Origin: Patescibacteria group bacterium
GTDB taxonomy: Bacteria > Patescibacteriota > Microgenomatia > UBA10105 > UBA927
Assembly (NCBI GenBank): GCA_041753515.1
Contig: JBGSUE010000040.1
Coordinates: 8,290-72,289, forward strand
Direction: 5' to 3'
Length of the DNA: 64,000 bases
Numbering within the stretch: position 1 is the first letter of the stretch; every line of letters starts with the position of its first letter. Position numbers and translations under genes: made by a program. This document shows, one piece after another, positions 1 through 64,000 of this stretch. Under the pieces are notes generated by a model. That model had not been told where the DNA came from and made no database searches. It saw only the letters and a program-made list of their open reading frames with translations.

Positions 1-1667
1 AGAATATTTTCTTCCCTTTTTCCTTTTTCCTTTTTCCTTTCACCTAATGACGGGTATCTTAAAAAGTACCACGAACTATCTAAAAATGTATCAGAAACGT
101 CCGTCTCACGCCTGGCATCCCCACCGCAATGAGGACATTTTACTTCATAAAATTCCGTATGTTTTGCCAAAGGAGCAATACTGTCATCGCCAGGACGGTA
201 GTCTTCTATACGGGGCAGCAGTACCGGCAATTGACCATTGGGCACTGGAAACCAACCGGCCATATCAGAAAATGCAGATTCTTCTGAATATGTGATTCCT
301 TTTGTAAAACAATATTTACAAAATATCATCGGAATCGGTGGACCCCAATATCTTTGGCGCGAAATAAGCCAATCACGCAGGTGATAGGTAGAAACCCGTT
401 TCCCCCATCCCATCTTTTCCATATGGTCCATCATTGCGGCAGTTGCTTTATGAATATCCATACCATTCAGAAATCCTGAATTCATCATAATTCCTTCATC
501 TTCCTGAACATCGTCAATGTGTGTAATACACCCGTCATTATTGGCTGTTTTAACAACACGTATGACCGGAATATCAAATTCCCGGGCAAATTCAAAGTCC
601 CGTTTGTCATGACCGGGCACTCCTACAACCGCTCCGGAACCAAATCCCATAAGAACAAAGTCGGAAATGTACACAGGCATCAGTTTTCCATTTAGATCGT
701 TTTGACAATATAAACCAGTAAAGACTCCGGTCTTCTTTCTCCCTTCTTGTGCTCTTTCCTCAGATGTAATCTGTGATACACTTTTTATATATTGCTTGAT
801 TTTTTTACTCTGATCCTGATTTATCACTGTCAGAATCTGACTGATAATTTCATGCTCAGGAGATAGAGCAACAAAGGTGGCCCCAAAGTTTGTATCTGGT
901 CTTGTAGTAAAACATATAAGGTCAAATACATATTTATGATCTCTATTGACTACCTTATATGTAATATTGATTCCTTCCTTTTTCCCGATCCAGTTTGTTT
1001 GTGCGGTTTTCACAATGTGTGACCAATGAAGTGCGGGAATGTTTTCCAGTAATTTTTCCGCATATGCGGTAATTCGAAAAAACCATTGTTCTAAAGATCT
1101 TTTTGTTACATTATTTCCGCATCTCTCGCATTTTCCATCTATAACCTGCTCATCAGCCAAAACCGTTTTACATCCCGGACAAAAATTAACCTCCGCCCGT
1201 TTCCGGTATGCCAGGCCGTGTTTAAACATCTCCACAAACAACCATTGAGTGAAACGGTAGTAATCCGGATCATACGTTTCCAGGGTTTTGTCCCAATCAT
1301 ACATTGCTCCTATCTTGTGAAGCTGTGCATAAAATTTTTTCTGCGTAACCAGAGCATGGTCCATTGGATGGCGTCCTATTTTCAATGCGAAATTTTCGCT
1401 GTGAATGCCAAAACCGTCCAGTCCAATAGGCTCAAACACATTGAAGCCGCACATTCGCTTGTAGCGGCCGAAAATGTCCGCACCGGTAAATGCATACATG
1501 TTTCCCACATGCAGGCCTTCAGCGGATGGATACGGAAACATCATAAGATTGAAAAATTTCTTTTTCGTATCTTTGACATCCGTACTATTCTGTCGAATTG
1601 TGTTCCAACGGGACTTCCATTTGGTTTCGATATCTGTATGATTAAACATAGGTGTAGTATATACCAT
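1..1667 (-). CDS. leuS: leucyl-tRNA synthetase, N-terminal ~555 aa (gene runs off the window start; no in-window stop, hence absent from the ORF track)
   Basis: Minus-strand frame open from ATG at 1665-1667 (MVYTTPMFNHTDIETKWKSRW...) to position 1. It contains PYPSAEGLHVGN (HIGH-like), LeuRS-specific HLRDWLISRQRYWGPPIP, zinc-knuckle CPGCKT...CERCG and TFLDSSWYFLRYP. Confidence 0.9.
   Translation of the reverse strand, partial: MVYTTPMFNHTDIETKWKSRWNTIRQNSTDVKDTKKKFFNLMMFPYPSAEGLHVGNMYAFTGADIFGRYKRMCGFNVFEPIGLDGFGIHSENFALKIGRHPMDHALVTQKKFYAQLHKIGAMYDWDKTLETYDPDYYRFTQWLFVEMFKHGLAYRKRAEVNFCPGCKTVLADEQVIDGKCERCGNNVTKRSLEQWFFRITAYAEKLLENIPALHWSHIVKTAQTNWIGKKEGINITYKVVNRDHKYVFDLICFTTRPDTNFGATFVALSPEHEIISQILTVINQDQSKKIKQYIKSVSQITSEERAQEGRKKTGVFTGLYCQNDLNGKLMPVYISDFVLMGFGSGAVVGVPGHDKRDFEFAREFDIPVIRVVKTANNDGCITHIDDVQEDEGIMMNSGFLNGMDIHKATAAMMDHMEKMGWGKRVSTYHLRDWLISRQRYWGPPIPMIFCKYCFTKGITYSEESAFSDMAGWFPVPNGQLPVLLPRIEDYRPGDDSIAPLAKHTEFYEVKCPHCGGDARRETDVSDTFLDSSWYFLRYPSLGERKKEKGKREENI
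17..44. repeat. heptanucleotide tandem repeat (TTTTTCC)x3 plus TTTCACC inside the leuS CDS; encodes a K/E-rich insert ERKKEKGKREE on the minus strand
   Basis: Direct reading of 17-44: tttttcc tttttcc tttttcc tttcacc. Total length is in-frame. Confidence 0.7.
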
Positions 1668-3774
1668 TGTTATAAGGCATGACAAGAATATACATTTCTT
1701 GCCACTTTCGCCCTCTTTATCCCGAATAATAGAAATTATATACAGTTTTCACACGCATATACACGTATAATTTCACAGGATACGTATGTTCGTAAGTCAA
1801 TCAGTCACTCAAAGGTGAAAATATATATATGTCTTATATCAATAGCCTAAATCAATCTAGCACTCATTGGTTATAAGTGCCATTTAACATAATTCGGAGC
1901 TAAATTATCTTGCGGGAATAATTAAATTGAATAGAAATATATTCGTGAATATTTACACCTCGATATGATAAAATAATTATTATAAGTTTTATAATAAACA
2001 TATTATCGGTTATAAGCTAGTTATAGATCGTTATAACGGTATTATTATTTCCCGGATGGATAATTTATTGATCAAGTAGTACTGAGTAATATACTGCATA
2101 TATTATTAAATATTTATTTAAATATGATGTCCTATGGTATAGAAATCTGCGGCTAAATATGTACATGCGTTAAATCGTGAATAGTAATTTTTACACTCAG
2201 GCATATTCCTCATCCTATTCATACAGATATTGATTCATCAAATAGATATGCATCGCTTCAAATTTATTTGCATAGATATACTTTATCAAAGCTTATTCCG
2301 GCATCCTAAAATATTTTCTTACCATTAGTATTTCAGTATTATGATCATGTAGACAAAAAAATCTGCCATTTCCTCGTTTTCAATTTATTCCAACGTACCT
2401 GCTCATACCTTCCACTATTTTATTTTTGTACAATAGGCTCTTGAATATGTATTCACCAGAAGTCGAAGAAACTAGCGAAATGTTTTTGCACTAAATGGAA
2501 TACGGGAATACCGTAAGTATCAATGAACCAGTTCATGATGGTTACTTACCAGATTCACACTTTATGTTAAAAAATAATTACATCATTGATTAATGACAAA
2601 CTACAAATGCTCACTGCTCTCATGTCTGAATGTACCCGACTTTTAAACACGTACAATAAAAACATCACTTTTTTCTTTTGTCGTAAAATATTCAACTCTC
2701 CTCCACTTTACATTTTTAATAGTTATTGATACGTCGTAAAAATTTTTATGAAATTTACATTATACATATAAAAATTTAAAAATTCTCACTATTGCATAAT
2801 AAACCTATAATATATTCTTCTTTTTATAATTATCTTTCCGTCACTAGTCGTACAAAATATTTTGGTATACTCTGCTCTAAAGATACAAATCTAATCTCAT
2901 ATACGTCGTAAAATTTTATATCAAATAAACATACCGGTAATACATATTTATTAAATCGTCGTAAAATATATACATTATCTGTCGAACGGCCTCACGAACA
3001 GGATTACAAATTTTCAGGAGAAATATTTATTAATTAGCCAAACTCAACCGAATATAATAAAACGGGATACAGACATCCACCAATTATTTCATTATATTGA
3101 TTCTATATACACATCTCTATTATTACTTCAGCATTTTACACTTCAATATCAATATAGTACTAAATGATATTTAAAACATCTATATATTATTTAATATTCT
3201 TTTTTATATATTAATACGACTTAAATGGATTGTTCTTGCGTGAGCCCCATAACCGAATCTGCATATCTTTAAATCTTTCATTAGAATACAGAGAAATTCC
3301 GCATACCTTTCCATTTTCAGTCGGACTCCGGGTGTTTGAAAAACCTTTCACTGTCATATTCAACGCAATCCCCATTCTTTATCCGACGTGCGCGATTCAC
3401 GGCTACTATTGTGCTCTGTTCAGTTCACTATCTATGCCGGTTGAGGAATTTTTCATCCGTTATATGGCATTTCAAAGGCTTACGGAAATGAGAGTTTTTT
3501 TATTAACTTTAGACTGTCATGTCAGTATGAAATATGAAATACTTTGAGGCTAAATTAGCAATCTCACTCTCTCATCTGCTAAATATCAATAATATCATTA
3601 GAACAGGAAAATCGTGGTTTTTGAAGCTAAAATATACTATATACTCCTCACTTTCCCCGAGTCATATTCATTTTTCAAACAATAACTATCTTATAGGACT
3701 CACCAAACTGATGTCAATTTTTCACTTTTTCCGGATTTCTATATCTAAAGATATCAATGAAGGACTTAACTACA
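1668..3774. other. 2.1-kb AT-rich region with no credible ORFs, between the leuS start and the 3' end of the pilin cluster
   Basis: Base composition far more AT-rich than flanking CDS. Stops in all six frames. The only track ORFs (3230-3547, 3534-3887) are low-complexity. Confidence 0.6.
2678..2970 (+). repeat. five same-orientation direct repeats of core [T]ACGTCGTAAAAT (iteron-like), spaced about 52-116 bp
   Basis: Copies at about 2678-2690 (ttgtcgtaaaata), 2730-2742 (tacgtcgtaaaaa), 2846-2860 (tagtcgtacaaaata), 2902-2917 (tacgtcgtaaaatttt) and 2955-2970 (atcgtcgtaaaatata). Confidence 0.6.
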
Positions 3775-4290
3775 TCAGTCAGCACAGAGGCAGAAATTGC
3801 GGTTCGCAACCGTACATTCCGCAGCGCAATTTGCACTGCATTTGGATACACTCGATGATATGTCCGGATCACCTGGATTCTCCATGACGGTCGCTAAACA
3901 AAAATCATCACCGGATATCTTTTGAGTATACGTCCAGCCATCATCAACTCCCGGATCCATGTCCGGCCATTGTTTCATATATTGCGTATCACACCCGCCT
4001 CCGCCGGCTGCAAAATCGTAGTCCGTACACACAGAACCATCACACACTTGGTCCCCAGCCGCCCCGCACCCCTGAATACTTAATCCTGCTGTATTTGCTG
4101 GATATATTCCATAATCATTGTAATACAGCCGCAAGGCGGTTTTCATCTCCCCAAGTTCGGTCTTGCGCTTTACATCCCGCGCCCTCTGCCGTATTCCCAT
4201 AAAATTGGGAACAATTAGACCGATAATCGTGGCAATCACACCGATGACCACAAGTATCTCTATAAGCGTGAATGCTCTATGCTGTTTCAT
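3775..4290 (-). CDS. type IV pilin-like protein (prepilin N-terminal methylation domain; Cys-rich C-terminus)
   Basis: MKQHRAFTLIEILVVIGVIATIIG... has the class III signal peptide G/FTLIE. RK-x-ELGEM motif is shared with its neighbours. Confidence 0.8.
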   Translation of the reverse strand: MKQHRAFTLIEILVVIGVIATIIGLIVPNFMGIRQRARDVKRKTELGEMKTALRLYYNDYGIYPANTAGLSIQGCGAAGDQVCDGSVCTDYDFAAGGGGCDTQYMKQWPDMDPGVDDGWTYTQKISGDDFCLATVMENPGDPDISSSVSKCSANCAAECTVANRNFCLCAD

Positions 4291-4294
4291 ATAT

Positions 4295-4834
4295 TTAGTT
4301 TAACACTTTATTTGTACTCGTGACACCGAAATTACATTCTATCAACGTAGTCTTACCACACTTCAATAAACCGATCGGATCATTGTAATCGTCAGGATTT
4401 CCTGAACCATCATGAAGAGCATCCTGATCATCTAAATTTTCCAACCGTGCATATAGTTTAAAAAAAGTACCTGAAGCATCGCTCAGATAATAGTAAGTCT
4501 GCGTTGATTTCGGGTCTGACGGCAATTCCGCCATATATATGACCTCATTCGGACTCACCCCTTGCTTCATCATATCACCCCAATTGCATGTCACCTGTCC
4601 TGTATCTCCACAGGCATTCATTCTTCCATTTGTTGTCATTTTTGGAAAAGATCCAAAATCCTGATAATAAATCTCTATGGCTTTTGCCATTTGGGCAAGG
4701 TCGCTTTTGCGTTTGAGATCATTTCGCTTCATCATCGTTGCCCGGTAGCTGCCGATAGCACCCACGGCTAAAATAGCTAAAATTGCCATCACGACGATTA
4801 TTTCAATAAGCGTGAAGCCACGATTTTTATTCAT
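4295..4834 (-). CDS. type IV pilin-like protein
   Basis: MNKNRGFTLIEIIVVMAILAILAVG..., KRKSDLAQMAKAIEIYY. Confidence 0.8.
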   Translation of the reverse strand: MNKNRGFTLIEIIVVMAILAILAVGAIGSYRATMMKRNDLKRKSDLAQMAKAIEIYYQDFGSFPKMTTNGRMNACGDTGQVTCNWGDMMKQGVSPNEVIYMAELPSDPKSTQTYYYLSDASGTFFKLYARLENLDDQDALHDGSGNPDDYNDPIGLLKCGKTTLIECNFGVTSTNKVLN

Positions 4835-4844
4835 ATCATCTCTA

Positions 4845-5294
4845 TTATGGCACTAATGGTACACCACTCGTCAATCCGTAATTCACACCCGGCTCCAATC
4901 CACAGGCTGTTGCCGTACATCCCGCTTTTACTATATCAGGATCTGATGTCTGTTTAAGTGTTGCAAATATCCTATACCCGTCACACGATCCAATCTTTCG
5001 GTACAGATACTGTTGTTTGGTCTCCGGATCGCAGACAAATCTGTTCATGCCCTGATTTTCAAATGCAGTTGAACCGCAGATGGAAGGATCGTTGAGCGTG
5101 GCTTCATCGGGATAGCACCCGGTGTCATTGAAATACTGCTCCAGCATCACTTTCATCTTGGCAAGATCCTGCTTCCGGCGCCCGTCAAATCCTTTTTGAA
5201 GCTGTGCCATCCAGTTTGTGTATCCGGCTGCCAGTAGTAGCGCCATGATGGCTATCACAATCAGAAGTTCCATGAGGGTAAAGCCTCTTCTCAT
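4845..5294 (-). CDS. type IV pilin-like protein (start trimmed to MRRGFTLMELLIVIAI; the track ORF extends to 5372)
   Basis: The prepilin leader is normally 5-7 aa ending in G before FTLxE. RRKQDLAKMKVMLEQYF is paralogous to the two upstream pilins. Confidence 0.75.
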   Translation of the reverse strand: MRRGFTLMELLIVIAIMALLLAAGYTNWMAQLQKGFDGRRKQDLAKMKVMLEQYFNDTGCYPDEATLNDPSICGSTAFENQGMNRFVCDPETKQQYLYRKIGSCDGYRIFATLKQTSDPDIVKAGCTATACGLEPGVNYGLTSGVPLVP

Positions 5295-5313
5295 ATTTTC
5301 AGTATAATACAAC
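5295..5313. promoter_or_regulatory. 19-bp divergent intergenic region with overlapping -10 elements for two leaderless-type starts (TATAAT 5303-5308 on plus; TATACT from 5301-5306 on minus)
   Basis: Sequence is CAT(5292-94) attttcagTATAATacaac ATG(5314). Each -10 lies 5-6 nt from its start codon. Confidence 0.4.
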
Positions 5314-7383
5314 ATGATCCAGTTGTATATCTTTACAGAGAAAGCCCACGTAGGTATGATGGGGTCTATCATGACATCACGGATTGCTTTGGCAATACTC
5401 CTGTCTACAGTTGCAGTTTTTTATACCGGGTTCGGTGAGATATTCCAAACGCCGAAATTTTTTCTTCTGACTGGATCGACCCTCATACTCCTGTGTATTT
5501 TGGCCGTCAGGATAGTATTCGTCAACCGTATACCCATCCCGCGAATCGGCCTATGGACCGGATTTCTTGCTCTTGCCGTATCCTCGCTGATCACAACGGT
5601 ATTTTCCGGTTCAAACATCAGCGACCAGCTCAACGATCCTGTTGCCAGCCCATGGGTATTTTTCAGTCTTGCCCTTCTCTCGCATTTCTTACAGACTGCT
5701 TCTACCCGGGGAGCCACAACACTGCGATATACATATATCATCCTCGTCTCTATCCTTTCGATACTTTCCATCTATATGTACTTTGGTCTGGGAGAGATCA
5801 TGTTTCCGGCATCAGATATCCTGAAAGACAAACTATTTACTCCTGTTGGCAATCCGTATGTGCTTTTTGCACTGCTCGTCATGGCTATACCGGCGATTCT
5901 TTTTTCCATACAAAACGCGTACAGGCATACCCGGGATATTGATGTAGGACTCTATACCATAGCCGGGCTCTTGGTTCTCACCGGTACCGCTTTTTTAGGT
6001 ATCCAGCTTGCCCAAACAGCTTCAACATCACTCCTGCCCCTTTCTTCCGCCTGGTCAATACTCATGGAATCATATAAGACGTTTAAAAATGCGCTCGTCG
6101 GTGTGGGTTTGGACAACTATATCAGCGCATTCAATGCCGGCCGTCCGGCACAGCTCAACACAACACCCATCTGGAATCTCCGGTTCACTTCAGGCCCAAG
6201 CTTATTTTTCCATATTGGGGCAACTCAAGGATTGGTGGGGATCTTTGCATTTTCCGTATTTCTTATAAACATCGTGAAGTCAGTGAAAAATAACCCGGCA
6301 TGGTATAGGTTCAGTACGATTTTTCTTGCCGTGCTGTCCCTCTTTATCATCCAGCCTCATCTTGCCCTGTGGACGGGTCTCATATTCATCCTTCTTCCAC
6401 TCACGAAAAATTCCAACTCAAACCACGATGCATATCTCATCATTCATCAGCGCTGGGTTGCATGGGTTACTGCATCCGCGACTATTCTTGGCTGTGCCAT
6501 CCTTTTCATCTTCTGGTGGCGTTCTCTTATGGGAGAAATTGTATTCGGCCAGTCTTTGTCTGCCGCCTCCAATAATGACGGTAAAAAAACGTATGAAAAG
6601 CAAATTCAGGCAATCGGGTATAAACCGGACAAAACAGCATTCCATATCGCCTATTCCCAAACCAATATATCACTAGCAAATTCCATTGCTTCACAGGCCG
6701 AAAACAACCTGAATACGCTCACTGAAGAAGACAAAACTCTTTTCTCTCAACTTATCCAGCAGGCCGTCAGGGAAGCGAAAACTGCCACAACTCTCTCGCC
6801 AAGAAACGTCCTGGCATGGGAAAATCAGGCTAAAACGTATCAGGCGATTGCAGGTGTCGTCACCGGCTCCGACCAATGGGCAATCGCATCGTATCAGGAA
6901 GCCATCAAGCTGGATCCGACGAATCCGCTTCTTCGCATGGACCTTTCAGGTCTCTTTATGCGTTTGGGTAAATTTGACGAAGCGATCCAGGAGCTCAAAA
7001 CTGCCTCGTATCTCAAAAACGATCTTGCCAATATCCACTACAACCTCGCCTATGCTTACGGACAAACAAAGGCGTATTATAACCAGGCTGTAGAGCTCAA
7101 ACGGACAGCAGCGCTTATCGATCCCTCAAGCGAGGATGCAAAAAAAGTAGAAGATACACTGAAAGAGGTTGTAATCGAATTAAATGAACAGGAAAAAACC
7201 TCTTTTTCTGAAATTGTGACCGGTATTCCGGCAATAGACCAGATCCCGCTCTCAACTCCAAAACCCGAACCGGTTTTCGAGATCGAACCGAAGCTGGATA
7301 TTCTCCCCGAAGAGGCAACAACATCTTCCTTACCGCACCCTTCCCCAGAGAGCACCGGCGGAGATGAAACAGTAGAGAACTAA
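5314..7383 (+). CDS. O-antigen ligase (Wzy_C/WaaL/PglL-PilO) family polytopic membrane protein with C-terminal TPR repeats; candidate pilin O-oligosaccharyltransferase
   Basis: About 12 TM segments. Wzy_C-like block GVGLDNYISAF...SLFFHIGATQGLVGIFAFSVFL. C-terminal TPR-like AYYNQAVELKRTAALIDP. Divergent from the pilin genes. The start could instead be MMGS at 5356. Confidence 0.65.
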   Translation: MIQLYIFTEKAHVGMMGSIMTSRIALAILLSTVAVFYTGFGEIFQTPKFFLLTGSTLILLCILAVRIVFVNRIPIPRIGLWTGFLALAVSSLITTVFSGSNISDQLNDPVASPWVFFSLALLSHFLQTASTRGATTLRYTYIILVSILSILSIYMYFGLGEIMFPASDILKDKLFTPVGNPYVLFALLVMAIPAILFSIQNAYRHTRDIDVGLYTIAGLLVLTGTAFLGIQLAQTASTSLLPLSSAWSILMESYKTFKNALVGVGLDNYISAFNAGRPAQLNTTPIWNLRFTSGPSLFFHIGATQGLVGIFAFSVFLINIVKSVKNNPAWYRFSTIFLAVLSLFIIQPHLALWTGLIFILLPLTKNSNSNHDAYLIIHQRWVAWVTASATILGCAILFIFWWRSLMGEIVFGQSLSAASNNDGKKTYEKQIQAIGYKPDKTAFHIAYSQTNISLANSIASQAENNLNTLTEEDKTLFSQLIQQAVREAKTATTLSPRNVLAWENQAKTYQAIAGVVTGSDQWAIASYQEAIKLDPTNPLLRMDLSGLFMRLGKFDEAIQELKTASYLKNDLANIHYNLAYAYGQTKAYYNQAVELKRTAALIDPSSEDAKKVEDTLKEVVIELNEQEKTSFSEIVTGIPAIDQIPLSTPKPEPVFEIEPKLDILPEEATTSSLPHPSPESTGGDETVEN

Positions 7384-8346
7384 ACCGGTGAAAAACCCCT
7401 TCACGGCAAACGGAAGCCCCTTTTCCTGATACATGAATACGAGAAATTTCCGGATGAGAAATATGTGAAACAGCAAAATGAAACCAAGAATCGATGCGAT
7501 CAGTCCGGGAATCATACCAAACGGCATCCAGTATGCAAGTGCACTCACGAGTATGAGAACTCCAAACAATCCTACCACACCCACCCCGGAGAGTGCGGTG
7601 ATGGCTTCCTGAAGCGTAGTTGCCACAGGGTCAAAGCGCTTCCGGTGTGAATACAGTTTGGTCCAGTAGTATGCCCGCAGGAAATATTTTTTGGCAATCG
7701 GCCAGAAATCCTCAAATTCATGATGCACCCGGACACTCGGCGCGAATATGATGGCATATCTTCTGGCGATCCGGTAGGTTAGCTCGATATCCTCAACGAG
7801 CGCCCCCGGATACTTTTCATCAAACCCACCAAGACGCAAGAATACGGATTTTTTAATCGACGCAATGCGTGTTGAAAACAGAAAGTAGTAACCGGATTTA
7901 TCCCGTTCGTTGATCCAGTAACTCCAATCCCGCAGAGCTTTGAAATTCGGAAAGAATGCGTCTGTTTTCTGCTCTTTTACCCATACACCGGTTACTGCCA
8001 CGACGTCGGGGTCGTCCTGATAGATATTGGCAAGATTGGCAAGCGTATCGGGAAACAGCACGACATCTGAATCTAAAAATACAAGAAACTTGCCTCTGGC
8101 TTCTTTGGCACCCCTGTTCCTGGCCGCCGCCGGTCCTTTGTTTTGTTTTACGTTTATTATTGTTAAAATTTTATTCTTTTTTTGAGATTTGGGATTTGGG
8201 ATTTGGAACTTTACCCTACTTCCATCATCAACCACAATCACTTCATATGCCGGTGCCTTTCTTGAGGCATAAATTGAGTCCAGAAGTACCCCAATCGTCG
8301 CCTCGCTATTGTGGTATGGAATGATGATGGAGAGATACGGTTTCAT
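7330..8346 (-). CDS. family 2 glycosyltransferase with low-complexity insert and C-terminal TM helices
   Basis: IIIPYHNSE...VVDDGS...NKGPAAARNRGA...FLDSDV. Insert VKFQIPNPKSQKKNKILTIINVKQ sits between the DDGS and NKG blocks. Confidence 0.8.
   Translation of the reverse strand: MKPYLSIIIPYHNSEATIGVLLDSIYASRKAPAYEVIVVDDGSRVKFQIPNPKSQKKNKILTIINVKQNKGPAAARNRGAKEARGKFLVFLDSDVVLFPDTLANLANIYQDDPDVVAVTGVWVKEQKTDAFFPNFKALRDWSYWINERDKSGYYFLFSTRIASIKKSVFLRLGGFDEKYPGALVEDIELTYRIARRYAIIFAPSVRVHHEFEDFWPIAKKYFLRAYYWTKLYSHRKRFDPVATTLQEAITALSGVGVVGLFGVLILVSALAYWMPFGMIPGLIASILGFILLFHIFLIRKFLVFMYQEKGLPFAVKGFFTGLVLYCFISAGALWGRVR
8186..8206. repeat. perfect heptanucleotide tandem repeat (GATTTGG)x3 inside the GT2 CDS; minus strand CCAAATC x3 encodes PNPKSQ
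   Basis: Direct reading: gatttgg gatttgg gatttgg. 21 bp, so in-frame. Confidence 0.75.
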
Positions 8347-9495
8347 TTATTGAAGTTTTTTCAGTATCCGGACAGCGTGGGTATTGATATATTCCAACTG
8401 CAATTCTGTCATCCCTGCAAATATAGGCAAACGCACAATTGTGGCTGCAACATCATCTGTCATGGGCAGCTTCCTTTTAGCTCCACCCAGCTTTTTTCCC
8501 ATCGGAGACGAATGAAGAGGTACATAATGCATAGAAACCTCTATGCCTTTTTCTCTCATACCGGCAATAAAATTTTTACATCTATCCGCTGAGTCGAATT
8601 TTAAAGCATAGATATGCCAATTCGGTTCTATCATTTCAGGCGGTACACATGGAAGTTGAACGAATTCAAACTGTAAAATTTCTTGTGTATACATATCTGC
8701 TATAGACTTTCTTAACAGATTTATTTCTTTAATCTGATCAATTTGTGTGTTCACAAGGGTTGCAAGCAGATCGGTGAGCATATAGCTCGATCCTTCCCCT
8801 ACCCACCGGTATATAGACACTTTTCCGGCAAGAAATGCTGCCCTGTCTGTGCCGATTGCACGCAGTATTTCAAGCTTGTCAAAAAGATCGTCATTATTTG
8901 TCACAAGCGCACCACCCTCTCCCGCTGCTACATTTTTCGTGCCATGAAAGCTGAACGCTCCCGCATTCCCTAAAGTCCCAAGATGCCTCTTCTTACCCCG
9001 ATATCTCATATATGAACCAATGCAGTGGGCTGCATCCTCTACAAGCCACAGATTGTGCGCTTTGGCAAGCTGTATAAGGTCTAAAAATCCTTTTCCTGCC
9101 ATACCGGCGTAGTGGACCGTTATGATGCCGACGGTTTTTTTTGATATCACCCTCTCTACATCTCTCGGGTCAAGGCAATATGTCGCGGGATCAATATCCG
9201 CAAATACCGGCCTGGCGCCTTTTATCATTGCAGCAGTAGCTGTGGATGCGAGCGTAAAACTCGGTACAATCACCTCATCACCGGCTTTTGCACCCAACGC
9301 CCAGACCGCCATGTCCATCGCACTTGTTGCCGACGTTACCGGCAATGCATGTGTAGCGCCAGTGAGTAATGATAGTTTGTTGCGCAGAATTTGACTTTCT
9401 GGCCCGTCCGCCACACCACTACCTTCCCGCATTGCGCGGATTATCGCCTTCTCTTCTTTCTGTCCCCAATATGGCTTGTGCAAAGGAATATGCAT
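8347..9495 (-). CDS. DegT/DnrJ/EryC1/StrS-family PLP-dependent sugar aminotransferase (ArnB/WecE-like)
   Basis: 382 aa. DAAHCIGS...FSFHGTKNVAAGEGG is the PLP-Lys region. Abuts the GT2 stop. Confidence 0.85.
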   Translation of the reverse strand: MHIPLHKPYWGQKEEKAIIRAMREGSGVADGPESQILRNKLSLLTGATHALPVTSATSAMDMAVWALGAKAGDEVIVPSFTLASTATAAMIKGARPVFADIDPATYCLDPRDVERVISKKTVGIITVHYAGMAGKGFLDLIQLAKAHNLWLVEDAAHCIGSYMRYRGKKRHLGTLGNAGAFSFHGTKNVAAGEGGALVTNNDDLFDKLEILRAIGTDRAAFLAGKVSIYRWVGEGSSYMLTDLLATLVNTQIDQIKEINLLRKSIADMYTQEILQFEFVQLPCVPPEMIEPNWHIYALKFDSADRCKNFIAGMREKGIEVSMHYVPLHSSPMGKKLGGAKRKLPMTDDVAATIVRLPIFAGMTELQLEYINTHAVRILKKLQ

Positions 9496-9498
9496 ATC

Positions 9499-9590
9499 AA
9501 TTATGAATTAATAATTACGAATGACGAATTTAATAAGGTAAATATTGCACATATCAATTCATAATTCATAATTCGTAATTCATAATTTCT
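9499..9590. repeat. inverted pair of (AATTCRT)n heptamer arrays flanking a 22-bp spacer, between the acetyltransferase stop and the aminotransferase start
   Basis: Left arm 9499-9533 is in reverse orientation. Right arm 9556-9590 reads aattcat aattcat aattcgt aattcat aatttct and overlaps the last codons (KKL) and the stop of the upstream gene. Confidence 0.7.
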
Positions 9591-10116
9591 TAATCGTTCT
9601 AGCCGGAACTCCTGCAACAACTGTTTTATCAGGAACATTTTTCGTAACAACCGCTCCTGCTCCAACCACCGCGTTTTCACCCACTTTGACTCCGGGCAAG
9701 ATGATTGCACCTGTTCCGGTATACGACCCTTTTTTAAATACAACTCCATCTTCTTTTGTGGGATATGAATCCTGAAGCGGATGGTCCGCATACCCGACGT
9801 TGATATGCGATACGACGCTCGTCCGGTTTGAAAGTGTCACATCGTCCCCAATCTCTATACCGCCCCGCACATCCAGCATAACCTCATCACCTACAAAACA
9901 CCTGTCGCCTATCGTTAAACGCGAAAAACCGTAATGATAAAGATTGGCAAGCGTAATATTGCCGATAATGGTATCGCGTCCGATCCGTGCGCCAAAAAGG
10001 CTCATAAGCAATACCCTGCTTTGGGGCAAAATACATAAATGGAGAATTTTGACTATTACACCATAAAAAACAAACTTAATAGCCTTCGCAAAACCAATGC
10101 TTTGAAGAGCCTTCAT
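9580..10116 (-). CDS. hexapeptide-repeat (LbH) sugar N/O-acetyltransferase (PglD/WbbJ-like)
   Basis: IGDRCFVGDEVMLDV...IGDDVTLSNRTSV...VGENAVVGAGAVV are left-handed beta-helix repeats. Confidence 0.75.
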   Translation of the reverse strand: MKALQSIGFAKAIKFVFYGVIVKILHLCILPQSRVLLMSLFGARIGRDTIIGNITLANLYHYGFSRLTIGDRCFVGDEVMLDVRGGIEIGDDVTLSNRTSVVSHINVGYADHPLQDSYPTKEDGVVFKKGSYTGTGAIILPGVKVGENAVVGAGAVVTKNVPDKTVVAGVPARTIKKL

Positions 10117-10124
10117 ACATACGT

Positions 10125-10250
10125 ATTATATACCCATCTTACTCAGGTTTGCAGCTCCGATGGAGCAAAAAGCTGATTACCTGCCTGCCGGCAGGCAGGG
10201 ATGGGTGGATACTAAAAAACTGCATACATACCTGAGTTTTTTTAGTATAC
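10125..10250. repeat. palindromic intergenic element (termini ACTCAGGT...ACCTGAGT) containing the perfect 20-bp palindrome CCTGCCTGCCGGCAGGCAGG at about 10180-10199
   Basis: Direct reading. The same 20-mer recurs at about 53502-53521. Confidence 0.65.
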
Positions 10251-10257
10251 ATGTTTT

Positions 10258-10289
10258 CAATTCGTAATTCGTAATTCATAATTGTTAAT
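10258..10289. repeat. (AATTCRT)n heptamer array: aattcgt aattcgt aattcat aattgtt
   Basis: Direct reading. Overlaps the stop of the GT2 at 10285. Confidence 0.7.
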
Positions 10290-11037
10290 TTTCTCTTACT
10301 TCACCCTGTTTTGTAATCAACCGGCGCCACAGACCAAAAAGACTTTGCATATAATCAATCGTATCAGGTATCAGATTCACGGTCGAGCGTTTATCGATCC
10401 TGCGCAGGAATAAAACCGGCACTTCCCTGATGCGAAGATTCGCAGCTCTGGCAAACACCATAATCTCCGTATCCCAAAACCAGTGTGCATGCCGGGTTTT
10501 CGTCAGAACCGGCAAGATTTTTTTCCTGTTGAAGAATTTATAACCGCTTTCCGTATCCATTTTATTGGTTCCCACCATCTTGTCTGAAAGATACCGGTAT
10601 CCGACGCTCGCAATTTCGCGGATGATCGAATGGATATTCGTACGGTATACCCGTGTTCCGATCACTACATCTGCGTCATCATTCATGATGATACGGACAA
10701 TCTGTGGGATATAAACAGGCGATACTTCAAGATCGATATCGATATATCCTGCAACTGTTGCGCGCGAAGCCCTGATACCATCCATGACTGTTCTTCCCCG
10801 CCCCATGTTTTTTTTGTGGAAAAGTGCTTTCCAGTTTTTATGGATTTTGAGCTCATGCCTGATAAGTTCAGGAGTGGAATCAGTTGAGGCATCGTCCACA
10901 AATATGATCTGCCACCTGAATCCTACATCGGATAAAACGCTTTCGATCGTCCGGACACTCTGGACAAAATGTCCTTCCTCGTGATATGTGGGAAGAATGA
11001 GGGAAAAATCGAACCGCGTGGACCGTTTTTTCTTCAT
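10285..11037 (-). CDS. GT2 polyprenyl-phosphate sugar synthase (DPM1/ArnC/GtrB-like)
   Basis: FSLILPTYHEE...FVDDASTDST...IDIDLEV...TRVYR. Sits between a GT-C gene and the aminotransferase/acetyltransferase pair, an Arn-like arrangement. Confidence 0.8.
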   Translation of the reverse strand: MKKKRSTRFDFSLILPTYHEEGHFVQSVRTIESVLSDVGFRWQIIFVDDASTDSTPELIRHELKIHKNWKALFHKKNMGRGRTVMDGIRASRATVAGYIDIDLEVSPVYIPQIVRIIMNDDADVVIGTRVYRTNIHSIIREIASVGYRYLSDKMVGTNKMDTESGYKFFNRKKILPVLTKTRHAHWFWDTEIMVFARAANLRIREVPVLFLRRIDKRSTVNLIPDTIDYMQSLFGLWRRLITKQGEVREN

Positions 11038-11096
11038 ATAATAGCTTTCTATGGTACTCTAAAAACCTATAATATGCAATTTCTTTATCATTGCCT

Positions 11097-11178
11097 GTCA
11101 TTCTGAGCCCCCGAGCACTAGAGGCGAAGAATCTCATCATGTCCAATAAATAGATTCTTCACTTCGTTCAGAATGACT
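11097..11178. repeat. inverted-repeat element E1 (type A: TGTCATTCTGAGC...GAAGAATCT / AGATTCTTCACTTCGTTCAGAATGAC)
   Basis: Near-perfect palindrome about 60 bp upstream of the GT2 start at 11037. Confidence 0.7.
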
Positions 11179-12592
11179 ATAATCGTTTCAACAATGTCTC
11201 ATCACCATCGACGGGTTCATAGCGTGCGTAAATATACTGCTGCCATGCCCATGGAAGCGTACTCACCCTTTTCAAACCACTCTGATAAATATACGGGACA
11301 CGATTTTCCTCAAGAATACGGGGCAAATCCGGCAAAGGACGGGAGAGATATCCGGCAAACTGCCCGAACGGGATACAGCAGGCATAATACGCGTCCGGGT
11401 TGTACAGAAATACACCTGTTAGATCCAAAATCTGCTCGTCTTTTGGTACGTCTCTGTAATATTCTTCCACCTGTTTGATAAAATCAGCATTGGTCCAGGC
11501 TTGTTTCGGAATTGTTACCTCATTAAAAACTGATACCAAAAACAACGCGAGAACGGCAAAAAGTGGTAAAAATATTATTTTTGGTATACGGATACTCAGA
11601 TACAAAACAAAATCGGCAGCATACCACGCGATAAACACACCTATCGGGATTAAATACTGGGCATGTTTGAGAGGTGCAAACTGGACAAAAAAGATGATTT
11701 GTGCCCACATCTGAAGGCTGATAAGTACTTCCGATTTCGATTTTGCCGATATCAGGCGATAGACGGAAAAGAGAAGGGCAAGTACCCATATGCTGTGATT
11801 GACAAGTAGCCCCCTGTTCCACCCGTCCACGCCATAATAGATACTGTTGGGATAAAAAAACAGGTCCTGCATCATGATAAACGTCTGACTTATTTTGTTG
11901 GCTTCAACCGGTAACTTGAACAGTGAATAAAATACCAATGGAAAATTTCCAAGCGTTAAAACCCAAATCCCAAATACTGCCATCGGAATCGTCATGCCCA
12001 TTATGAAAGGTTTCAGTTTCCTGCTCAATACTGCCATACCAAATCCTATGGCAATATTAGGCACCATTTTGGGCAAAACCAGATACGACAGAGCATACAA
12101 CGCCCCCGACACCATATGTTTCTTTTTTATCTGAAAATAGATAGCAGCCAATAAAAGAAGTGTTGCCAGGTTATCCGGCCGGATTTCCAGATACTTGTCA
12201 AACGGAAGAGGCAGAAATGCCAGAAGTGCGGCGGCAAGAACAGCTCCCCAGACACTTTTTCTCACCTCCCAAAAAATCATACCGGACATGACACACATCA
12301 TGGCAAATATCCAGAACGTCATGATCCGTGCCGTGATGAAAGGCTGGACTGTTCCCCATCCGGGCACGAGAGCAGAAATCAGGCTTACGGCATATCCGGG
12401 TGGAAAAAACGTGAGGAATTCGATATACGGTTTTTTTCCCTCCATCATTTTTGCAGCCCAGTGGAGGTGCGCAAACTCATCGGCATCAAAATAACGTGTC
12501 AAACCCAAACGGTAATGATACGAGAGAAAGTACAGAAAAAGAAATCCAGTAGCGACGAATAGTATTATCCGGTATATCTGTGTGGATTTCAT
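11177..12592 (-). CDS. GT-C-fold membrane glycosyltransferase, ArnT/PMT-like (start trimmed to MKSTQIYRIILFV)
   Basis: Polytopic protein. First-loop motif RYFDADEFAHLHWAAKM is the DxD/DE motif of GT-C. Paralog of 57056-58714 (RFFDSDEMSHMHWAW). Confidence 0.65.
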   Translation of the reverse strand: MKSTQIYRIILFVATGFLFLYFLSYHYRLGLTRYFDADEFAHLHWAAKMMEGKKPYIEFLTFFPPGYAVSLISALVPGWGTVQPFITARIMTFWIFAMMCVMSGMIFWEVRKSVWGAVLAAALLAFLPLPFDKYLEIRPDNLATLLLLAAIYFQIKKKHMVSGALYALSYLVLPKMVPNIAIGFGMAVLSRKLKPFIMGMTIPMAVFGIWVLTLGNFPLVFYSLFKLPVEANKISQTFIMMQDLFFYPNSIYYGVDGWNRGLLVNHSIWVLALLFSVYRLISAKSKSEVLISLQMWAQIIFFVQFAPLKHAQYLIPIGVFIAWYAADFVLYLSIRIPKIIFLPLFAVLALFLVSVFNEVTIPKQAWTNADFIKQVEEYYRDVPKDEQILDLTGVFLYNPDAYYACCIPFGQFAGYLSRPLPDLPRILEENRVPYIYQSGLKRVSTLPWAWQQYIYARYEPVDGDETLLKRL

Positions 12593-12611
12593 AGATAGAT
12601 GATACCGGAGT

Positions 12612-13064
12612 GTGCTATACTTTTCCAGCTTGTCCAAAGGTCGAACCGTCGACGCCCTTTTACATCCCCCAGAATGGAGAAAAAATGAAAACATCGAGTT
12701 GTTCGTACTGAGAATTGCAGAATGGGCACTCATCGCCCTGTCCGTAACCGGCACACTGCTGGGCGCAGCAACACTGTTCTCGCCCCAATCGGCGCCATGG
12801 GGTCCGATCACTGTCATCACCGGACTCATTCTGAATACGGTATTGGTGATTCATGCATGGCGCGCAAAGAGAGAACCTGTCCGGCAGTTTCATCCGTACC
12901 TATATCTGGTAGCCGTGATCCTCTTTTGCGTATTCGTCGGCTATTGGATTCTCACAGGGCTGATGGGTGAAGCGCTCTTCTCATACATGACGTTAGTATT
13001 GGCGATGGCGCTTCATGTCATCCGGCTGTCCACACCCCGGCTCAGAGCCCACTGGGCAAATTGA
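12612..13064 (+). CDS. small hydrophobic membrane protein, hypothetical
   Basis: 150 aa with 3-4 TM segments and coding-like composition. Overlaps only the doubtful N-extension of the GT-C ORF. Confidence 0.4.
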   Translation: MLYFSSLSKGRTVDALLHPPEWRKNENIELFVLRIAEWALIALSVTGTLLGAATLFSPQSAPWGPITVITGLILNTVLVIHAWRAKREPVRQFHPYLYLVAVILFCVFVGYWILTGLMGEALFSYMTLVLAMALHVIRLSTPRLRAHWAN

Positions 13065-13254
13065 TTAGAAATTGGTGTGATCTGCCCATGCGATGGTTTT
13101 TTCAACAGAAAAAATTGGGGAATAAAATCGTGTGGGTATTTTTCAGGTTTTTTAATAAATGCCTGAAATATTCCCACACGGATTCATCAAAATAAAATCC
13201 CTTCCGTTCAGGCAATAAGCTTGAGAAGAAGGGGTTTTATTTTTATTTCTCTCC

Positions 13255-13279
13255 TCCTCATACATCGATGTATTGGGAG
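13255..13279. promoter_or_regulatory. imperfect copy of the 24-bp palindrome TCCCAATACATCGATGTATTGGGA, upstream of the kinase-like gene pair
   Basis: tcctcatacatcgatgtattgggag. The partner copy lies at about 14941-14965. Confidence 0.5.
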
Positions 13280-13348
13280 TAAATTCAACTGAATGAAGAT
13301 TTAAAGTTTGTCTCCATACTCACAATTACATATAATAGTTTTCAACAT

Positions 13349-14242
13349 ATGCCTGAAATATCACCGCAAACACAACAACTTCTGAAGGAATACACCGGCG
13401 GCATACCCAGGGATTCAAAAATTATCTCCGATAACAGCGCCACAGGTATCATCTCGGTATTGGAATACACATCCGGTAAACTTGCCGTAAAAAAAGCAAA
13501 AGAGCCTGATTTGCCAACCCGGGATGAAAATAGAATACTTGTAAGACGGGAAGCAAAAAATCTCGACGCAATATCCACAACCAAATATGCAAAAAATGTT
13601 CCATACGTTGCCGATGTGAAAGACGATGAAAAAGGCGTGAGTATTGTTATGGAGTATCTGGATGGTTATAAGAATCTGGATGAACAGATCAACTCCTATC
13701 CCCCCCTTGAACAACTGCAGATACTTTCACAAGCCAAACAGATCCTGGATGGTATTCAGGCTGATGCCCACATCACTCACCTTGATTTTAGCTTCGGCAA
13801 TATTATGGTGAAGGGCCTCGGAAAAAACCTGAAATTAAAGATAATTGATTGGGCCCAGGCAGTACCCAATGGTAATAATAAGCAACTCATTCAATCAGAA
13901 CAGTATTTCCTGTCATCAATGAACAAAATTATTCGAGGTGAACCCATACTCAGCGAAAAAATCCGCACCCTCACCACAGACCTGGAGACTATGACCCCTG
14001 AATCAGCAAAAAAGGCTGTCAACAGCTTCCTTGATCAAGCCAGACAACGGTACGCAACATATGCAACTCATGAACAATCCCGAAAGTTCAATCTGGACGT
14101 GATTGACAGCATCAGTATTTACAACAAATTGACACCAAAAGACACAGTGCAGAAGATTCTGGAATCCATTGAGCAAAAAACTGGAGAATATACAACAATT
14201 CCTGTATTTTACGAAAAAGAGCCTATTCCTGGCTGGACATGA
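13349..14242 (+). CDS. atypical protein-kinase-fold protein, Kdo/WaaP (lipopolysaccharide kinase)-like
   Basis: LAVKKAK (beta3 Lys), RREAKNL (alphaC Glu), catalytic ITHLDFSFGNIMV, and IIDWAQA in place of DFG. Confidence 0.5.
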   Translation: MPEISPQTQQLLKEYTGGIPRDSKIISDNSATGIISVLEYTSGKLAVKKAKEPDLPTRDENRILVRREAKNLDAISTTKYAKNVPYVADVKDDEKGVSIVMEYLDGYKNLDEQINSYPPLEQLQILSQAKQILDGIQADAHITHLDFSFGNIMVKGLGKNLKLKIIDWAQAVPNGNNKQLIQSEQYFLSSMNKIIRGEPILSEKIRTLTTDLETMTPESAKKAVNSFLDQARQRYATYATHEQSRKFNLDVIDSISIYNKLTPKDTVQKILESIEQKTGEYTTIPVFYEKEPIPGWT

Positions 14243-14925
14243 TGAGTGCTTCTGATCGTTTAAAACTGCTGGACGATATGGCCGGTGCTATGCAGGATAT
14301 TCACGATAACGGATTCGGATTTGAAGATTTCGGCATGCACCGTTTTGTCATTGAAATACCAAAAAAAGAGCAGGGAACGGTACAGACACATCTTATCGAT
14401 TATTCCGGCGCTATCCATCATCCATCCGAAGAAATCCTTGCAGATTCCCAATCATACCTCCGCCACACAGCATTCCATATCCTGACTCGTTCGGCAAACC
14501 ACATTCCTCCGGAAACATTTCGGGAAGTGGCTTTGATATTCGATGAACAGATTCCGTACAGGGATGCACTGGCACGCATACGCAAAGCAATCCAAACTGA
14601 CCGTACTCATACATACTGGGAAAAAGACGATCCCGATCCCATACCGATATCCTTTCTAGACAAGGCATATAATCTGCAGGATTTACACAGAAATGGATTT
14701 ATCTATCCACACTACCTTCGCAAAGAGACTTTTGCAGGAGGTCCATACGCATATGACGATACACTCCCGTCGCCCAGCTTGGAATCAATTAAAGAAACGA
14801 ATCTTGAGGATTTAGGATATTTTACGATATCAGAAATCAAAAACAGCCCTGTTATTAACCCTAAACTCGCAGACTGGGCAGTACAGCACGTCTACGGTGA
14901 ATCACACACCTACTGGCCTGTTTAA
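14239..14925 (+). CDS. kinase-like protein, C-lobe only (Kdo/WaaP-like catalytic segment MHDNGFGFEDFGMHRFVI...LIDYSGA); possibly a degenerate paralog
   Basis: ATGA start/stop overlap with the upstream gene. Lacks the N-lobe. Confidence 0.4.
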   Translation: MMSASDRLKLLDDMAGAMQDIHDNGFGFEDFGMHRFVIEIPKKEQGTVQTHLIDYSGAIHHPSEEILADSQSYLRHTAFHILTRSANHIPPETFREVALIFDEQIPYRDALARIRKAIQTDRTHTYWEKDDPDPIPISFLDKAYNLQDLHRNGFIYPHYLRKETFAGGPYAYDDTLPSPSLESIKETNLEDLGYFTISEIKNSPVINPKLADWAVQHVYGESHTYWPV

Positions 14926-14940
14926 CACTCTTTCATCTAC

Positions 14941-14965
14941 TCCCAATACATCGATGTATAGGGAG
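14941..14965. promoter_or_regulatory. second copy of the 24-bp palindrome (tcccaatacatcgatgtataggga), downstream of the kinase-like pair
   Basis: Direct reading. With 13255-13279 it brackets the two-gene unit. Confidence 0.5.
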
Positions 14966-15001
14966 TTAATTATCCACTAATCTATAATCTGTACAGAATA
15001 C

Positions 15002-15030
15002 TTGACAAAATAATGTACGTTTTGTATACT
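15002..15030 (+). promoter_or_regulatory. sigma70-type promoter TTGACA-N17-TATACT, 8 nt upstream of the phd start (leaderless-type)
   Basis: TTGACA 15002-15007, spacer 17 nt, TATACT 15025-15030, ATG at 15039. The spacer holds gtacgttttgtatac, a possible operator. Confidence 0.6.
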
Positions 15031-15038
15031 CTATTCAT

Positions 15039-15311
15039 ATGCAGCTCCAACCATCCCAATTCATTCCGATAACCGAAGCAAGAACGAGAATTTCTGAACT
15101 TACAAAATCCGTTGAAGGAGACACGTATGTTGTACTGACAAAAGGTGGGAAACCCAAAGCTGCACTGGTTGATATTGCCTATTTACAACGTTTGCAGAAT
15201 GATCTCTCCAAACTCTATAAAAAAACTTATATCGACCCAGTACTTCTTCCGATTACCCGTCAATTTTCCGATAGTGAAATACAAGAGTGGGAAAAAGAGG
15301 ATCAGCTATAA
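15039..15311 (+). CDS. type II antitoxin, Phd/YefM family
   Basis: MQLQPSQFIPITEARTRISELTKSVEGDTYVVLTKGGKPKAALVDIAYLQRL is the Phd_YefM fold signature. Confidence 0.8.
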   Translation: MQLQPSQFIPITEARTRISELTKSVEGDTYVVLTKGGKPKAALVDIAYLQRLQNDLSKLYKKTYIDPVLLPITRQFSDSEIQEWEKEDQL

Positions 15312-15317
15312 AAATGT

Positions 15318-15785
15318 ATGAAACAGGCGTTTCTCGATTCAAGCGTCCTGTTTACAGCCGTCAACTCCCCAACCGGCGGATCAGCCAAACTGTTTACTCT
15401 CCCAATTCAGCTTGTCACATCAACGTTTGTGTTGACAGAAGTCGAACGAAATGTCCGGGAAAAACTGCTCTCTCATCATCTGGACCGGTATTTCATACTT
15501 GTTAAACAAATGAAGATCGTGGAGGGTAAATCGGATACTAAACTGATTGAAAAAGCCAAAAAAGTCATTGTCGAAAAAGACTCACTTGTTCTTGCAGATG
15601 CCAAACTGTCACATGCTGAGTATCTGATCACTCTGGATCTCAAGTACTTCTTCACTCCACAAGCCCAAAAATTTCTCAAACCCACCCTCATCCTCACCCC
15701 AAAATGCTCATTGAAAAAATTTCCTGACTGTTTTAACGACCGTTTCGGTTTCGGAGTCAGTCAGTTCAGGAAACAGCGGCAGTGA
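15318..15785 (+). CDS. vapC: PIN-domain toxin (VapC-like)
   Basis: Acidic residues at FLDSSVL, TEVE, ADAK and ITLD. Follows the antitoxin by 6 bp. Confidence 0.7.
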   Translation: MKQAFLDSSVLFTAVNSPTGGSAKLFTLPIQLVTSTFVLTEVERNVREKLLSHHLDRYFILVKQMKIVEGKSDTKLIEKAKKVIVEKDSLVLADAKLSHAEYLITLDLKYFFTPQAQKFLKPTLILTPKCSLKKFPDCFNDRFGFGVSQFRKQRQ

Positions 15786-16814
15786 TAAAACTTCCCTGCT
15801 CTGTGCTTCAGACTCGGGGAAGTCGCCTTTTTTGTAGCCTAAATATGCAAATGCTTTCGTCAGGTGGACCGGGACGGGATAATGGACGGCACAGCCAACA
15901 CCATGATCCAAAAGATGTTTCATGAGCTTATCTCGTTTCTTTGTGCGTACAACATAAAGATGATGACTGGATTTGGAGGAAGGTGAAAGGTGAAAGGTAA
16001 AAGGTGAAAGGTCTCCGATATTTGATAATTCCCGGTCATAAAACGAAGCAATTTCCTTCCGTCGTCTATTCCATGCATCCAGATGCCGGAGCTTGATGGA
16101 AAGAATTGCCGCCTGCAGTTCATCCAACCGTGAGACGCCTGATACAACTTCACTTTGGTATCGTGCTTTCTCCCCGTACTGCCGCAGCATTTTTACGCGG
16201 CCGGCTAATGAGGATGAATCCGTCACGATCATTCCCCCGTCCCCCATGGCTCCCAGATTTTTTGACGGATAAAAACTGAAAATTGCCGCGTCTCCCAGTG
16301 TCCCAACTTTTTTCCCCTCAATCACTGCTCCATGCGCCTGTGCGGCATCCTCTAGTAGATATATCTTTCTTTTCGCATTATTGAGTATATTTTGTAGACC
16401 GATAATATCTGCCGGATTGCCATACAGGTGTACCGGAATCACGGCTTTTGTCTTTTCCGTCACACGCTTCGCCAGATCATCGGCAGACATGTTTCCGTCC
16501 GGTCCGCAATCTGCCAACCGTATTGCAGCACCGGAAAGAGCTACCCCAAACGCATTGGGGTATGCATTGGCAGGGATGACAACCTCATCACCAGGCATAA
16601 GTCCGAACGCTTTCAGTACCAACGTGAGGGCATCCGTCCCGCTGGCCACCCCTATTGCATGATAGCTGCCCAGATAATCGGCAAACTCATCTTCAAACAT
16701 TTTCACTCGTGGCCCCAATGTAAAGTACCCATTCTCCATGACCGTATGGACTGCGGATTTCAACTCTGTTTCGATACTTTTATACTGTCTGGTTAATTCA
16801 AATATTGGAATCAT
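15708..16814 (-). CDS. DegT/DnrJ/EryC1/StrS-family sugar aminotransferase (second copy)
   Basis: 368 aa. LLEDAAQAHG...FSFYPSKNLGAMGDGG. Contains a repeat-encoded insert SPFTFHLSPSS. Confidence 0.85.
   Translation of the reverse strand: MIPIFELTRQYKSIETELKSAVHTVMENGYFTLGPRVKMFEDEFADYLGSYHAIGVASGTDALTLVLKAFGLMPGDEVVIPANAYPNAFGVALSGAAIRLADCGPDGNMSADDLAKRVTEKTKAVIPVHLYGNPADIIGLQNILNNAKRKIYLLEDAAQAHGAVIEGKKVGTLGDAAIFSFYPSKNLGAMGDGGMIVTDSSSLAGRVKMLRQYGEKARYQSEVVSGVSRLDELQAAILSIKLRHLDAWNRRRKEIASFYDRELSNIGDLSPFTFHLSPSSKSSHHLYVVRTKKRDKLMKHLLDHGVGCAVHYPVPVHLTKAFAYLGYKKGDFPESEAQSREVLSLPLFPELTDSETETVVKTVRKFFQ
15974..16008. repeat. heptanucleotide tandem array (GGTGAAA)n: ggaggaa ggtgaaa ggtgaaa ggtaaaa ggtgaaa, inside the aminotransferase CDS
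   Basis: Direct reading. Minus strand reads TTTCACC units, the same unit that ends the leuS array. Confidence 0.7.
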
Positions 16815-16821
16815 AATGGTC

Positions 16822-16883
16822 TGTCATTCTGAACAAAGTGAAGAATCTATTCACTAGATCCTTCGCTCACGCTCAGGATGACA
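16822..16883. repeat. inverted-repeat element E2 (TGTCATTCTGAACAAAGTGAAGAATCT ... AGATCCTTCGCTCACGCTCAGGATGACA)
   Basis: 8 bp upstream of the aminotransferase start at 16814. Overlaps the 3' end of the GT2 pseudogene. Confidence 0.7.
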
Positions 16884-17586
16884 AACGGTACAGTATCATA
16901 TCAATAATCGTCGGAATGATGGTTCTAAGGCTTCCTCCCCCCGCCCCTTCCTCATCGGTCCGGGCTTTGTGGGCAATCGTTGTTTCCGCCACACGAAAAC
17001 CGGCACGGACCGCATCGATAATCATCTCCGCATCCACAAATGCGGAACGGGTTGAAAGATCAATCGAATCAATGACTTGTTTTTTTACGAGCCGGATGGA
17101 ATTGACGTCATGAATACTGATCCCGTAGAAGAATTTAAGAAGTGTATTGTAAATTTTCGACTGCCGCAAACGCGTTTCCGGATCCCTGCGGTTCACCCGC
17201 CAGCCGATAATCAAATCTGCATCACCTACAAGTTGTGCCAATGTTTGCAGTTCTTTGGGGTCCAGCTGTCCGTCACCGGGAACGGTAAACAGCCACTCAT
17301 ACCGTCAGGTTTTATAGAGTTCCTGTATGGTTCCCCCATACCCCTGATTCACCGTATGGGTTAAAACAGTAAGTTGTGGGTATTTCTTTAAAAGATTATT
17401 CAATACATCGCCCGTTCCGTCACGGCTTGCATCATTTATCACCATGATTTCGTATGTCCTGGTAATTTTTTTGGCAATAGTATCTGCTTTTAAAATTACT
17501 GATGCAACAGTCTCTTCATCATTGTATGCAGGTATGAGGATTGATACGGACGGAAAACGCATAGGATATTTTCCATATGATATCAT
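16873..17586 (-). pseudogene. DPM1-like GT2 with a single in-frame TGA at 17305-17307 (two track ORFs, 17305-17586 and 16873-17241, share one frame)
   Basis: Continuous translation is ...NQGYGGTIQELYKT[TGA]RYEWLFTVPGDGQLDPKELQTLAQLVGDADLIIGWR... The DxD-region alignment is uninterrupted, so one codon is replaced by a stop. Confidence 0.55.
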
Positions 17587-17619
17587 GCTGATGATATATG
17601 TGCATGTAACAAGAAATTA

Positions 17620-17704
17620 TGTCATTCTGATCCGCCAGTTGGCGGAGAAGAATCTAGTTTAAAAAATTAGATCCTTCACTCGCCTTCGGCGGTTCAGGAT
17701 GACA
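17620..17704. repeat. inverted-repeat element E3, 2 bp upstream of the ATG at 17707 and 34 bp upstream of the divergent start at 17586
   Basis: tgtcattctgatccgccagttggcggagaagaatct ... agatccttcactcgccttcggcggttcaggatgaca. Both inner arms are palindromic. Confidence 0.7.
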
Positions 17705-17706
17705 CA

Positions 17707-19263
17707 ATGAATGTAATTATGAGATTAACGAAAAATTTTATTCTTTTCTTTTTTATCGCCCAGATATACATATTCCTCTCCAATTATCATCTTCTGATTC
17801 TTGCGTCCCATACGCCGCAAGGCGCCAGATTTACGTGGAACCATATTGCCTACTGGTCCATGGACCACAATGTCTACCTGTCTGTCATCAATCAGGGAGC
17901 GCGCGGTGAGTGGCTCATGCGGGATGCGTACACCGCAGAGCCCACACATCCGACGTTTTTCTATTTCTTCTATATACTTCTCGGGAAAATAAGCGGTGCC
18001 CTCAACATCCTGCCTGATACCGCGTATCTGTGGGCTAAACTTATCGGCGTTGAATTTTTTGTCCTGTCTCTGTACTTTCTCAGTAAAAAAATACTGGGAA
18101 AGAATGGCATATGGGCTTCACTTCTTGCACTGTCCATAAGCGCCCTGCCGGTCCTCAACTGGGATACCCGCTACTACCATGAATTCTGGCCCTGGTGGGC
18201 CCGCTTTGATGCAATCCTGCGTCTGGACAACATGCCCCACTACCTCTGGAGCTGGGGACTATTATGCCTCTTTGCCGCCACCTGGTTTTCATATATGAAA
18301 GGAAAAAAAACTTATCTTCTTGTGCTATCTTCTATCTTCTCCCTTCTATCCTCTATGTTCCTCCCCTCGTCCGCCATCCCCATCATCGCGGGTCTGGGCG
18401 TCCTGTGGCTGCTATCCAAAAAACACCGCACCGGCACAGCTTTTTTTGTAGCAGCAATCGTCGCCATTCCGCTCCTATTAACCTACCGGGAAAAATTCAA
18501 CGGTTTTCCATGGACTGAGTGGTACCTATTTGAACTTGACACATGGAACCGCCAGGCAACCCATTTCAATATCGAATTTTTGCTTTCAGCCGGATTATTA
18601 CCAATCCTGGCATTGGTCGGCATACGGAAAAATAATCCTTCCTCCATTTTTCTGGCAGTGTGGGCTTTCCTACCCTTTTTTCTTCTCCCTTTCTCCTCAC
18701 TCCTGGGGCTCTCCAAATACCGCCTGGCATCAACCGGCGTCTTTATCCCATTCGCGCTTTTAAGCATTCAGGCTATTCAATATTTCAAAAAAACCGGTGT
18801 TTTGCTGATATGCATCTCTATTGCTTTTTCAATCATCACATCACTTTACATTTTCACCAATCTCAACCGCACCGCCCAAGAATACCCTGTTTACGCAAAC
18901 GTGTATATTCCAAAAGAAATGATGGATATTTTTTCATATCTCAATACGAATGCAGACGCCACCGATGTGATTGTGAGTGACTGGGTCAGCGGTAACCTAT
19001 TCCCTGTTTTTACACCCGTTACGGCATTCACAGGCCACCCTGTCCACACAAGAAACTTTTTCGATAAAACCGCATGGTATGGATCATTGTACCGGGGAGA
19101 ACTGACACAAAAAGACGCGGAAACAAAGCTTGGGGAATACCGGATTACATATATTCTTCACGGACCTGCGGAAAAGAGAATCGGTGTATCGCTGTCAGCA
19201 TATACGTTCCTGAAAAAAGTGTATGTGATGGGAGACTATAAATTATACAAAGTAGAATTATGA
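17707..19263 (+). CDS. polytopic membrane protein of an uncharacterised GT-C-like paralog family (member 1 of 7)
   Basis: N-terminal signature FTWNHIAYWSMDHNVYLSVINQGARGEWLMRDAYTAEP. C-terminal signature AYTFLKKVYVMGDYKLYKVEL. More than 10 TM segments. Confidence 0.55.
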   Translation: MNVIMRLTKNFILFFFIAQIYIFLSNYHLLILASHTPQGARFTWNHIAYWSMDHNVYLSVINQGARGEWLMRDAYTAEPTHPTFFYFFYILLGKISGALNILPDTAYLWAKLIGVEFFVLSLYFLSKKILGKNGIWASLLALSISALPVLNWDTRYYHEFWPWWARFDAILRLDNMPHYLWSWGLLCLFAATWFSYMKGKKTYLLVLSSIFSLLSSMFLPSSAIPIIAGLGVLWLLSKKHRTGTAFFVAAIVAIPLLLTYREKFNGFPWTEWYLFELDTWNRQATHFNIEFLLSAGLLPILALVGIRKNNPSSIFLAVWAFLPFFLLPFSSLLGLSKYRLASTGVFIPFALLSIQAIQYFKKTGVLLICISIAFSIITSLYIFTNLNRTAQEYPVYANVYIPKEMMDIFSYLNTNADATDVIVSDWVSGNLFPVFTPVTAFTGHPVHTRNFFDKTAWYGSLYRGELTQKDAETKLGEYRITYILHGPAEKRIGVSLSAYTFLKKVYVMGDYKLYKVEL

Positions 19264-19976
19264 AAACGACCGTCATTTTACCGGCACACAATGAAGAAGA
19301 GGTCATCGGCAAGATGGTTACTATGATCAATTCGCTTTTCGATACATGGGTATCCCAGTTAATTGTCGTTGACGATTGTTCAAGCGACAAAACAGCGCTC
19401 ATAGTGAAAAAACTGCAAAAAAAGGACAATCGCATAGTGCTCATCCAAAGAAATCCTCCAGGAGGTGTCGGGCTTGCACTGCGGGAAGGACTCAAACATG
19501 TAGCAAAATCGTCTGACTGGATACTGACGCTTGATGCGGATTTTACCCGCAATATTCCTGATCTTTATGAATTTTTTGCCAGTACGAAAGGTGTCGATGG
19601 ATTGATAGGATCACGATATATGATGCCAAACTCTCTTGTGAGATACCCGTTTTTCAAAAAAGTTTTCAACAGGCTGTTCCACCTTGCGGTCCGCATTATT
19701 TTCGGCGTCACAAATCATGACCTGACGAACAATTTCAAACTGTATAAAAAATCTATGTACCTGAAGCTCCCGCTGTCTGAAAACAGCTATGCCATAAATG
19801 CCGAAACCGGACTGTATCCCATTCTCATGGGATATAAAATAAAGGAACTTCCCGTCACCTGGTACGCGAGAACTCATGATGAAGGGATTTCAAAATTCAA
19901 GCTTCTGTCATTCGGTCCCGCGTACGGACGGGTCATCCTCAATGCATTCAGGCTTTTTCGACAACGACGAGGATAA
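19260..19976 (+). CDS. GT2 polyprenyl-phosphate sugar synthase (DPM1-like)
   Basis: VILPAHNEEE...VVDDCSSDKT...LDADF...GSRY. ATGA overlap with the upstream GT-C gene. Confidence 0.8.
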   Translation: MKTTVILPAHNEEEVIGKMVTMINSLFDTWVSQLIVVDDCSSDKTALIVKKLQKKDNRIVLIQRNPPGGVGLALREGLKHVAKSSDWILTLDADFTRNIPDLYEFFASTKGVDGLIGSRYMMPNSLVRYPFFKKVFNRLFHLAVRIIFGVTNHDLTNNFKLYKKSMYLKLPLSENSYAINAETGLYPILMGYKIKELPVTWYARTHDEGISKFKLLSFGPAYGRVILNAFRLFRQRRG

Positions 19977-20649
19977 AGGGGCAGAAAATATCCCGTATCC
20001 CGGGTATTTTTTCAACAACACTGTGTAGCTTCGTAACAAACGGATATCTGTTAATGATTTCCGGAGGAAAAAAACCGAATTTCTTCACGATCTTCACGCG
20101 CATACCTGCATCTGTACACCCGGCCAAAAATCGCCCTATATAACTCGTATATGTCCCTTTTTCAATTTCCCACGTCATATCGCGCCTCAGAAGTATGGCT
20201 AAGAGGTGCCAGGGACTGATGGGATTATTTTCCACAAATATCATCCTGCCTCCTTTTTTCAAATGTTTGGATACATTTCGTGCAACCGACTCGACAAAGT
20301 CCGGAACATGATGAAGTATAAAAAAACCGACCACACTATCAAACATGCTCTTTTTTTGCATCTGAATTCGTGTGAGGTCAAGTACTGATGCCTGTATATT
20401 ATTACCTTGAATCTTTTTTTTTAGTGAATCAATTTCATTCTCCGATATATCAGTCGCGAGCACTGTTTGGACATGATGGGATAGCTCAAACGTAAACCTT
20501 CCCTGCCCTGCCCCGACTTCCAGAATAGCATCTTGTTTTGATATCCACTGCTGAATAATACCAACAATAAATCGCGCATAGGGTTTATTACTTTCAGCTT
20601 TCAGATATTCTGGATCTACCGAGTTGTAAAAATTTTTCTGAGTACTCAT
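19948..20649 (-). CDS. class I SAM-dependent methyltransferase
   Basis: Motif I ILEVGAGQGRFT. Confidence 0.7.
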   Translation of the reverse strand: MSTQKNFYNSVDPEYLKAESNKPYARFIVGIIQQWISKQDAILEVGAGQGRFTFELSHHVQTVLATDISENEIDSLKKKIQGNNIQASVLDLTRIQMQKKSMFDSVVGFFILHHVPDFVESVARNVSKHLKKGGRMIFVENNPISPWHLLAILLRRDMTWEIEKGTYTSYIGRFLAGCTDAGMRVKIVKKFGFFPPEIINRYPFVTKLHSVVEKIPGIRDIFCPFILVVVEKA

Positions 20650-20654
20650 GACAA

Positions 20655-21773
20655 TCAGATAGTGAGAAGATTTTCCTGAATAATTTTTTCTGCCCAGGAT
20701 TGAGCTGTCATATCCAACCCTTTTTCCGTAAAATGAAATTCATCTACGTGAATCGTATAATCATCATGCGGCAGGAGAGACTGCAGATCAAGATAATTAA
20801 TCCCTTGAGCGGCATAATCCTCCCGTACTAACCGATCAAATTCCAATACCATATCATGCGGTTTCGTCCAATGCGGTATGCTTGCGGCAAACGCACACCA
20901 GTACTCACGGCACACCCCCCTCATGAGCCGGATATTGCGCAGGTACAATGGAAGACCGCGGGACACAACCTTATCCGTAACGGTTGGTGACTGCTGCCAT
21001 ACCTGATCCGGCAAGTACCCTGCCAGATGAAACGTCCGGTCGATTGCCGACGATGTAAATGTCAGAAAATACGACCGGAACGCCCAGTCTGGTAGTGATA
21101 AGGCAAGTGACCGGATGCGTGGATCAAACGGACGCACGTAATTGGAATAGTCCGGCAGGATATTGCCCGTATACATGGAAAACCAGAGATCGTTGACCCC
21201 GTCGTAACTTATGACCAGATCCGGATGAAACTGGATGCCATACATCTCAAGGATGCCGAGAGACGTCTGCGCAATACCGGCATCGAGAGCAAGATTAATC
21301 ACCTCGACTGAATACCCGCTGTTTTTGTAGTATTCGTTCAATTTTTTCTCCAAAAGTGCCGGCCAGGTTGTATCATTGGTCGGTCCGTCCCAGGTTGTGG
21401 AACCGCCCAGTGTCACGATCCGCTTTACGTTTGCCTGTTTTTCATATGGCCTCTCGGGAGTACGGAATCCCAGACTGTTGTTCGTATACGTATACGTTAC
21501 CGTTTTCCCAATAGCCTTTTTATAGACTGTGAGTATTCGTGAATCGAATGGCACAGTCATGAACGGCAGGAACGGATGATCCGTAAACCGCCTGCGGTCT
21601 GCCATCGCCCGCTCTCCCGTCAAAAACGACGGCAGATAGGAATTCATGTCAATCTGCTTCACTTTCACATATATCCGTGATGCAATTTCACCGATCACAA
21701 ACGTCAGAACTGGAAGATAAATCAATACGAATACTAGTCTGAAAACAAAACGCTTGATTCTGAATTTATTCAT
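20655..21773 (-). CDS. membrane-anchored SGNH/GDSL-family hydrolase (candidate polysaccharide O-acetylesterase or acyltransferase)
   Basis: N-terminal TM helix. Block I TLGGSTTWDG, block III DGVNDL, block V DEFHFT. Confidence 0.6.
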   Translation of the reverse strand: MNKFRIKRFVFRLVFVLIYLPVLTFVIGEIASRIYVKVKQIDMNSYLPSFLTGERAMADRRRFTDHPFLPFMTVPFDSRILTVYKKAIGKTVTYTYTNNSLGFRTPERPYEKQANVKRIVTLGGSTTWDGPTNDTTWPALLEKKLNEYYKNSGYSVEVINLALDAGIAQTSLGILEMYGIQFHPDLVISYDGVNDLWFSMYTGNILPDYSNYVRPFDPRIRSLALSLPDWAFRSYFLTFTSSAIDRTFHLAGYLPDQVWQQSPTVTDKVVSRGLPLYLRNIRLMRGVCREYWCAFAASIPHWTKPHDMVLEFDRLVREDYAAQGINYLDLQSLLPHDDYTIHVDEFHFTEKGLDMTAQSWAEKIIQENLLTI

Positions 21774-21804
21774 GAAATTTCCATTTCAGTATATGCATGC
21801 GACA

Positions 21805-21839
21805 AATTCATAATTCGTAATTCATAATTTGTAATTGAA
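21805..21839. repeat. (AATTCRT)n heptamer array: aattcat aattcgt aattcat aatttgt aattgaa
   Basis: Lies between the epimerase stop and the SGNH start at 21773. Confidence 0.7.
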
Positions 21840-21843
21840 TAAA

Positions 21844-22824
21844 TTACCAGTAATGGTGCTTGTTTTTTCGGTAGAACGCAACTGTTTTTTTGAGACCATC
21901 AGCCAGACTGGTTTTAGGTTTCCATCCGGTCAGTTTCCTGATCTTTGTTATATCGCTGGCAAAGTCCCCGGGCTCCATGGCACGCCTCTCGGGCGAAAAC
22001 GGCGCAAATTCCCAACTGCCCCTTCCTGCCGCCTGGATGATCATTTTCACCAGGTGCAGAAACGTATCCGGCGTGTCATCACCAATATTAATAATTTCAC
22101 CATAACAGGTATCTGTTGATGCAGTGCGCAGAATGGCATCCACCGCATCATCCACATACAAAAAATCACGTTTCAGCTTCCCGTCGCCAAATACACGGAT
22201 CACCCCACCGTCCATCGCAAGACGGATAAACCAGTTCACGACACCGTACCTGTCGTGCTTCATCTGACTTCGGGGGCCATACACGTTGGTAAGCCTGAGC
22301 ATCACGGATTTTATTCCATGAACATCGTTATAGACTTTTACTATCTTTTCTGCAGTCAGATTGGTAATTTCATATATCCCGCGGGGATTTGTGGGGGCAT
22401 CTTCACTCACTGGAAGTTTCACTGCGTGACCGTATTGACCACGGGTGCCGGTATAGATGAGTTTGGCACCGGGCGCAACGTAACGCATCGCCTCAAGTAA
22501 AATGGCAGTCCCGCGGATATTGATATCAATATCCGGGTAAGGATTGGTCATGGAAAGGATATGGTCTGTCTGGCGGGCTAGATGGAATACAAAATCCTTG
22601 CCGCGCACGAGCTTTTTAACAGCCGCCTCATCCCTGATATCCGAAAAATCCATCTCAACCTCATCTTTGACTGGATGAAGATTGAACAAATTCCCGCCCT
22701 GGTGCGGGGTGAGATTATCCTGTATTGTCACGTGAGCACCCTGTTTCACAAGGGCAATAGCCAGATTTGATCCGATAAACCCCGCTCCACCGGTTATTAG
22801 TGCTTTTTTGTTTTTACATGTCAT
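21844..22824 (-). CDS. NAD-dependent epimerase/dehydratase (extended SDR)
   Basis: ALITGGAGFIGSN is a Rossmann motif. YEITNLTAEK is YxxxK. Confidence 0.85.
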   Translation of the reverse strand: MTCKNKKALITGGAGFIGSNLAIALVKQGAHVTIQDNLTPHQGGNLFNLHPVKDEVEMDFSDIRDEAAVKKLVRGKDFVFHLARQTDHILSMTNPYPDIDINIRGTAILLEAMRYVAPGAKLIYTGTRGQYGHAVKLPVSEDAPTNPRGIYEITNLTAEKIVKVYNDVHGIKSVMLRLTNVYGPRSQMKHDRYGVVNWFIRLAMDGGVIRVFGDGKLKRDFLYVDDAVDAILRTASTDTCYGEIINIGDDTPDTFLHLVKMIIQAAGRGSWEFAPFSPERRAMEPGDFASDITKIRKLTGWKPKTSLADGLKKTVAFYRKNKHHYW

Positions 22825-23771
22825 GTGGCTTGAATTGTAGCATATATAATCTCCAAAGCTTCGTGTGCAGTAGTGGTTTTCATCATCCTTTCACGGACAC
22901 TCGTTGCATCATGAAATCCCTTTATGTACATCTTAAAAAATTTCTTGAGTGATGCAAAGTTTTTTTTTGTACCCCAGACATCTTCAAATAGCACAATGTG
23001 TTTCTCCAGAAGCCGAAGAAGATCCTCATGAGCAATGTCCGTGCGAGAAAATGCCCAGGGGCTTTGAAAGACGCCACGGCCGATCATCACGCCATCCACA
23101 CCCCACTGTTCATGTTTTTGCCGGGCCTCTTTGGCATCGGCAATATCACCATTTCCCACGATGAGCGTTTTGACCCCCATCCGGTCCCGAATTTTAACTG
23201 CTTTTCCGATTTCATCCCAATGAGCCGGCACTTTAGACATTTCTTGAGCAGTCCTGCCGTGTACCGTCAATACATCTATATTCTGCTCCAATACAAACGA
23301 AATCCACTCATCAGTCCGGATATCATGTATCCCTATCCTCGTCTTCACGCCCACAGGAAAATTTCCTGCAGCGCTTTTTACGGCAGAAATAATCTTTCTT
23401 GCACCATCAGGACTGTCTATCATGGCCGCTCCACACCCGAGTTTCATCACCTCCCGGACAGGACACCCCATATTGATATCAATACCGGCAAACCCCATTC
23501 CTGCGATCTCTTTCGTGGCTTTATACATCGTATCGGGATTTTTCCCCCAAATCTGAGCAACAAGCGGTTGCTCGCTGTCCGTAAACCGCAGAGCATCGGA
23601 AACCCATCTTCTCCCGGCAGAACAGAATCCATCCGCACTCACAAATTCGGTAAACATCACATCGGGCTTGGCGCAGGAGGCAATAATTTGCCGGAATACT
23701 GTATCCGTAACGCCATCAAGCGGTGCTAGTGCCAGAAAAGGTTTTGGGAGCTTGTGCCAAAAAGATTCCAT
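22821..23771 (-). CDS. dus: tRNA-dihydrouridine synthase (Dus family)
   Basis: LAPLDGVTDTVFRQI...IDINMGCP...VKTRIG...VHGRT are Dus/NifR3 TIM-barrel motifs. Confidence 0.85.
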   Translation of the reverse strand: MESFWHKLPKPFLALAPLDGVTDTVFRQIIASCAKPDVMFTEFVSADGFCSAGRRWVSDALRFTDSEQPLVAQIWGKNPDTMYKATKEIAGMGFAGIDINMGCPVREVMKLGCGAAMIDSPDGARKIISAVKSAAGNFPVGVKTRIGIHDIRTDEWISFVLEQNIDVLTVHGRTAQEMSKVPAHWDEIGKAVKIRDRMGVKTLIVGNGDIADAKEARQKHEQWGVDGVMIGRGVFQSPWAFSRTDIAHEDLLRLLEKHIVLFEDVWGTKKNFASLKKFFKMYIKGFHDATSVRERMMKTTTAHEALEIIYATIQAT

Positions 23772-23792
23772 AGCGTAGAGTATAATACATTC

Positions 23793-24650
23793 ATGGAATT
23801 ATGGTTTCTGTATGCAGTCGGATCGGTTGTTTTTCTTGCCACATTCTCGCTTTTCACCAAAAAACTGTTCACAAGAGGGTTTGATCCGCTCCTCTACGGC
23901 GGGGCAATGCAGTTTACCGTCGGCGTCATGGCGATCCCGCTGGTATTAATCTACGGATTTTCATTTGATGTTTCTTTCAAAACCGTGACAATTCTTCTGG
24001 TGAGCGGCTTTGTCTACGCTGCCGCCGCATCGCTCAACTATTACGGTCTGTCAAAAACTGAGCTTTCCCGCGCTGCCATCCTCACCTCAACTGCCGCAAT
24101 CTGGGGCATGGTCTCGGGATTCGTATTTTTGGGTGAACCGTTCACCTCCCAAAAAATTCTTGCCATCGTCTGCATTATTTCGGCCATTCTGCTGATCGAA
24201 GGAAAAAACAACAACCTGAAGTTCGCAAAATATGATCTCTTTATCCTCGCCTCGGCTATTTTTTATGCCGTTGGTGCGTCTCTTGATAATATTCTGGTCA
24301 GTCACTCCGATCCGTTTTCCTATCTTATGGTCTCATTCCTGACGGCAGGCACCACAATGCTTCTCATGCATTCACGCCATAATGCGGCTATAGTCCGATC
24401 CACGGCCAGACAAAAGGATTTTATAAAAATGCTCATGCTCAATTCATTTTTTATCCTTTTATCGTATGCCATGATTTTTTCGGCGTATGAAGCGGACGGT
24501 GAAGTATCTGAAGTGTATGCCATCGAACAACTTGAAACCGTACTGACAGCTTTTCTGGGTATACTCATCCTGAGAGAATTCACACGTCTGCCGTACAAAC
24601 TCATTGCAGCAATGCTTGCATTCGCCGGACTCATGATGCTCAAAAAGTAA
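23793..24650 (+). CDS. EamA/DMT-superfamily transporter (start trimmed to MELWFLYAVG)
   Basis: 10 TM segments and two EamA-like halves. The untrimmed start at 23754 would overlap the dus start. Confidence 0.7.
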   Translation: MELWFLYAVGSVVFLATFSLFTKKLFTRGFDPLLYGGAMQFTVGVMAIPLVLIYGFSFDVSFKTVTILLVSGFVYAAAASLNYYGLSKTELSRAAILTSTAAIWGMVSGFVFLGEPFTSQKILAIVCIISAILLIEGKNNNLKFAKYDLFILASAIFYAVGASLDNILVSHSDPFSYLMVSFLTAGTTMLLMHSRHNAAIVRSTARQKDFIKMLMLNSFFILLSYAMIFSAYEADGEVSEVYAIEQLETVLTAFLGILILREFTRLPYKLIAAMLAFAGLMMLKK

Positions 24651-24659
24651 CTAAATCTC

Positions 24660-24707
24660 ATTATTAGTATATTTCTGATGCACGTGCATTCTAAATATAC
24701 TAATAAT
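24660..24707. terminator. perfect 15-bp inverted repeat (ATTATTAGTATATTT / AAATATACTAATAAT) with an 18-nt loop containing TGCACGTGCA; candidate bidirectional terminator or regulatory hairpin
   Basis: Direct reading. The AT-rich stem is atypical for an intrinsic terminator. Confidence 0.35.
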
Positions 24708-24745
24708 CATATGTACATCTATTTTATTGGATCATCTCAAATACT

Positions 24746-26254
24746 ATGATGCTTCTTGTGATTCTTCTTATACTCAGCGCAACCGTTGCAAACATGAGTG
24801 CGTTTATTGCCCAAATCGCAGCCCAACCGTCCAATACTGTGTATCTTGGGACCATCCATTACTGGGAAGACTACTTTTTTCTTCTCAATCATTTTTTTCA
24901 GGGAGCTCACGGACAGTGGTTGGCGGTAAACCAGCTCACCCACGATATTCCCGGCACCACAATCATTTATTGGTCCAATGTTCTCATGGGAAAAATCGGC
25001 GGACTCTTCGGATTGTCTCCCCAATTCACATACTCCCTCAGTGTTCTTATATTGACGTTTCTTTCCCTTGGCGCACTCTTTATTCTGATTCAAAAACTCG
25101 TACCGGAGAAAAAAAAAGCGCTTCTGGCATTTTTCTTTGCCGTCACAGCCACATCATTACCCAACCGTGTCGTATCCGGAGAAACCGGACAGATGATCAC
25201 CTGGCCGTTTCAGATCTGGGGCACGACCCATCTGGCTCTGGACCGCTTAGGCGGTGCCCCCCATCATTTATTTCGAAATGTGCTTGCTTATATATTTTTA
25301 TATTTTCTATTTTCAAAAAAATCCACCATGTCCATTATCGTTGCCTTTTTTCTTGCTTCTGTTAATCCCACACAAGCCCTTCTATCACTTGGCATATTCA
25401 GCATCGTGAATTGGCAAGACATAAAACGGCTATTACCAACATGGGTTTCCGTAGTGTTTATGACTCTGTGGGTCAACCATGATTTACACTCGGAAGCATA
25501 TCGGGTTGCCGCGGCATGGGACGGATCCCAGAATAGTTACACGACTCTGCCGTTTCTGATGGCGTCAATTGGTCCAATTGGACTCATTAGTCTCATTGGT
25601 CTAATGAAAAAAAATTTTTCCCGTATCGAATTGTTCGGACTCCTGACAATTCTTTCAACATATTTCTATTTCATGACTCCCATCCCGAAACTTCTCCATG
25701 TTTCAAATCTACGGCTTCTTTTTCCCTCAACGCACGTATTTTTCGGCATCTTCGCCGCCAGTGGGGCGTTATATCTTTCAAAAAAAATTCCTCTCGTCCT
25801 CATCCTGATTCTCTACTCTCTTCTCACTATTCCTACTCTCGATTGGGAAATCGGCATGAAAACGTCAAATATCAAACCGAACGACCAGCTCCTCTATCTC
25901 CCTTCCTTGGTGCATGAAGGATTCGTGTATCTGTCTACACAAACTCCCTTTACGGACGTAACCCTCGGCAATCCGGGAAGCCACATGGACATCCTCATTC
26001 CGGCCCTCTCCGGCCACACAACCTATGTTGCCCATTTCTTGGAAACGAAAGATTACCCCCGAAAAAAGGCAGAAACGGAAAAATTCTATTCACTGCAGTT
26101 GACACCGGATAAAGCACAAAAATGGCTGACCGAAAATACCATCAGATATATTTTGTTTACGAAGTATGATGGAGATAAAACGAAGTTTGAAGAAAATTAC
26201 AGCTTCCTGAAACCCGCATTTTCCAATCCGGAAAGTACGGTCTATCAATTCTAA
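24746..26254 (+). CDS. GT-C-like paralog family member 2
   Basis: PSNTVYLGTIHYWEDYFFLLNHFFQGAHGQWLAVNQLTHD. C-terminus NYSFLKPAFSNPESTVYQF. Confidence 0.55.
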   Translation: MMLLVILLILSATVANMSAFIAQIAAQPSNTVYLGTIHYWEDYFFLLNHFFQGAHGQWLAVNQLTHDIPGTTIIYWSNVLMGKIGGLFGLSPQFTYSLSVLILTFLSLGALFILIQKLVPEKKKALLAFFFAVTATSLPNRVVSGETGQMITWPFQIWGTTHLALDRLGGAPHHLFRNVLAYIFLYFLFSKKSTMSIIVAFFLASVNPTQALLSLGIFSIVNWQDIKRLLPTWVSVVFMTLWVNHDLHSEAYRVAAAWDGSQNSYTTLPFLMASIGPIGLISLIGLMKKNFSRIELFGLLTILSTYFYFMTPIPKLLHVSNLRLLFPSTHVFFGIFAASGALYLSKKIPLVLILILYSLLTIPTLDWEIGMKTSNIKPNDQLLYLPSLVHEGFVYLSTQTPFTDVTLGNPGSHMDILIPALSGHTTYVAHFLETKDYPRKKAETEKFYSLQLTPDKAQKWLTENTIRYILFTKYDGDKTKFEENYSFLKPAFSNPESTVYQF

Positions 26255-26505
26255 TTATAATGCACGGTAATTGACAAAATTTCTATCGCATCTTTGTCAG
26301 GACGGAAAACAAATAAGGCTCGGTATTTCCTATCGATCCTAAACGAATAGACTCCGAATTCTTTCGGTTCAAGTTTTTCAACATGAAGACCCGGATGGTT
26401 AATATTGGTGGTAATGAGAACTGCTTTTGCGTCAAATTTTTTCCTGATACCGTGACGAAGGAGGTCGTCTTTCAGCTTCTTTTTTATCGGCAGGACTGGC
26501 GGCAT
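26251..26505 (-). CDS. RelE/ParE-family type II toxin
   Basis: GVYSFRIDRKYRALFVFRPDKDAIEILSITVHY is the RelE/ParE C-terminal signature. Lies downstream of an RHH antitoxin. Confidence 0.65.
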   Translation of the reverse strand: MPPVLPIKKKLKDDLLRHGIRKKFDAKAVLITTNINHPGLHVEKLEPKEFGVYSFRIDRKYRALFVFRPDKDAIEILSITVHYN

Positions 26506-26511
26506 ATGAGC

Positions 26512-26796
26512 TCATGTAAAATAATCACTCTGTGAGAGTGCGCTTTTCAGGTCTTTCAGAAAATCAGGGGAATATTTTCCGGTATTTTGAAAACCGGATA
26601 AAATTTTGGCTATAGAACGGGTAGAGGGCGGATCAAGAGGTAGGACACTCGCCTGGTCAACAAGTTCGGGTTTATGGCGCACCAGGCGCAAAACCGCGCG
26701 AAAAAGCTCGCTGCGGCTGGCAAAACCGTATTTGGAAACCATTGAGTCAATAAAACTGACTTGATCGGATGGAAGTGAAATATTCACGGAACTCAT
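26512..26796 (-). CDS. ribbon-helix-helix antitoxin (ParD/CopG family); start trimmed to MSSVNISLPSDQ
   Basis: NISLPSDQVSFIDSMVSKYGFASRSELFRAVLRLV matches the ParD RHH pattern. Confidence 0.65.
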   Translation of the reverse strand: MSSVNISLPSDQVSFIDSMVSKYGFASRSELFRAVLRLVRHKPELVDQASVLPLDPPSTRSIAKILSGFQNTGKYSPDFLKDLKSALSQSDYFT

Positions 26797-26802
26797 AACC
26801 AA

Positions 26803-26832
26803 ACTATACCAAACTTTGCCAATTTTTGTCAA
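26803..26832 (-). promoter_or_regulatory. promoter TTGACA-N18-TATAGT, 6 nt upstream of the parD ATG (leaderless-type); direct repeats GTTTGGT may form an operator
   Basis: Minus-strand reading: ttgacaaaaattggcaaagtttggtatagtttggttATG. Confidence 0.55.
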
Positions 26833-27009
26833 AACCAATTTCCCCAACCCCCGACCCAATCGGAGCCTCGGAAAATGGATGGACGTGATGGTATTTTCAA
26901 ATACCCAGTATTGGGTATCTCAAAACACCAAGGCATACGACAATGAAACTACAACGACAGAGCAAACAACGCTCCGGCCTGGGTGTTGACGAACTTATGT
27001 TGTGGGGGT

Positions 27010-27444
27010 CTATTGGGTATCGCGCACGCGGTCACCGGTTTCAACCTCTTCAGACTGCGGGGTAACCATACCCTGAAAAACCGCAGCCAATATTCCAGCT
27101 GAACAGATTGAAAACAGAATCGGCAGTACAACCGTGAGGTAGTACATATTACCGATAAACGTGAAAATCGATGCCACTCCGACCAAAATGTGAACGGCAA
27201 TCATCCCATTTTTTCCGTTACCGTCTGTCCAGCCCCATGACAATGCAATCCCCAAAATTCCGATCAGGAGGAAACACATGTATCCCAAGAAAATCCACAC
27301 TTCGTGAAGCGGATTTCCACCTGAAAGATTGACGCCAGCAACGATCGCCAGCATCAGATTTCCAACAACACCTGCGGTCGGGAGGATTCCCAACCCCATG
27401 GCGGCCGCAAGTTGCAGCCGTTGTTCAGCAGACAGTTTGTTCAT
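27010..27444 (-). CDS. small membrane protein (4 TM), hypothetical
   Basis: Hydrophobic segments throughout. No recognisable domain. Confidence 0.5.
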   Translation of the reverse strand: MNKLSAEQRLQLAAAMGLGILPTAGVVGNLMLAIVAGVNLSGGNPLHEVWIFLGYMCFLLIGILGIALSWGWTDGNGKNGMIAVHILVGVASIFTFIGNMYYLTVVLPILFSICSAGILAAVFQGMVTPQSEEVETGDRVRDTQ

Positions 27445-27629
27445 TTTTTACTCCTCTTATGTGAATTTTTGAAAAACGCCGGAGATGAAGAGAATTATGT
27501 CTCACCATATCCGGCGTTTCCATCTGAGGAGTATGTGTATGCCTTGTTAATGTACTGGAAGAAACACGATATATTTAAAGCCAGCAAGATAGACTCACAT
27601 CATGATCAACCTGGCCAGGAGTCTATCAA

Positions 27630-27653
27630 AAGAAGAAGAAGAAGAAGAAGAAG
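27630..27653. repeat. (AAG)8 trinucleotide microsatellite in the divergent intergenic region
   Basis: Direct reading. The track ORF 27412-27711 (KRRRRRRRSQ) is an artefact of it. Confidence 0.8.
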
Positions 27654-27716
27654 TCAAGACTATAGGGCTAATTTCGAGGCTGGAAACGGACACCATAATC
27701 CGATAAAATAGAGCGT

Positions 27717-29363
27717 ATGGTCATGAAAAAATATTTTGAACCCGTCTTTGTCGCCCTCTTCATCATCTTCATGACGGCGGTCAACCTGTGGCACGTGATC
27801 TACCACGCACAATCACGGCCGCCAAATACGGTATATGTGGGCATCTCCCACCACTACGAAGACTACTTCTACTACCTCTCCCAACTCACCCAGGGAGCGC
27901 AAAAATCGTGGGAAGTGAAAAATCTCTACACATCCGAACCCATCCCGGCGACTCCTCTCTGGTGGGTAAATATTATACTCGGAAAAGTGTCAGCACTCCT
28001 ACATGTCCCTGTATTTACCGTATATACAGCATCGCTTTTTGCCGCGACGCCACTACTTTTGGCAACGCTGTACCTGGGCTCGCGTATGCTTTTTCCAAAA
28101 AATACTAACCTTCGTCTGGGGACTCTCCTCATAACTGTTCTTGCAACAGCAGGTTATAGATATATTGACGGTCGGATTGATCCAATTGTGTATTTCTATA
28201 ACTATACGAGCTCTCTCAACAGGCTTGGCGGTGTCACGCATCTCATGCTCCAAAACATCCTGTCTCTTCTGATCATTCTTTATGGCTCCGCGATCATTGA
28301 ATCCGACAAAAAAATAAGTAGAAATACCCTTATTGTGAGCATAAGCGCATTCCTTCTGGCTTTCATCAACCCCGTATATGTTGTCCTTGATGCTGTGGCA
28401 ATCTCGCTTGTTGCGCTAACCCGTATTCGCAGAAAACTTCTCACGAGTGCCCTTATTATCGGCATTCCACTGCTGATTCCATATATCCTCATGCAACGCA
28501 CATTTGATATCCCCTTCTACCAGTATTTCCGCTGGTGGGAGTCATCGGTCCTTCGCGCCCCCACATACAACTTTTGGCACTCGTACGGCATCCTCATCTA
28601 TCTTCTCCCTTTGGGGGTTATCCCATTTTTAAAAAAAGGCGGGGCTCTGCGGTGGACCGGACTTGTCTGGGCAGTTCTCCCAGTCATCATGTATTGGTCC
28701 CCCATCCCCGGCATTCTCCACATCCCGGTCTTCCGTCTCACCCAGCCGCCACAGTACCTAATCCTCGGGGCCATTGCAGCGGAGGGCTTATGGATCCTTT
28801 GTCATCCCGAACTTGTTTCGGGATCCCGTTTCATTAACTGGATGCTGAAACGAGTTCAGCATGACGGGAAAAAAATATACAATCATAATAATTCTAAAAT
28901 AATTCTATTTTGGTTATTAACTACTCTATTTCTCATTAATCAATACCCGATGCTCTACGAGGAAGTGCGGGCGCGGCGCGACAACTACACCCTTATCTCA
29001 TGGCTCAACCATATGGATAAAAACCTGTACGAAGGACTTATGACTTTTTCTACCATGCCGCATAATCAGATAGCTCTTGCATTCAACAATCTGGAACTCA
29101 TCGTGCCGGCAATTTCGGGACACACAGTTTACCAGGCCCACCGGTCGCTGACCCTTGAGTATCCGCGCAAAATCGGTGAGGCAGCAACATTTTTCACTAT
29201 GCAGCTTACCCCGTCCGATGCGCTGTCATTTCTTAAAACCAACACCATCGGCTACATCCTCTGGAGAAAATCAGACGGCGACAGACGCGAATTTGAGGCA
29301 TACTATCCATTCCTCACTAAAACCTATGAAAATTCTACTCTCATCATCTATACTGTGCAGTAA
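27717..29363 (+). CDS. GT-C-like paralog family member 3
   Basis: PPNTVYVGISHHYEDYFYYLSQLTQGAQKSWEVKNLYTSEP. C-terminus YYPFLTKTYENSTLIIYTVQ. Confidence 0.55.
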   Translation: MVMKKYFEPVFVALFIIFMTAVNLWHVIYHAQSRPPNTVYVGISHHYEDYFYYLSQLTQGAQKSWEVKNLYTSEPIPATPLWWVNIILGKVSALLHVPVFTVYTASLFAATPLLLATLYLGSRMLFPKNTNLRLGTLLITVLATAGYRYIDGRIDPIVYFYNYTSSLNRLGGVTHLMLQNILSLLIILYGSAIIESDKKISRNTLIVSISAFLLAFINPVYVVLDAVAISLVALTRIRRKLLTSALIIGIPLLIPYILMQRTFDIPFYQYFRWWESSVLRAPTYNFWHSYGILIYLLPLGVIPFLKKGGALRWTGLVWAVLPVIMYWSPIPGILHIPVFRLTQPPQYLILGAIAAEGLWILCHPELVSGSRFINWMLKRVQHDGKKIYNHNNSKIILFWLLTTLFLINQYPMLYEEVRARRDNYTLISWLNHMDKNLYEGLMTFSTMPHNQIALAFNNLELIVPAISGHTVYQAHRSLTLEYPRKIGEAATFFTMQLTPSDALSFLKTNTIGYILWRKSDGDRREFEAYYPFLTKTYENSTLIIYTVQ

Positions 29364-30574
29364 TGCACAATAAGCACTTCATCATTCTTCTTCTTTGTGC
29401 CGGATTCCTGTTCAGATTGTACTTCTTTTCCTGGACGGAAACGCGCCTTATCCATGATATGGAAACCAACCATACGCATGCTCTGACTCTCATGGAGGGT
29501 AAGATTGCCACCGACTGCTGCAATAAAAACGTGGAATATAGCATGTTTTTGGCAATAATCTACTCTATCTTTAAAACCACAGAATTGTATCCCGTCAAAA
29601 TACTCCAGATTCTCATGGATGTTTCGACAGGATTCCTGCTGTATCTCACTGCACAAAAAATCAACAAAAAATCAGCTATTCCTGTACTCATCCTCTATCT
29701 GTTCAATCCGTTGACCAGCGCATTTACCGGATTACGGCTTGCCGAAATACTTACGATTTGGTACATCACACTTATTGCGTACGTTCTCACACTCAAAAAA
29801 TCACCGCTCCTATGGCTGGCAGTCGGACTACTTCTCGGAAATCTCGTATTCGTGAGGCTCCAATTCTTTTACTTCTCCGTAGTCTTTATTATATTATTGG
29901 TATTACAAAATAAATTCCGGCTGAGTGTTTTTATTTTACTGTGTTCCGGATTTCTTCTGGGTAGTGCCTATATGCCTATTGCCAATTATGCCAATTACGG
30001 AAAAGCGTCCTTCACCCCGCCATACAACTGGATGTGGGGAGTGGGACTGTATTCCAATTTTTACCGCGAAACGCGCAAGAGCGAAATAGAATCACCGCTC
30101 AATAAAACGCCAAATCTCACCGAATGGCGGATTTTCGATGAATACCTGTACGCGGATTCGCTTGAAACAACTGCCAATCTCGAAAAAAAATACAAAGCAC
30201 TTTTTATAGAAAAAATCCGTACAGATTGGCTCCTGTTTACGAAACACCAGATGCAGAATATCATATGGTTGTGGGATAAAAACCACCTATCCGAATACAT
30301 CGACCCATACTACCCTGCCAATGAAATCCCTGTTCGTATATATAATTTCATATTATTGGTTTTGTCTGTATTTGGATTTTCGCACTACGCAAAGCGAAAA
30401 ACTCTCCGCGACCCCTTTTCCCTTTTGACCTTTTCCCTGTTTCTGTATATCACGTTCATGTTTTCCCTCGTTTCAAACGAATCCCGCCAGACTCTTGCGT
30501 TTTATCCCCTCATCTTCCTCTGGGCCGGATACGGAATATCAAATACATTTAGTTTTAAAACTGATCAATCCTAA
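29363..30574 (+). CDS. ArnT/PMT_2-like GT-C membrane glycosyltransferase
   Basis: LLYLTAQKINKKSAIPVLILYLFNPLTSAFTGLRLAEIL is paralogous to 48611-49885 and 54275-55522. Confidence 0.55.
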   Translation: MHNKHFIILLLCAGFLFRLYFFSWTETRLIHDMETNHTHALTLMEGKIATDCCNKNVEYSMFLAIIYSIFKTTELYPVKILQILMDVSTGFLLYLTAQKINKKSAIPVLILYLFNPLTSAFTGLRLAEILTIWYITLIAYVLTLKKSPLLWLAVGLLLGNLVFVRLQFFYFSVVFIILLVLQNKFRLSVFILLCSGFLLGSAYMPIANYANYGKASFTPPYNWMWGVGLYSNFYRETRKSEIESPLNKTPNLTEWRIFDEYLYADSLETTANLEKKYKALFIEKIRTDWLLFTKHQMQNIIWLWDKNHLSEYIDPYYPANEIPVRIYNFILLVLSVFGFSHYAKRKTLRDPFSLLTFSLFLYITFMFSLVSNESRQTLAFYPLIFLWAGYGISNTFSFKTDQS

Positions 30575-30580
30575 CAAAGG

Positions 30581-30680
30581 ATGTCATCGCGAGCCAAGCT
30601 CAGCTTGGCGTGGCGATCTAAATCGGAATTCAAATCATCCCCACGGGATTGCTTCTCCGTGGGAACGGTATCGCAATGAC
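30581..30680. repeat. inverted-repeat element E8 (type B: TGTCATCGCGAG...GGCGTGGCGATC...GGGATTGCTTC...TCGCAATGACA)
   Basis: Contains the internal palindromes gccaagctcagcttggc and cccacggg...ccgtggg. Confidence 0.7.
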
Positions 30681-30781
30681 ATTTTTCTTTGAAAATTTCT
30701 GAATCTGTAGAGAATATATATTTCAGATGAATCATGATTCAATCAACTTGGTATTCATTATCGTAAAGTATAATGTAGTTC

Positions 30782-32170
30782 ATGAATATACTAGTAAAAA
30801 TTCTTATTGGTATCACGACGGGGGTACTCATCATCCACTTCCTGTTCGCATGGATGGTCACCAATGTCGACACATCCTACTTTCATGCATTTGCCAACTA
30901 CATCCGGACTGGTGTGTATGAACACTTCATGCTCTATGAATACAAAAAACCGCTCACCAATAATGCACCACTGTACAGTGTTTTGCTTGCGTCCGTTTAC
31001 GCGTTTCCCTCATCCGATATCCTCCTTCATGCCGTCCAGCTTGCCATGCTCGTCCACACCGGATATATGGTCTTCCGGATGCTTCTTCGATATACCGGAA
31101 AATCATTGGCAATCATCAGCGGCTCTATAACAATTCTTATCCCGGGAAACCTAGCGTATGCATCCCACATCATGAGTGAAATCACCATGCAGTATTTTTT
31201 TACCTCCTATATGTACCTCCTATGGGAAAATGTCCACACAAAAAAAACATCATACCTAACCCAGGCTGTATTCATGGGGTTTGCCATGGGTCTCGTCCGG
31301 TACTCATACATCATCTGCGGTCCACTTGCACTAGCCTATCTTCTTCGGACTCACAGAAAAATCGACAAAACATATATTTTTCCGGCAGTTGGCATTGTGG
31401 TCATCCTTGTCTGGATGTTGGTCCACAAAGGGATAACCGGAGTTTTTGGTTTGTCGGACTTCTCACGATTACGGTACAACATGGTCATGATGTATGAAGC
31501 GCAGGTAAGTCCTCCGGAGGCGGACCCTTCAACTATAGAACTGCATTCGTTTCTGCCGGAAGGATTTGACCTGAGAAAACCTTTTTGGGAATTTGAACCC
31601 TATATCAATCCGATAACCGGCAATGATTTTCAGGAACTGGACCGGATTGTGGGTTCAGCCGGTATTGCAGCACTTCGATCACACCCGGAAAAACTCATAA
31701 CGATTGCATTCTATAATTTTTTCAAACTCCACAACGTAGATTACCCCCACCAGACGCCCTATTCTCCAAGCCTTGCAGACTTCGGTAATCCGGATGCTGA
31801 ATTTCCCAACTATTGCACAACATTTAAAACATTGCGTACCTGCGAACCGATCATTTCACTCCCCTTTTCGGTGCCTGTCTGGAATAGTATATTTATTCTC
31901 TTCAACTGGTTTTACCGGTTTATATTCCCCATCTGGAGCATCTGGATATTTTTTCCGGCACTTTTCTATAGTCTGGCGAAAAACAGGAAAACACGTTTGT
32001 TGGCTTTGTTTTATATTGCTGCCCGCATACCGATAGCAGTCTTCACGTTTCCCCATGCCCGTTATCTTGTCCCGTTCTACCCGGTCATGATGATGATGAC
32101 AATGCTGTTTCTTTCTGATGCCGTACGATTGTTTCGTAATACGTATACGTCTTTCTCAATCCGTCCATAA
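30782..32170 (+). CDS. polytopic membrane protein, possible GT-C-like
   Basis: 462 aa with about 12 TM segments. No confident motif. Confidence 0.4.
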   Translation: MNILVKILIGITTGVLIIHFLFAWMVTNVDTSYFHAFANYIRTGVYEHFMLYEYKKPLTNNAPLYSVLLASVYAFPSSDILLHAVQLAMLVHTGYMVFRMLLRYTGKSLAIISGSITILIPGNLAYASHIMSEITMQYFFTSYMYLLWENVHTKKTSYLTQAVFMGFAMGLVRYSYIICGPLALAYLLRTHRKIDKTYIFPAVGIVVILVWMLVHKGITGVFGLSDFSRLRYNMVMMYEAQVSPPEADPSTIELHSFLPEGFDLRKPFWEFEPYINPITGNDFQELDRIVGSAGIAALRSHPEKLITIAFYNFFKLHNVDYPHQTPYSPSLADFGNPDAEFPNYCTTFKTLRTCEPIISLPFSVPVWNSIFILFNWFYRFIFPIWSIWIFFPALFYSLAKNRKTRLLALFYIAARIPIAVFTFPHARYLVPFYPVMMMMTMLFLSDAVRLFRNTYTSFSIRP

Positions 32171-33014
32171 GTCCGGTTCGCGGTGTCCATTTCAGATTCT
32201 CCTGCGCATAAGAAATATCTGCCAGAGATTGGAATATATCATGTGCGTGACGAGTTTTATATTGAATCCGCAACGGCTGTTTATGCAAAGTTTCCACCAT
32301 CTCCACAAGACTGCGTATGGATGTTTTTGTGCCTGAAGCAATATTGTACACACCGCCTGCTTTCATCGTGTATGCCCGGTAATTTGCTTCTGCGACATCC
32401 TCAACATACACAAAATCCCTTGTTTGATATCCATCCCGTATGACAATATTTTTCCCTGATACCGCTCTTGAGATAATTGTAGGTATGGCTGCATGTGTTC
32501 GGGTAGTTTGGCCGGGACCATACACATTGAAATACCGTACTATCGTTTTTGTGATTTTACCTGTTTTGGCAATGTGTTCAAGCTCCCGTTCTATGGCATA
32601 CTTACTTTTTCCGTATGGAGACAGAATCCGGATAGGCGCGGTTTCGGACGTCGGGATTGAATCAGGATTACCATAGATATGGGCGCTTGACGCAAAAATA
32701 ATCTGACCGGTTCCAGATGCAGCGGCAATGGAAAAAAGGTTTTTTGCAATTGTCACATCCCGGTCTGATTTCTCCGGGTGAAGGACCGATTCAGGAACGC
32801 TCACAAGCTCGCTTGCTAGGTGTATAAGGCAATAAGGCCGGTATTTCCTGAATATTTCGGCAAGTTTGGATGTGTCCTTCAGGTCAACGACGACAGAATT
32901 GTCAGATGGATTGCGGTCCAGTCCAACAACGGGGATATTTTTTCTGCTAAAATAGTGTGCAACATGCCGGCCGATGAAACCGGATGATCCAGTAACGAGA
33001 ACCGTACGACCCAT
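32085..33014 (-). CDS. NAD-dependent epimerase/dehydratase (start trimmed to MGRTVLVTGSSGFIG)
   Basis: Rossmann motif VLVTGSSGFIGRH. YGKSK is YxxxK. Confidence 0.8.
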   Translation of the reverse strand: MGRTVLVTGSSGFIGRHVAHYFSRKNIPVVGLDRNPSDNSVVVDLKDTSKLAEIFRKYRPYCLIHLASELVSVPESVLHPEKSDRDVTIAKNLFSIAAASGTGQIIFASSAHIYGNPDSIPTSETAPIRILSPYGKSKYAIERELEHIAKTGKITKTIVRYFNVYGPGQTTRTHAAIPTIISRAVSGKNIVIRDGYQTRDFVYVEDVAEANYRAYTMKAGGVYNIASGTKTSIRSLVEMVETLHKQPLRIQYKTRHAHDIFQSLADISYAQENLKWTPRTGLMDGLRKTYTYYETIVRHQKETALSSSS

Positions 33015-33777
33015 GAACATTACAGTATCACTCATTATCCCCTTTTACAATGAGGCCCAAATCCTGCCGCACACGATTGACTGCCTGTTAAAATACAGGG
33101 AGAAAAATCTTAAAAACTGCGAAATTATTTTTGCCGATGACGGATCAACGGATTGTTCTGCCCCAATCATTCGGGATCTTACGAAAAATAAGAAGCACAT
33201 CACGGTGGTTCAAAATCCGGTTAATATGGGACGCGGTGAAGCAATCCGGCGTGCCATGTTGACCGCAAAAGGAAATATCATCGGGTATCTTGATGCGGAT
33301 CTGGAAATCAGTGAAACATACATCTTGCCGATGATACGATGTCTTCACGATGCAGATGCAGTCATTGCGTCAAAATTTGCACACGGAGCACATACCCGTA
33401 CATCGCTCGTACGCAAAATCCCCAGCATTCTCTTTAATTGGATGATACGGAAAATTCTCTCCACGAATATTTCCGATCATCAGGCAGGATGTAAGTTTTT
33501 CAAACGCGAGGTGATTTCCGCCGTACTTCCGCTTACGAACCAATACGGATGGCTATTTGATATTGAGATGCTGTATGGTGCACGACAACATTCATTCACA
33601 ATCGAAGAGTTTCCAATTTCCGTTGCGTACGGCAGAGGCAGTATTCATCCGTCCTTCGTCTTTGACTTTTTACGTCTTCCGGGTGTACTCTTGAATCTTA
33701 AAAGGAACACCCATGAAAACATCCAAAAAAATCCTGATCACAGGCGGAGCCGGATTCATCGGACGCCATCTGACTGA
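33013..33777 (+). CDS. GT2 polyprenyl-phosphate sugar synthase (DPM1-like); start trimmed to MNITVSLIIPFYNE
   Basis: IIFADDGSTDCS...LDADLE...ASKFA. Its ATG (33013-15) overlaps the CAT (33012-14) of the divergent epimerase. Confidence 0.75.
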   Translation: MNITVSLIIPFYNEAQILPHTIDCLLKYREKNLKNCEIIFADDGSTDCSAPIIRDLTKNKKHITVVQNPVNMGRGEAIRRAMLTAKGNIIGYLDADLEISETYILPMIRCLHDADAVIASKFAHGAHTRTSLVRKIPSILFNWMIRKILSTNISDHQAGCKFFKREVISAVLPLTNQYGWLFDIEMLYGARQHSFTIEEFPISVAYGRGSIHPSFVFDFLRLPGVLLNLKRNTHENIQKNPDHRRSRIHRTPSD

Positions 33778-34597
33778 ATACCTTCTGTCCTTAGGCCATA
33801 CAGTCACACTTCTTGACCGCTCGGCAAAATCGGAATTGAAAAATGTCCGATTGATCAGGGGAGACATCACCAACCCGGCAGTGGTTTCCAAATCCATGAA
33901 AGGTCAGGATAGTGTCTACCATCTGGCTGGAGTCCTTGGAACTGAAGAACTTTTATTTGATACGGCCAATGCGGTAAAAATCAACATTCTGGGAGCAATC
34001 AATATTATGGAGGTGGCTGTCAAAAACCGCACAAAACTCATCCTCATTTCAAAACCGAATCCATGGCTCAATACCTATTCCATCACCAAAGAAACATCGG
34101 AAAAATTTGCCATGATGTACAGGAAAGAATTCAATCTCAAGACCGTTATTATCAAATGGTTCAGTGTCTACGGCCCGGGTCAAAAATACGGTCATGTCCA
34201 AAAAGCAGTCCCCACATTTATTATCCGGGCACTGAAGAATAAACCACTTCCTGTGTTTGATAAAGGGCACCAAACGGCAGATTTTATCTATGTTTCAGAT
34301 GCGGCAAAAGCAACTGTGGACGTATCTGAAAATCCACAATCAGAAGGACAAACAGTGGAAATCGGAACCGGTACTGAAACACGGATCATAGATCTGGCCA
34401 AACTCATCATCAAGCTCACGGGAGGCTCATCAAAAATTTCATATGAGCCGATGCGCAAAGGTGAGGACCACAACGCCCGTGTCGTGGCAGATACGTCGCT
34501 TCTTAATAAACTTACGAAGTTCAAACCACTCATAGATCTTGAAACAGGATTACAACACACCATCGACTACTACCGGAGTCTTCTGCGCACACCCTGA
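33713..34597 (+). CDS. NAD-dependent epimerase/dehydratase
   Basis: ILITGGAGFIGRHL. YSITK is YxxxK. Confidence 0.8.
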   Translation: MKTSKKILITGGAGFIGRHLTEYLLSLGHTVTLLDRSAKSELKNVRLIRGDITNPAVVSKSMKGQDSVYHLAGVLGTEELLFDTANAVKINILGAINIMEVAVKNRTKLILISKPNPWLNTYSITKETSEKFAMMYRKEFNLKTVIIKWFSVYGPGQKYGHVQKAVPTFIIRALKNKPLPVFDKGHQTADFIYVSDAAKATVDVSENPQSEGQTVEIGTGTETRIIDLAKLIIKLTGGSSKISYEPMRKGEDHNARVVADTSLLNKLTKFKPLIDLETGLQHTIDYYRSLLRTP

Positions 34598-35325
34598 AGA
34601 TACGTGAGGACCGTAAAATATTCATTGATGGTGCGCACCACATTCATCTTACTCTCCCCCTGTTTTTTTCCATAGTCGTAGATAAAAGGAATTTCAGAAA
34701 TTTTTCCGGTAAAAAAAGAAAGTTTTATGAGAAGTTCCGCATTGGCAACAAATCCAAGAGATTGGATAAGACCAAAAAGTCCGAATGATGCGACTGCTTT
34801 CTGGATAATCCGTATTCTGTATGCGCGGTAAAAAATCGTATAATCCCGGACATCTGCGATGGGAAAATAATAACGCAACAGTAAACTTGCAAAGTGGCTA
34901 AATATCCTGCGAGTAAAGGGAAAATTTTTATACGCTCCGCCTGAAACATACCGGGAGGCAATCACGATATCGTTTTGTTTTAACCCTGCAAGTAGAGGCA
35001 CAATCCGATCGACAGCACTCGTCCCATCCGCTTCCATGATAATCATCACATCATCCGGCTGTGCATCTTTTAAAACCCGGGCAATACCAGTGGCAAACAC
35101 CGCGCCTACATTCATATTTGTCCGGTAGGTTTCATATGCCAGTTGTTTTCCTTTGAGTTTTTCAAGGATTTTGAGTGAAGAATCTTTCGATCCGTCATTG
35201 ACCGCTACGATTTTGTGGGGCATTTTTTTGAGCGTCCTGTGAATTTCCCCCACCACCCCCTTAATATTTTCCTCTTCATTAAAAACCGGTAGGACAATAA
35301 AAATCATATCGAAGTCATTATACAC
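34570..35325 (-). CDS. GT2 polyprenyl-phosphate sugar synthase (DPM1-like)
   Basis: IFIVLPVFNEEENI...AVNDGSKDSS...MEADG...ASRY. Confidence 0.8.
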   Translation of the reverse strand: MYNDFDMIFIVLPVFNEEENIKGVVGEIHRTLKKMPHKIVAVNDGSKDSSLKILEKLKGKQLAYETYRTNMNVGAVFATGIARVLKDAQPDDVMIIMEADGTSAVDRIVPLLAGLKQNDIVIASRYVSGGAYKNFPFTRRIFSHFASLLLRYYFPIADVRDYTIFYRAYRIRIIQKAVASFGLFGLIQSLGFVANAELLIKLSFFTGKISEIPFIYDYGKKQGESKMNVVRTINEYFTVLTYLQGVRRRLR

Positions 35326-35334
35326 GAATATAAA

Positions 35335-36288
35335 TTACAAGGATTTCACCCAATCGATGAGGGATGAGAGGCCGGAGGATACACTCACTCTCGGCTCCCA
35401 GGCGAGAAGCTTATTGGCTTTTGAAATATCAGACACGTAGTATGGCTGGTCGCCGGGGCGAACCTTGTCATAAGTTACAGGGATTTTATACCCCAACAGT
35501 TTCTCAAGTTGTGCCAGAATTTGGATGAGATTGACTGCATTTTTCTCTCCCCCGCCAACGTTAAAAATCTGGCCGGAAACCGTCTTTTTGTCGTGAATAG
35601 CCAGATCGTATAATCGGCATAAATCTTCAATATTGAGTAAATCCCGTATCTGATATCCGTCCCCGTAAATGGTAATCGTTTTTTTGGCGATGGCACGGCG
35701 GACAAAGTGCGCGACCCAGCCCTGATCCTCATTCCCGTACTGGTGAACGCCATATATGCAGGATTTCCGGAAAACCACGGTCGGAATTCCAAAAATCCGA
35801 TGGTAATCATGCATGTAGCAGTCGGCTCCACCTTTACTGCAGGCGTAGGGCGAATAGAAATCCAGTGGCTGAGATTCAGAAACAGGTTTATAGTTATTCG
35901 CAAGATCTCCATACACTTTATTTGTGGATGCATAGGTCACCAATGGTCTATTTCCGGATTTTCGTATTTCCTCAAGAAGCGTAAACGTACCGCGCAGGTT
36001 CACCTCAAAATCCGTTTCAGGATCCTCAACGGAGCTTGTGACAGCTACCTGGGCTGCCAAGTGAAGAATTGCATCCTGATTCTTTACCAGACCGGAAAGT
36101 TTTTTTCCGTCCGTAATATCTCCCTTTACGAATCGGATGCTCTTCCCCTCTTTATTAAGCCAGTCGATATTTTTCTCGGAGCCTTTACGCGACAGACTGT
36201 CGTAGACGACTACATTGTTTTTTTTTGAAAAATAATACGCAAGATTGGAACCGATAAATCCGGCACCTCCGGTGATTAAAATGTTCAT
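35335..36288 (-). CDS. NAD-dependent epimerase/dehydratase
   Basis: MNILITGGAGFIGSNL. YACSK is YxxxK. Confidence 0.85.
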   Translation of the reverse strand: MNILITGGAGFIGSNLAYYFSKKNNVVVYDSLSRKGSEKNIDWLNKEGKSIRFVKGDITDGKKLSGLVKNQDAILHLAAQVAVTSSVEDPETDFEVNLRGTFTLLEEIRKSGNRPLVTYASTNKVYGDLANNYKPVSESQPLDFYSPYACSKGGADCYMHDYHRIFGIPTVVFRKSCIYGVHQYGNEDQGWVAHFVRRAIAKKTITIYGDGYQIRDLLNIEDLCRLYDLAIHDKKTVSGQIFNVGGGEKNAVNLIQILAQLEKLLGYKIPVTYDKVRPGDQPYYVSDISKANKLLAWEPRVSVSSGLSSLIDWVKSL

Positions 36289-36326
36289 AAATTATGAATT
36301 ATTAATGATGAATTACGAATGAAGAT
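36289..36326. repeat. heptamer (AATTCRT-type) array directly upstream of the epimerase start at 36288, in reverse orientation on the plus strand
   Basis: ttcataaattatgaattattaatgatgaattacgaatgaag. Confidence 0.6.
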
Positions 36327-36339
36327 ACTTTATCGCAAA

Positions 36340-36368
36340 TTGATTTCATTAGCAAGCTTTGCTACAGT
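36340..36368 (+). promoter_or_regulatory. promoter TTGATT-N17-TACAGT, 6 nt upstream of the ATG at 36375 (leaderless-type)
   Basis: Direct reading of 36340-36374. Confidence 0.45.
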
Positions 36369-36374
36369 TGGTTC

Positions 36375-38018
36375 ATGAAATCCACATATATTGCACGAGC
36401 GTTTCTTCTCACCATTTTTCTGTTTATCATTCACCTCTTTATCATCAATGATTATTCAATCAACTGGGATTTCCACCATGTCTTTTTTGCAGGTCTCTAC
36501 CACACCGGGCATCCTGTCACACGGGATCTCTGGTATGGCCTACCGTTTAACGATCCGGACCCCATGCGGATGGTGGAAACTCCATTCGGTCCGCTCCAAT
36601 CTGCTATTCCGGTATTATCGTATACGACGTTTTTCGAAAAACTGAAACTATTGCCGTTTGACAGCGCGTTTAATCTTCCTGCAGTTCTGGCCGGTTCTGC
36701 CGGAGTTTTTATTCTGTTTCTCTTTCTTCTGGAAACATTCAACCCCGCAACTGCCTGGGCAGGATTTTTATTCCTGGCATTGTATCCCAGGTTTTGGGGA
36801 GATCTTCATACAAACGTTAAGGATATCCCGACTGCCGTTCTGTATACCCTCTCAATCTATCTTGCCTGGCGGGCAGTCAACCGGAGGATTTGGCCGGATA
36901 TCATTGCCGCAGGCATTGCCACAGGCATAACTTTTAATCTCAAAGTAAACGCCATATTCATACCGATCATTATTGCCGTTTGGATCTTGTGGCTTCTTGC
37001 AACACCTGCCAAAAAACACCTGACAAAACCATTCGGGAATGTGTGGGACAACATCATTACTCCCTTCGGTTGTTATGCCATTATTGCAGCCTTGTCCGCT
37101 TTCGGCATTTGGTCTTTGTTCTGGCACAACCCCTATGACCATCTGGCATATCTGATCCGTTTTTTCCAGTACAACACAACGAATATGGAAGTAATTTTAA
37201 ACGGCTTCTGGTACTGCAGCGGTGTCAATATTCCCTGGTATTACCCCTTCTGGTATCTTGCCATCGTCACGCCGTTGCCTACCCTCATATTTGCAGTCAT
37301 AGGTTTTATGCGTCTTTTCTATCTTGCGCTCATTAAAAAACACCCATTATCTTCGCTCATCATCTTTTGGTTTTTTATCCCGCTTATCAGGTTTATGGTT
37401 CCAAATGCCTCCGTTATCGACGGCATCAGGCATTTTGAGGAAGTCATCTTTCCTTGGCTTGCAGCCGCCGCCATCGGTGCAGCATTTCTTTACAATACAT
37501 TTCTTTCAAAGAAATTATCCGTTCTCCGTCTACCGTCTGCCGTCATTCTATCTGTCTATCTTCTATCATCTATTCTCTCCTATCACCCCTACCAGCTCTC
37601 CTATTTCAATGAACTGGTCGGCGGACTTCCCGGAGCAGTCGGAAAATATGACGTCGATTACTGGGGAATATCGCAGAAAAAAGCCGTAGAATGGCTGAAC
37701 GTAAATGCCAAACCCAACGCAAGCATTCACATTATCATGTCTGCAGACGTGGCCGGAAAATATCTCCGGCCTGATCTTCTGGCAAACCTCAATAAAACGG
37801 ATTACGACAGTGCCGATTACGTGGTCGTCCTAAACCGACAATCCTTCTTTTACCGGTTTTTCTACTCGTGGGAATACTTTTTGAGACGGAAAACCGTATA
37901 TGAAGTGAAAGTGAAAGGCGTACCGCTCACCAGCATTTATCAAAATTCACTGGGAAAATTTGAAAGAAGACCTAATTGGTGGCAGGGAGAAGATCCTTGC
38001 ATGAGAAAATACTGGTAA
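36375..38018 (+). CDS. GT-C-fold membrane glycosyltransferase-like protein (PMT/ArnT-like)
   Basis: 547 aa, polytopic, with a C-terminal soluble domain. Confidence 0.5.
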   Translation: MKSTYIARAFLLTIFLFIIHLFIINDYSINWDFHHVFFAGLYHTGHPVTRDLWYGLPFNDPDPMRMVETPFGPLQSAIPVLSYTTFFEKLKLLPFDSAFNLPAVLAGSAGVFILFLFLLETFNPATAWAGFLFLALYPRFWGDLHTNVKDIPTAVLYTLSIYLAWRAVNRRIWPDIIAAGIATGITFNLKVNAIFIPIIIAVWILWLLATPAKKHLTKPFGNVWDNIITPFGCYAIIAALSAFGIWSLFWHNPYDHLAYLIRFFQYNTTNMEVILNGFWYCSGVNIPWYYPFWYLAIVTPLPTLIFAVIGFMRLFYLALIKKHPLSSLIIFWFFIPLIRFMVPNASVIDGIRHFEEVIFPWLAAAAIGAAFLYNTFLSKKLSVLRLPSAVILSVYLLSSILSYHPYQLSYFNELVGGLPGAVGKYDVDYWGISQKKAVEWLNVNAKPNASIHIIMSADVAGKYLRPDLLANLNKTDYDSADYVVVLNRQSFFYRFFYSWEYFLRRKTVYEVKVKGVPLTSIYQNSLGKFERRPNWWQGEDPCMRKYW

Positions 38019-38019
38019 A

Positions 38020-38904
38020 CTACATCGATGAAATAATTCTGCGCACGATATTACCCGCAGTTAGACCGTGATATTTAAGGAGATTTTCGTAGGATGCACT
38101 TATTGGAGTAAAAATATCTTTCAATCCAAACTTTAATAATTTCATAGTCTTATTATTTTCGAGGATATACTCTCCCACTGCGCTCCCGAATCCTCCGGTC
38201 ACGCGGTGCTCTTCAATCGTTGCCGCTATTTTATAAGTCCTGCATATTTCTTTGAGACGTTTTTTATCCAGCGGGGAAATGATAGGAAACCTGAAAATAT
38301 TGGACCGGATACCAATTTTAAACAGTTTTTTCTGTACCTCATCCGCGAGCCATAATTTTGTTCCAGTTACAAGAAAAGCCATGTCTGTATTCTGCAAAGT
38401 CTGACTTTGCAGAACCTGACGGAGAGGATTCGCCTCGATTCTCAAATACGCAGGCGTACTTGTTTTGGCAAGTGATGCAGTAATTTTTTCGGTTTGTTGT
38501 TGATCGTGCGGGGAAACAATACCCATACCCGGAAGCATCCGCATGAGGGCGATATCTTCCATCGAGTGATGCGTAGGACCGGCTTTATTGTACGCAAGTC
38601 CTGCCCCAATCCCCACAATCTTAACGTTCAGGTTCTGCATGACAATATCGGTGCGGATTTGTTCATAGCACCTCATAGATGCAAACGTGGCAATTGAATA
38701 GATAAACGGTTTCCAACCCGCTGCTGCAAGTCCGGCGGCTACGGTCACCAGGTTTGCCTCGGCAACCCCTATGTTGATAAACCGGTCCGGAAATTTTTCG
38801 GTAAACGGCTCCAGAAACCGGTATCCCAAATCTCCGGTTATGAGCATGATTTTACTATCACGCTCTGCTGCTTTGATAAGTCCCCTGATAAACGCTGCTC
38901 TCAT
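38020..38904 (-). CDS. transketolase, C-terminal (pyrimidine-binding) subunit
   Basis: LITGDLGYRF...NIGVAEANLVTVAAGLA...GPTHHSMEDIALMR. Confidence 0.8.
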   Translation of the reverse strand: MRAAFIRGLIKAAERDSKIMLITGDLGYRFLEPFTEKFPDRFINIGVAEANLVTVAAGLAAAGWKPFIYSIATFASMRCYEQIRTDIVMQNLNVKIVGIGAGLAYNKAGPTHHSMEDIALMRMLPGMGIVSPHDQQQTEKITASLAKTSTPAYLRIEANPLRQVLQSQTLQNTDMAFLVTGTKLWLADEVQKKLFKIGIRSNIFRFPIISPLDKKRLKEICRTYKIAATIEEHRVTGGFGSAVGEYILENNKTMKLLKFGLKDIFTPISASYENLLKYHGLTAGNIVRRIISSM

Positions 38905-38921
38905 AATATTTTGTCATGCTG

Positions 38922-38973
38922 AGTGAAACGAAGCATCTCTTCACGAGATTCTTCACTACGTTCAGAATGACTC
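38922..38973. repeat. inverted-repeat element E4 (short variant), 18 bp upstream of the start at 38904
   Basis: tgtcatgctgagtgaaacgaagcatctcttcacgagattcttcactacgttcagaatgact. Confidence 0.6.
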
Positions 38974-38993
38974 AGTATATCCTTTTATCAGCT

Positions 38994-39767
38994 CTATCCT
39001 TGCCTCTTTATATTCAGATTCATTAAATACCTTATAGTGTCCGATGAGCTGGTTTTCAATAATTGATATGCCGTGTCCGAAACCGTGTTGGCAATAATAA
39101 CGCTAGGTGCGTCTTTTTCAAACGGTATACGATGATATGTTTTATTAATCTCTTCAATATTGTGTCCATCAATTGTATGCACGGAAAATCCGAATGACTG
39201 CCATTTTTTTGCAAATGGTTCCAGAGGCGTAATCTCAGACGATGCGCCAAAGCACTGCCATTTGTTGTAATCCACGATGACGGTCAGATTGTCCAATTTC
39301 ATGCGTGATGCAAAAATAGCGGCTTCCCACACACTCCCCTCCCCGCATTCCCCATCGCTGATTAAGACAAAAACGTGCGGAGGTTTTTTATTAATTTTTT
39401 TATATCCCAGTGCTATACCAGAAGCAAATGCCAAGCCATGTCCGAGACTCCCTGATGTCATTTCAATACCGGGATCTTTCATTTCAGGATGCTCGCACAA
39501 TCCACCGGTATCAGCTCCGAACGAATCAATGAGTTTTTTTCCCATGATTTTTTTGTGATACAGCACAGAGTAGAGCGCTGCTGCCGCATGGCCTTTGGAC
39601 AGGATAAACCGGTCTTTTTTCACATCCAGTCTTCCGGCATACAAAACTGCCACAAGATCGGATATCGATAATGCCGATCCGATGTGCCCTGTATGGGCAT
39701 GATAAGAAATATCAAGAGAAGTCAACGCAACCTCATGACAAAATTTCTGTATATTTTTTTTCATCAT
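38994..39767 (-). CDS. transketolase, N-terminal (TPP-binding) subunit; 3' end likely frameshifted at a T-run near 39085-39090
   Basis: SKGHAAAALY...GSLGHGL...ISDGECGEGSVWEA. After ...VIIANTV the conserved ending FGHGISIIENQLIGHYK... continues in the -1 frame. Confidence 0.75.
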   Translation of the reverse strand: MMKKNIQKFCHEVALTSLDISYHAHTGHIGSALSISDLVAVLYAGRLDVKKDRFILSKGHAAAALYSVLYHKKIMGKKLIDSFGADTGGLCEHPEMKDPGIEMTSGSLGHGLAFASGIALGYKKINKKPPHVFVLISDGECGEGSVWEAAIFASRMKLDNLTVIVDYNKWQCFGASSEITPLEPFAKKWQSFGFSVHTIDGHNIEEINKTYHRIPFEKDAPSVIIANTVSDTAYQLLKTSSSDTIRYLMNLNIKRQG

Positions 39768-39802
39768 AATTCGTAATTCCTAATTCATAATTCGTAATTC
39801 TT
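39768..39802. repeat. (AATTCRT)n heptamer array: aattcgt aattcct aattcat aattcgt aattctt
   Basis: Abuts the tktN start and overlaps the last codons (ELRIMN) and the stop of the epimerase. Confidence 0.7.
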
Positions 39803-40730
39803 GTCTGTACCATTCAATTGTTTTCTTCAGACCTTCCTCGAGTAAAATTTTTGCCTTCCACCCGAGGACTTTTTCCGATTTTTCCGTACTCGCCTTCCAG
39901 TGATACGCATCCCATGCGCGCCCGGGATATGCATTTTTTACTATTTTTGATTGTGATCCAGCTTTACAAACTACTTTTTTTGCCAATTCATAGATCGTCG
40001 TTTCCTTCCCGGTGCCCAAATTAAACACTTCCCCATCCGCCCGTGATCCGGCTGATATGGTTTTCACTATTGCGCGGACAATATCATCCGTATGGATAAA
40101 ATCCCGTGCTTCGCGTCCAGTGGCAAGTTTAATGGGATTGTTTTGCAAGGCTGATTCTATAACACTTCGCACCAATCGTCCTTCTTCCTCAAACGGCCCG
40201 TAAATATTAAAAAACCTTAGAACAGTAATGGGTTTTTTGTGCCGCGTGGCATAATACTGGCACAAATGTGTTGCCGACGCTTTTGTAACCGCATAGAGGC
40301 TGTTTGGCATAATACGGTCATTCTCCATCATTGCCGTATCGCGGTATCCGTATTCGCTGGAACTTCCCGCAACAATAAATCGTTTATATGGAATATCCAC
40401 ACTCGCATCCAGAAGTCTCTTGAGTGTATTGATATTCACTTCAATCATTTTTGCCCACTCATCCTGTGATGGATATGCCCCGAATGCCGCAAGATGAATG
40501 ATTGCGTAGGGATGTGTATTTTGAAACAATTTTTCCAGTTGTTTTTCGTCTTTGAGAATACCTGTATAAAGTGTAATTTTTGACAGAAGATGACGAATTC
40601 TCCACACGTCTCCGCCGGACCGCACCGCAACATGAACATCCCACCCTCTTTGTACAAAATACTGAGTAACACTTGCTCCCACAAAACCTGCCCCGCCGGT
40701 AATAAAGACACTTTTTTTCATGTCACTCAA
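39780..40730 (-). CDS. NAD-dependent epimerase/dehydratase
   Basis: VFITGGAGFVGASV. YAVTK is YxxxK. Confidence 0.85.
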   Translation of the reverse strand: MSDMKKSVFITGGAGFVGASVTQYFVQRGWDVHVAVRSGGDVWRIRHLLSKITLYTGILKDEKQLEKLFQNTHPYAIIHLAAFGAYPSQDEWAKMIEVNINTLKRLLDASVDIPYKRFIVAGSSSEYGYRDTAMMENDRIMPNSLYAVTKASATHLCQYYATRHKKPITVLRFFNIYGPFEEEGRLVRSVIESALQNNPIKLATGREARDFIHTDDIVRAIVKTISAGSRADGEVFNLGTGKETTIYELAKKVVCKAGSQSKIVKNAYPGRAWDAYHWKASTEKSEKVLGWKAKILLEEGLKKTIEWYRQELRIMN

Positions 40731-41823
40731 TAGACTTCACACGGGACAGTGCATGCATGATCCTGTTTCTGGCATTCGGAAGATAGGTGTTGTGCTTGAG
40801 CATATACCGCTCACGGATGAGCGCTTTGACCAGTGAGATCCGCAGATAATAGAGCCAAAAACGGAGGTCAAAATCTTCCGGCAGAGTTCTGATGCTTTTA
40901 TATCCGGAAAGAAATACATCAAACCACACTTCATGTTCAAAACACCCGGATCCGTAGTATGCGATATCATATACCGGATCGCCTGCCAGGCAATCTTCCC
41001 AATCAATAATAGCTGCAACTTTTCCGCCATTCACAAATGTATTATGATTTGCCACGTCTCCATGTAAGATTGACGGCTCAAACGGGGCAATCCGTGAAAA
41101 TTTCGAAAGCTGTGTTGCTATCTCCGTTGCCTCCTTTTGGGTGATAACCCCTACCAGACTGCAGGATTCGATGTGCGAAACCATATTGAGAATAAGGTAC
41201 GACATCCATGTTTCATGAAGTCCGTGTGGTTTTCCGTCAATGATGCTTTGGATTGAAATAGGCCCGAAACGGGACGTCTTCATTTCATGAATACTGGCGA
41301 TAAACGAACCCAATTGACCAAAAAGTGAAACGGGGATATCCGTATGGAGACTTCGGTCAAACAGCGTTTCTCCGGGCAGATCTTCAACAATCTGATAGTC
41401 AAACGGCACTAACGACCGTGTTGTATCAATGTCAATGATGGTCACATGAGGAAGGGATTTTTTTTCAAGCTCCAGCATCATCCAATGCTCGGTATAAAAC
41501 GATAATTCCCGGTAAAAATCTCCGGCAGCATTAATCCGTATAACGCGGCTGCCTTTATCGGTTTTTACCCTATAAACATAATGGAGAGTTCTGCGTGCAA
41601 GTTCGTCAATTTTTTCAATGTTTTCATTATGGCGGTCGGAAAAAATTTTCCGGATATCCGGTGTGTGGACATCAAGATGGGTATTTAAGATATCCACGGG
41701 ATATACCCCGTCAACTTTCGTAAAAAAGAATGTTTTCTGATACGCGGTAAACCGGTCAACTTCGTTTTTATCGATTGCGGACGCAGATATGTCCATATCA
41801 TATGTTATCGTACCCCAAAACAC
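40723..41823 (-). CDS. APH/choline-kinase-family phosphotransferase (candidate sugar kinase)
   Basis: ILHGDVANHNTFV...IIDWEDCLAGDPVYDIA is the APH Brenner motif plus the DxE metal loop. Confidence 0.7.
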   Translation of the reverse strand: MFWGTITYDMDISASAIDKNEVDRFTAYQKTFFFTKVDGVYPVDILNTHLDVHTPDIRKIFSDRHNENIEKIDELARRTLHYVYRVKTDKGSRVIRINAAGDFYRELSFYTEHWMMLELEKKSLPHVTIIDIDTTRSLVPFDYQIVEDLPGETLFDRSLHTDIPVSLFGQLGSFIASIHEMKTSRFGPISIQSIIDGKPHGLHETWMSYLILNMVSHIESCSLVGVITQKEATEIATQLSKFSRIAPFEPSILHGDVANHNTFVNGGKVAAIIDWEDCLAGDPVYDIAYYGSGCFEHEVWFDVFLSGYKSIRTLPEDFDLRFWLYYLRISLVKALIRERYMLKHNTYLPNARNRIMHALSRVKSIE

Positions 41824-42745
41824 GGTTAATTACCATGGACAGTGATTTTATTCGATTGTATTCACTTCTTGTCAGTTCTTTCACCGTTTGTATGTTTGCT
41901 TTTTCTGTCGGAATTTCAATTGTGCCCCACGGATACTGATGCTCCAGTCTTTTTCCGTTCCATGACGGATATGTCATGGTAGGGCTGTACGGAATACCCA
42001 ATTTTTTACACAGTTTTTTGAAAAATGCCTCTTTATCCTCCACCATATCCTCATACCGCACCACGAGCATATTCCTGGAATATGTATCGGCAAAAGAAAG
42101 TGCTGCCAGCTGAACCATACTCCATGTGCGTACATATCTGTCCAGTGAATACGGCACGGGGCGACGCTTAGTTTCTGCATACGCCGCATACGGATTGCGC
42201 ACAATATGCAGCATAATTGCATCGGGAAAATCGGAAACCATTTTATCCGTATCAACAGCTATGATCGGACTGTATCCGACAAATATCTTTTCTTTACCGG
42301 TTTTTTTGTATGTACTCCACGCTGCAAACGTTGAGCGGTAGTATGCTTCCACAAGATTTTTTCGGGTTCGGTCTTTCCCTTGCATCCAGGCGACAAATGC
42401 CTTTTTCCGGTCGGTATTCGTGCACCCCAGTTCAGACACATCCCGGAATTTAGAAACATGGCGCGTATTGACCATCACTTTAAATTCTTCGTCTATGATT
42501 GCATCATAATCACTGTCCACGGTGCCTTCTATCCCGAATTCCGGCCAGCGGTATTTTTGCGGAAAACAGCTCGTCATCCAATCGGCAATTTTAAATGTTC
42601 CGGGTTGGGATTCGTACGGATACACAAAAAGTTCCGGATGGGTGTCCAAATGCCGCTGAAGTGTGTTTCCACCGTTTTCGTACATGGCAGAAATCATGAC
42701 AAAACTGAATTTTTTCGGACCGAAATCGTACGTCTTTGTGCTCAT
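41798..42745 (-). CDS. sulfotransferase-family protein (candidate glycan sulfotransferase)
   Basis: N-terminal KFSFVMISAMYENGGNTLQRHLDTHPELF is PSB-loop-like. HIVRNPYAAYAETKRR resembles the RNP 3'-phosphate-binding motif. Confidence 0.45.
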   Translation of the reverse strand: MSTKTYDFGPKKFSFVMISAMYENGGNTLQRHLDTHPELFVYPYESQPGTFKIADWMTSCFPQKYRWPEFGIEGTVDSDYDAIIDEEFKVMVNTRHVSKFRDVSELGCTNTDRKKAFVAWMQGKDRTRKNLVEAYYRSTFAAWSTYKKTGKEKIFVGYSPIIAVDTDKMVSDFPDAIMLHIVRNPYAAYAETKRRPVPYSLDRYVRTWSMVQLAALSFADTYSRNMLVVRYEDMVEDKEAFFKKLCKKLGIPYSPTMTYPSWNGKRLEHQYPWGTIEIPTEKANIQTVKELTRSEYNRIKSLSMVINRVLGYDNI

Positions 42746-42785
42746 TGCCCATACTCCTTTCAATTTTTATATTTCGATAATAGTA

Positions 42786-43553
42786 TCACAGACGTTTCAC
42801 AGCTCTCAAGGCCAAAAACAGAGGAATTTCCTTTCGTGCCCTGTTTTCCATATTTCCGTCTTTTCCCACGCTCTCCTTATCTGATGTCCATTCGTGAAAT
42901 GCATCAACAAAAAGCCCTGCGTCCCTGAGCATCGAAAAATAATCTGACAGTGGCCGATGAAATGTCCATGTGACAGGCGATTGTTTTTTACCGGGATGCA
43001 TGGAGATGGGAATGGACAGCGGACTCATATACCGGAAAATTTTTCTGTACTGGAGTTTATTTGCATCATCTATTCCCCATCCGCTCTGGCGCGGAATCCT
43101 GAAACACGGATGATTCATGACAATGACAAAAGACCCGCCGGGTTTTAACAACTTCGCGGCATTCCCGATCACTTTTTCCGGGTCTTCGATATTCTGAAGA
43201 GCCAGTATAATTGCGGCATGGGAATATATTCCATCCGGCAAAGAACCTGTGACATCATATACTTGATATGTATGCGCGCGATCTTTCTGGCGGGCAATAC
43301 GGATGAGATCGGGCGCGATATCATATCCTGTATAGGAAACACCTTTGGGTATCCCTCTTCCGAGAATTCCCTCTCCGCAGCCCAAATCCAATAAAGAATC
43401 ACCAGATTTCAAATTTAGTAATTTCAGAACACCGGAAAGTATGACATGCTCATGAAAATACTGCCCCTTTTTCCCCATACTCTCCCCATACCACGTACTC
43501 ACCTTATTCCATGATGTTTGTTTCATATGTGTAATCGAAATACTATCATCCAC
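42786..43553 (-). CDS. class I SAM-dependent methyltransferase
   Basis: Motif I LLDLGCGEGILG. The start may be M10, in which case the ORF ends at 43526. Confidence 0.7.
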   Translation of the reverse strand: MDDSISITHMKQTSWNKVSTWYGESMGKKGQYFHEHVILSGVLKLLNLKSGDSLLDLGCGEGILGRGIPKGVSYTGYDIAPDLIRIARQKDRAHTYQVYDVTGSLPDGIYSHAAIILALQNIEDPEKVIGNAAKLLKPGGSFVIVMNHPCFRIPRQSGWGIDDANKLQYRKIFRYMSPLSIPISMHPGKKQSPVTWTFHRPLSDYFSMLRDAGLFVDAFHEWTSDKESVGKDGNMENRARKEIPLFLALRAVKRL

Positions 43554-44194
43554 CTCACCATTTCCCAGACGGTTTTGAGGCGGGTTGTGGATGATCCGGT
43601 ATCGCGAATCAGCGATGGAGCCGGAATTTCATACCATGTCAGTCCCCTCTTTTTCAAGGCAAGAAGAAGCTCAAGATCGACAGCAATATTGTTGGCCGTC
43701 AGCGGTATGGACTTCAGCAGTTTTGTTTCCAGAAGTTTGGGTGTTGCGTTCACGTCTTGTGTATCAATTCCAAACAGTATTCTTGCGAGAATATTATATA
43801 TCCGGGAATTCAGGAGTCTCGTCCCGTTTTCGCGTGTTGTGCGCCAAATTTTTACCAATGCTGCATGTTTTCTGATTTCATACAATTTTTCGATATATTC
43901 AGGATCAATCTGACCATCAGACACCATGTAGCACGTATACATTCCACCCGCTTTTTGGATGCCTTTCCTCACCGCATTCCCCCATCCGATCTGTGATTGC
44001 ATAACTACAAGTTCTTTAATTTTTTTTTGCAGACTTTTCAAAACAGACAAAGTAATATCAGTTGATCCGTTTTCCATACAGATAATTTCATACGAAATTT
44101 TCAGTTTTTTGAGAACCGCAATAATTGTTTTCAGATTTTTTTCTATCCCTGCCGACTCATTATGGACGGGAAGGATGACGGTTAAATCCACCAT
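43523..44194 (-). CDS. GT2 polyprenyl-phosphate sugar synthase (short DPM1-like)
   Basis: LTVILPVHNESAGI...MENGSTD...SDGQ. Confidence 0.7.
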   Translation of the reverse strand: MVDLTVILPVHNESAGIEKNLKTIIAVLKKLKISYEIICMENGSTDITLSVLKSLQKKIKELVVMQSQIGWGNAVRKGIQKAGGMYTCYMVSDGQIDPEYIEKLYEIRKHAALVKIWRTTRENGTRLLNSRIYNILARILFGIDTQDVNATPKLLETKLLKSIPLTANNIAVDLELLLALKKRGLTWYEIPAPSLIRDTGSSTTRLKTVWEMVRWMIVFRLHI

Positions 44195-44239
44195 GGAACA
44201 TACTATAGCAAAAATAACTCCAGAAACCTATCTTGTATC

Positions 44240-44268
44240 TTGATTTAAATATAACTATAGGATAAAAT
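44240..44268 (+). promoter_or_regulatory. promoter TTGATT-N17-TAAAAT, 6 nt upstream of the ATG at 44275 (leaderless-type)
   Basis: Direct reading: ttgatt taaatataactatagga taaaat cctccc ATG. Confidence 0.5.
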
Positions 44269-44274
44269 CCTCCC

Positions 44275-45636
44275 ATGACAATTGAAAAAGAACACGGATC
44301 TGTGGAATTTATGAATCTGCCTCACACAGTTGAATCCTGGATTATGCATCCGCCTGCTGGCGGATCACTGGGAATTGAAACATTTACAATAGAAACCCCA
44401 ATTCGACCGGTTGAAATCACCATAAAACAGGCAGTCAAAGCCGAGCAGGTTGGAAATCCTCTCAAAGCCGGGTGCGGCGACGTTGCAGCAGTATTTCACA
44501 CATCTTACCCGCTTGCTTATCCCTCGACACCAGATAATTGTGCCCATATTACCGGTATCGTATGCAGGGATTTTCTGTCCCACGCGCCATCTGATTTACC
44601 ATTCTGGGAGAAAATGAAATCCGATCCTAAAATTTTGGATCATGCCGAAAGTAATGGTGTACCTATACTGAAAACTGACAGCATCGACTCCTGGACCGCT
44701 GGAAAATTGAGAACACCCAATGATTACGGTCAACTATTGATGAGTTCTCTACCATTTGACCATATGATCAATGTGGCACGCAATCCCAGATATTTCCCTT
44801 ATCTACATAAACTTGTTGAATTGGAATCGATACGTTATCAGGGCGGTGATATATCTCTGCGCACCTGCATCGACATGACTAAGAGAGTGGAACGTGTTGA
44901 TGATATTGTGCTTGACCCAATTGATAAAGTTATAACGCATGCAGTAAATACTCTTAAACATGTACCGTCTGTTGGATTTGGCGGTGACATCCAAACTCTA
45001 GCCTTTATCATCCAGATGCCTGGCAACCAGGGCGCTATACTCGCACTTCTGCGAAGCAACGCAGACGAGGTGACACGGATTAAACCGGCATCAGATCTAC
45101 CTTGGCTTCTTTTTGCTGACAATACAAATTTTCTCATGGAAGATCAGCGTATAAATTCCGAACATCGTCCCGAACATACGGATTTCAACTACAAGGCAGC
45201 AGGGTATTGGATGACAGGAGCCGGTGGCTGGAGACGGCGACGAATGATTCCTTCCGTAGCCAATAAAGGATTGCCTCGCTATACATTGTCCATTTTTTCG
45301 ATCCCTGCTGATTCAGACATGCAAATCGAAACGGTTACCGACGGTATGATATTTTCCCCCTTTGAATTAAACCGTTCTTATGGACAACTTGAAGATCAAA
45401 AAAGTCTTTTTCATATTCTTCATCGATACCTTCAATCAGGCAATCGCGAGTCATATCAGCGACAAATTACATTACTGCAAAGAATAAAACCTGAGGGTTG
45501 GATTATCAGGAATCCTGATGTTATGAATCTCTCGACATTAGTCAAAGCTGAAGAATATATTAGTTTTCTGCAGATAAAAAAGGATCTGGAACAGCCGTTT
45601 GATGATGCGACATTTATCGGCGCAAAAGTAGTATAA
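44275..45636 (+). CDS. hypothetical protein (453 aa); weak resemblance to a 2OG-Fe(II) oxygenase core
   Basis: No confident domain. HTD at EHRPEHTDFN and RYTLSIFSIPADSDMQIE resemble an HxD motif and the R-x-S 2OG-binding motif. Confidence 0.5.
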   Translation: MTIEKEHGSVEFMNLPHTVESWIMHPPAGGSLGIETFTIETPIRPVEITIKQAVKAEQVGNPLKAGCGDVAAVFHTSYPLAYPSTPDNCAHITGIVCRDFLSHAPSDLPFWEKMKSDPKILDHAESNGVPILKTDSIDSWTAGKLRTPNDYGQLLMSSLPFDHMINVARNPRYFPYLHKLVELESIRYQGGDISLRTCIDMTKRVERVDDIVLDPIDKVITHAVNTLKHVPSVGFGGDIQTLAFIIQMPGNQGAILALLRSNADEVTRIKPASDLPWLLFADNTNFLMEDQRINSEHRPEHTDFNYKAAGYWMTGAGGWRRRRMIPSVANKGLPRYTLSIFSIPADSDMQIETVTDGMIFSPFELNRSYGQLEDQKSLFHILHRYLQSGNRESYQRQITLLQRIKPEGWIIRNPDVMNLSTLVKAEEYISFLQIKKDLEQPFDDATFIGAKVV

Positions 45637-47638
45637 GGCAGCAAACAGTAACCAAGGATATTGCTAAACCCGTCAAAAACGATTCAGGTACAAATGTAAA
45701 TTCTACCACATGTTCACCCCCGGGAACTTCTACTGCACGGAAGGCAAGATTGTTTGTGATGACTGGTACCCGTTTGCCGTCGATGTACGCCCGCCAACCC
45801 GGATACATGACTTCACTTGTGGCAAGATAGGCGTTGCATGGAGAGTTGAGCGTTAAGCGTACAGAGTTAAGCGTTATGCGATCTTGGATAATTTTCGAAG
45901 TACTAACGTCTTCACAATCATTTGAAGTTTTATCCGTAACAAGAAGTGTTGTCTGCGGATCATACTTCCGTGACCGGATTGCGGCGGCGACTTCTTGCCT
46001 GTCTGAAAAAGTTTTCGCCTCCCCCGCAATATAAAACCGCGGTAGGACAGCCGAATTCTCATACAGACGTAGTCCGTAAGTGTCACTTGTATAAAGGAGT
46101 TTATACTGACTATTGCCTATTAACGTATCATACGCAAACGGAACAAGAACATACTGGACGTTAAGAAAATTTACATATGGAGATGTCATGTCCACATATG
46201 GAATTTGGACGTTGTGCGATAAAATACTCGACGTTTCACTTCCGTTTGACGCATCAATAAAATCATAATAATTTGAAAGCATCGACGGATCGTACCCAGT
46301 TGCCGACTCAACTCCATACACTATGCCAGCATCAAAATCGAATGCATTACGCTCTTGAATCCAGTTTGCATAATTCGGGAGTATCCGTCCGTTTTTTAAA
46401 GATCGTATTGTTGAATCATATGTCAACTCCGGCAAAGGTTTGATTTCAATCAGATGTTTTGCAGGGATATACAGTTCTATAAACAAAATACAGACAAACA
46501 GACCACGCAGCCAACTTTTCCGCACAAGCGAAAATCCTGTTCCTGCAAGACACGATACCGCAAAAACGGACAATACCATGTGACGCGCCGGAAAACGGAT
46601 ATGCCTATATAACGGCATCAGTTCGTATAGTATTTTATTTCCGTCTACTGGGCTGTTTGGTCCAAATGAAATCCAAAGTGCAAACAATGCGATGAGTGCA
46701 AATCCGATAGTACGCTTTTTTATTAATGCATACACGGCCAAAAACAGTGCTGTAACACTGAAAAAGAAAGCTTGTTCATGATAGTTTGGCGGAGGCCCTA
46801 CAAATGTTGTTTGATCTCCTAAGATAAACGGACTAAACAATTGTTGAAGCGATGAGGGGACAAGCGATCCCACGCTCACCCACTCATACGGAAAATCGGT
46901 ACTGCGCACACTTTTTCCCATAAATTCCGCCTGCGGCAACAACTGGAATGCGGACAGCAATAGCGCAAGACACAAAGATATCGACATAACGACAAAAGAT
47001 TTCACTGATTTTTGCAGAAGCATGAGAATACCGACGGCTTCGAGTGTAAACATAGCGACAGTCTGATATCCTGCAAGAATCTGAAAAGCAAGAGATACTG
47101 CTGCCAGAAGAATATGTTTCCGTGTCGGTGTACGAAACAGTAACATGAAACTACCAATGACAAACGGTATAAGCGCGCTTGCCGCCACTGTATCTGCGTG
47201 TCCGGCCCAAGTGCGGGCCAGAAAATACTGGGACAATCCGAACGCCAGTGATGCACCGATTGCACTTACCGTATCAAGCCGGAGGACTTTTTTTGAAAAC
47301 CAGTACATTGCCCAGAGGGCGATAAATATATGTATCGCAAACGTCCAACCGTATGCCGCATTGAACGGCATGAAAAAAAATTTCCAGTTGACCGGATAAA
47401 AAGCGGCAACAGACGGATTTGCGGCATACGGCATGCCGGAAAATACATACGGATTCCACCACGGGAATTGTCCGGATAGAATGCTGCCCACAAAATACCT
47501 GCGGAAAAAACCGTAGGAGCGCCACATGTCATCGGCAAACAGTGCATACCCGTCGGGGGGGAATAAAACCTGACCAAATAAAAACAGAACAACCGAGACA
47601 AACAGAAGAAAAATAATTATAGATTCTTTTATCCACAT
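45614..47638 (-). CDS. YfhO-family GT-C membrane glycosyltransferase
   Basis: GQFPWWNPYVFSGMPYAANP. C-terminal periplasmic domain MYPGWRAYIDGKRVPVITNNLAFRAVEVPGGEHVVEF is typical of YfhO. Confidence 0.75.
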   Translation of the reverse strand: MWIKESIIIFLLFVSVVLFLFGQVLFPPDGYALFADDMWRSYGFFRRYFVGSILSGQFPWWNPYVFSGMPYAANPSVAAFYPVNWKFFFMPFNAAYGWTFAIHIFIALWAMYWFSKKVLRLDTVSAIGASLAFGLSQYFLARTWAGHADTVAASALIPFVIGSFMLLFRTPTRKHILLAAVSLAFQILAGYQTVAMFTLEAVGILMLLQKSVKSFVVMSISLCLALLLSAFQLLPQAEFMGKSVRSTDFPYEWVSVGSLVPSSLQQLFSPFILGDQTTFVGPPPNYHEQAFFFSVTALFLAVYALIKKRTIGFALIALFALWISFGPNSPVDGNKILYELMPLYRHIRFPARHMVLSVFAVSCLAGTGFSLVRKSWLRGLFVCILFIELYIPAKHLIEIKPLPELTYDSTIRSLKNGRILPNYANWIQERNAFDFDAGIVYGVESATGYDPSMLSNYYDFIDASNGSETSSILSHNVQIPYVDMTSPYVNFLNVQYVLVPFAYDTLIGNSQYKLLYTSDTYGLRLYENSAVLPRFYIAGEAKTFSDRQEVAAAIRSRKYDPQTTLLVTDKTSNDCEDVSTSKIIQDRITLNSVRLTLNSPCNAYLATSEVMYPGWRAYIDGKRVPVITNNLAFRAVEVPGGEHVVEFTFVPESFLTGLAISLVTVCCLILLLRR

Positions 47639-47645
47639 TTACATA

Positions 47646-47731
47646 TGTGACATCGCGAGCCAAGCTCAGCTTGGCGTGGCGATCCCGTTTAAATTACGGG
47701 ATTGCTTCGTCGATGACTTCTCGCAATGACA
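47646..47731. repeat. inverted-repeat element E9 (type B), 8 bp upstream of the yfhO start
   Basis: gtgacatcgcgagccaagctcagcttggcgtggcgatcccgtttaaattacgggattgcttcgtcgatgacttctcgcaatgaca. Confidence 0.7.
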
Positions 47732-47744
47732 GTAAAAATCTTAT

Positions 47745-48605
47745 TCATTTTTTCCGGGCTACTACTGCGATATTATCATACATCGGCAGGTAAACAGGAA
47801 CACTTTCAACTCCCAACTTCTTAATGAGACGATTCAAAAATCCCAATCCCGGCCAGTCTGCACTCGTTGCCGCAAGGTGAAATATATAGGCAAGTGAAAG
47901 CCATTTCCCTATCCGATACCAGGTAACCGGCATAAATCCCGATCGCGACAGCACTGTACGGATTCCTACTTTGTTAAAACAATGTATATGCTGTGGAGGC
48001 GTAAAAAATGTCCAGTGTTCCCTCAATATTTTTGCAGCAACACTATTTGTGTCACCGGTTGCTACCAGTAGTATTCCGTCTTTTTTCAGCCACGAATAGA
48101 CTTTTTTCAGATTACCTACCGGATCCTCAAGATGTTCGAATACGTCAAGCATGGTAATGACGTCAAATGACTCTTTGGGATATGTGACGGAAGTAATCGT
48201 CCCGACCTGAATATGACTGTTTAAAAACTTCGGCGCCCGTGATACCGCAAAGTCGGAAGGATCAAACCCATATACATCAAAACCTTTCTCACTCATCAGT
48301 TCCATAAAAAATCCCATCGCACACCCGATATCCAGAAGTTTCCCTTTCTTTTTGTACTGCGCAATTACTTTCGTATGATGGTTCCAGTTCCGGGTGATAA
48401 ACCGCTTATCCTCTTCATACTGGGCATACGCTCCGCATTCCTCCTCACCGCGGAAATACCCTTTGCGGTAAAATTTACGGACAAACGGTTCGTAGGACTG
48501 CTTCAGGTTCGTGGACACCAAATGGCAGCTGGGGCACCGGTACATATCCCACCCGCGTTTGGTAAACATAAGGGACATTTTTGAAGAACACAGGTAACAC
48601 TTCAT
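47745..48605 (-). CDS. SAM-dependent methyltransferase with N-terminal zinc-ribbon (CxxC...CxxC), sugar C/O-methyltransferase-like; start trimmed to MKCYLCSS
   Basis: CYLC...CPSC Zn ribbon. Motif I LLDIGCAMGFF. Confidence 0.65.
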   Translation of the reverse strand: MKCYLCSSKMSLMFTKRGWDMYRCPSCHLVSTNLKQSYEPFVRKFYRKGYFRGEEECGAYAQYEEDKRFITRNWNHHTKVIAQYKKKGKLLDIGCAMGFFMELMSEKGFDVYGFDPSDFAVSRAPKFLNSHIQVGTITSVTYPKESFDVITMLDVFEHLEDPVGNLKKVYSWLKKDGILLVATGDTNSVAAKILREHWTFFTPPQHIHCFNKVGIRTVLSRSGFMPVTWYRIGKWLSLAYIFHLAATSADWPGLGFLNRLIKKLGVESVPVYLPMYDNIAVVARKK

Positions 48606-48610
48606 AATTT

Positions 48611-49885
48611 TTAAAGTATACCAGAAGCTATCCGCAATTTTCTTGCAAGCACGGCTACCCCATTGACTGAAGACAGAATCAGGAATGCATAAAACGGAAT
48701 AGTAATCCTGTATTCGGCATGGGTCAGGGAAAACGTAAGCGTGCCATAGAGTACTGTCCCGATAATGCTCATCCACACAAACCGTTGTATCTTATTTTTG
48801 GCCTTTACGGCTCCATTTACCATACCAATACCGGCAGTGAGTAAAAGCAGGATGTTGCCCGCGTATACGATACGGCGTGTTTGTTCAAAAAACGGTTCCT
48901 TATAAAAGAAAATATTCTCTTTCTGCCATACATACCACATCTTGAAAAACCGCCATCGGATATAATCCACGGGATCTTTTTTTATAAGATCCCACGCTTT
49001 GTTAAAATATTTCTCTGCCATAGCTTTTCGCTCTTGCGGTCCCCTCTCCGGATAATATTCACTGTAATATTCCCAAAACATCTGCATCGTTTCAACAGGA
49101 TAGATGTATGTAAAAGGAGGCAATACTTTCAGGATTACCCCGTTGTACATTTCCTTGGCATAAAAACTGTCTACCGTTGTGGCACTCACCTGCCCGTACG
49201 TTGTCCAGTTAACGTAAAGAGGATATATCATACTGACAATCATGCCCGCAAAAATTGCCGCGACCGTTGCTTTTTTCACTATCCATGAATGCGCCAGATA
49301 GACGGCGCATACAATGGGTATAATCGTCCAGGCAAATGCGGCATTGCGCGTTTCGGCAGCCATACCGGCCGAAAAACCGAAGAGAATACCGGTGAACACT
49401 GAGGGTTTCTGTATATACCACACTCCGGATACCAATGTGAGTGTAATGAAAAACGTGGTGAGCACTTCCGACAACCCTACCCCCACATAACCGCTGGTAA
49501 ACGGATTTACGGCATACAAAAACATACCCGCAAACGGCAAGATTGTTATTTTTCCAGAAGCTTTACGCAGAAGAATATACACAAAGACAGCAGTCATTGC
49601 ATCCATCAGAGCCTGCGCACGGAATAATGCATCGTGGTCTGCCCAAGCAGTCAGTTTATATACAAGAGTCATGAATAACGGGTACGGATACGAACGGTAT
49701 GTGTGGGCTGCCAACAGATTCGGGCTCCAGTACATTTTGATGGCATACCGCTCATATTCTTCCTGGTCCCATGCAAACGGTTGGGGCGCAAGAGTGATAA
49801 ACCACAAGCGGAATGCGATGGCAAAGACGAATACGAAACATACAAAAAAAACTTCCTTCATTGATTTATAATATTGTTCATTCAT
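48611..49885 (-). CDS. ArnT/PMT_2-like GT-C membrane glycosyltransferase
   Basis: LAPQPFAWDQEEYERYA...LFMTLVYKL...NPFTSGYVGVGLSE. C-terminus KMWYVWQKENIFFY is shared with 54275-55522. Confidence 0.65.
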   Translation of the reverse strand: MNEQYYKSMKEVFFVCFVFVFAIAFRLWFITLAPQPFAWDQEEYERYAIKMYWSPNLLAAHTYRSYPYPLFMTLVYKLTAWADHDALFRAQALMDAMTAVFVYILLRKASGKITILPFAGMFLYAVNPFTSGYVGVGLSEVLTTFFITLTLVSGVWYIQKPSVFTGILFGFSAGMAAETRNAAFAWTIIPIVCAVYLAHSWIVKKATVAAIFAGMIVSMIYPLYVNWTTYGQVSATTVDSFYAKEMYNGVILKVLPPFTYIYPVETMQMFWEYYSEYYPERGPQERKAMAEKYFNKAWDLIKKDPVDYIRWRFFKMWYVWQKENIFFYKEPFFEQTRRIVYAGNILLLLTAGIGMVNGAVKAKNKIQRFVWMSIIGTVLYGTLTFSLTHAEYRITIPFYAFLILSSVNGVAVLARKLRIASGIL

Positions 49886-49901
49886 AAATGTATTTATTTA
49901 T

Positions 49902-49977
49902 TGTCATTCTGAACGAAGTGAAGAATCTCGTAGTAGATTAGATCCTTCATCCGCCTGTTGGCGGATTCAGGATGACA
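49902..49977. repeat. inverted-repeat element E5, 17 bp upstream of the start at 49885
   Basis: tgtcattctgaacgaagtgaagaatctcgtagtagattagatccttcatccgcctgttggcggattcaggatgaca. Confidence 0.7.
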
Positions 49978-49978
49978 T

Positions 49979-51724
49979 TCATCGATACTCATAAATGAAT
50001 ACGTTTCCGTTTTCGTAAAGTTTCGTCAGAAACGGATAAAATTCATCCAAATTTTTCCCTCCGGCATCTTCGCGCTCCTGCGGCCCGAAAAATATGTAGT
50101 GCAGTCCGGTTTCTGACAAAAACTGCCGGGCATCGTCAGGCGGCATCGTCCCGCTGAAAAATGCTTTCACATACATCTTTTTCTCCTGGCTTCCCACCGT
50201 GTTGTCATGCCCCACATACACGGTATTACCGGAGTAGACGGGGATATAATTGCCGGCAGTTGTCTGAGACAAAATGGCGGTATCCCTGCTTGTGTTGTCC
50301 TGAAGCCAGACAATGGCATCGATAAAATCGTTTAAGGGATACATCACGTAACTGCCTGTGGGTACCAACGGATACGCGGCAACTATTTTATGAACCACGA
50401 AGTCCCTTTGCCAGAGCCATGACGAATACATGTGCATGAGATTAAGCACCAATAAACCTAATGGAATCACGTAGATCAGATCAGGAAATGTATATAAGAG
50501 TTTTGATTTCTTTTTATCAAAACCTTTATTTTTAATATATTTTTCAATGGAATACCTGAGAGAAAGATACAGTTGATAAAAAAGATAGACACTCAATATT
50601 CCTAATGGAATGTGGACAATCATTTCGGAAAACCGCAACGGACTCTGTTGGGGAATAAACTGAAAGATAAACAGGAGCGCTGCCCATGCTAATACCCAAG
50701 CAACGGGCAATATCATGAGCTTGTCACGTTTTTTCAATGCAATGACTGCTCCAAGAACCCCAAGCGGCAGCATGATGCCGACTGCCTGCAGATATTCGTA
50801 ATACTGAAACGGCAGTGGCCGGAGAACATCGGCAAGTGCAAGCTCCTTCCAGGGGTAAAATGTCACCATCAACTGTAAATACGCCATCGACGGCAAGGCG
50901 ATAATCGACAAAAAAAGCCTGCCGAATACATGTCTGCCAAACCATACCCGGAAGTTTTTTTTCACCGGCCGATCAAACCAGAATTCAAGTACTGTCATGA
51001 CGGCAAATCCTGCGTACACAAATACAAGCCCCGGCGGGAAAATAAATCCGAGAACAAATGACAGTATCCCTAAAAATATCCAATTGCGCGGTTTTGCTAT
51101 GGTGGCAAGATCGGATCCGGCAAAAAGAACAAATGCCAACAGAATCTGTCCGACGAGCAGGTGCGGAATGAAAGTAATCCGCTGCAGGGAATCCATCACA
51201 CTCCACCATGCCATGTATCCTCCGATGCGCAAGGATCCGTCATCCATGGTTACGAGTTTCGGATATGTACTCGCTGTGACGGCAAACAAAAATCCAAGAA
51301 TGGAAAGTCCGTATTTTGTGAAAGATCGTTTAGCAATTTCTGCAGTGACTATCAAGAGTACAAATCCGAGAACAGTCCGGGTTGCGTGATATATATCACT
51401 TGTCCGGTGCCAATTGATATGCACCCACTTCCCGATCCATCCGAGAACCAGATAAAATACGTGTACAAAAGAGCCCTGATGCGGTTCGCTCGTATACTTT
51501 TCGTGAACTGTAAGGTGTCCTTCCAATCCCTGTCTAATACGCGAGAGATAGAAATTAAAATCCGTATAGAAATTATGCACCAGCTCGAATCGCCGCTCAG
51601 GCCGTATGGTATCCGCTTTACCAATCTCAAAAAACATCGGCCAGAGGGAAAAGATGACAAAAAACAGGGAAAGGAGTACAAATGTGTAAGGTTTTAACAA
51701 CGCGAGCAATTTATTCATAGTCAT
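49979..51724 (-). CDS. GT-C-like paralog family member 4
   Basis: RRFELVHNFYTDFNFYLSRIRQGLEGHLTVHEKYTSEP. C-terminus FYPFLTKLYENGNVFIYEYR. Confidence 0.55.
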   Translation of the reverse strand: MTMNKLLALLKPYTFVLLSLFFVIFSLWPMFFEIGKADTIRPERRFELVHNFYTDFNFYLSRIRQGLEGHLTVHEKYTSEPHQGSFVHVFYLVLGWIGKWVHINWHRTSDIYHATRTVLGFVLLIVTAEIAKRSFTKYGLSILGFLFAVTASTYPKLVTMDDGSLRIGGYMAWWSVMDSLQRITFIPHLLVGQILLAFVLFAGSDLATIAKPRNWIFLGILSFVLGFIFPPGLVFVYAGFAVMTVLEFWFDRPVKKNFRVWFGRHVFGRLFLSIIALPSMAYLQLMVTFYPWKELALADVLRPLPFQYYEYLQAVGIMLPLGVLGAVIALKKRDKLMILPVAWVLAWAALLFIFQFIPQQSPLRFSEMIVHIPLGILSVYLFYQLYLSLRYSIEKYIKNKGFDKKKSKLLYTFPDLIYVIPLGLLVLNLMHMYSSWLWQRDFVVHKIVAAYPLVPTGSYVMYPLNDFIDAIVWLQDNTSRDTAILSQTTAGNYIPVYSGNTVYVGHDNTVGSQEKKMYVKAFFSGTMPPDDARQFLSETGLHYIFFGPQEREDAGGKNLDEFYPFLTKLYENGNVFIYEYR

Positions 51725-51740
51725 GAATTACCCATTCCAT

Positions 51741-51821
51741 TGTCATTCTGAGCATTCTGATGCGAAGAATCTAGTTTAATCATAATTACTAGATCCTTCG
51801 GCCTTTAGCCTCAGGATGACA
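51741..51821. repeat. inverted-repeat element E6, 17 bp upstream of the start at 51724
   Basis: tgtcattctgagcattctgatgcgaagaatctagtttaatcataattactagatccttcggcctttagcctcaggatgaca. Confidence 0.7.
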
Positions 51822-51859
51822 TAAGACTGCGTGAGTACTGCATAGTATGACGTGCAATC

Positions 51860-53422
51860 TTATTGGATACTTACTTTATATATCACGACATCATTGTTTT
51901 GGTAAACAGGTAAATAAAACGGATTTTTCAAAAATCCGTCCGTTTCTTGGTACCCCTTGTAGACAAACCGGATATTGTTGTCGTTCAGGAATTTTTCCGT
52001 CGACGCCTGGTCCCACGCACCGTCAAAAAAATTGTTTTTGTTTGCCTCCATGGCAAGACCTGTCTCATACGGCCAGCCCTGCTTGTTGCCATACACATAA
52101 TTATGGGAATATAAAAGAATATTATTGGCAGCTTCGTACGATGCAATCACCGTGCTTTCCACAGGAGTATTTTTATCCAGCCACCCGTATGCGTCCATCA
52201 TGCCGGTTGAGGGAAATTTGAATAATGAATACGACATATAATCCGTATTGGCGATTAATCCTGTTTTGAAATCATGATAGAAAGCCGGGAGCAGGAGGAG
52301 TATTACGGTTAAAATAATAATTTTGTTACGCAACAGATATACTGCCCCGTACGCCATGGGAATAAAGTAGAGGGACTGGATAAACCGCACGCGCTCCGCC
52401 CGAAAATATTTATACAGAAAAAAGAAAAACAGGAGCTGCAAGATAAGCCACACGGCCATATACACGGTTTTTTCATCACGGAGTTTTGTACGCAGCAATG
52501 ATACTGCAATACCGATTGATCCGATCCAAAACACCGGTCCGAAGGCAATAAGATCCCCCGCAATCGTCTGCCAGCCGATAGTCTGGCCGGAGACGTACTC
52601 TTCAAACGACAGGACCCAGTTTGTGGGATACTGATGGGTATAGTGGTAGGAAATAGCCATTCCTACCGCCAATCCGCTCACCGTTGATACATACGTCGTT
52701 GCTGCTGTTTTTTTCGTAACAATTCTATACAGAATCATCACGCCGGATAGTGAACACAAAAGGAGTGAAAATGCCGGATGCATCGTTCCCATTACCGTTC
52801 CCATGACGAATGATGCCCCGACTATCCATTTTTTCCTGTGATATTTGTTATTCAGATTGATAAGAGTTAAAAAAAGAAAGAGTAATGCGCCAAAAAGGTA
52901 GTGCGGACGGCTGGCAAACCTGAGGGCTACGTTGTCGATAAACCCGAACTGTGTCAAAACTCTGTATCCGCCCTGCGCGTAATATCCAAACGAAGTAGAC
53001 AGGGCAGCAAGCATTCCTGCTTGAAGTGCAAATGTTTTTCTGCCACCAACAACCAACAGAAGCCTGATCATGAAAACGAAAAAAAGTATCCCTCCTGAAA
53101 TTCGTATAAGATGATACCCGACCGGAGCCGATACTCCCAAAAAACCGGTCAGCTTCCCGCCCCAGACATAGAGCAGATGGACGGTTGAAAACGACTGAGG
53201 CGGCGGGACAGAACGGATACGGAAATAATTGGCGCCATACATCCCTTCTTTTACATAGGAGACATATCCCACATAGTCATCCACAAACCCTTCCATCCAG
53301 GTATATCCGCGGCCTTCCGGTTTAGTGAAATACGGCACCACCGTCCCCGCCATCCCCAATGAAACAAAAAGGATTGAAAGAATAACAGTAATTACCGCAA
53401 ACTTCCCTGATGATTTGTTCAT
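51860..53422 (-). CDS. GT-C-like paralog family member 5 (start trimmed to MNKSSGKFAVITVILS)
   Basis: PEGRGYTWMEGFVDDYVGYVSYVKEGMYGANYFRIRSVPPPQSF. C-terminus NPFYLPVYQNNDVVIYKVSIQ. Confidence 0.55.
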   Translation of the reverse strand: MNKSSGKFAVITVILSILFVSLGMAGTVVPYFTKPEGRGYTWMEGFVDDYVGYVSYVKEGMYGANYFRIRSVPPPQSFSTVHLLYVWGGKLTGFLGVSAPVGYHLIRISGGILFFVFMIRLLLVVGGRKTFALQAGMLAALSTSFGYYAQGGYRVLTQFGFIDNVALRFASRPHYLFGALLFLFLTLINLNNKYHRKKWIVGASFVMGTVMGTMHPAFSLLLCSLSGVMILYRIVTKKTAATTYVSTVSGLAVGMAISYHYTHQYPTNWVLSFEEYVSGQTIGWQTIAGDLIAFGPVFWIGSIGIAVSLLRTKLRDEKTVYMAVWLILQLLFFFFLYKYFRAERVRFIQSLYFIPMAYGAVYLLRNKIIILTVILLLLPAFYHDFKTGLIANTDYMSYSLFKFPSTGMMDAYGWLDKNTPVESTVIASYEAANNILLYSHNYVYGNKQGWPYETGLAMEANKNNFFDGAWDQASTEKFLNDNNIRFVYKGYQETDGFLKNPFYLPVYQNNDVVIYKVSIQ

Positions 53423-53455
53423 GGTGGAGAATGTATTAGTTAACATGCAAATTAT

Positions 53456-53550
53456 GTCATCGCGAGTCCGTTCTGACGGCGTGGCGATCCCGACGGGATT
53501 CCTGCCTGCCGGCAGGCAGGACTTCGTCTCTACGTTCCTCGCAATGACAC
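53456..53550. repeat. inverted-repeat element E10 (type B) containing the second copy of the perfect 20-bp palindrome CCTGCCTGCCGGCAGGCAGG (about 53502-53521)
   Basis: tgtcatcgcgagtccgttctgacggcgtggcgatcccgacgggattcctgcctgccggcaggcaggacttcgtctctacgttcctcgcaatgaca. Confidence 0.7.
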
Positions 53551-53600
53551 TTTTAAACAAATTTCATCTTTGTTATACCTGTTATTATATAATAGATGCC

Positions 53601-54278
53601 ATGCTGAAACTGATCATTTTTGATTGGGACGATGTTATCACGACAGGGGCAAAGAATGGGTATTATGCCTGCTACCAAAAAGCACTTGAAGCAGACGGGA
53701 TTTCGTTAGACCCCAATGAATTTGACGCGCGTCTCAAACGCAAATGGGGCCAACCGTACAGGGAAGAAATAAAAGAACTGCTCAAGGAATATCCGCACCT
53801 TGTTGAAAAAGCGTGTGATACATATCAAAAGCACAAATTCGGTAACACATTCATTGATAGTCTTCGCCCCATACCGGGGGTTAACACTCTTTTCACACAA
53901 CTGAAAAAAACGTACATTTTAGCTGTAGCTACGGCAAATCAGCCCAAAATGCTTTCAAAGATTATCACAAAATTCAACATACCGGATGTTTTTTCACAAA
54001 TTGTGACTGCGTATGACCCTGAAATACCTCCACATAAAACAAAACCTGACCCCCTCATGCTTCAAATCATTCTTCAAAATCACAATATTCAACCTGATGA
54101 AGCAATCTACGTGGGAGACGCTTCAAATGACGTTCAGATGGCAAAAAATGCCGGAGTCGCTCCGGTCGTTGTCCTCACCGGACATCTCTCGCAGCAAGAG
54201 GCAAAAGAGCTTGGGGTTGAATGGATTCTCCCAGACGTAACACATCTGCCGGAAATTTTCGATTCTGTGTGTCTATGA
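53601..54278 (+). CDS. HAD-superfamily hydrolase (phosphatase; start trimmed to MLKLIIFDWDDVITTG)
   Basis: Motif I FDWDDVI. Motif III K. Motif IV GDASNDVQMAKNAG. Confidence 0.75.
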   Translation: MLKLIIFDWDDVITTGAKNGYYACYQKALEADGISLDPNEFDARLKRKWGQPYREEIKELLKEYPHLVEKACDTYQKHKFGNTFIDSLRPIPGVNTLFTQLKKTYILAVATANQPKMLSKIITKFNIPDVFSQIVTAYDPEIPPHKTKPDPLMLQIILQNHNIQPDEAIYVGDASNDVQMAKNAGVAPVVVLTGHLSQQEAKELGVEWILPDVTHLPEIFDSVCL

Positions 54279-55522
54279 AAAAGAGAACCATTGAAATTAC
54301 TTCAATACTTTTTTTTGCAATTCTTGCTTATTTTTTCAAATACTGGCTTATTGAATTGGCTCCCCAGCCGGTGGTATTTGACCAGACTGAATACCTGAGT
54401 TTTGCCAAATTGATGATTGAGAAAGGTCTGTATACACCGACCTCACGCACATACGGCTACCCCCTGTTTCTTATTCCCCACATACTGCTGTCGCAGGATC
54501 CTGTCCGGTCCACAATCAACACACAGGTAGTTCTCGATGTAGCAAGCGGCATTCTTCTGTATATTCTTGCGTATAAACTATTCAGGTCAAAAATTGCTGC
54601 ATGGGTCGCAATGCTCATCCAGTTCTTCAACCCGTTTACCAGCGCATATGCCGGCGTCATACTTACGGAAACAGTTGCTGTTTTTTTGAATGTGGTAATA
54701 CTTTTTCTTTTCTATGCGGCATCCGTAACAAAACGGACAATGAAAAATATATCGCTCGTATTACTTGGTATAGTAATCGGGTATGCTTTTGAAACCAGAC
54801 CGGCGATCTATCTGTGGGGCATAGCATCTCTCGCAATCATTGCCTACCTTATTCCTAAAAAAAGGGTTGCCGCGGCAATTCTTGTCGGTTGCGGCATACT
54901 CCTCTCAAGCCTTTATCAGATTTCTGCAAATCTCACGCTCCACGGACAATTTTCTTTTATAACGGTAGACAGTTTCTTTGCACGGGAACTGTACGACGGG
55001 ATTCTGGTAAAAAACGCACCTCTTTTTCCAAATACCCCGGAGGCATACCCTCCTGAAATGCGTACCATGTATCAGGAATACTCTGTGCTGCCAAAAAATG
55101 CAATTGAACGCAAGGCTATGGCCGATAAATATTTCAACAAGGCCGTAAATCTCATCAAAGCTGATCCGGGTGACTATGTCCTGGCACGGTTTAAAAAAAT
55201 GTGGAGTATGTGGCAGAAAGAAAATATATTTTTCTACTGGGAACCGGATTTCGAAAAACACAGACTATTCACTTATACGGCAAATCTCGTAGTGCTTTCT
55301 CTGTCAGCATTTGGATTGCTGAAGAATATAGTAAAAGGCGGGAGTTTCCATATTTTTACGCTCTCAATACTTCTCTTTATGACCATTGCAATTTCCGTCT
55401 CACATGCGGAACCCCGCCTTACGATTCCTGCCTACCCCATTTTATTTCTCTATGCCGGCTACTCAATCAATGCGCTCATACACAATATACGAACTGTTTC
55501 TGATCATCTCACGGAATCCTGA
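54275..55522 (+). CDS. ArnT/PMT_2-like GT-C membrane glycosyltransferase (start trimmed to MKKRTIEIT; ATGA overlap with the HAD stop)
   Basis: LAPQPVVFDQTEYLSFA...NPFTSAYAGVILTE...KMWSMWQKENIFFY. Confidence 0.65.
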   Translation: MKKRTIEITSILFFAILAYFFKYWLIELAPQPVVFDQTEYLSFAKLMIEKGLYTPTSRTYGYPLFLIPHILLSQDPVRSTINTQVVLDVASGILLYILAYKLFRSKIAAWVAMLIQFFNPFTSAYAGVILTETVAVFLNVVILFLFYAASVTKRTMKNISLVLLGIVIGYAFETRPAIYLWGIASLAIIAYLIPKKRVAAAILVGCGILLSSLYQISANLTLHGQFSFITVDSFFARELYDGILVKNAPLFPNTPEAYPPEMRTMYQEYSVLPKNAIERKAMADKYFNKAVNLIKADPGDYVLARFKKMWSMWQKENIFFYWEPDFEKHRLFTYTANLVVLSLSAFGLLKNIVKGGSFHIFTLSILLFMTIAISVSHAEPRLTIPAYPILFLYAGYSINALIHNIRTVSDHLTES

Positions 55523-57025
55523 TACAGATATCTGCTCGGGCGATACAATGTATCGAATACTATATATTCGAATAATAGAATCTTTAACAAAATCGTCTGT
55601 TCCGTATATGAGTTCATTGAGTGCACTCGTTTTTTCTTCCGGCATATAGGTAAACGTGGGATGGCCTGCGAGCGTCCTGTGGGGAGTAAATGCGGGAAGA
55701 AGCGTTGAGAGTGTCTCAGGGGCGGCAACGACTCCGGGATTTTGTACAGAAAGAAATTCAATAACTGTCATCATATCATCGGGAACCATAACGAGAGGAT
55801 TAGTCATATTCTTTTCAACATACATATCCTGACGGCTCAGGCTAATGGCAAATGTCGGCATACCCAAAGCCACACTTGCCAATACAACGATATACATCCA
55901 TGTCCTCCTCATGGAAAACGGTTTCACGAAAACGGTTATCGCCAGTGTTGCCAGGAGCGCTGAAGGGATATACCCGGCTGACTGCAGATATCTGCCGTTT
56001 GAAACCGGAATAAATTGTGTGAAAAGCCCCAGTCCCAAAAATGGGAACAGAAACCATCCGAGAATGGTGTTCCACCGAAAATCGCGGCGATAGAGAAGAA
56101 ACGGGATTGATACGATAGCTATGACCCCCACTATTCCAAGCGTTTCCAGATACCCCATCATATTGATGGGGTACTGTACAAACCTCTCCCAATCACGGAA
56201 AGCGGTCCACGGAAAAGTGCTCCCCTGGATTTTCATCATGAAAAACACCTGGGCAATAAGGATAAGATAAAAAATCTCGATCTCGCCGAATTTGAATTTA
56301 TAGAGCCGGAGAAATCTGTAAAACGTCAATACGATCCCTGTGGCGATGGCCACACTCAAGGCCATCAGGCTTGCCGGATTGAGCCACACACTGACAAGAG
56401 CGCAACATGTTGCCCCGATAGTCAACCGGAATGACTGCAGTGTTTCTTTCCTTCTCTCAACCATACGCATGAAAAGTATCATGGCGGCGATCATAAAGGC
56501 ATTGGAAAATGTGTGATGCGGAAGCCATGAAACACGTAAGATCGGATCAAAACCGGTCCAGAATTCACCAGCCTGATACAGCGCTCCGCCTTTTGACCAC
56601 CAGAACGGAGCACCAAAACACATAAATAACAGCGCAATAATTCTCTGATGCAGAGTAAACCGCAGTTCAACAGCCAGTACATAGCCCGTAAACAGAAGCA
56701 TTGATCCTCCAACAATCCGTAGTACCGTATACATGGCAGGAATGCTTAAATGAAATATTTTTGCGGCCATGCCGGCCAGAGGAAAAAATGTGTTGATAAG
56801 CTGTGGCGTAAAAGTTTCCGGCGTATAGTTTGAAGTGAGAAGAAGCGATCCGTCATACCCCTGCCGCATTAGAGACAGATACCAGTAGTAGTCCTGTTCA
56901 TAATTGTGAACGAAAGGATACTCAAAGCCTTCAGGCATTTTTACTTGATACAGAAATGTCTGATACAAACTGACAACAACAAAAAATACTATTGCTGCGG
57001 CAACAATAAGATATCCCTTTTTCAT
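55463..57025 (-). CDS. GT-C-like paralog family member 6 (start trimmed to MKKGYLIVAAAIVFF)
   Basis: PEGFEYPFVHNYEQDYYWYLSLMRQGYDGSLLLTSNYTPETF. C-terminus MIRNSSYIVYERID. Confidence 0.55.
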   Translation of the reverse strand: MKKGYLIVAAAIVFFVVVSLYQTFLYQVKMPEGFEYPFVHNYEQDYYWYLSLMRQGYDGSLLLTSNYTPETFTPQLINTFFPLAGMAAKIFHLSIPAMYTVLRIVGGSMLLFTGYVLAVELRFTLHQRIIALLFMCFGAPFWWSKGGALYQAGEFWTGFDPILRVSWLPHHTFSNAFMIAAMILFMRMVERRKETLQSFRLTIGATCCALVSVWLNPASLMALSVAIATGIVLTFYRFLRLYKFKFGEIEIFYLILIAQVFFMMKIQGSTFPWTAFRDWERFVQYPINMMGYLETLGIVGVIAIVSIPFLLYRRDFRWNTILGWFLFPFLGLGLFTQFIPVSNGRYLQSAGYIPSALLATLAITVFVKPFSMRRTWMYIVVLASVALGMPTFAISLSRQDMYVEKNMTNPLVMVPDDMMTVIEFLSVQNPGVVAAPETLSTLLPAFTPHRTLAGHPTFTYMPEEKTSALNELIYGTDDFVKDSIIRIYSIRYIVSPEQISVSGFREMIRNSSYIVYERID

Positions 57026-57055
57026 CCCCCATAGTGTACTATTGTCCTGTATCAT

Positions 57056-58714
57056 ATGTCCAAAACAACGAAGTATATTCTGATCGGTGCAGTCGCCATA
57101 CTTGTGTTTCTCCGGCTTCATATGGGCATCACCCGTTTTTTTGACTCCGATGAAATGAGCCATATGCACTGGGCGTGGCTTGTATCCCGTGGCGATGTGC
57201 CCTTCCGCGATTTTTTCTATTACAATCTTCCCGGTTACCAATATGTGATCCTCTGGCCGTTTTTCCTGCCTGCCTCATCCGGTATTCTCATCATCACCCG
57301 CCTCTGGCAGTTTTTAATGTACCTGGCAACCGTCGTCCTTCTGTATCGTTTTACTAAACGCCTGACAAACAGTTCCGTCATCGGTCTTCTGTCCTCCGTT
57401 ATCTTTCTTGCCTTCCCCATGACATTCGATAAAACAATCGACATCCGTCCTGACATGACGATGATGCTGTTTTATCTTGCGGCGCTTGAACTTACTCTCA
57501 CCACAAAAATTTGGTCACAGTCACGGGCTTTTTTTCTTGGATTTCTCATTGCGCTCTCAATCGGTGTGACGCTCAAAACCATCGTGTTTGCCCTGCCGGC
57601 ACTCCTCTTTGTTTTTTTTACCAACAAACCAAAACCGAGCCCGATACAGACCATCACGGCATTGTCCGGGATCATTCTTCCGGCTCTTGTGTATTTTTTG
57701 TATCTTACTGTCACTGATGCGCTCATTCCCGCAATCACCATGATCACAAAAGACGCCTTTGCGGTAAATGCCGGCAAAGGCACATTCTCTCCCTGGAAAG
57801 CCTTGTCCCCCTATCCCCTTGTCTATCTGGCGGAGGGCGGCGTATCCCTCCCATGGATCATAAACACCGGAATCTGGATTCTGTCAGTTGTGGGGTTTAT
57901 CAAACTGATCCTGACGAAAAAATCCAAAAGTGCGTTTCTTGTCATATATTTTTTCTTCGGTATCATATTTCTTTTTCTCTTTCCGGCTCCGTACTTGCAG
58001 TATTTTCTCCCGCTGTCCGTCTTTGTTTCCGTCCTTGCCGCGATAGCTATCCAAAAATATCAGTCTGCCCCTTTAGCATTCGTCGTCTGTGCACTTCTTG
58101 TAAGTTCATTTTTTATCCAATATAAAGAGCGGACAGGAATAAAAAACTCCAATGCAGAACAACTCAGCGTCATCTCCTCAACGCTTGAAATGAGTCGCCC
58201 CAATGAAACATTTTATGATATGGTGGGCTCCTACATATTCCGTCCGGACGGGTTTATCCTCTGCTGCCATCCATACAATGAATTTGCCGACCGATTGTCC
58301 ACACAAGTACCGGCCCTGCGCGATTCGCTAATTGAGCGCGAAACGAAATTCATCGTCATGGACCGGACTGCTATTGTTTTCTGGTATCCCTATCCCCAAG
58401 ACCTGACATTTCTTAAATCGCATTATTTCGTATCGGAAAAAAACTGGAAAATATACCTGCATGGCTACAGATTCGGATGTATGGATGGAAAATGCACACA
58501 GTACGATATTGAAGATACCCCCGTATCACCCGCTTCATCATTTTATATTATCGGCGCCGATACTTACAGAGTGACCGTCACACCCCAAAACCAGACTGTG
58601 GCAATCGACGGCGTTTCGTACGGCAACAGTGCAACGGTCCCGTTGTCAAAAGGTAATCACACCTTCACCGCCGACCCCGCCGTCACCTCCTGGACCATTC
58701 AACTAAACAGGTAA
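57056..58714 (+). CDS. GT-C-fold membrane glycosyltransferase, ArnT/PMT-like
   Basis: RFFDSDEMSHMHWAWLVSRGDVPF is the GT-C acidic motif. Paralog of 11177-12592. The beta-rich C-terminal domain is probably periplasmic. Confidence 0.65.
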   Translation: MSKTTKYILIGAVAILVFLRLHMGITRFFDSDEMSHMHWAWLVSRGDVPFRDFFYYNLPGYQYVILWPFFLPASSGILIITRLWQFLMYLATVVLLYRFTKRLTNSSVIGLLSSVIFLAFPMTFDKTIDIRPDMTMMLFYLAALELTLTTKIWSQSRAFFLGFLIALSIGVTLKTIVFALPALLFVFFTNKPKPSPIQTITALSGIILPALVYFLYLTVTDALIPAITMITKDAFAVNAGKGTFSPWKALSPYPLVYLAEGGVSLPWIINTGIWILSVVGFIKLILTKKSKSAFLVIYFFFGIIFLFLFPAPYLQYFLPLSVFVSVLAAIAIQKYQSAPLAFVVCALLVSSFFIQYKERTGIKNSNAEQLSVISSTLEMSRPNETFYDMVGSYIFRPDGFILCCHPYNEFADRLSTQVPALRDSLIERETKFIVMDRTAIVFWYPYPQDLTFLKSHYFVSEKNWKIYLHGYRFGCMDGKCTQYDIEDTPVSPASSFYIIGADTYRVTVTPQNQTVAIDGVSYGNSATVPLSKGNHTFTADPAVTSWTIQLNR

Positions 58715-58716
58715 TC

Positions 58717-58745
58717 TTGACACAAAATCGCCATCCTGATAGTCT
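58717..58745 (+). promoter_or_regulatory. promoter TTGACA-N17-TAGTCT, 7 nt upstream of the ATG at 58753 (leaderless-type)
   Basis: Direct reading of 58717-58752. Confidence 0.45.
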
Positions 58746-58752
58746 GTAGTCC

Positions 58753-59493
58753 ATGAGTGAGACGGGTGATGAACAGCTGTTGCCTCCTGAAAATTATACG
58801 AAGGTCATTCTTATTGCCATCGGTGCGGTTGCGGTGTTGAGCGCAATCACCATTGGTGCATACCAGTATGCAAAAAAACGCTCCGGTGTGGTGGTACTAC
58901 CGGGCGGCACCACATATCTGGGGCCATCCGATACCCCCGTCCAACCACCTCCCGAAACAGAACCCGCAAAACCGGTCATTGATGAAAACACAAAATGGAT
59001 AGAACATAAAGGCATCGACCACCCGTTCACATTTCTCTACCCCGAGTCCATCGAACTGGTCACATTTCCCAAAGACATCACGGAATCGGCCGGATTCGGC
59101 TGGGGAAATATCCAACCGCAGAGTAATCTTCTGTTCCGCATTATTGATATCAACGCATCGGAACCCGCGATGGTAAAATACATCAACCAGCCCAAAATCG
59201 AATATGTGAAACACTGGTGGGAACAGTATACCGGCGGCCTGAAAGGCGTCGAATCGGTGACCCCATTCACAAACTCCCGCGGCATGAAGGGATACCGGGC
59301 AAAATATTTGAACCATTCGGATCAGACCCCCAACGACGATATCTTTTTTGAAGTGCCCGGTAGACGCGACCTGATGGTCCGTTTTGGTAACGGTCCCCTG
59401 GAAAAAACGGTATTCGATAAAATAATCGACTCATTTTCCTGGGGAAAAACTGCACAACCTACAACCATTTCATCCCCAATTCCATCCCCGTAA
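58753..59493 (+). CDS. hypothetical single-pass membrane protein with Pro-rich linker and extracytoplasmic domain
   Basis: One TM segment (VILIAIGAVAVLSAITIGAY), then PVQPPPETEPAKP. No recognisable domain. Confidence 0.5.
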   Translation: MSETGDEQLLPPENYTKVILIAIGAVAVLSAITIGAYQYAKKRSGVVVLPGGTTYLGPSDTPVQPPPETEPAKPVIDENTKWIEHKGIDHPFTFLYPESIELVTFPKDITESAGFGWGNIQPQSNLLFRIIDINASEPAMVKYINQPKIEYVKHWWEQYTGGLKGVESVTPFTNSRGMKGYRAKYLNHSDQTPNDDIFFEVPGRRDLMVRFGNGPLEKTVFDKIIDSFSWGKTAQPTTISSPIPSP

Positions 59494-59514
59494 AAACGTG
59501 GTATAGTTGTTCAC

Positions 59515-61014
59515 ATGCAGGCGTTATTGTGGATCGTCATTGTTTTACTGACATCACTCTATGCATTAGGCAAATACCTCGTCGGTGTATCCCATACCCC
59601 TCCGGGATCTGTGTTTTTGGGTACAGTCCACTACCCCACGGATTATTTTATTTATCTGTCCGAGTATGCCTGGGGGCGGCACAGCTGGTTTTTCAATAGG
59701 GTTTTGCAGTCAACCGAGGCGCCTGGTGACAATCTCATCCGGTGGGTCAACGTATTCTGTGGTCATATATTCTCTCTCTTCGGCCTCAATCAGATCACAG
59801 CTTACCAAATCTCCGTTGTTCTTTTTACGGTAAGTATCATATATCTCTCATATACACTTCTTGTTAAAATATTGAAATCACGTCATGAGGCATTATACGG
59901 ATTATTCGTCTATCTGACAGCCAACGCATTCCCGGGCTGGGACGGATCAAATCTTTCCACATTCGATTTCTGGTACAACCAGGGAAATCCCCTCAACCGT
60001 CTCATCAACGTCCCCCATCATCTGTTGGGGCAAATTGCGCTCCTTGCTCTCGTTTACATCTGGATATCAAAAAAGAAAAATCTTCTTTCATTTGTGGTTG
60101 CCATCATCTGCGGCATGATTCTGGCAGGCGTGAACGGTGTGCATCTCCTGTTCGCAGCCGGCATCATGAGTGTGTCCCGTTTATCACTCCCTGTACTTTT
60201 TTCACTCATCGGCGCAGCCCCGATACTTTTATCTGTCAGGCACACATTAAGCATTCCCCCTCTCTCCAATATGATCATTTGGGAAACAAACAACCAAATG
60301 ATTCTGACCCCATGGCGGCTGTTTCTGGGATACGGCCCGATATTATTGTCCTTATTGCCTGCAACAATCATGTACTTGAAAAAACCTGACAGATTCAGAA
60401 TTTTTTCCCTTCTGTTCACATGGATCAGTCTTCTATTGTTTCTTTCCCCTATTCCAAAACTTCTTCATTTGGGAAACGTCCGGTTTCTCATACCCTTCAC
60501 TCATATACTTCTCAGCATCATGGTTATTGACATACTACGCAGAATAAAAATTCAGACAATAAAAACAATTATTGTTTCTGTATATATCGGGGTATCTGCA
60601 CTATCTTTGTATGCAACAGGGACAAAAATATATGCGCTCTACCAAAACCCCGCAAATCCCTTTTATTATCTGCCGAAACCAGTCTATTCTCTCTTTGCCT
60701 ATTCTGGAAATATATCCAAACCGGATGATGTATTTCTTTTAGGATGGCCGTACAACGCGATATTCCCTGGCATCTCCGGGTCACAATCATATTTTTCCGA
60801 AGTCCTCCTGGTAAAAGATCCGGTTGAAACCGGAAAATTGGCGGAAATATTTTTTTCAGACGAGTCACCGATCCCAGAGCGGATACAGTTTCTCAATCAA
60901 TTCGGTATCACCTACATCATTCATCGGGAAGAAACACTCTCCCCATCGTCTGGTCTTCCCATCCAACAAATCAGATCAGAAGGCGGATTTACATTATGGA
61001 AAGTCGTGAAGTGA
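59515..61014 (+). CDS. GT-C-like paralog family member 7
   Basis: PPGSVFLGTVHYPTDYFIYLSEYAWGRHSWFFNRVLQSTEAPGDN. C-terminus IRSEGGFTLWKVVK. Confidence 0.55.
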   Translation: MQALLWIVIVLLTSLYALGKYLVGVSHTPPGSVFLGTVHYPTDYFIYLSEYAWGRHSWFFNRVLQSTEAPGDNLIRWVNVFCGHIFSLFGLNQITAYQISVVLFTVSIIYLSYTLLVKILKSRHEALYGLFVYLTANAFPGWDGSNLSTFDFWYNQGNPLNRLINVPHHLLGQIALLALVYIWISKKKNLLSFVVAIICGMILAGVNGVHLLFAAGIMSVSRLSLPVLFSLIGAAPILLSVRHTLSIPPLSNMIIWETNNQMILTPWRLFLGYGPILLSLLPATIMYLKKPDRFRIFSLLFTWISLLLFLSPIPKLLHLGNVRFLIPFTHILLSIMVIDILRRIKIQTIKTIIVSVYIGVSALSLYATGTKIYALYQNPANPFYYLPKPVYSLFAYSGNISKPDDVFLLGWPYNAIFPGISGSQSYFSEVLLVKDPVETGKLAEIFFSDESPIPERIQFLNQFGITYIIHREETLSPSSGLPIQQIRSEGGFTLWKVVK

Positions 61015-61064
61015 TATAATCCTTTTACTCTGCCTACTCTTGCTCTTTTCCATCCCGCACAGAT

Positions 61065-61150
61065 TGTCATCCTGAGCGAGAGTGAAGGATCTCGTTTTTG
61101 GGGAGAAAGAGGGTTTCCCAACCCAACCCGTGAGCGACCGTCCACTCCCC
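61065..61150. repeat. half-copy of the type A element (tgtcatcctgagcgagagtgaaggatct) fused to a second hairpin (tttttggggag...ctccccaaaaa)
   Basis: Direct reading. Lies upstream of the ATG at 61182. Confidence 0.55.
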
Positions 61151-61181
61151 AAAAATAGTACACATATAAGGAAATGCACAC

Positions 61182-61610
61182 ATGTTCAAACTCAATACGC
61201 TTATCTTGATATTGCTGGGATTACCGATATACTTAACAACCCGCAGTGAAAATCTCTTCTGGTTTTCTGTGTGGGTTGCAGTACTGGCACTGTATCTGCT
61301 TATCAGCCTGATCAACAGTTTCAGGCTAAATCCTGATCCGTTACAGCTGAGTGCAGGAAGCAAGCAAAACATGTGGTTTACATGGCTTCCAAGCACAAAA
61401 GCAATTCTGCTGTACGAATTCGCCTGGCAAACATTTCTGAAACTTACAATAATCTTCTTTGCCATTTCCAGATTCTGTGCAGATTCAATTGCCTCCATCC
61501 GAAGTTTCTCAATATTCTTTCTCATGGCGGCAATAGCGATGCTTATCCTCTTCCTGCTAACGCTGCTGTTTTTCCGATTGAAAGAAGGCGCACATCAATT
61601 TAAAAAATAA
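61182..61610 (+). CDS. small membrane protein (4 TM), hypothetical
   Basis: Hydrophobic throughout. No recognisable domain. Confidence 0.45.
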   Translation: MFKLNTLILILLGLPIYLTTRSENLFWFSVWVAVLALYLLISLINSFRLNPDPLQLSAGSKQNMWFTWLPSTKAILLYEFAWQTFLKLTIIFFAISRFCADSIASIRSFSIFFLMAAIAMLILFLLTLLFFRLKEGAHQFKK

Positions 61611-61759
61611 CAACAGTTCAATTATCTTGGCGCAGATGCATATACATATCGTTTTTTTCATGGGAGTGAAAAACGATGGTCATATCGGACCCTGCGCCGG
61701 AGGACACGGTTTTGAAATGTTGAAACTGTGCGGGATGGAATTTGTTATAATCAGATCAC

Positions 61760-62113
61760 ATGAAAAAATTGCGGATTTTTGGATTTATTGTTATTGGCAT
61801 TTTTGTATTTCTCTTTTTATATTTGCGCACCAAAAATACAGAACCTGCACAGACCGCAACAACCCCGGACAATCCCAAAAACTGCCAGGTGAAGGAGTGT
61901 GAAAACGGTCAGTCGCAGATCTATCTTGAGGGCATCGGGTGGAGCCCGTGTGCCGACCGGTGCAGTAAACAGGATCTGGAAAACAACGGAGGCAAAAAAT
62001 CATGTGACTGCCCCCAAAACAGCGAATCAAAGACCTGCACAAATATCTGTCTTACCTTCGGAGATCCATGCAGCACTCAATACGATTACTACCAATGGAC
62101 AGGCTGCAGATAA
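61760..62113 (+). CDS. small Cys-rich secreted or membrane-anchored protein (10 Cys), hypothetical
   Basis: N-terminal TM or signal segment FGFIVIGIFVFLFLYL. CQVKECENGQ...CADRCSKQ...CDCPQNSESKTCTNICLTFGDPC. A -10-like TTATAAT lies 9 nt upstream of the ATG. Confidence 0.45.
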   Translation: MKKLRIFGFIVIGIFVFLFLYLRTKNTEPAQTATTPDNPKNCQVKECENGQSQIYLEGIGWSPCADRCSKQDLENNGGKKSCDCPQNSESKTCTNICLTFGDPCSTQYDYYQWTGCR

Positions 62114-62131
62114 TTTGGTTTAATAGTCTTC

Positions 62132-64000
62132 ATGGACGATGAATCTGCCGCACCTTCTGCATTTGAAAAACTGGCCGCACAATTCCGTACACATCCTTCA
62201 CGGTTTATTCTCCCCATTCTTATCCTCGGATTTCTTCTGCGCGTCGTCTTTCTCCCAAATCCCGGTTTTGAAGCGGATATTTCATTCTGGAAATCCTGGG
62301 GACTTGCCACATATGACCATGGTGCCGTCTGGGGAATTGAAAACACCAATAACAACTACCCCACGCCGTTTACCTATGTTTTAGGCATGATGACATGGGT
62401 CTATAGTTTATTTGCCGATCCCCACAACTTTCAGGAATACTGGTCAAATACGAATCTCCTGTTTTTGACTATCAGCAAAATGCCTGCAGTGATCGCAGAT
62501 TTTATTATTTTCTGGCTTTTCATCTTTATCGGAAAACACGCGAAAAAACTCGGATTTCCTGAACTTCCTTTCTCCATATACGTTCTTGCAGGTGTTGCCT
62601 TCTTTCTGTCGCCAATTACGATCATGGATAGTGCATGGTGGGGTCAGGTTGATAGTCTCGGTGTTCTGGTATTTCTGTTTGCCTTTTATCTTGCGCTCAC
62701 AAGAAAACCATATTTGGCGGGATTCATCTATATGGCTTCAATGATGACCAAACTCCAAAACATGATCTACGGTCCCCTGTTTTTTATCCTCCTCTGGCAG
62801 ATGACCGGCTATAAGGGGCTTCTGAAAGGCATGTTCGGCGCGGCTACCGCATTCATCGGGCTCAACTGGGAATTCATGATGGCGCGCAAAATGAACCTGG
62901 TTTTTGAATCGTTAACGGTCAATTACGATTACTTTCCGTTCATGTCCCTCAATGCGTACAATCTCTGGTGGCTCGTGGCCAAGGCCGACGGCATGCATAC
63001 ACTGGATAAATTCAGTGTTGTCGGCATAATAAATGCCAAAACGGTTGGACTATTTATTTTTTCTTCTCTTTATTTGCTATCAGTGTTAATCATGATAAAA
63101 GAAACGATCCGCATGATGTGGAAAAATTCCATTACAACGCTCACGGAGCAAAACACGCAGGACATTCTGTACAATTTTTTTTCCGGCATGATCATCGTCG
63201 CATGCGCATTTTTTCTCTTCCAAACCCAGTCCCATGACCGCTATGCGTTTCCTCTTGTTGTCCTTCTGCCGTTTTGGCTGTTATTTTTCCTGAAACGAAG
63301 TCTGACAAAAACGGAGCGCACAACACTCTACTCCACAAAATTATTCAAAAACTCCGTCCTATATTTCAGTATATTTACTCTCTTCTATTTTTATAACCTC
63401 CATAATGCAATGGTCGACAATTATCCGCTGAACGGTTTCCCGTTTGTACGCGACCTGAACATTCCGGCGGCCACAATCATCACGTCTGTCGTCCAGCTTA
63501 TTCTTTTTTTCGCATTTCTCTGGGCACTAGCCCGACACATATCTCCATACTGGTATGCGGTACCTCTCGGAACGGTCATCCTCCTGCTGACTATATCAAA
63601 TCTGCCGCTCATCACCCGCACTCCAGTGTCCATCAACCGTTTCTTCCCGATTATAAACCAACAAGGGTATGGAAAAATGCAAAAAAATATGCCGGTAAAC
63701 GCTCACCAGGGATTCAATTACTGGTCGCCTCTTTCGGTCCAATATGCGTTTTACAGAAACGGATACGGAACACATGCAAAAAGCTATCAATTGTTCAATA
63801 TTGCCGGAAAATTTGCCAAATTCTCGACAGACTATGGCATCGATACGGATGCCGGTGGGGCGGCATCCGCTACATTTGAAATTTACGGCGACGATAAACC
63901 GCTATATATCTCCGAAAAAATTGGACGGTACGAATATCCTCGGCATGTGGAAGTGGACGTAACGGGTGTCAAAATGCTCGGACTTGTCACCAACGATGCA
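62132..64000 (+). CDS. GT-C-fold membrane glycosyltransferase-like protein with C-terminal NPCBM carbohydrate-binding domain (partial; runs off window end)
   Basis: ATG at 62132 with the frame open to 64000. About 13 TM segments. C-terminal HAKSYQLFNIAGKFAKFSTDYGIDTDAGGAASATFEIYGDDKPLYISEKIGRYEYPRHVEVDVTGVKMLGLVTNDA matches the NPCBM consensus. Confidence 0.6.
   Translation, partial: MDDESAAPSAFEKLAAQFRTHPSRFILPILILGFLLRVVFLPNPGFEADISFWKSWGLATYDHGAVWGIENTNNNYPTPFTYVLGMMTWVYSLFADPHNFQEYWSNTNLLFLTISKMPAVIADFIIFWLFIFIGKHAKKLGFPELPFSIYVLAGVAFFLSPITIMDSAWWGQVDSLGVLVFLFAFYLALTRKPYLAGFIYMASMMTKLQNMIYGPLFFILLWQMTGYKGLLKGMFGAATAFIGLNWEFMMARKMNLVFESLTVNYDYFPFMSLNAYNLWWLVAKADGMHTLDKFSVVGIINAKTVGLFIFSSLYLLSVLIMIKETIRMMWKNSITTLTEQNTQDILYNFFSGMIIVACAFFLFQTQSHDRYAFPLVVLLPFWLLFFLKRSLTKTERTTLYSTKLFKNSVLYFSIFTLFYFYNLHNAMVDNYPLNGFPFVRDLNIPAATIITSVVQLILFFAFLWALARHISPYWYAVPLGTVILLLTISNLPLITRTPVSINRFFPIINQQGYGKMQKNMPVNAHQGFNYWSPLSVQYAFYRNGYGTHAKSYQLFNIAGKFAKFSTDYGIDTDAGGAASATFEIYGDDKPLYISEKIGRYEYPRHVEVDVTGVKMLGLVTNDA

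Follow-up and report, generated by a model that had tools for sequence, protein, structure and literature searches.

An AT-rich non-coding spacer with a candidate protein-binding-site array between leuS and a pilin gene block in an uncultured CPR bacterium

Several described systems carry clusters of short repeated sites in non-coding or AT-rich DNA. Classical iterons (P1 oriR, RK2 oriV, pSC101, lambda ori) are 17–22 bp long and near-contiguous, with a phasing of about 22 bp, and they adjoin a rep gene and usually DnaA boxes as well. Attachment sites with arm-type sites combine an adjacent tyrosine or serine recombinase gene with a core site and often lie at a tRNA gene; the arm-type sites of lambda attP are P1, P2 and P'1–P'3, the ends of Mu carry sites L1–L3, and the ends of Tn7 carry spaced TnsB sites. 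CRISPR arrays consist of repeats of at least about 23 nt that are conserved throughout and separated by regular spacers, usually with cas genes. In candidate phyla radiation (CPR) bacteria, genomes are small and densely coded, and regulation and chromosome biology are almost unknown.

The locus described here, from an uncultured, Microgenomates-like member of the CPR, resembles several of these systems in part. Like iteron origins, it holds several co-oriented direct repeats in or beside very AT-rich, easily melted DNA, although protein binding is known there and is a candidate property here. Its roughly five short repeats, tens of base pairs apart over about 250–300 bp of AT-rich DNA, recall lambda attP and the ends of Tn7 and Mu, and their clustering in non-coding DNA recalls the similar number of sites in chromosomal origin or DnaA-titrating loci (oriC, datA). 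With operator and repeat arrays for transcription factors it shares a sequence-specific motif whose core is partly dyad-symmetric. The differences are given below with the evidence on each reading.

Extent, composition and coding content of the spacer

The spacer (positions 1650–3774) is genuine non-coding DNA and very AT-rich. Composition and the gene map delimit a gap of 2125 nt with a GC content of 29.9% (0.299), compared with 44.3% (0.443) in the remainder of the 64-kb window (i.e., the whole stretch of 64,000 nt that was analysed), and no other gap of this kind occurs in the 64 kb. The first-pass annotation of this DNA, which was made from the sequence alone, had described a gene-free, AT-rich stretch of about 2.1 kb, and this description is borne out. 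The lowest-GC 300-nt stretch of the entire window lies inside the spacer at 2671–2980 (22.7% GC, compared with a 300-nt minimum of 0.32 outside the spacer) and encloses the motif array described below. The two least stable 100-bp duplex segments begin at 2736, within this stretch, and at 3116.

On the left, the spacer is flanked by leuS (2–1649, minus strand, start at 1649), of which the window contains the N-terminal 549 codons before the gene continues past the window edge; an 849-aa NCBI protein (P0001) is 100% identical to it. The right flank is the last of three prepilin-type (N_methyl) genes (3775–4290, minus strand, stop at 3775; the trio spans 3775–5372), and from there a block of pilin and surface-glycan genes extends over at least 60 kb to the end of the window, which is densely coded beyond the spacer. 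The spacer is best read as sitting at a synteny breakpoint between the housekeeping gene leuS and this block. Two independent Logan contigs (run SRR28170473) are 100% identical to window positions 2766–4127 and 4118–9585, so the part that they match is not an assembly chimera.

Open reading frames in the spacer were compared with block shuffles under five stop-codon sets, and their lengths did not exceed the shuffled expectation, whether the code was standard or had TGA, TAG or TAA reassigned to sense. The first-pass annotation had named a conserved gene in an alternative code as a finding that would overturn its reading; with stop codons reassigned, nothing beyond chance was found. Scans of the spacer's open frames of at least 45 codons against Pfam and PHROG gave no family match, a full HMMER search with the longest ORF (105 aa) found no homologue among 1.84 billion representative proteins, and leaderless small ORFs were sought in the spacer and none found. 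Searching the spacer by tblastn with all window proteins revealed no pseudogene or paralogue relic, and there was no match either by tblastx of the spacer against 69 related loci or by tblastn with the N-termini of the giant gene that neighbours leuS in relatives. With frames at chance and no protein homology, we reject a protein-coding gene in the standard or an alternative code. A structured non-coding RNA or riboswitch, including a T-box for leuS, is not supported either: at gathering thresholds Rfam gave nothing in the spacer, a search at E ≤ 10 added just two snoRNA matches that are due to chance (E > 3), and sliding fold z-scores in the spacer never fell below −2.5 and were positive over the motif array.

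The motif array and its proposed binding protein

Five copies of a short motif lie on the plus strand, all inside the lowest-GC 300 nt. Copy 1 (GTCGTAAAAT, 2680–2689) has the upstream flank ttttGTCG and is missing the left half of the dyad. Copies 2 (ATACGTCGTAAAAA, 2729–2742) and 4 (ATACGTCGTAAAAT, 2901–2914) each contain the perfect dyad TACGTCGTA, at 2730–2738 and 2902–2910, followed by an A5T5 and an A4T4 tract, respectively. Copy 3 (GTCGTAcAAAAT, 2847–2858) is degenerate, with a 1-nt insertion, and copy 5 (TCGTCGTAAAAT, 2956–2967) has a 5' flank like that of copy 2. The word GTCGTAAAA is exact in four copies (at 2680, 2733, 2905, and 2958) and GTCGTAAAAT in three (2680, 2905, and 2958), while the copy at 2733 reads GTCGTAAAAA; copies 2 and 4 have ATACGTCGTAAAA in common, which includes the dyad TACGnCGTA. 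This dyad occurs exactly only twice in the window, both times within the array, and is complete in only two of the five copies. Start-to-start spacings are 53, 114, 58, and 53 nt.

The clustering is not random. GTCGTAAAA was observed four times in the spacer against an expectation of 0.01, none of 1000 dinucleotide shuffles reached four copies of any 9-mer with at least three G/C, and the 64-kb window has no exact GTCGTAAAA outside the array. The five same-strand copies of the first-pass annotation are therefore real, with the refinement that four are strong and one, carrying the insertion, is degenerate. Mean pairwise identity of the copies is 0.74 in the core and 0.31–0.37 in the flanks, where composition alone predicts 0.29, and conservation confined to the core (74% against 31–37%) makes selection on a short site likelier than recent duplication. 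In the aligned copies, every core shows one or two CpGs, and positions 2651–3000 contain 13 CpGs, compared with 4.6 expected from base composition. The array was rejected as a CRISPR array, as only 10–13 nt are conserved and no Cas-family Pfam match occurs among the window proteins scanned; flank identity at background level also led us to reject a CRISPR-like or decayed-minisatellite reading.

We hypothesize, at a probability of roughly 40%, that the copies are binding sites for a trans-acting factor, set in a fast-evolving spacer at the synteny breakpoint. The element would be a 10–13-bp (approximately) (A)TACGTCGTAAAAT, with the short dyad TACGnCGTA plus an A/T tract, and its four strong copies, together with the degenerate one, would be bound by a protein that recognizes this sequence, is encoded at another place in the genome and is probably dimeric, as the motif holds a dyad. 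The 53-nt spacing places the members of each of two pairs in helical phase (53 bp being about five helical turns), which may allow cooperative binding within each pair; between the two pairs, the phase is off by about half a turn of the helix. The resulting nucleoprotein array, in easily bent and easily melted DNA, could serve to regulate transcription across the spacer or to insulate against it. Both the binding and its effect are inferred.

In line with such sites, the array combines local over-representation with conservation confined to a short motif, and the coding, RNA, and origin alternatives all tested negative. The same genome also has other short repeat arrays, of GAATTAY heptads, directly upstream of genes, which suggests that repeat-array cis-elements belong to its repertoire. 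Upstream of glycan genes these heptads resemble the array in being short, in one orientation, and in intergenic DNA, but they sit immediately upstream of start codons, whereas the GTCGTAAAAT array is widely spaced and has no adjacent target gene. Its position counts against binding sites: lying downstream of the pilin genes and 1.0–1.3 kb upstream of leuS, the array has no evident target. A direct role for either neighbour is not evident, because the array is 3' of the pilins and leuS has its own promoter-like site. The earlier proposal of a regulator landing pad for these neighbours thus keeps its motif evidence (core-only conservation, two dyads, and two 53-nt pairs) but has no evident target genes. 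A candidate binding protein is not encoded nearby: Pfam revealed no DNA-binding or regulatory domain among the window proteins scanned, many of which have no Pfam match at all. The phase offset between the two pairs, the full dyad in only two of five copies, and the lack of comparable arrays in the AT-rich gaps of relatives also speak against binding sites.

If the motif is the site of a regulator or an architectural protein, it would offer a rare handle on DNA–protein recognition in an uncultured lineage. As CPR genomes are small and dense, 2 kb of gene-free DNA that is retained along with a maintained motif array makes a candidate cis-element, and we regard spacer and array together as a well-verified non-coding feature with a putative function.

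Replication, mobile-element, promoter and RNA readings

Long AT-rich non-coding DNA with repeated sites and a duplex-stability minimum is also what a chromosomal replication origin or terminus might look like, and an origin or plasmid-derived iteron region headed the first-pass candidates. No match to the DnaA box TTATCCACA with up to one mismatch occurs in 1650–3774, in agreement with the single weak DnaA-like site noted earlier; the window's 24 such matches all lie outside the spacer and are at chance level. GC skew, which had been suggested as a check, shows no sign change at the spacer: it is negative in leuS (1–1650) and across 3.8–64 kb regardless of gene orientation, with only 1.6 kb to the left of the spacer on which to judge an inflection. 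Neither dnaA nor dnaN was found in the window, and the only XerD-arm-like half-site (1882–1892, minus strand) has no partner arm. The chromosomal origin reading is largely refuted, and we consider an origin or terminus here extremely unlikely. From oriC and datA the array differs in that its motif is not a DnaA box and that a skew inflection and a dnaA neighbourhood are missing. The plasmid-type variant fares no better. An AT-rich segment suitable for unwinding is present, the array lying in the lowest-GC 300 nt, but in a chromosomal context and with cores of only about 10–13 bp at spacings of 53, 114, 58, and 53 nt, where iterons are longer and near-contiguous. The spacer has no ORF that could encode an initiator, no Rep-family Pfam match occurs among the proteins scanned, and plasmid similarity is absent; an iteron-type origin is therefore not supported.

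A broader possibility is that the array is what remains of a mobile replicon or an integrative element after the loss of its genes, be it an iteron origin, a partition site, integrase arm-type sites, or a multi-site transposon end. Co-oriented direct repeats in or beside the least stable AT-rich DNA fit this reading, as do five sites over about 290 bp, a pattern much like that of lambda attP, with its five arm-type sites, and of the Tn7 ends, with their spaced TnsB sites, and a position where a variable surface-structure island begins. Several observations make it rather improbable. Among the window proteins scanned with Pfam there is no rep, par, integrase, or transposase, the spacer retains no decayed coding relic, no phage or plasmid was matched by blastn, and no inverted partner copies mark a second end of an element. 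Viral contigs with paired motif copies proved to be unrelated tandem arrays or coding repeats in which the 9-mer occurs by chance, and the spacing is, again, unlike that of classical iterons. Whereas lambda attP and the Tn7 and Mu ends accompany mobile-element genes, the 64 kb contain no integrase, transposase, prophage, or transposon genes, and the array has neither a core or crossover site nor a second end with inverted copies. An attachment site with arm-type sites finds no support on the same grounds, there being no recombinase among the scanned proteins and no tRNA gene in the window (ARAGORN). For the first-pass suggestion of a decayed, horizontally acquired segment, no gene or mobile-element relic was detectable, and the closest relatives also have a long AT-rich gap before leuS, which argues against recent acquisition of the whole spacer and makes such a segment less probable.

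The copies might instead be tandem sigma-70-type promoters that use TAAAAT as the −10 box and drive rightward transcription. Each copy had been said to embed TAAAAT; the exact hexamer occurs in three of the five. Two genes of this genome that appear leaderless, at 27717 and 44275, do use it as their −10 box, and the copies are co-oriented in AT-rich surroundings. The proposal is weak: none of the five copies is among the sites that match at least 9 of 12 consensus positions, the spacer is not enriched in promoter-like sites (18 versus 16.6 expected), and no ATG-initiated ORF of at least 15 aa follows any −10-like box in the spacer. The genome's real promoters, which are mostly leaderless, show TTGnnn at 16–18 nt or TGn, but by eye the −35 positions of the copies match at no more than three of six bases and a TGn extension is missing. 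The conserved GTCG of the motif, moreover, falls outside the normal sigma-70 contacts. We therefore judge tandem promoters very unlikely. An ECF-sigma reading of the CGTC/CGTA core was rejected as well, as by eye no consistent AAC-type −35 element stands 16–17 nt upstream.

Finally, the motif could act in RNA, with an unannotated transcript presenting five single-stranded protein-binding motifs as a sponge or regulatory RNA. Such a transcript might extend the pilin operon on the minus strand as a long 3' UTR, in which the motif reads 5'-AUUUUACGAC-3', or it might be a plus-strand RNA. All five copies are on one strand, although five copies would share a strand by chance in 1 of 16 cases. After the pilin stop, no terminator-like site is encountered until a weak hairpin at 2515–2501 (minus strand), which is the first after the pilin genes and lies just past the array, about 165 nt beyond copy 1; terminator-like sites in the spacer are, however, weak evidence, near the chance number (4 versus 1.3 ± 1.3 expected). 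The array is predicted to be unusually unstructured, as the putative 590-nt minus-strand RNA folds at z = +1.46 against shuffled sequence and plus-strand values reach +2.2, so that the motifs would stay accessible. In the absence of an Rfam family, a conserved structure, and a convincing promoter, we consider such an RNA improbable.

Relatives and the leuS-proximal end of the spacer

Relatives were sought by genome and metagenome scans with leuS and by protein searches with leuS and the pilin, and the closest ones in the databases searched have leuS at no more than 69% identity and the pilin at no more than 61%. Gottesmanbacteria-like relatives (leuS 58–69% identical) have a 0.6–1.15-kb AT-rich gap upstream of leuS. 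For a complete relative, a contig of 995 kb (ERZ25039513 contig_12787) is available, with leuS at about 0.67 Mb. In loci L014/L029, L031, L033, L034, L036, L037, L198, and L199, this gap has the same position relative to leuS as the spacer and likewise lacks ORFs, with a GC content of 0.28–0.37 compared with 0.45–0.50 for the locus. It differs in being bounded by a divergent giant gene that encodes a DNA-binding domain and collagen repeats. Comparison of these gaps with the window by blastn and nhmmer, including their conserved blocks A and B, gave no significant similarity, the gaps contain no array of three or more copies, and an apparent conserved leuS leader block of the relatives (alignment A3) is undetectable in the window. 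The comparison of the leuS–pilin interval called for in the first-pass annotation thus recovers the AT-rich gap as a recurrent feature, but not its sequence or its array.

These comparisons bear on the neutral view that the spacer is a leftover at a rearrangement junction that drifted to mutational AT-equilibrium, with the copies as functionless remnants of old duplications. None of the relatives examined has the same junction after the pilin block: the neighbouring genes differ, and the gap there measures 44 nt, 469 nt, about 300–550 nt, or at least 1451 nt. The last of these gaps follows the third pilin on contig JGI 3300071358, which has the DegT–GT2–TPR–three-pilin synteny of the window. 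The spacer has no similarity in the collections searched and no structure or coding signal, and copies 2 and 4 (a common stretch of 32 nt at 84% identity) and copies 2 and 5 (a common stretch of 23 nt) are compatible with old duplications. On the other hand, a CpG-containing 9-mer is 100% identical in four copies whose flanks are at background, and decay should not spare a GC-rich core alone; in a densely coded window, the persistence of 2 kb of useless DNA would be unexpected, and relatives with leuS identities of only 58–69% have a long AT-rich gap at the same place. A neutral leftover is accordingly possible but unlikely.

Binding sites for a trans-acting factor, our preferred reading, would help to explain the long AT-rich gap upstream of leuS across the clade. 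In its most far-reaching form, the gap would be a positionally conserved cis-element of Gottesmanbacteria-like CPR with fast sequence turnover, always hosting lineage-specific protein-binding arrays, of which the GTCGTAAAAT array would be this lineage's version. We offer this as speculation with little chance of being right; were it true, a centromere-like or nucleoid-organising site, a DnaA-independent secondary origin, or a decoy locus that titrates a global regulator might apply.

At the leuS-proximal end, the promoter-like site of leuS (TTGTCA-18-TATACT, 1656–1685, minus strand) stands 6 nt ahead of the start codon (ATG at 1649), so that the mRNA would be leaderless or nearly so. About 210–230 nt upstream of leuS, a hairpin or terminator-like element (TGGCACT...AGTGCTA with a T-rich tail) lies at 1858–1882 on the minus strand. 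This end of the spacer also contains a second, weaker repeated word, GTTATAAG, which is found on the plus strand at 1669, 1870, and 2009 (spanning 1669–2016; 0.06 occurrences expected) and reads CTTATAAC on the leuS strand.

The AT-rich spacer between leuS and the pilin genes

The spacer at 1650-3774 (2125 nt) lies between leuS, whose N-terminus is read in unbroken minus-strand translation from 1649, and three minus-strand genes (3775-4290, 4295-4834, and 4845-5372) that carry a prepilin N-terminal methylation motif. Its GC content is 0.299 vs 0.443 elsewhere in the window, and it is the sole long gene-free, AT-rich segment of the 64 kb. The gene-free, low-GC character described in the first-pass annotation was thus borne out, and a gene in an alternative code, which that annotation had envisaged, was not found: the longest spacer ORFs were no longer than expected from block shuffles, both in the standard code and when TGA, TAG, or TAA was treated as sense. 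Spacer ORFs of at least 45 codons had no Pfam or PHROGs match, a 105-aa ORF had no homologue in 1.84 billion representative proteins, and none of the spacer's -10 boxes precedes an ORF of at least 15 aa that starts with ATG. Two independent Logan contigs from run SRR28170473 match window positions 2766-4127 and 4118-9585 exactly, so the AT-rich DNA was not joined to the pilin gene by misassembly. The ends of these contigs, at 2766 (inside the repeat array) and 4118-4127 (inside the last pilin gene), could reflect strain variation, repeats, or low coverage.

The leuS N-terminus agrees at 100% identity with a NCBI protein of 849 aa, encoded on a contig of 88,083 nt, and the next-best relatives reach only 69%; the top matches are Candidatus Gottesmanbacteria and Microgenomates MAGs, which indicates that the host is a CPR bacterium without close sequenced relatives. 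These relatives are too distant for non-coding alignment, and the leuS-upstream gaps were compared by position. Relatives with 58-69% leuS identity have an ORF-free gap of 0.6-1.15 kb before leuS, with a GC content of 0.28-0.37 in loci of 0.45-0.50, whereas taxa further removed usually have 30-450 nt there. The comparison across relatives suggested in the first pass therefore recovered the AT-rich, ORF-free gap, but no sequence similarity to the window and no array of three or more copies in the relatives' gaps. On the pilin side, the Hexapep-DegT-GT2-TPR-three pilins block is also kept in other metagenomic contigs, and the DNA after the third pilin differs in every contig compared (44 nt and 469 nt before a convergent gene in two, ~300-550 nt in a third, and at least 1451 nt without a called gene, to the contig end, in the closest, with 61% pilin identity), so the spacer sits at a synteny breakpoint. 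It is plausibly a fusion of the AT-rich leuS gap typical of the clade and the tail end of the pilin block. Neutral junction DNA with fossil duplications is an unlikely reading in our estimate.

A five-copy motif array

The array motif is non-random. GTCGTAAAA occurs at 2680, 2733, 2905, and 2958, four occurrences vs 0.01 expected, and comparable 9-mers matched this count in 0/1000 dinucleotide shuffles; a fifth copy, at 2847, carries an inserted C, and all five lie on the plus strand, in agreement with the same-orientation repeats first reported. A motif search, also proposed at that stage and here covering the 64-kb window, returned no exact copy outside the array; copies across the genome or in the syntenic relative would make the array more valuable. 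Start-to-start spacings are 53, 114, 58, and 53 nt, and the two pairs that share the 53-nt spacing (~5.05 helical turns) are about half a helical turn out of phase with each other. Copies 2 and 4 (2729-2742 and 2901-2914) read ATACGTCGTAAAA and hold the window's only two instances of the perfect 4-1-4 dyad TACGTCGTA, and an A-tract or T-tract follows every core (A5T5, A4T4, etc.). Mean pairwise identity of the copies is 0.74 in the core and 0.31-0.37 in the flanks (composition expectation 0.29), a pattern that is the signature of a short, maintained sequence-specific site and does not fit recently duplicated ~55-nt units. CpG is enriched in 2651-3000 (13 vs 4.6 expected from base composition), with one or two per core as read from the aligned copies, and the array lies inside the window's lowest-GC 300 nt (22.7%), overlapping one of the two 100-bp segments in the window with the lowest stability.

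We consider a cluster of sites for a DNA-binding protein whose gene lies elsewhere to be the best-supported reading, with a probability of about 0.4. From the sequence, we infer both that a protein, probably dimeric, would occupy the two sites of each 53-bp pair cooperatively, in DNA that bends and melts easily, and that the bound array would have a regulatory, insulating, or architectural role. The regulator-binding array proposed in the first-pass annotation thereby survives as the best putative explanation, but our search for its binding protein and target gene identified neither. The array resembles known kinds of cis-acting repeat arrays, but lacks the defining features of iteron origins, oriC, attP, CRISPR arrays, and known RNA families.

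Alternative explanations for the array

Other candidates raised at the outset fared less well. A chromosomal origin or terminus is extremely improbable: the spacer has no DnaA box with at most one mismatch, dnaA was not found in the window, and GC skew is negative in leuS and across 60 kb to the right regardless of gene orientation, with no switch. The suggestion of a plasmid-derived or decayed acquired segment likewise found no support, as the spacer has no similarity to phage or plasmid records and no decayed coding remnants, the array has no inverted partner copies, and viral contigs with paired 9-mer copies proved to be unrelated tandem arrays; that the array is what is left of a lost mobile element, be it an origin, a partition site, or an attachment site, is distinctly improbable. 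A large surface-glycan block fills the remainder of the window (GT2 glycosyltransferases, DegT aminotransferases, epimerases, methyltransferases, and PMT_2 and YfhO-type membrane proteins), and no replication, recombination, or regulatory genes were found among the window proteins scanned with Pfam, many of which had no Pfam match.

At the RNA level, the spacer has no Rfam match (T-box included) and no tRNA, and fold z-scores over the array are ~zero or positive on both strands, so a structured RNA is not supported; a motif that acts within a transcript not yet annotated, or within a long 3′ UTR of the pilin genes, is quite unlikely. In most genes window-wide, a TATAAT- or TAAAAT-like box lies only 5-10 nt ahead of the ATG and a Shine-Dalgarno sequence is missing (e.g., starts at 5314, 13349, 27717, 30782, 44275, and 61760, plus; 1649, 10116, 23771, and 44194, minus), which suggests that the host's mRNAs are predominantly leaderless. 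These promoters, mostly such -10 boxes, frequently come with a -35 TTGnnn or with TGn as an extension, whereas all five copies fail a consensus scan and the spacer shows no enrichment of promoter-like sites; the tandem sigma-70 promoter reading, also among the first candidates, is accordingly weak, and we consider it very improbable.

Other elements near leuS and across the window

Within 350 nt upstream of leuS, GTTATAAG occurs three times (1669, 1870, and 2009, plus; 0.06 expected); read along the leuS strand it is CTTATAAC. The relatives' leuS-upstream gaps also contain related GCTTATA(A/G) words, so the element may be -10-like and typical of the lineage. Some 210-240 nt before leuS, TTATGTTAAAT (1882-1892, minus), which we take to match the E. 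coli dif XerD-binding arm in full, lies without a matching XerC arm beside a hairpin, TGGCACT-N11-AGTGCTA (1858-1882, minus); the likeness is probably a coincidence in AT-rich DNA. In five relatives, a ~60-100-nt block upstream of leuS (alignment A3; TCGCAT..TTTTTAGGCTTATAGC..TGCGGGATTTAGATGATCAGAACGATATA; related loci L033 3125-3225, L034 4547-4647, L048 1983-2083, L037 9742-9842, and L032 25-125) is conserved at 78% mean column identity. The block has no ORF or Rfam match and could serve as a leader, or as a conserved promoter with its operator; no counterpart could be detected ahead of the window's leuS.

The far boundary of the relatives' gap is a divergent giant gene encoding N-terminal MerR/HTH_17 or phage-integrase SAM-like domains and then very long collagen repeats, an unusual combination of DNA-binding-type domains and collagen repeats in one protein; the window has neither the gene nor a relic of it. 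Examples are L029 1-3180, L033 1-2547, L034 375-3971, L040 838-5322, and L199 1-8840 (>4037 aa), all minus, and L198 ~1-4923. They have high GC (~0.6), and most open with MerR/HTH_17 or with repeated phage-integrase SAM-like domains and go on to hundreds of collagen Gly-X-Y repeats; the L040 protein has a SAM-like-looking N-terminus and then a large non-collagen region.

Elsewhere in the window, a palindromic intergenic family of ~60-85 nt (GTCATYCTGA...GAAGGATCT...AGATTCTTC...TCAGAATGACA) has six complete copies (11096-11178, 16822-16883, 17620-17704, 38912-38972, 49902-49977, and 51741-51821) and a partial one (61065-61093), every copy directly ahead of a start codon; the AT-rich spacer has none. 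Tandem GAATTAY heptads (e.g., GAATTACGAATTATGAATT) lie just upstream of or overlap the starts of several glycan-biosynthesis genes (9556-9588, 10259-10291, 21805-21837, 39761-39800, and 36296-36314) and look like operator arrays for a putative heptad-binding regulator.

Follow-up and report, generated by a model that had tools for sequence, protein, structure and literature searches.

The eukaryotic O-mannosyltransferases TMTC1-4 are polytopic transferases of lipid-linked sugars in which tetratricopeptide repeats (TPR) on the luminal, acceptor side of the membrane select the protein substrates. Among bacteria, the closest described systems are the O-antigen ligase WaaL and the O-oligosaccharyltransferases that share its Wzy_C-type fold, namely the pilin-specific TfpO (PilO) and TfpM, the general enzyme PglL (PglO) and the ComP-specific PglS. 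These transferases move an Und-PP-linked glycan en bloc onto Ser/Thr of proteins. TfpO and TfpM are proteins of 420-470 aa that have no TPR, depend on a conserved His (in TfpM, H286) and attach the glycan to a Ser/Thr at the C-terminus of the pilin, and their genes come after the pilin gene (PMC9829042). PglL homologues adjoin pilin genes in 21 of 31 cases (PMC3643930). The His is essential in WaaL, PglL, TfpO and TfpM alike (E. coli WaaL H338, Neisseria meningitidis PglL H349, TfpM H286) (PMC3643930, PMC9829042).

The locus described here comes from a Patescibacteria group bacterium (GCA_041753515.1 JBGSUE010000040.1:8290-72289), and the whole stretch of 64,000 nt that was analysed is referred to as the window. 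CPR/Patescibacteria are thought to need type IV pili in order to attach to their hosts and to take up DNA. We know of no experimental work on pilin modification in Microgenomates, and full-text literature searches found no paper connecting O-antigen ligase-like proteins with pilins in that group.

The pilin trio

Three tandem type IV pilin genes had been proposed in a first-pass annotation of the window, and they are borne out by minus-strand ORFs, in each of which the N-terminal methylation motif of prepilins (PF07963/TIGR02532) was recognised, matches to TIGR01710 (GspG) being below cutoff.

3775-4290, minus strand: pilin 1, 171 aa, the trio's distal member; PF07963 E=4.3e-5, TIGR01710 (GspG-like) E=1.5e-12, below cutoff
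4295-4834, minus strand: pilin 2, 179 aa, the trio's middle member; PF07963 E=2e-10, TIGR02532 E=7e-9
4845-5294, minus strand: pilin 3, 149 aa, proximal to the membrane protein gene; PF07963 E=1.4e-8, match from ORF residue 27
5295-5355, no strand: divergent intergenic region of ~61 nt, from the start of pilin 3 to where the membrane protein probably begins, read from the sequence

The true start of pilin 3, as read from the sequence, is MRRGFTLMELL at 5294, and the mechanical ORF (4845-5372) extends beyond it. Each of the three fits the class III signal peptide pattern of a short basic leader, Gly/Ala at -1, Phe/Met at +1, Glu at +5 and a hydrophobic alpha1-N segment. Pilin 1 begins MKQHRA/FTLIE (Ala at -1, Glu at +5) and ends CLCAD, and is the orthologue of the distal pilin ending DYxxCAD in related loci. 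Pilin 2, with the leader MNKNRG/FTLIE, four Cys and the C-terminus TSTNKVLN, is the orthologue of the middle pilin type characterised by SSTN. Pilin 3 (MRRG/FTLMELL, C-terminus LVP) corresponds to the proximal pilin, as a rule rich in Cys, which is the type most often retained beside the membrane protein gene in other lineages. The Ala at -1 in pilin 1 is a less common variant. A shared motif, (K/R)RK-x-DL-x-x-(M/I), had been singled out in the first-pass annotation; pilins 2 and 3 match it exactly, but pilin 1 reads KRK-T-EL-GE-M. The alpha1-helix signature D-x-x-[RK]-K-x-[DE]-L is present in 39/39 aligned module pilins, and the motif is a general GspG-like alpha1 signature, so that it is nothing special to the trio.

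The acceptor sites suggested for the pilins were not found. None of the three ends in Ser/Thr (the last residues are D, N and P), only 1/47 module pilins ends in Ser and 0/47 in Thr, and the aligned module pilins have no conserved Ser/Thr column, no low-complexity Ala/Ser/Pro acceptor and no Cys-flanked ComP-like sequon that could be identified. Machinery of the PilB/PilC/PilD/PilM type gave no Pfam match in the scanned window ORFs (most of those of at least 110 aa, the smallest and those of the last 2 kb apart) and may sit elsewhere in the genome. For the divergent intergenic region, a promoter consensus scan yielded 9 occurrences against 7.2 expected from shuffled sequence, which is not above expectation.

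A WaaL-fold membrane protein with a TPR domain

Divergent from pilin 3 across the ~61 nt gap is the gene of a polytopic membrane protein that carries TPRs at its C-terminus, a placement that recalls the oligosaccharyltransferase genes that adjoin their presumed pilin substrates or, in the case of PglL and PglS, are frequently beside pilin-like targets.

5356-7383, plus strand: WaaL-fold/TPR membrane protein gene, 675-689 aa (689 aa for the ORF from the first ATG at 5314); from the ORF and relatives
5356-6570, plus strand: membrane domain, residues 15-419, about 11 transmembrane helices
6031-6201, plus strand: large conserved loop, residues 240-296, predicted to be extracytoplasmic; from hhalign against WaaL and column statistics
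6580-7209, plus strand: TPR domain, residues 423-632, predicted to be extracytoplasmic
7210-7383, plus strand: disordered Pro/Ser/Thr/Glu-rich C-terminal tail and stop codon, pLDDT 46-85 beyond about residue 632

Alignment with relatives suggests the start at 5356. The AF2 model has a pLDDT of 92.9, and a helix count of 11 would place the C-terminus, and with it the TPR domain, on the outside of the cell. The last 54 nt of the tail region overlap the 3' end of a convergent GT2 gene, and an identical convergent overlap is seen in three relatives' loci (L010, L012 and L017).

The divergent protein had been annotated at first pass as a Wzy_C protein with a TPR tail. Its orientation, polytopic nature and TPRs are confirmed, but the Wzy_C hit was not obtained by direct HMM search: PF04932 was matched neither by the whole protein (E<=0.01) nor, even at E<=10, by the membrane domain taken alone, and the NCBIfam ligase models gave no match either. 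A complete absence of Wzy_C matches, which the first-pass annotation had itself named as refuting its proposal, thus holds at the level of direct HMM search. The protein is only 11% identical to WaaL (Cupriavidus metallidurans, PDB 7TPG/7TPJ; E. coli). Nevertheless it has a WaaL-type polytopic fold, and the solved structure nearest to it is that of a glycan ligase with a lipid acceptor. Pfam Wzy_C is matched by 10 of 72 relatives at E<=0.01 (best 2.4e-7), and comparison by hhalign of a profile of 150 family members with one of 21 WaaL sequences gave a probability of 93.6% (E=2e-7, 66 columns), with residues 247-318 aligned to C. metallidurans WaaL 269-336. Kinship to O-antigen ligases is thus visible through relatives, profile-profile comparison and fold only.

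The differences from the known enzymes are considerable. TfpO, TfpM, PglL and PglS are of 420-600 aa and have no additional extracytoplasmic repeat domain (PMC9829042), whereas the window protein is longer, with a TPR domain of ~210 aa that, like the disordered tail, distinguishes it from WaaL too. The position of the essential His (E. coli WaaL H338, C. metallidurans H313) is occupied in the alignment by Pro295, and among 150 family members the column holds S 117, A 7, G 7, T 6, R 6, P 4 and H 1 (S 78%, H <1%). Neither is the invariant WaaL Glu (C. metallidurans E318) conserved in the family. PglL_A (PF15864) did not match the window protein, nor did it occur among the 25 commonest families listed for 72 relatives, and residues of the R298/H349/R224 type found in PglL/PglS were not recovered. 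Classing the locus as a PglL/TfpO-type system is therefore not justified, the essential His, the PglL_A motif and Ser/Thr acceptor sites all being absent. Conservation within the protein is all the same highest in the counterpart of the WaaL active-site loop, where K255, G263, G265, R/K277, N282 and W287 are the invariant positions, and the constrained residues comprise three basic positions (K48, K255 and R/K277) together with N282 and W287. The E. coli WaaL residues R215 and R288 fall outside the confidently aligned hhalign block. With its catalytic His absent, the protein could be non-catalytic or could use other chemistry. The resemblance to TMTC1-4 lies in the design idea and is an analogy, not a demonstrated sequence relation, the fold there being PMT-like GT-C and here WaaL-like.

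Distribution of the family and its linkage to pilins

The family, with 6268 cluster representatives at E<=1e-3 that are typically of 650-730 aa and of the same membrane and TPR architecture, is Microgenomates-wide; the lineages named for its loci are Gottesman-, Woese-, Ames-, Roizman-, Shapiro-, Beckwith- and Collierbacteria, or Microgenomates/Patescibacteria groups. A pilin cluster is present in 27/79 Microgenomates loci. The density of prepilin ORFs is 0.177/kb within 1 kb of the family gene (26 pilin-like genes in 147 kb) against 0.0047/kb at 3-8 kb (2 in 429 kb), an enrichment of ~38-fold, although the counted loci are phylogenetically related and such statistics overstate their independence. 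Three arrangements occur, in which the pilins form the divergent trio, are represented by one Cys-rich gene upstream in the same direction, or lie downstream in pairs. The second, with the pilin directly upstream on the same strand in many loci, is like pilA-tfpO and pilin-tfpM (PMC9829042). The enrichment and the 27 loci in three arrangements indicate that the linkage is not due to chance, and the variety of arrangements argues for a maintained linkage rather than frozen synteny.

About two thirds of the family loci have no adjacent pilin, and in many of these other secreted or surface proteins, such as giant surface proteins and anchored proteins, adjoin the family gene. A single N-terminal anchor or signal was predicted for the immediate upstream neighbour in 35/67 loci, compared with 176/666 other ORFs (Fisher p=1.9e-5). 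Varied secreted neighbours of this kind would fit a general PglL-like system. The surroundings of the family gene repeatedly include housekeeping genes as well (LysM-M23 peptidase, Rho, LeuRS); they were named from sequence motifs of representatives and, for the LysM-M23 peptidase and Rho, also from Pfam labels of one locus (P0005).

The amino-sugar block and the glycan island

Beyond the WaaL-fold gene lies a block of minus-strand genes in which the first-pass annotation had recognised a lipid-linked amino-sugar operon.

7330-8346, minus strand: GT2 glycosyltransferase, 338 aa, hydrophobic C-terminal region, convergent with the WaaL-fold gene; PF00535 E=2.3e-28, PF13632 E=2.1e-10
8347-9495, minus strand: DegT/WecE-like sugar aminotransferase, 382 aa; PF01041 E=7e-84
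9580-10116, minus strand: hexapeptide-repeat acetyltransferase, 178 aa; PF00132, PF14602, WcaF-like E=1.7e-24, below cutoff
10285-11037, minus strand: polyprenyl-phosphate glycosyltransferase-type GT2 (DPM1/ArnC/AglJ-like), 250 aa; PF00535 E=2.8e-21
11177-12589, minus strand: polytopic membrane protein, possible GT-C-type transferase, ~470 aa (550 aa for the mechanical ORF, to 12829)

The first four assignments stand, but the putative GT-C protein has no Pfam match of its own and no PDB sequence match. A weak PMT_2 match was found in 2/9 of its orthologues and paralogues (best E=2.6e-4), FDxDEF near the N-terminus is conserved in the group, and the window has a paralogue at 57056-58714. The gene at 11177-12589 is syntenic in 8 loci. 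The aminotransferase scored 336.6 bits with NF008687 (dTDP-4-amino-4,6-dideoxygalactose transaminase), under the cutoff of 375, and the best NCBIfam matches of the polyprenyl-phosphate-type GT2 (AglJ, ArnC and PpgS) were every one below cutoff; the cluster to which this GT2 belongs (c8) was found in 9 loci. Homologues of the convergent GT2 lie downstream of the family gene in 17/79 loci, mostly directly after it and convergent with a median offset of 15 nt, which makes the membrane GT2 its most constant enzymatic neighbour. The amino-sugar genes are conserved together with the WaaL-fold gene in the closest relatives: the aminotransferase and the acetyltransferase are both syntenic in two loci (L007 and L010), and the same two keep the complete 9-gene block.

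The window is occupied by a surface-glycan island of ~55 kb, at the edge of which the WaaL-fold gene is situated, and whose genes include numerous GT2s and sugar-modifying enzymes alongside a set of at least 15 GT-C-like polytopic paralogues. An initiating phosphoglycosyltransferase (Bac_transf/Glycos_transf_4), a flippase (Polysacc_synt/MATE, Wzx) and Wzz gave no Pfam match in the scanned window ORFs, 12 of which matched no Pfam family at all, so that this negative is not exhaustive.

Proposed function

The pairing of pilins with the WaaL-fold protein probably marks a module for the glycosylation of pilins or other surface proteins, and pilin glycosylation is the best single guess for this locus. 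We put at roughly 0.4 the probability that the WaaL-fold/TPR protein is an extracytoplasmic glycan transferase acting on surface proteins, here the pilins. The donor would be a polyprenyl-phosphate-linked sugar or oligosaccharide supplied by the convergent membrane-anchored GT2 and the set of aminotransferase, acetyltransferase and DPM1-like GT2; the WaaL-fold protein would move the glycan onto secreted surface proteins while its TPR domain held the protein acceptor, and in this bacterium the glycan would go to the three adjacent pilins, the proximal one especially. Its action would be like that of a pilin O-oligosaccharyltransferase, yet outside the PglL, TfpO, TfpM and PglS families. Glycosylated pili, as first suggested, are thus partly supported: they gain from the conserved pilin linkage and the amino-sugar genes, but lose from the absence of the His, of PglL_A and of a Ser/Thr acceptor and from the many loci that have no pilin.

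It is more speculative, and rather doubtful, that the His-less family is what carries out protein O-glycosylation in Microgenomates (CPR) and forms a fifth class of O-oligosaccharyltransferases with a mechanism of its own, with K48, K255, R/K277 and N282 replacing the Arg/His site and the TPR domain selecting pilins and surface proteins. Since the His is considered indispensable in all four known classes, its absence implies either an extended catalytic repertoire of the WaaL fold, which if true would be relevant to glycoengineering, or the recruitment of an enzyme fold to a non-catalytic role in pilus biology. A widespread, pilin-linked family with a WaaL fold and predicted extracellular TPRs represents a testable candidate for surface-protein glycosylation in uncultured bacteria.

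Among the alternatives, the one that survives best, although we consider it unlikely, is that the protein handles a surface glycopolymer that is not protein, either polymerising it in the manner of Wzy or, in the manner of WaaL, ligating it to a wall or lipid acceptor, that the TPR domain contacts the wall or partner proteins and that pilins are nearby through the clustering of surface genes. The lipid acceptor of the closest solved structure, the position of the gene at the edge of a glycan island, the membrane GT2 as steadiest enzymatic neighbour and the majority of loci without pilins would all be explained, and the lack of the ligase His would suit polymerases of the Wzy type, which to our knowledge function independently of it. 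The flippase, chain-length regulator and initiating transferase that such a pathway would call for were, however, not detected in the scanned ORFs, and the TPR domain suggests a protein partner. Bacteria of this lineage are generally described as having no outer membrane and no LPS, and hence no lipid A-core acceptor. Nor can the clustering of surface genes by itself account for an enrichment limited to the first 1-2 kb and spread over three arrangements.

[quoted passage not shown] Similarity to these three is no better than to the unrelated TPR proteins OGT (17.2) and MamA (16.9), pilus machinery genes were not found with the pilin/WaaL-fold pair among the ORFs scanned, a glycosyltransferase partner is conserved, and the strong conservation of the active-site-loop homologue (G263, G265, R/K277, N282, W287) fits a ligand-binding or catalytic site. 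That pilin adjacency has no functional meaning and reflects one clade's inherited gene order and chance is very improbable, for although the divergent trio is restricted to the closest relatives and the recurring LysM-M23 peptidase, Rho and LeuRS show that plain synteny is retained, pilin-like genes are scarce in the 3-8 kb flanks and the association survives, in varied orientations and on both sides of the gene, among proteins only 27-35% identical to that of the window.

Gene layout around the pilins

The layout proposed in the first-pass annotation, a pilin trio, a divergent gene for a membrane protein with a TPR domain and an amino-sugar block, proved correct by the ORF list and by Pfam/NCBIfam searches. 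The membrane and TPR protein is referred to here as the family protein, and its Microgenomates-wide relatives as the family.

Genes at 3775-12829
3775-4290, minus strand: pilin 1 (distal), leader MKQHRA/FTLIE
4295-4834, minus strand: pilin 2 (middle), leader MNKNRG/FTLIE
4845-5372, minus strand: ORF of pilin 3 (proximal), true start ATG 5294, 149 aa, leader MRRG/FTLME
5314-7383, plus strand: ORF of the family protein, divergent from the pilins
7330-8346, minus strand: GT2, convergent with the family gene
8347-9495, minus strand: DegT/WecE-like aminotransferase
9580-10116, minus strand: hexapeptide acetyltransferase
10285-11037, minus strand: GT2 whose best matches are polyprenyl-phosphate glycosyltransferases (AglJ, ArnC, PpgS)
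11177-12829, minus strand: polytopic membrane protein

All three small ORFs matched the prepilin N-terminal methylation motif PF07963 (E=4e-5 to 2e-10) and TIGR02532, and over their first 70-130 residues they also matched a GspG-type pseudopilin model, at scores under its curated cutoff. The start of pilin 3 was set at ATG 5294 because the PF07963 match opens at ORF residue 27. Alignment with relatives suggests that the family gene starts at ATG 5356 and not at 5314, so that about 61 nt would separate the two divergent starts; a promoter and terminator consensus scan around this region gave no excess over shuffles. The motif said to be shared by the three pilins is present, with EL instead of DL in pilin 1, but it is a general signature of the alpha1 helix, D-x-x-[RK]-K-x-[DE]-L being kept in 39 of 39 aligned module pilins (those encoded near family genes). 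The label 'GT-C' for the 11177-12829 protein can be retained only tentatively, as the protein itself had no match and just two of nine relatives touch PMT_2 (at 2.6e-4); a conserved FDxDEF lies close to the N-terminus. At its 3' end the family gene runs 54 nt into that of the convergent GT2 (7330-7383), and similar overlaps of 11-46 nt occur among relatives (loci L010, L012 and L017; L numbers denote related loci in other genomes).

Remote homology to O-antigen ligases

The family protein had been taken for a member of the Wzy_C family, an identity that direct HMM searching failed to recover. Against Pfam it matched TPR models only (residues 480-600) and not Wzy_C, the isolated membrane domain gave nothing relevant and no ligase family at E<=10, and NCBIfam returned sub-threshold TPR families only, again with no ligase family. 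Nothing relevant was found when a membrane-domain sequence profile was compared with the PDB, and an hhalign comparison of the family with the single E. coli WaaL sequence was insignificant (E=0.15). A word-indexed search of 5.8 billion proteins yielded four relatives with 24-42% identity over the best local alignments, none of them with a precomputed Wzy_C domain. The five-sequence profile made from these and the window protein, scored against 1.84 billion cluster representatives, retrieved 6268 proteins at E<=1e-3, of which 732 reached E<=1e-30; almost all measure 650-730 aa. Among 72 sampled members TPRs were found in about 64, Wzy_C_2 in one and PF04932 Wzy_C in ten at E<=0.01 (best 2.4e-7), and hhalign of the family against a WaaL profile, built from E. 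coli WaaL, the 7TPG sequence (Cupriavidus metallidurans WaaL) and homologues of both, gave a probability of 93.6% (E=2e-7) over residues 247-318. On the strength of these Wzy_C matches and the WaaL profile alignment, the family protein is a remote homologue of O-antigen ligases that has the same fold and lies beyond the reach of the Pfam model; the Wzy_C identity thus stands solely as remote homology, seen by profile-profile comparison and through relatives. Kinship of the TPR domain with PilW, PilF or Tgl was rejected as non-specific, since unrelated TPR proteins score equally high or higher.

A usable AF2 model built from 150 sequences predicts 11 long helices ahead of the TPR domain and a disordered tail of about 55 residues rich in Pro, Ser, Thr and Glu. 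The loops alternate between K/R-rich and K/R-poor in the pattern for an N-in protein, which would expose both the TPR domain and the conserved loop of residues 240-296 on the cell exterior, in agreement with the periplasmic site of the homologous WaaL loop.

Three residues in the Wzy_C region of WaaL and PglL are functionally important, R215, R288 and H338 in E. coli WaaL and their equivalents R224, R298 and H349 in Neisseria meningitidis PglL (PMC3643930), and a histidine is needed in every class of O-oligosaccharyltransferase tested, e.g. H286 of TfpM (PMC9829042). The hhalign alignment puts Pro295 of the window protein at the position of this histidine (H313 in C. metallidurans, H338 in E. 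coli), and in the 150-member alignment 117 sequences have Ser in this column and a single one has His. The counterpart of C. metallidurans E318, invariant in WaaL, is H, Q or E in about equal shares, and the predicted outer loops of the family hold no conserved His or acidic residue. That the family protein descends from a ligase but has lost catalysis and serves as a scaffold associated with pili is an alternative that we regard as unlikely. Basic residues are kept at K48 (99% basic), K255 (95% basic) and R/K277 (99% basic), together with N282 (98%), W287 (97%), G263, G265 and G306.

Linkage to pilins and other neighbours

With the five-sequence alignment as query and each species represented by a single genome, a related-locus scan found at least 476 relatives. 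The 80 best loci are Microgenomates-type CPR wherever their records name a lineage (Gottesman-, Woese-, Ames-, Roizman-, Shapiro-, Beckwith- and Collierbacteria); many of the others are labelled as 'uncultured Gammaproteobacteria' or 'Pseudomonadales' MAGs and three stand under other names. The former labels (L008, L011, L014, L018 and many more, some sharing the window's pilin and GT2 neighbours) are probably wrong or serve as placeholders.

Prepilin N-termini were counted in these loci by a regular-expression scan of ORFs. Within 1 kb of the family gene 21 prepilin ORFs lay upstream and 5 downstream, followed by 8, 3 and 2 upstream at 1-2, 2-3 and 3-8 kb and none downstream at any of these distances. 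Density on both sides thus fell from 0.177 per kb within 1 kb (26 in 147 kb) to 0.0047 per kb at 3-8 kb (2 in 429 kb), a ratio of about 38-fold, and all-vs-all ORF clustering independently found a single pilin cluster of 47 genes at 27 of 79 loci. Three arrangements were seen: the divergent upstream trio of the window (closest relatives L007, L009-L012, L016, L020 and L025); one Cys-rich pilin of 200-300 aa directly upstream on the same strand (e.g. L048, L053, L063, L064, L066, L076, L077, L082 and L083), which resembles the pilA-tfpO layout; and downstream pilin pairs (L031, L041 and L052). Each member of the trio represents an orthologous type of its own: the distal ends in ...DYxxCAD, the middle in ...SSTN..., and the proximal, usually Cys-rich, is the one that distant lineages retain. 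The whole nine-gene block is kept in order and orientation in two Gottesmanbacteria (L007 and L010), and at 17 loci a convergent GT2 is again found downstream of the family gene, mostly directly after it. At L039, L055, L069 and L072 a pilin, a 280 aa N-terminally anchored protein and the family gene follow one another on one strand, suggesting that in some lineages the Cys-rich pilin, the anchored protein and the family gene form a three-gene operon. The anchored protein, of about 280 aa, has a PTGSYLSPLP motif and no Pfam match and also occurs at the P0002 locus L002 (3166-4008).

An adjacent pilin is absent at about two thirds of loci, and three of the first distant homologues inspected likewise had none. 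The directly upstream neighbour had a single N-terminal hydrophobic anchor or signal in 35 of 67 cases, compared with 176 of 666 other ORFs (Fisher p=1.9e-5), but the loci share descent and such p-values therefore overstate independence. The stronger argument is that the link survives changes of orientation among proteins only 27-35% identical; synteny without meaning is the least probable of the explanations considered, and we give it little credence.

In place of a pilin, the gene immediately upstream at many pilin-free loci encodes some other secreted or anchored protein, which may be a giant repetitive surface protein, an S8 protease carrying CARDB/DUF11 domains or a small protein whose leader resembles that of a lipoprotein. 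The giant repetitive or multidomain proteins (1100-2400 aa; L008, L010, L013, L026, L028, L078, L080, L085 and others), one with S8 protease and CARDB/DUF11 and one with LamG, are encoded immediately before the family gene or a little past the trio and are alternative candidate acceptors. At 12 loci (e.g. L021, L033, L035, L043, L045 and L046) the directly upstream gene, often on the opposite strand at a distance of 83-104 nt, encodes a cluster c6 protein of about 225 aa that looks from its sequence like a REP/IS200-type transposase.

A candidate for surface-protein glycosylation

The best-supported reading, to which we assign a probability of about 0.4 and whose functional part we infer, is that the family protein would act as an extracytoplasmic glycan transferase with a WaaL fold, its TPR domain engaging secreted protein substrates, which in the window would be the adjacent pilins, and its donors deriving from the neighbouring lipid-linked sugar genes. 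This agrees in outline with the pilin glycosylation idea of the first-pass annotation, but in several respects the protein falls outside the PglL/TfpO type. Unlike enzymes of that type the family protein has neither the histidine nor PglL_A and differs in size and architecture, and unlike the pilins of those systems the module pilins have no C-terminal Ser/Thr acceptor; nor was there a conserved Ser/Thr column among the 39-47 examined. Less likely than transfer onto secreted proteins, though still a serious alternative, is a role in polymerizing or ligating a surface polymer other than protein; the pilin-free loci speak for it, the TPR domain and the pilin linkage against it.

In the literature library searched, no paper connects O-antigen-ligase-like proteins and pilins in Patescibacteria, the sole related statement found being a software-predicted O-glycosylation of three Saccharibacteria pilins (PMC12206443). 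The family protein, pilin-linked and of O-antigen-ligase fold, carries a TPR domain and is devoid of the canonical histidine. It is a well-defined candidate for glycosylating surface proteins in CPR, and its putative active site is unexpected.

The surrounding glycan island

The window amounts to a surface-glycan island, roughly 55 kb long. Encoded in it are several GT2s, NAD-dependent sugar epimerases/dehydratases, two DegT aminotransferases, methyltransferases, a sulfotransferase, an APH-type kinase, PMT/PMT_2- and YfhO-like proteins and three unannotated groups of polytopic paralogues. Among the window ORFs scanned, Pfam revealed neither type IV pilus machinery nor a Wzx flippase, a chain-length regulator or an initiating phosphoglycosyltransferase. 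Polytopic membrane proteins of 400-675 aa, most without a Pfam match, number at least 15 within about 50 kb (11177-61014) and look like a large expansion of GT-C-like extracytoplasmic transferases; by start coordinate the paralogue groups are 11177/57056, 17707/24746/27717/49979/51860/55463/59515 and 29363/48611/54221, and outside them are two PMT_2-like proteins and one YfhO-like. Two adjoining plus-strand ORFs occupy 13349-14925, the first with a weak RIO1 kinase-domain match (E=3.4e-9) and the second with none. A split transketolase-like pair, an APH-type phosphotransferase, a sulfotransferase and a methyltransferase at 38020-44194 hint at phosphorylated, sulfated or methylated sugars.

Between the LeuRS gene, which starts at about 1667 on the minus strand and is cut off by the left end of the window, and the stop codon of pilin 1 lies a 2.1 kb AT-rich stretch (1681-3775; windowed GC 0.32-0.39 against about 0.44 elsewhere), which has short ORFs only, the longest of 117 aa within its last 250 bases. 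Rfam and tRNA searches gave no match, and a decayed giant-surface-protein gene, the gene type found there in relatives, was rejected when tblastn detected no remnant. Within 235 nt of this stretch CGTCGTAAAA occurs exactly three times on the plus strand (0.12 expected), and there is a fourth near-copy at about 2680.

Follow-up and report, generated by a model that had tools for sequence, protein, structure and literature searches.

Genes on this Patescibacteria contig frequently carry a -10 hexamer at a short and constant distance from their start codon: in about 40% of contig genes, 6-8 bases separate a -10 box from the ATG, and across the window (the whole 64-kb stretch of DNA that we analysed) the -10-to-ATG distance shows a sharp peak at 6-7 nt. 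The canonical distance from a -10 element to the transcription start site (TSS) is also 6-7 nt, and by this correspondence the A of the ATG would be position +1. We propose, at a probability of roughly three in four, that in this Microgenomates-like CPR bacterium, an uncultured and ultra-small organism, sigma-70-type promoters are positioned to launch transcripts from the A of the start codon or from a base no more than 1-2 nt away. The window is 94% coding, with a median of 19 bp between genes, bearing out the very compact regulatory regions proposed in a preliminary description of this DNA; GC content is mid to low, at 44%.

Spacing of -10 hexamers from start codons

We counted hexamers before start codons under two definitions of the start. 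Under a naive rule, by which each of 63 ORFs is taken to start at its first ATG, TANNNT was found 5-8 nt upstream of the ATG in 24 cases versus 3.8 expected from 2601 other ATGs, an approximately 6-fold excess. With curated starts, TANNNT stands at gaps of 5-9 nt before 27 of 58 genes (binomial p about 1e-15), and a match to at least five of the six TATAAT positions lies 5-9 nt upstream of 23 of the 58, compared with a 3.0% background at other ATGs. The element is present at 14 of 22 divergent heads, and the base preceding the ATG is a pyrimidine at 24/27 of the TANNNT-preceded starts versus 49% of all ATGs. The curated starts were picked with the upstream sequence in view, which is mitigated by the naive rule and by matches to NCBI-deposited proteins, whose starts are identical for Dus, EamA, the TPR protein and the genes at 57025, 57056 and 35307. 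The curated starts also agree with Pfam domain offsets; exact look-ups of the epimerase (both candidate forms), GT2, the pilin and the HAD gene found none of them in the protein collection searched.

Chance, or an annotation artefact arising from AT-rich spacers and free start choice, could be held responsible for such a pattern, given that 3-6% of randomly generated AT-rich spacers of 19-21 bp have a near-consensus -10 in each orientation, that the curated starts were picked by eye and that in-frame TAA/TAG stops can mimic TAnnnT under the first-ATG rule. The excess nevertheless persists under the naive rule, and other 5-nt gap windows before the same 58 genes gave only 2-7 matches each, as opposed to 23 at gaps 5-9. 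We considered the stop-codon artefact for the gap-6 peak and rejected it, as the in-frame gaps of 0, 3, 9 and 12 are without a peak and the hexamers mostly begin with TAT or TAC. Identical code applied to E. coli as a negative control returned a flat profile, with a -10 at 2.3% of starts and a Shine-Dalgarno (SD) sequence at 50%, whereas the signal recurred in an independent set of 1222 ORFs drawn from 80 related CPR loci; there the same method found a -10 at 25-28% and an SD at 10-16%. These controls largely refute an artefact, which we regard as very improbable.

Among the 1222 CPR ORFs, TANNNT occurs at a gap of exactly 6 in 14.3%, compared with about 3% at flanking gaps, and the hexamers found there are TATAAT, TATACT and TACAAT, with the final T obligatory. 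Microgenomates-named loci show this peak, as do Saccharibacteria-named ones, and it extends to tightly packed same-strand genes (12% for TANNNT, 10.7% for at least five of six TATAAT positions). Measurement of the distance from -10-like hexamers to start codons, which the preliminary description had called for genome-wide, returned a peak both in the window (6-7 nt) and in the 80 CPR loci (exactly 6 nt). Around half of the genes in the window have neither a -10 at leaderless distance nor an SD, among them transcription-unit heads behind hairpin elements, so that leaderless initiation must be only part of the picture. The intergenic hairpin elements were themselves considered as promoter carriers and rejected, since the distance from hairpin to ATG varies from 5 to 25 nt.

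Promoter signatures and Shine-Dalgarno content

We aligned 286 sites fixed only for TAnnnT and observed T at -17 (54%), T at -15 (54%), G at -14 (55%), A at -9 (68%) and A at -8 (59%), together with weak T-35 and T-34. The emergence of T-17, T-15 and G-14 as unselected positions argues that the hexamers before the ATGs are promoter elements and not ribosome-binding sites. An extended -10 (TG/TRTG) is a commoner upstream element than a -35, with the TG extension present in 9 of the 27 window sites. A TTG trinucleotide at a spacer of 16-18 nt occurs in 7/27 sites versus 5.7% expected (p = 6e-4), and three sites in the window have a perfect TTGACA at a spacer of 17 or 18.

The preliminary description had proposed a recurrent layout of -35, N17, -10, N5-8 and ATG. 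Its coordinates are correct and its -10/ATG portion is far above chance, but a TTGACA-like -35 at 16-18 nt is the exception, found at 7/27 sites, and not a general part of the layout. Five single -35/-10 sites had been listed with correct coordinates throughout, except that the spacer of the site labelled parD is 18 nt and not 17 (Table 1). Overlapping start codons had also been described at CATG 33012-33015. The CATG is present, with the minus-strand epimerase ATG (33014) overlapping the GT2 ATG at 33013-33015, and the GT2 start is pinned by seven homologs, so that an overlap of 2 bp or more between the two genes is unavoidable; however, the GT2 start has no -10 at leaderless distance, and only the epimerase side therefore fits the layout.

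Table 1. Promoter elements and start codons in the window; numbers between motifs are distances in nt
Feature	Position	Strand	Elements and remarks
LeuRS	1647-1685	-	TTGTCA-18-TATACT-6-ATG 1649
Pilin ATG	5292-5294	-	first of three prepilin-type genes (4845-5294; MRRGFTLMELL...)
Pilin -10	5301-5306	-	TATACT, gap 6 to ATG; -35-like TATACA (4/6) at 5329-5324, 17-nt spacer
Plus-side -10 of the same pair	5303-5308	+	TATAAT, gap 5 to ATG 5314; -35 match 2/6; no TG extension
Wzy_C-like/TPR membrane protein, first in-frame ATG	5314-5316	+	ORF 5314-7383; alternative starts 5356, 5359, 5371
Alternative promoter and start, same ORF	5332-5373	+	TTTACA(5332-5337)-17-TATGAT(5355-5360)-10-ATG 5371 (MTSRIALAILL...); scan 10/12
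phd antitoxin	15002-15041	+	TTGACA(15002-15007)-17-TATACT(15025-15030)-8-ATG 15039
Dus/EamA divergent starts	23769-23795	-/+	Dus ATG 23771-23769 (-), EamA ATG 23793-23795 (+); 21-bp spacer
RHH antitoxin (parD)	26794-26832	-	TTGACA(26832-26827)-18-(TG)TATAGT(26808-26803)-6-ATG 26796
Epimerase	33012-33050	-	TTGTAA(33050-33045)-17-(TG)TACTGT(33027-33022)-7-ATG 33014
PMT_2 membrane glycosyltransferase	36340-36377	+	TTGATT(36340)-17-(TG)TACAGT-6-ATG 36375
Back-to-back divergent pair, 80 bp	44192-44277	-/+	minus: (TG)TATAGT(44207-44202)-7-ATG 44194; plus: TTGATT(44240)-17-TAAAAT-6-ATG 44275
HAD hydrolase	53588-53603	+	TATAAT-7-ATG; -10 only
Gene at 57025	57023-57062	-	TGGACA(57062-57057)-18-TACACT(57038-57033)-7-ATG 57025; divergent gene start 57056, 30 bp away
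Gene at 58753	58717-58755	+	TTGACA(58717)-17-(TG)TAGTCT-7-ATG 58753
Further -10-only example	10130-10125	-	
Further -10-only examples	27704-27709, 30769-30774, 59502-59507, 61746-61751		

SD sequences are scarce. Convincing SD-like cores precede only 3 of 58 genes (GAGGAG-6-ATG 27444, AAGGAG-8-ATG 42745 and AAGGA-6-ATG 33713), a near-chance level that agrees with the earlier remark that most genes lack one. The 17 closest CPR loci (L002-L018) show no SD peak, and more distant CPR loci a small one (about 16%). Most CPR lineages keep the 16S anti-SD (PMC9297842). Scans of the window for tRNAs and Rfam families gave no matches.

An AT-rich, non-SD translation signal on leadered mRNAs, like that of GeneMarkS-2 group B (Bacteroidetes), would account for the scarcity of SD sequences, for the many sites without a -35 and for the occurrence of the motif, at gap 6, ahead of closely spaced genes on the same strand. 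The last of these is explained by internal promoters lying inside the upstream genes, and such a translation signal would not be expected to show a TATAAT/TATACT/TACAAT consensus with an obligatory final T, an unselected TG at -15/-14 and T at -17, TTG enrichment at spacers of 16-18 nt, the perfect TTGACA sites or a modal gap equal to the -10-to-TSS distance. The window resembles the Bacteroidetes case in its scarce SDs and in an AT-rich motif near many starts, internal genes included, and differs from it in carrying a TG extension, a -35, a TATAAT consensus and a 6-nt discriminator, and in that the motif is absent from about half of genes. These promoter signatures argue that the motif is not a ribosome-binding site, and we consider a translation signal unlikely.

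With promoters as the preferred reading, the suggestion in the preliminary description that initiation is mainly leaderless or SD-independent gains support from the peaked gap, the promoter signatures, the near-chance frequency of SDs and the conservation of the Dus -10 described below, and appears probable on these sequence grounds.

Overlapping -10 elements in divergent gene pairs

The divergent pair at 5292-5316 had been singled out for its overlapping -10 hexamers. The CAT at 5292-5294 and the ATG at 5314-5316 are indeed separated by 19 bp, and the plus-strand TATAAT and minus-strand TATACT overlap by 4 bp. The -35 matches are poor on both sides (4/6 and 2/6), and the pair thus falls outside the full -35, N17, -10 layout to which it had been assigned; the TG extension is absent on both strands. 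A single short pair is weak evidence, since random AT-rich spacers can also give -10s on both strands.

On the minus strand, the first pilin gene has the prepilin cleavage/methylation motif (PF07963 N_methyl, residues 2-25, E = 4.8e-8), and the leader peptides of the two downstream pilin paralogs are similarly short. The pilin -10 stands at a gap of 6, the value most often seen in the CPR loci, and from the sequence we take the pilin side of the pair to be real. The plus-strand partner starting at 5314 is uncertain, because its gap of 5 falls outside the peak, with no enrichment of that value in related loci, residues 1-14 are without a counterpart in five of six homologs, and a second, candidate promoter and start lie at 5332-5373. 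By the usual 7-nt rule, the plus-strand TSS would land on the T of ATG 5314. The Wzy_C label previously given to the plus-strand protein is tentative: its own sequence has no Wzy_C (PF04932) match even at E <= 0.1 and matches only TPR families, whereas five homologs (24-34% identity) carry PF04932.

It is possible, though somewhat doubtful, that only the pilin promoter uses the 5301-5308 core and that the Wzy_C-like/TPR gene is instead transcribed from TTTACA-17-TATGAT with ATG 5371 and a leader of 3-5 nt. The two genes would then stand back to back with a true spacer of 76 bp and adjacent -35 boxes (5324-5329 and 5332-5337), and the plus-strand TATAAT would be a mere mirror image of the pilin -10 region. 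The downstream promoter scores highest in a promoter scan over the 1-kb region, and one ortholog (L082), the nearest to this pair and with a 158-bp spacer, has TTTACA-17-TATAGT followed 12 nt on by a Met that aligns near the ATG 5371 position, while another (L083) has TTGACA-17-TTTAAT-8-ATG. The unshared residues 1-14 and the gap of 5 point the same way, as does the MTSR sequence followed by a transmembrane helix in the 5371 form, a typical membrane-protein N-terminus. Against this, the gap of 10 between TATGAT and ATG 5371 is likewise off-peak, and the TATAAT at 5303 is a perfect consensus followed by an in-frame ATG 5314 whose nearest stop is only 2 codons upstream. The deposited annotation also begins at 5314 (P0121, 100% identical over 689 aa), and in one homolog (P0124) the Met aligns with residue 15 rather than residue 20. 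The promoters at 5303 and 5332 are not mutually exclusive.

A second divergent pair, Dus/EamA, appears to be a cleaner example of a shared -10. The Dus TATACT (23784-23779, minus strand) has a gap of 7 and the EamA TATAAT (23781-23786, plus strand) a gap of 6; the two overlap by 4 bp, and their core, AGTATAATAC, is identical to that at 5302-5311. The -35 match is only 2/6 on each side. A 26-sequence alignment fixes the Dus N-terminus, and in the 23793 form the EamA domain starts at residue 4 (the Pfam match is at residue 17 of the ORF starting at 23754). Dus orthologs across CPR lineages keep a -10 approximately 6-9 nt before the conserved N-terminal Met; the best matches, which support the CPR assignment of the window, are 57-63% identical Woese-, Gottesman- and Patescibacteria sequences, and the best among the genome contigs searched is 59% identical.

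Proposed initiation mechanism and its place among known systems

TSS positions, leaderless translation and mutual exclusion of the two orientations at a shared core are what we infer from these arrangements. RNA polymerase would recognise the TAtaaT -10, often with a TG/TRTG extension and sometimes with a TTGnnn -35, and after melting would initiate 6-7 nt downstream at the pyrimidine-purine step formed by the base before the ATG and its A. The 5' end of the mRNA would then be the AUG itself, which ribosome and initiator tRNA would bind directly, with no SD. Genes without their own -10, which are also without an SD, may mostly be coupled to the upstream gene via overlapping or abutting stop and start codons. 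At 5292-5316, a pseudo-symmetric bidirectional core with opposed -10s would load polymerase in one orientation at a time and never in both: the minus orientation would yield a leaderless pilin-operon mRNA and the plus orientation an mRNA from at or next to ATG 5314, with the second promoter before ATG 5371 possibly serving instead or as well.

This arrangement closely resembles GeneMarkS-2 group C, which comprises Actinobacteria and Deinococcus-Thermus with leaderless transcription and is defined by a Pribnow box that precedes the start by 6-8 nt (Lomsadze et al. 2018, PMC6028130). As in group C, TANNNT in the window keeps a fixed 6-8 nt from the ATG and is found at roughly 25-50% of transcription-unit heads, and the implied TSS would be the A of the AUG, with SD-independent translation. 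A looser TANNNT test of annotated starts on Deinococcus radiodurans plasmid MP1 identified 6 of 41, including a 30-bp divergent pair of the same kind. There are also differences: CPR/Patescibacteria are not among the groups named in the text of PMC6028130, and our literature search found no papers linking them to group C or to leaderless expression. Code-11 group C genomes are almost all of high GC (10.1101/2022.07.25.500264), unlike the window. Remaining genes in group C are modelled as SD-led, whereas those of the window mostly have no SD, and in CPR loci the element often stands even in front of closely packed genes on one strand.

Extended -10 (TGn/TRTGn) promoters of E. coli and Gram-positives provide a second parallel, sharing the T-17, T-15 and G-14 enrichment, the TG extension and a weak -35, although the pair at 5292-5316 has no TG on either strand. 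Bidirectional promoters with a shared, pseudo-symmetric -10 element were reportedly described by Warman et al. in 2021. In such promoters the most frequent distance between TSSs is about 18 bp, and 10 and 23 bp are common too (Warman et al. 2026, PMC12825309). The window pairs are alike in that opposed hexamers overlap within a short AT-rich core (AGTATAAT, read as TATAAT or TATACT by strand), the -35 is dispensable and the implied TSSs would be about 19-21 bp apart, near the modal spacing. Unlike the E. coli bidirectional promoters, which have 5' UTRs, both window transcripts would be leaderless, in which case the bidirectional core makes up the whole 19-21 bp intergenic region between two protein-coding genes.

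What we describe thus appears to be a new clade's version of the known group C leaderless layout, combined with a bidirectional promoter of the shared -10 kind. Whether CPR bacteria, at least Microgenomates and Saccharibacteria, form a third large leaderless-dominated bacterial clade after Actinobacteria and Deinococcus-Thermus is close to an even call. Such a clade would be of mid to low GC, with almost no SDs in Microgenomates-like genomes despite the reported anti-SD; its 'operons' would largely be arrays of individually transcribed leaderless genes, many packed same-strand genes each having a -10 to themselves at a gap of exactly 6 nt, and a 19-21 bp bidirectional -10 core would form its smallest regulatory unit.

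Gene starts in CPR bins are called by SD-tuned tools, and if these genomes are leaderless-rich, promoter-aware models would be needed, with consequences for start codons, N-termini (signal peptides and pilin leaders) and small genes. The simple consensus TRTGnTAtaaT, 6 nt, ATG is testable and could aid genetic tools in Saccharibacteria, which include cultured strains. A question follows for CPR biology: how a ribosome missing several proteins, with an anti-SD reportedly kept, would initiate on nearly all mRNAs without an SD. The 19-21 bp spacers would illustrate the extent to which a bidirectional promoter may shrink once both of its transcripts are leaderless. A 19-21 bp bidirectional core serving two leaderless genes could relate to the reduced CPR ribosome.

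Hexamer enrichment and the identity of the element

The preliminary description had listed a recurrent -35/N17/-10/ATG layout, and on re-checking all of its coordinates proved exact and the recurrent -10/ATG observation is confirmed. The full layout holds at five sites, one of them with an 18-nt spacer instead of 17, while the divergent pair at 5292-5316 carries -10 hexamers only. Start codons were first assigned by a naive rule, the first ATG of 63 greedily chosen ORFs, which is immune to bias from viewing promoters; TANNNT then lay 5-8 nt before the ATG (the gap) in 24 cases, where the frequency at 2601 other ATGs predicts 3.8. Among 58 starts curated by Pfam domain offsets and homolog N-termini, 27 had TANNNT and 23 had at least a 5/6 match to TATAAT at gaps 5-9, compared with just 2-7 such 5/6 matches in other 5-nt gap windows of the same genes and a background rate of 3.0% at other window ATGs. 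The curated starts coincide with the deposited NCBI ones for Dus, EamA (23793), the TPR protein (5314) and genes 57025, 57056 and 35307. Identical code returned a -10 element at 2.3% in 100 kb of E. coli K-12, and a looser TANNNT test returned 6/41 annotated starts on Deinococcus radiodurans plasmid MP1, among them those of two divergent genes spaced 30 bp apart.

We then used as a comparison set 80 CPR loci surrounding Dus orthologs in GTDB species representatives, the majority of them bins named as Microgenomates or Saccharibacteria. The -10-to-ATG distance profile, a check that the preliminary description had proposed genome-wide, peaked at gaps 6-7 among the curated window starts and at gap 6 in these loci, where TANNNT (as TATAAT, TATACT, TACAAT and TAAAAT) preceded 14.3% of 1222 naively started ORFs at gap 6 versus ~3% at flanking gaps and ~1% at internal ATGs. 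In a 26-sequence alignment the Dus N-terminus reads M-x-x-[FI]-W, and a -10 lies ~6-9 nt 5' of this conserved Met in most of the 80 loci.

Such hexamers could in principle be a non-SD ribosome-binding motif, a reading we consider very improbable given what surrounds them. Aligning 286 sites from the window and the 80 loci, picked solely because they have T-A-n-n-n-T at gap 6 or 7, brings out T-17 (54%), T-15 (54%), G-14 (55%), A-9 (68%) and A-8 (59%) at positions that played no part in the selection; together they form an extended -10 signature, TRTGnTAtaaT, with a weak signal at T-35/T-34. The TG extension is present at 9/27 window sites, and TTG occurs at spacer 16-18 in 7/27 versus 5.7% expected (p = 6e-4). 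On these sequence features the motif is identified as a sigma-70-type promoter element. Since 6 nt, the modal gap, is also the canonical length of the discriminator, the A of the ATG would be +1. A pyrimidine occupies -1 at 24/27 starts with a -10, versus 49% of all window ATGs, which fits the pyrimidine-purine preference at -1/+1 though it is not confined to such starts, being seen also where the -10 is missing (25/31). Across all 58 curated starts, irrespective of a -10, position -1 holds a pyrimidine in 49 and G in one only. Near-consensus -10s at exactly gap 6 were as common before same-strand genes no more than 25 nt downstream of a neighbor as at transcription-unit heads (10.7% vs 10.2%, loci L002-L081), which suggests that the 3' ends of upstream genes may contain many internal leaderless promoters.

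That SD sequences are absent before most genes was also borne out, with only three convincing examples among the 58 curated genes. Identical code scored SD matches at 50% of E. coli starts, the expected peak, versus 12% in the window; no SD peak was detected in the 17 closest CPR loci, and more distant ones showed a small peak. Most genes that lack a -10 of their own are coupled to the preceding gene through ATGA/TAATG overlaps or 0-6-nt gaps.

Coordinates of promoter layouts, divergent pairs, SD sequences, the marker gene and hairpin elements
Feature	Position	Strand	Details
-35/-10/ATG layout	15002-15041	plus	17- or 18-nt spacer; -10 to ATG 6-8 nt
-35/-10/ATG layout	26832-26794	minus	18-nt spacer; -10 to ATG 6-8 nt
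-35/-10/ATG layout	36340-36377	plus	17- or 18-nt spacer; -10 to ATG 6-8 nt
-35/-10/ATG layout	44240-44277	plus	17- or 18-nt spacer; -10 to ATG 6-8 nt
-35/-10/ATG layout	58717-58755	plus	17- or 18-nt spacer; -10 to ATG 6-8 nt
Divergent pair Dus/EamA	ATG 23771 / ATG 23793	minus / plus	21-bp spacer
Divergent pair	57025/57056		30-bp spacer; minus strand TGGACA-18-TACACT-7-ATG
Divergent pair	44194/44275		80-bp spacer; essentially two back-to-back promoters
Convincing SD	27444		GAGGAG-6-ATG
Convincing SD	42745		AAGGAG-8-ATG
Convincing SD	33713		AAGGA-6-ATG
Dus (tRNA-dihydrouridine synthase)	22821-23771	minus	single housekeeping marker used
Intergenic hairpin element	11097-11177
Intergenic hairpin element	16823-16882
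Intergenic hairpin element	17621-17703
Intergenic hairpin element	38913-38971
Intergenic hairpin element	49903-49976
Intergenic hairpin element	51742-51820

Divergent gene pairs

The pilin/Wzy_C-like pair has the geometry first described, with CAT at 5292-5294 and ATG at 5314-5316 separated by 19 bp, and TATAAT (5303-5308, plus) sharing 4 bp with TATACT (5306-5301, minus). Neither hexamer has a credible -35 or TG extension, which places the pair outside the full layout. In the proposed arrangement, the overlapping -10s would drive two leaderless genes 19 bp apart. The candidate pilin promoter on the minus strand is solid: the protein begins MRRGFTLMELL, a prepilin motif, and TATACT keeps the modal 6-nt gap, a -35-like TATACA (4/6) lying 17 nt away. 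With the longer pilin ORF from 5372, the leader peptide would be atypically long.

The plus side (ATG 5314) is uncertain. Its TATAAT stands at gap 5, a value without enrichment in relatives. At this gap the usual +7 start would fall on the T of the ATG, but initiation could still be drawn to the C-A step at 5313/5314; residues 1-14 of the resulting protein have no counterpart in 5/6 homologs. The region's top score in the promoter scan was TTTACA(5332-5337)-17-TATGAT(5355-5360), a 10/12 match followed 10 nt on by ATG 5371, whose product would open with MTSR and a transmembrane helix. The nearest ortholog (locus L082, 36% identity) has TTTACA-17-TATAGT with the aligned Met 12 nt on, and the ortholog in L083 has TTGACA-17-TTTAAT-8-ATG. 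These observations speak for back-to-back promoters in a 76-bp spacer, the plus TATAAT merely mirroring the pilin -10, which we regard as a tentative alternative of appreciable weight. It and the overlapping -10s are not mutually exclusive, and the example is half secure. The Wzy_C-like/TPR membrane protein diverges from three tandem prepilin-type genes (3775-7383); L082 4192-8097 resembles this region, for there too the homolog diverges from three small genes, of which one gives a weak N_methyl match. The layout recalls pilin O-glycosylation enzymes whose genes sit beside pilin genes.

The proposed compact architecture is better illustrated by Dus/EamA, 57025/57056, 44194/44275 and pairs in other CPR loci. 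At Dus/EamA, TATACT (gap 7) and TATAAT (gap 6) overlap by 4 bp in a core, AGTATAATAC, identical to that at 5302-5311; each start is anchored by either a family alignment or a domain offset, deposited proteins agree, and no alternative promoter was detected there. Other CPR loci (for example L037, L040 and L046) repeatedly show short divergent spacers whose cores are of the AGTATAAT or AGTATACT type, some of them likewise at Dus. Very short divergent leaderless spacers have a precedent in a known leaderless-rich organism: the gene pair at 23963/23994 of plasmid MP1, with a 30-bp spacer, has TACCCT-7-ATG in one direction and TAGCGT-6-ATG in the opposite one. Since the -10 is nearly a palindrome, random AT-rich spacers of 19-21 bp carry correctly placed near-consensus -10s on both strands in 3-6% of trials; a lone pair is weak evidence, and recurrence is what counts.

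The overlapping CATG at 33012-33015, suggested as an extreme case, holds as a gene overlap but not as a doubly leaderless pair. Seven homologs begin within one residue of GT2 Met 33013, and the Rossmann motif makes 33014 the most downstream epimerase start possible, so the epimerase (minus) and GT2 (plus) share at least 2 bp in a head-to-head overlap. Only the epimerase fits the layout, with TTGTAA-17-(TG)TACTGT-7-ATG 33014; no -10 lies at leaderless distance before GT2, whose nearest candidate promoter, TGcTAAAAT (32944-32952), would give a ~54-nt leader. The promoter of either gene must lie inside the coding sequence of the other.

Intergenic elements and gene content

The window has 44% GC, a coding density of 94% and a median intergenic distance of 19 bp, and tRNA and Rfam scans found no tRNA and no Rfam-recognisable RNA. 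It encodes mainly glycosyltransferases, sugar epimerases, aminotransferases and large membrane proteins, besides three prepilin-type genes and two toxin-antitoxin pairs. Top Dus matches are 57-63% identical, the named ones being Woesebacteria, Gottesmanbacteria or 'Patescibacteria group', and the name-bearing homolog of the TPR protein comes from 'Microgenomates group bacterium'. The window is accordingly assigned to a CPR/Patescibacteria organism of the Microgenomates type. The toxin-antitoxin modules pair Phd with a weak PIN-like partner (15039-15785) and RHH with a HigB/RelE-like partner (26251-26796), and the two antitoxin genes have the window's best full-consensus TTGACA promoters. The GT2 ORF at 17305-17586 (93 aa) covers just positions 1-70 of the 168-position profile and probably represents a glycosyltransferase that was truncated or frameshifted; the adjoining 122-aa ORF (16873-17241) is possibly a remnant.

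Six hairpin elements of 59-83 nt, which look REP/MITE-like, share termini GTCATTCTGA...TCAGRATGAC and inner arms GAAGAATCT/AGATyCTTC, with folding energies of -20 to -45 kcal/mol. Each stops 5-25 nt short of an ATG, and the genes behind them lack both a -10 at leaderless distance and an SD. Similar elements occur in 1/80 related loci (L012). Between the LeuRS and pilin genes, 2.1 kb of ~33% GC (1686-3774) contains no plausible ORF and no Rfam match within otherwise densely coding sequence, and carries four copies of TCGTCGTAAAA (~2678, 2733, 2905, 2956). A AATTAYGAATTATGAATT-like motif, partly in tandem, recurs in several spacers (9499-9594, 21836, 36290, 39778-39799), its copies just 5' of start codons 9495, 21773, 36288 and 39767.

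Relation to known leaderless systems

GeneMarkS-2 group C, defined by a Pribnow box lying 6-8 nt 5' of the start codon, is described in Actinobacteria, Deinococcus-Thermus and some code-4 Mollicutes (PMC6028130; 10.1101/2022.07.25.500264), and bidirectional promoters with a shared -10 and a spacing of ~18 bp between TSSs have been established in E. coli and reported from other prokaryotes (PMC12825309). Full-text literature searches on leaderless expression in Patescibacteria, the candidate phyla radiation or Saccharibacteria yielded no relevant paper, and the one CPR TSS set found comprises 188 TSSs inferred from RNA-seq in N. lyticus (PMC12641261). The window joins the group C layout and candidate shared -10 bidirectional promoters in a clade for which we found no leaderless reports. 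Unlike classic group C, GC here is mid to low, the remaining genes are almost without SD, and the gap-6 element is common even before tightly packed same-strand genes. Collectively, sequence statistics and comparative evidence support the interpretation first offered, that initiation would be mainly leaderless or SD-independent and regulatory regions compact. The anti-SD is kept in CPR save a Parcubacteria subgroup, according to one survey (PMC9297842); if this retention holds here, the SD mechanism would be unused rather than impossible.
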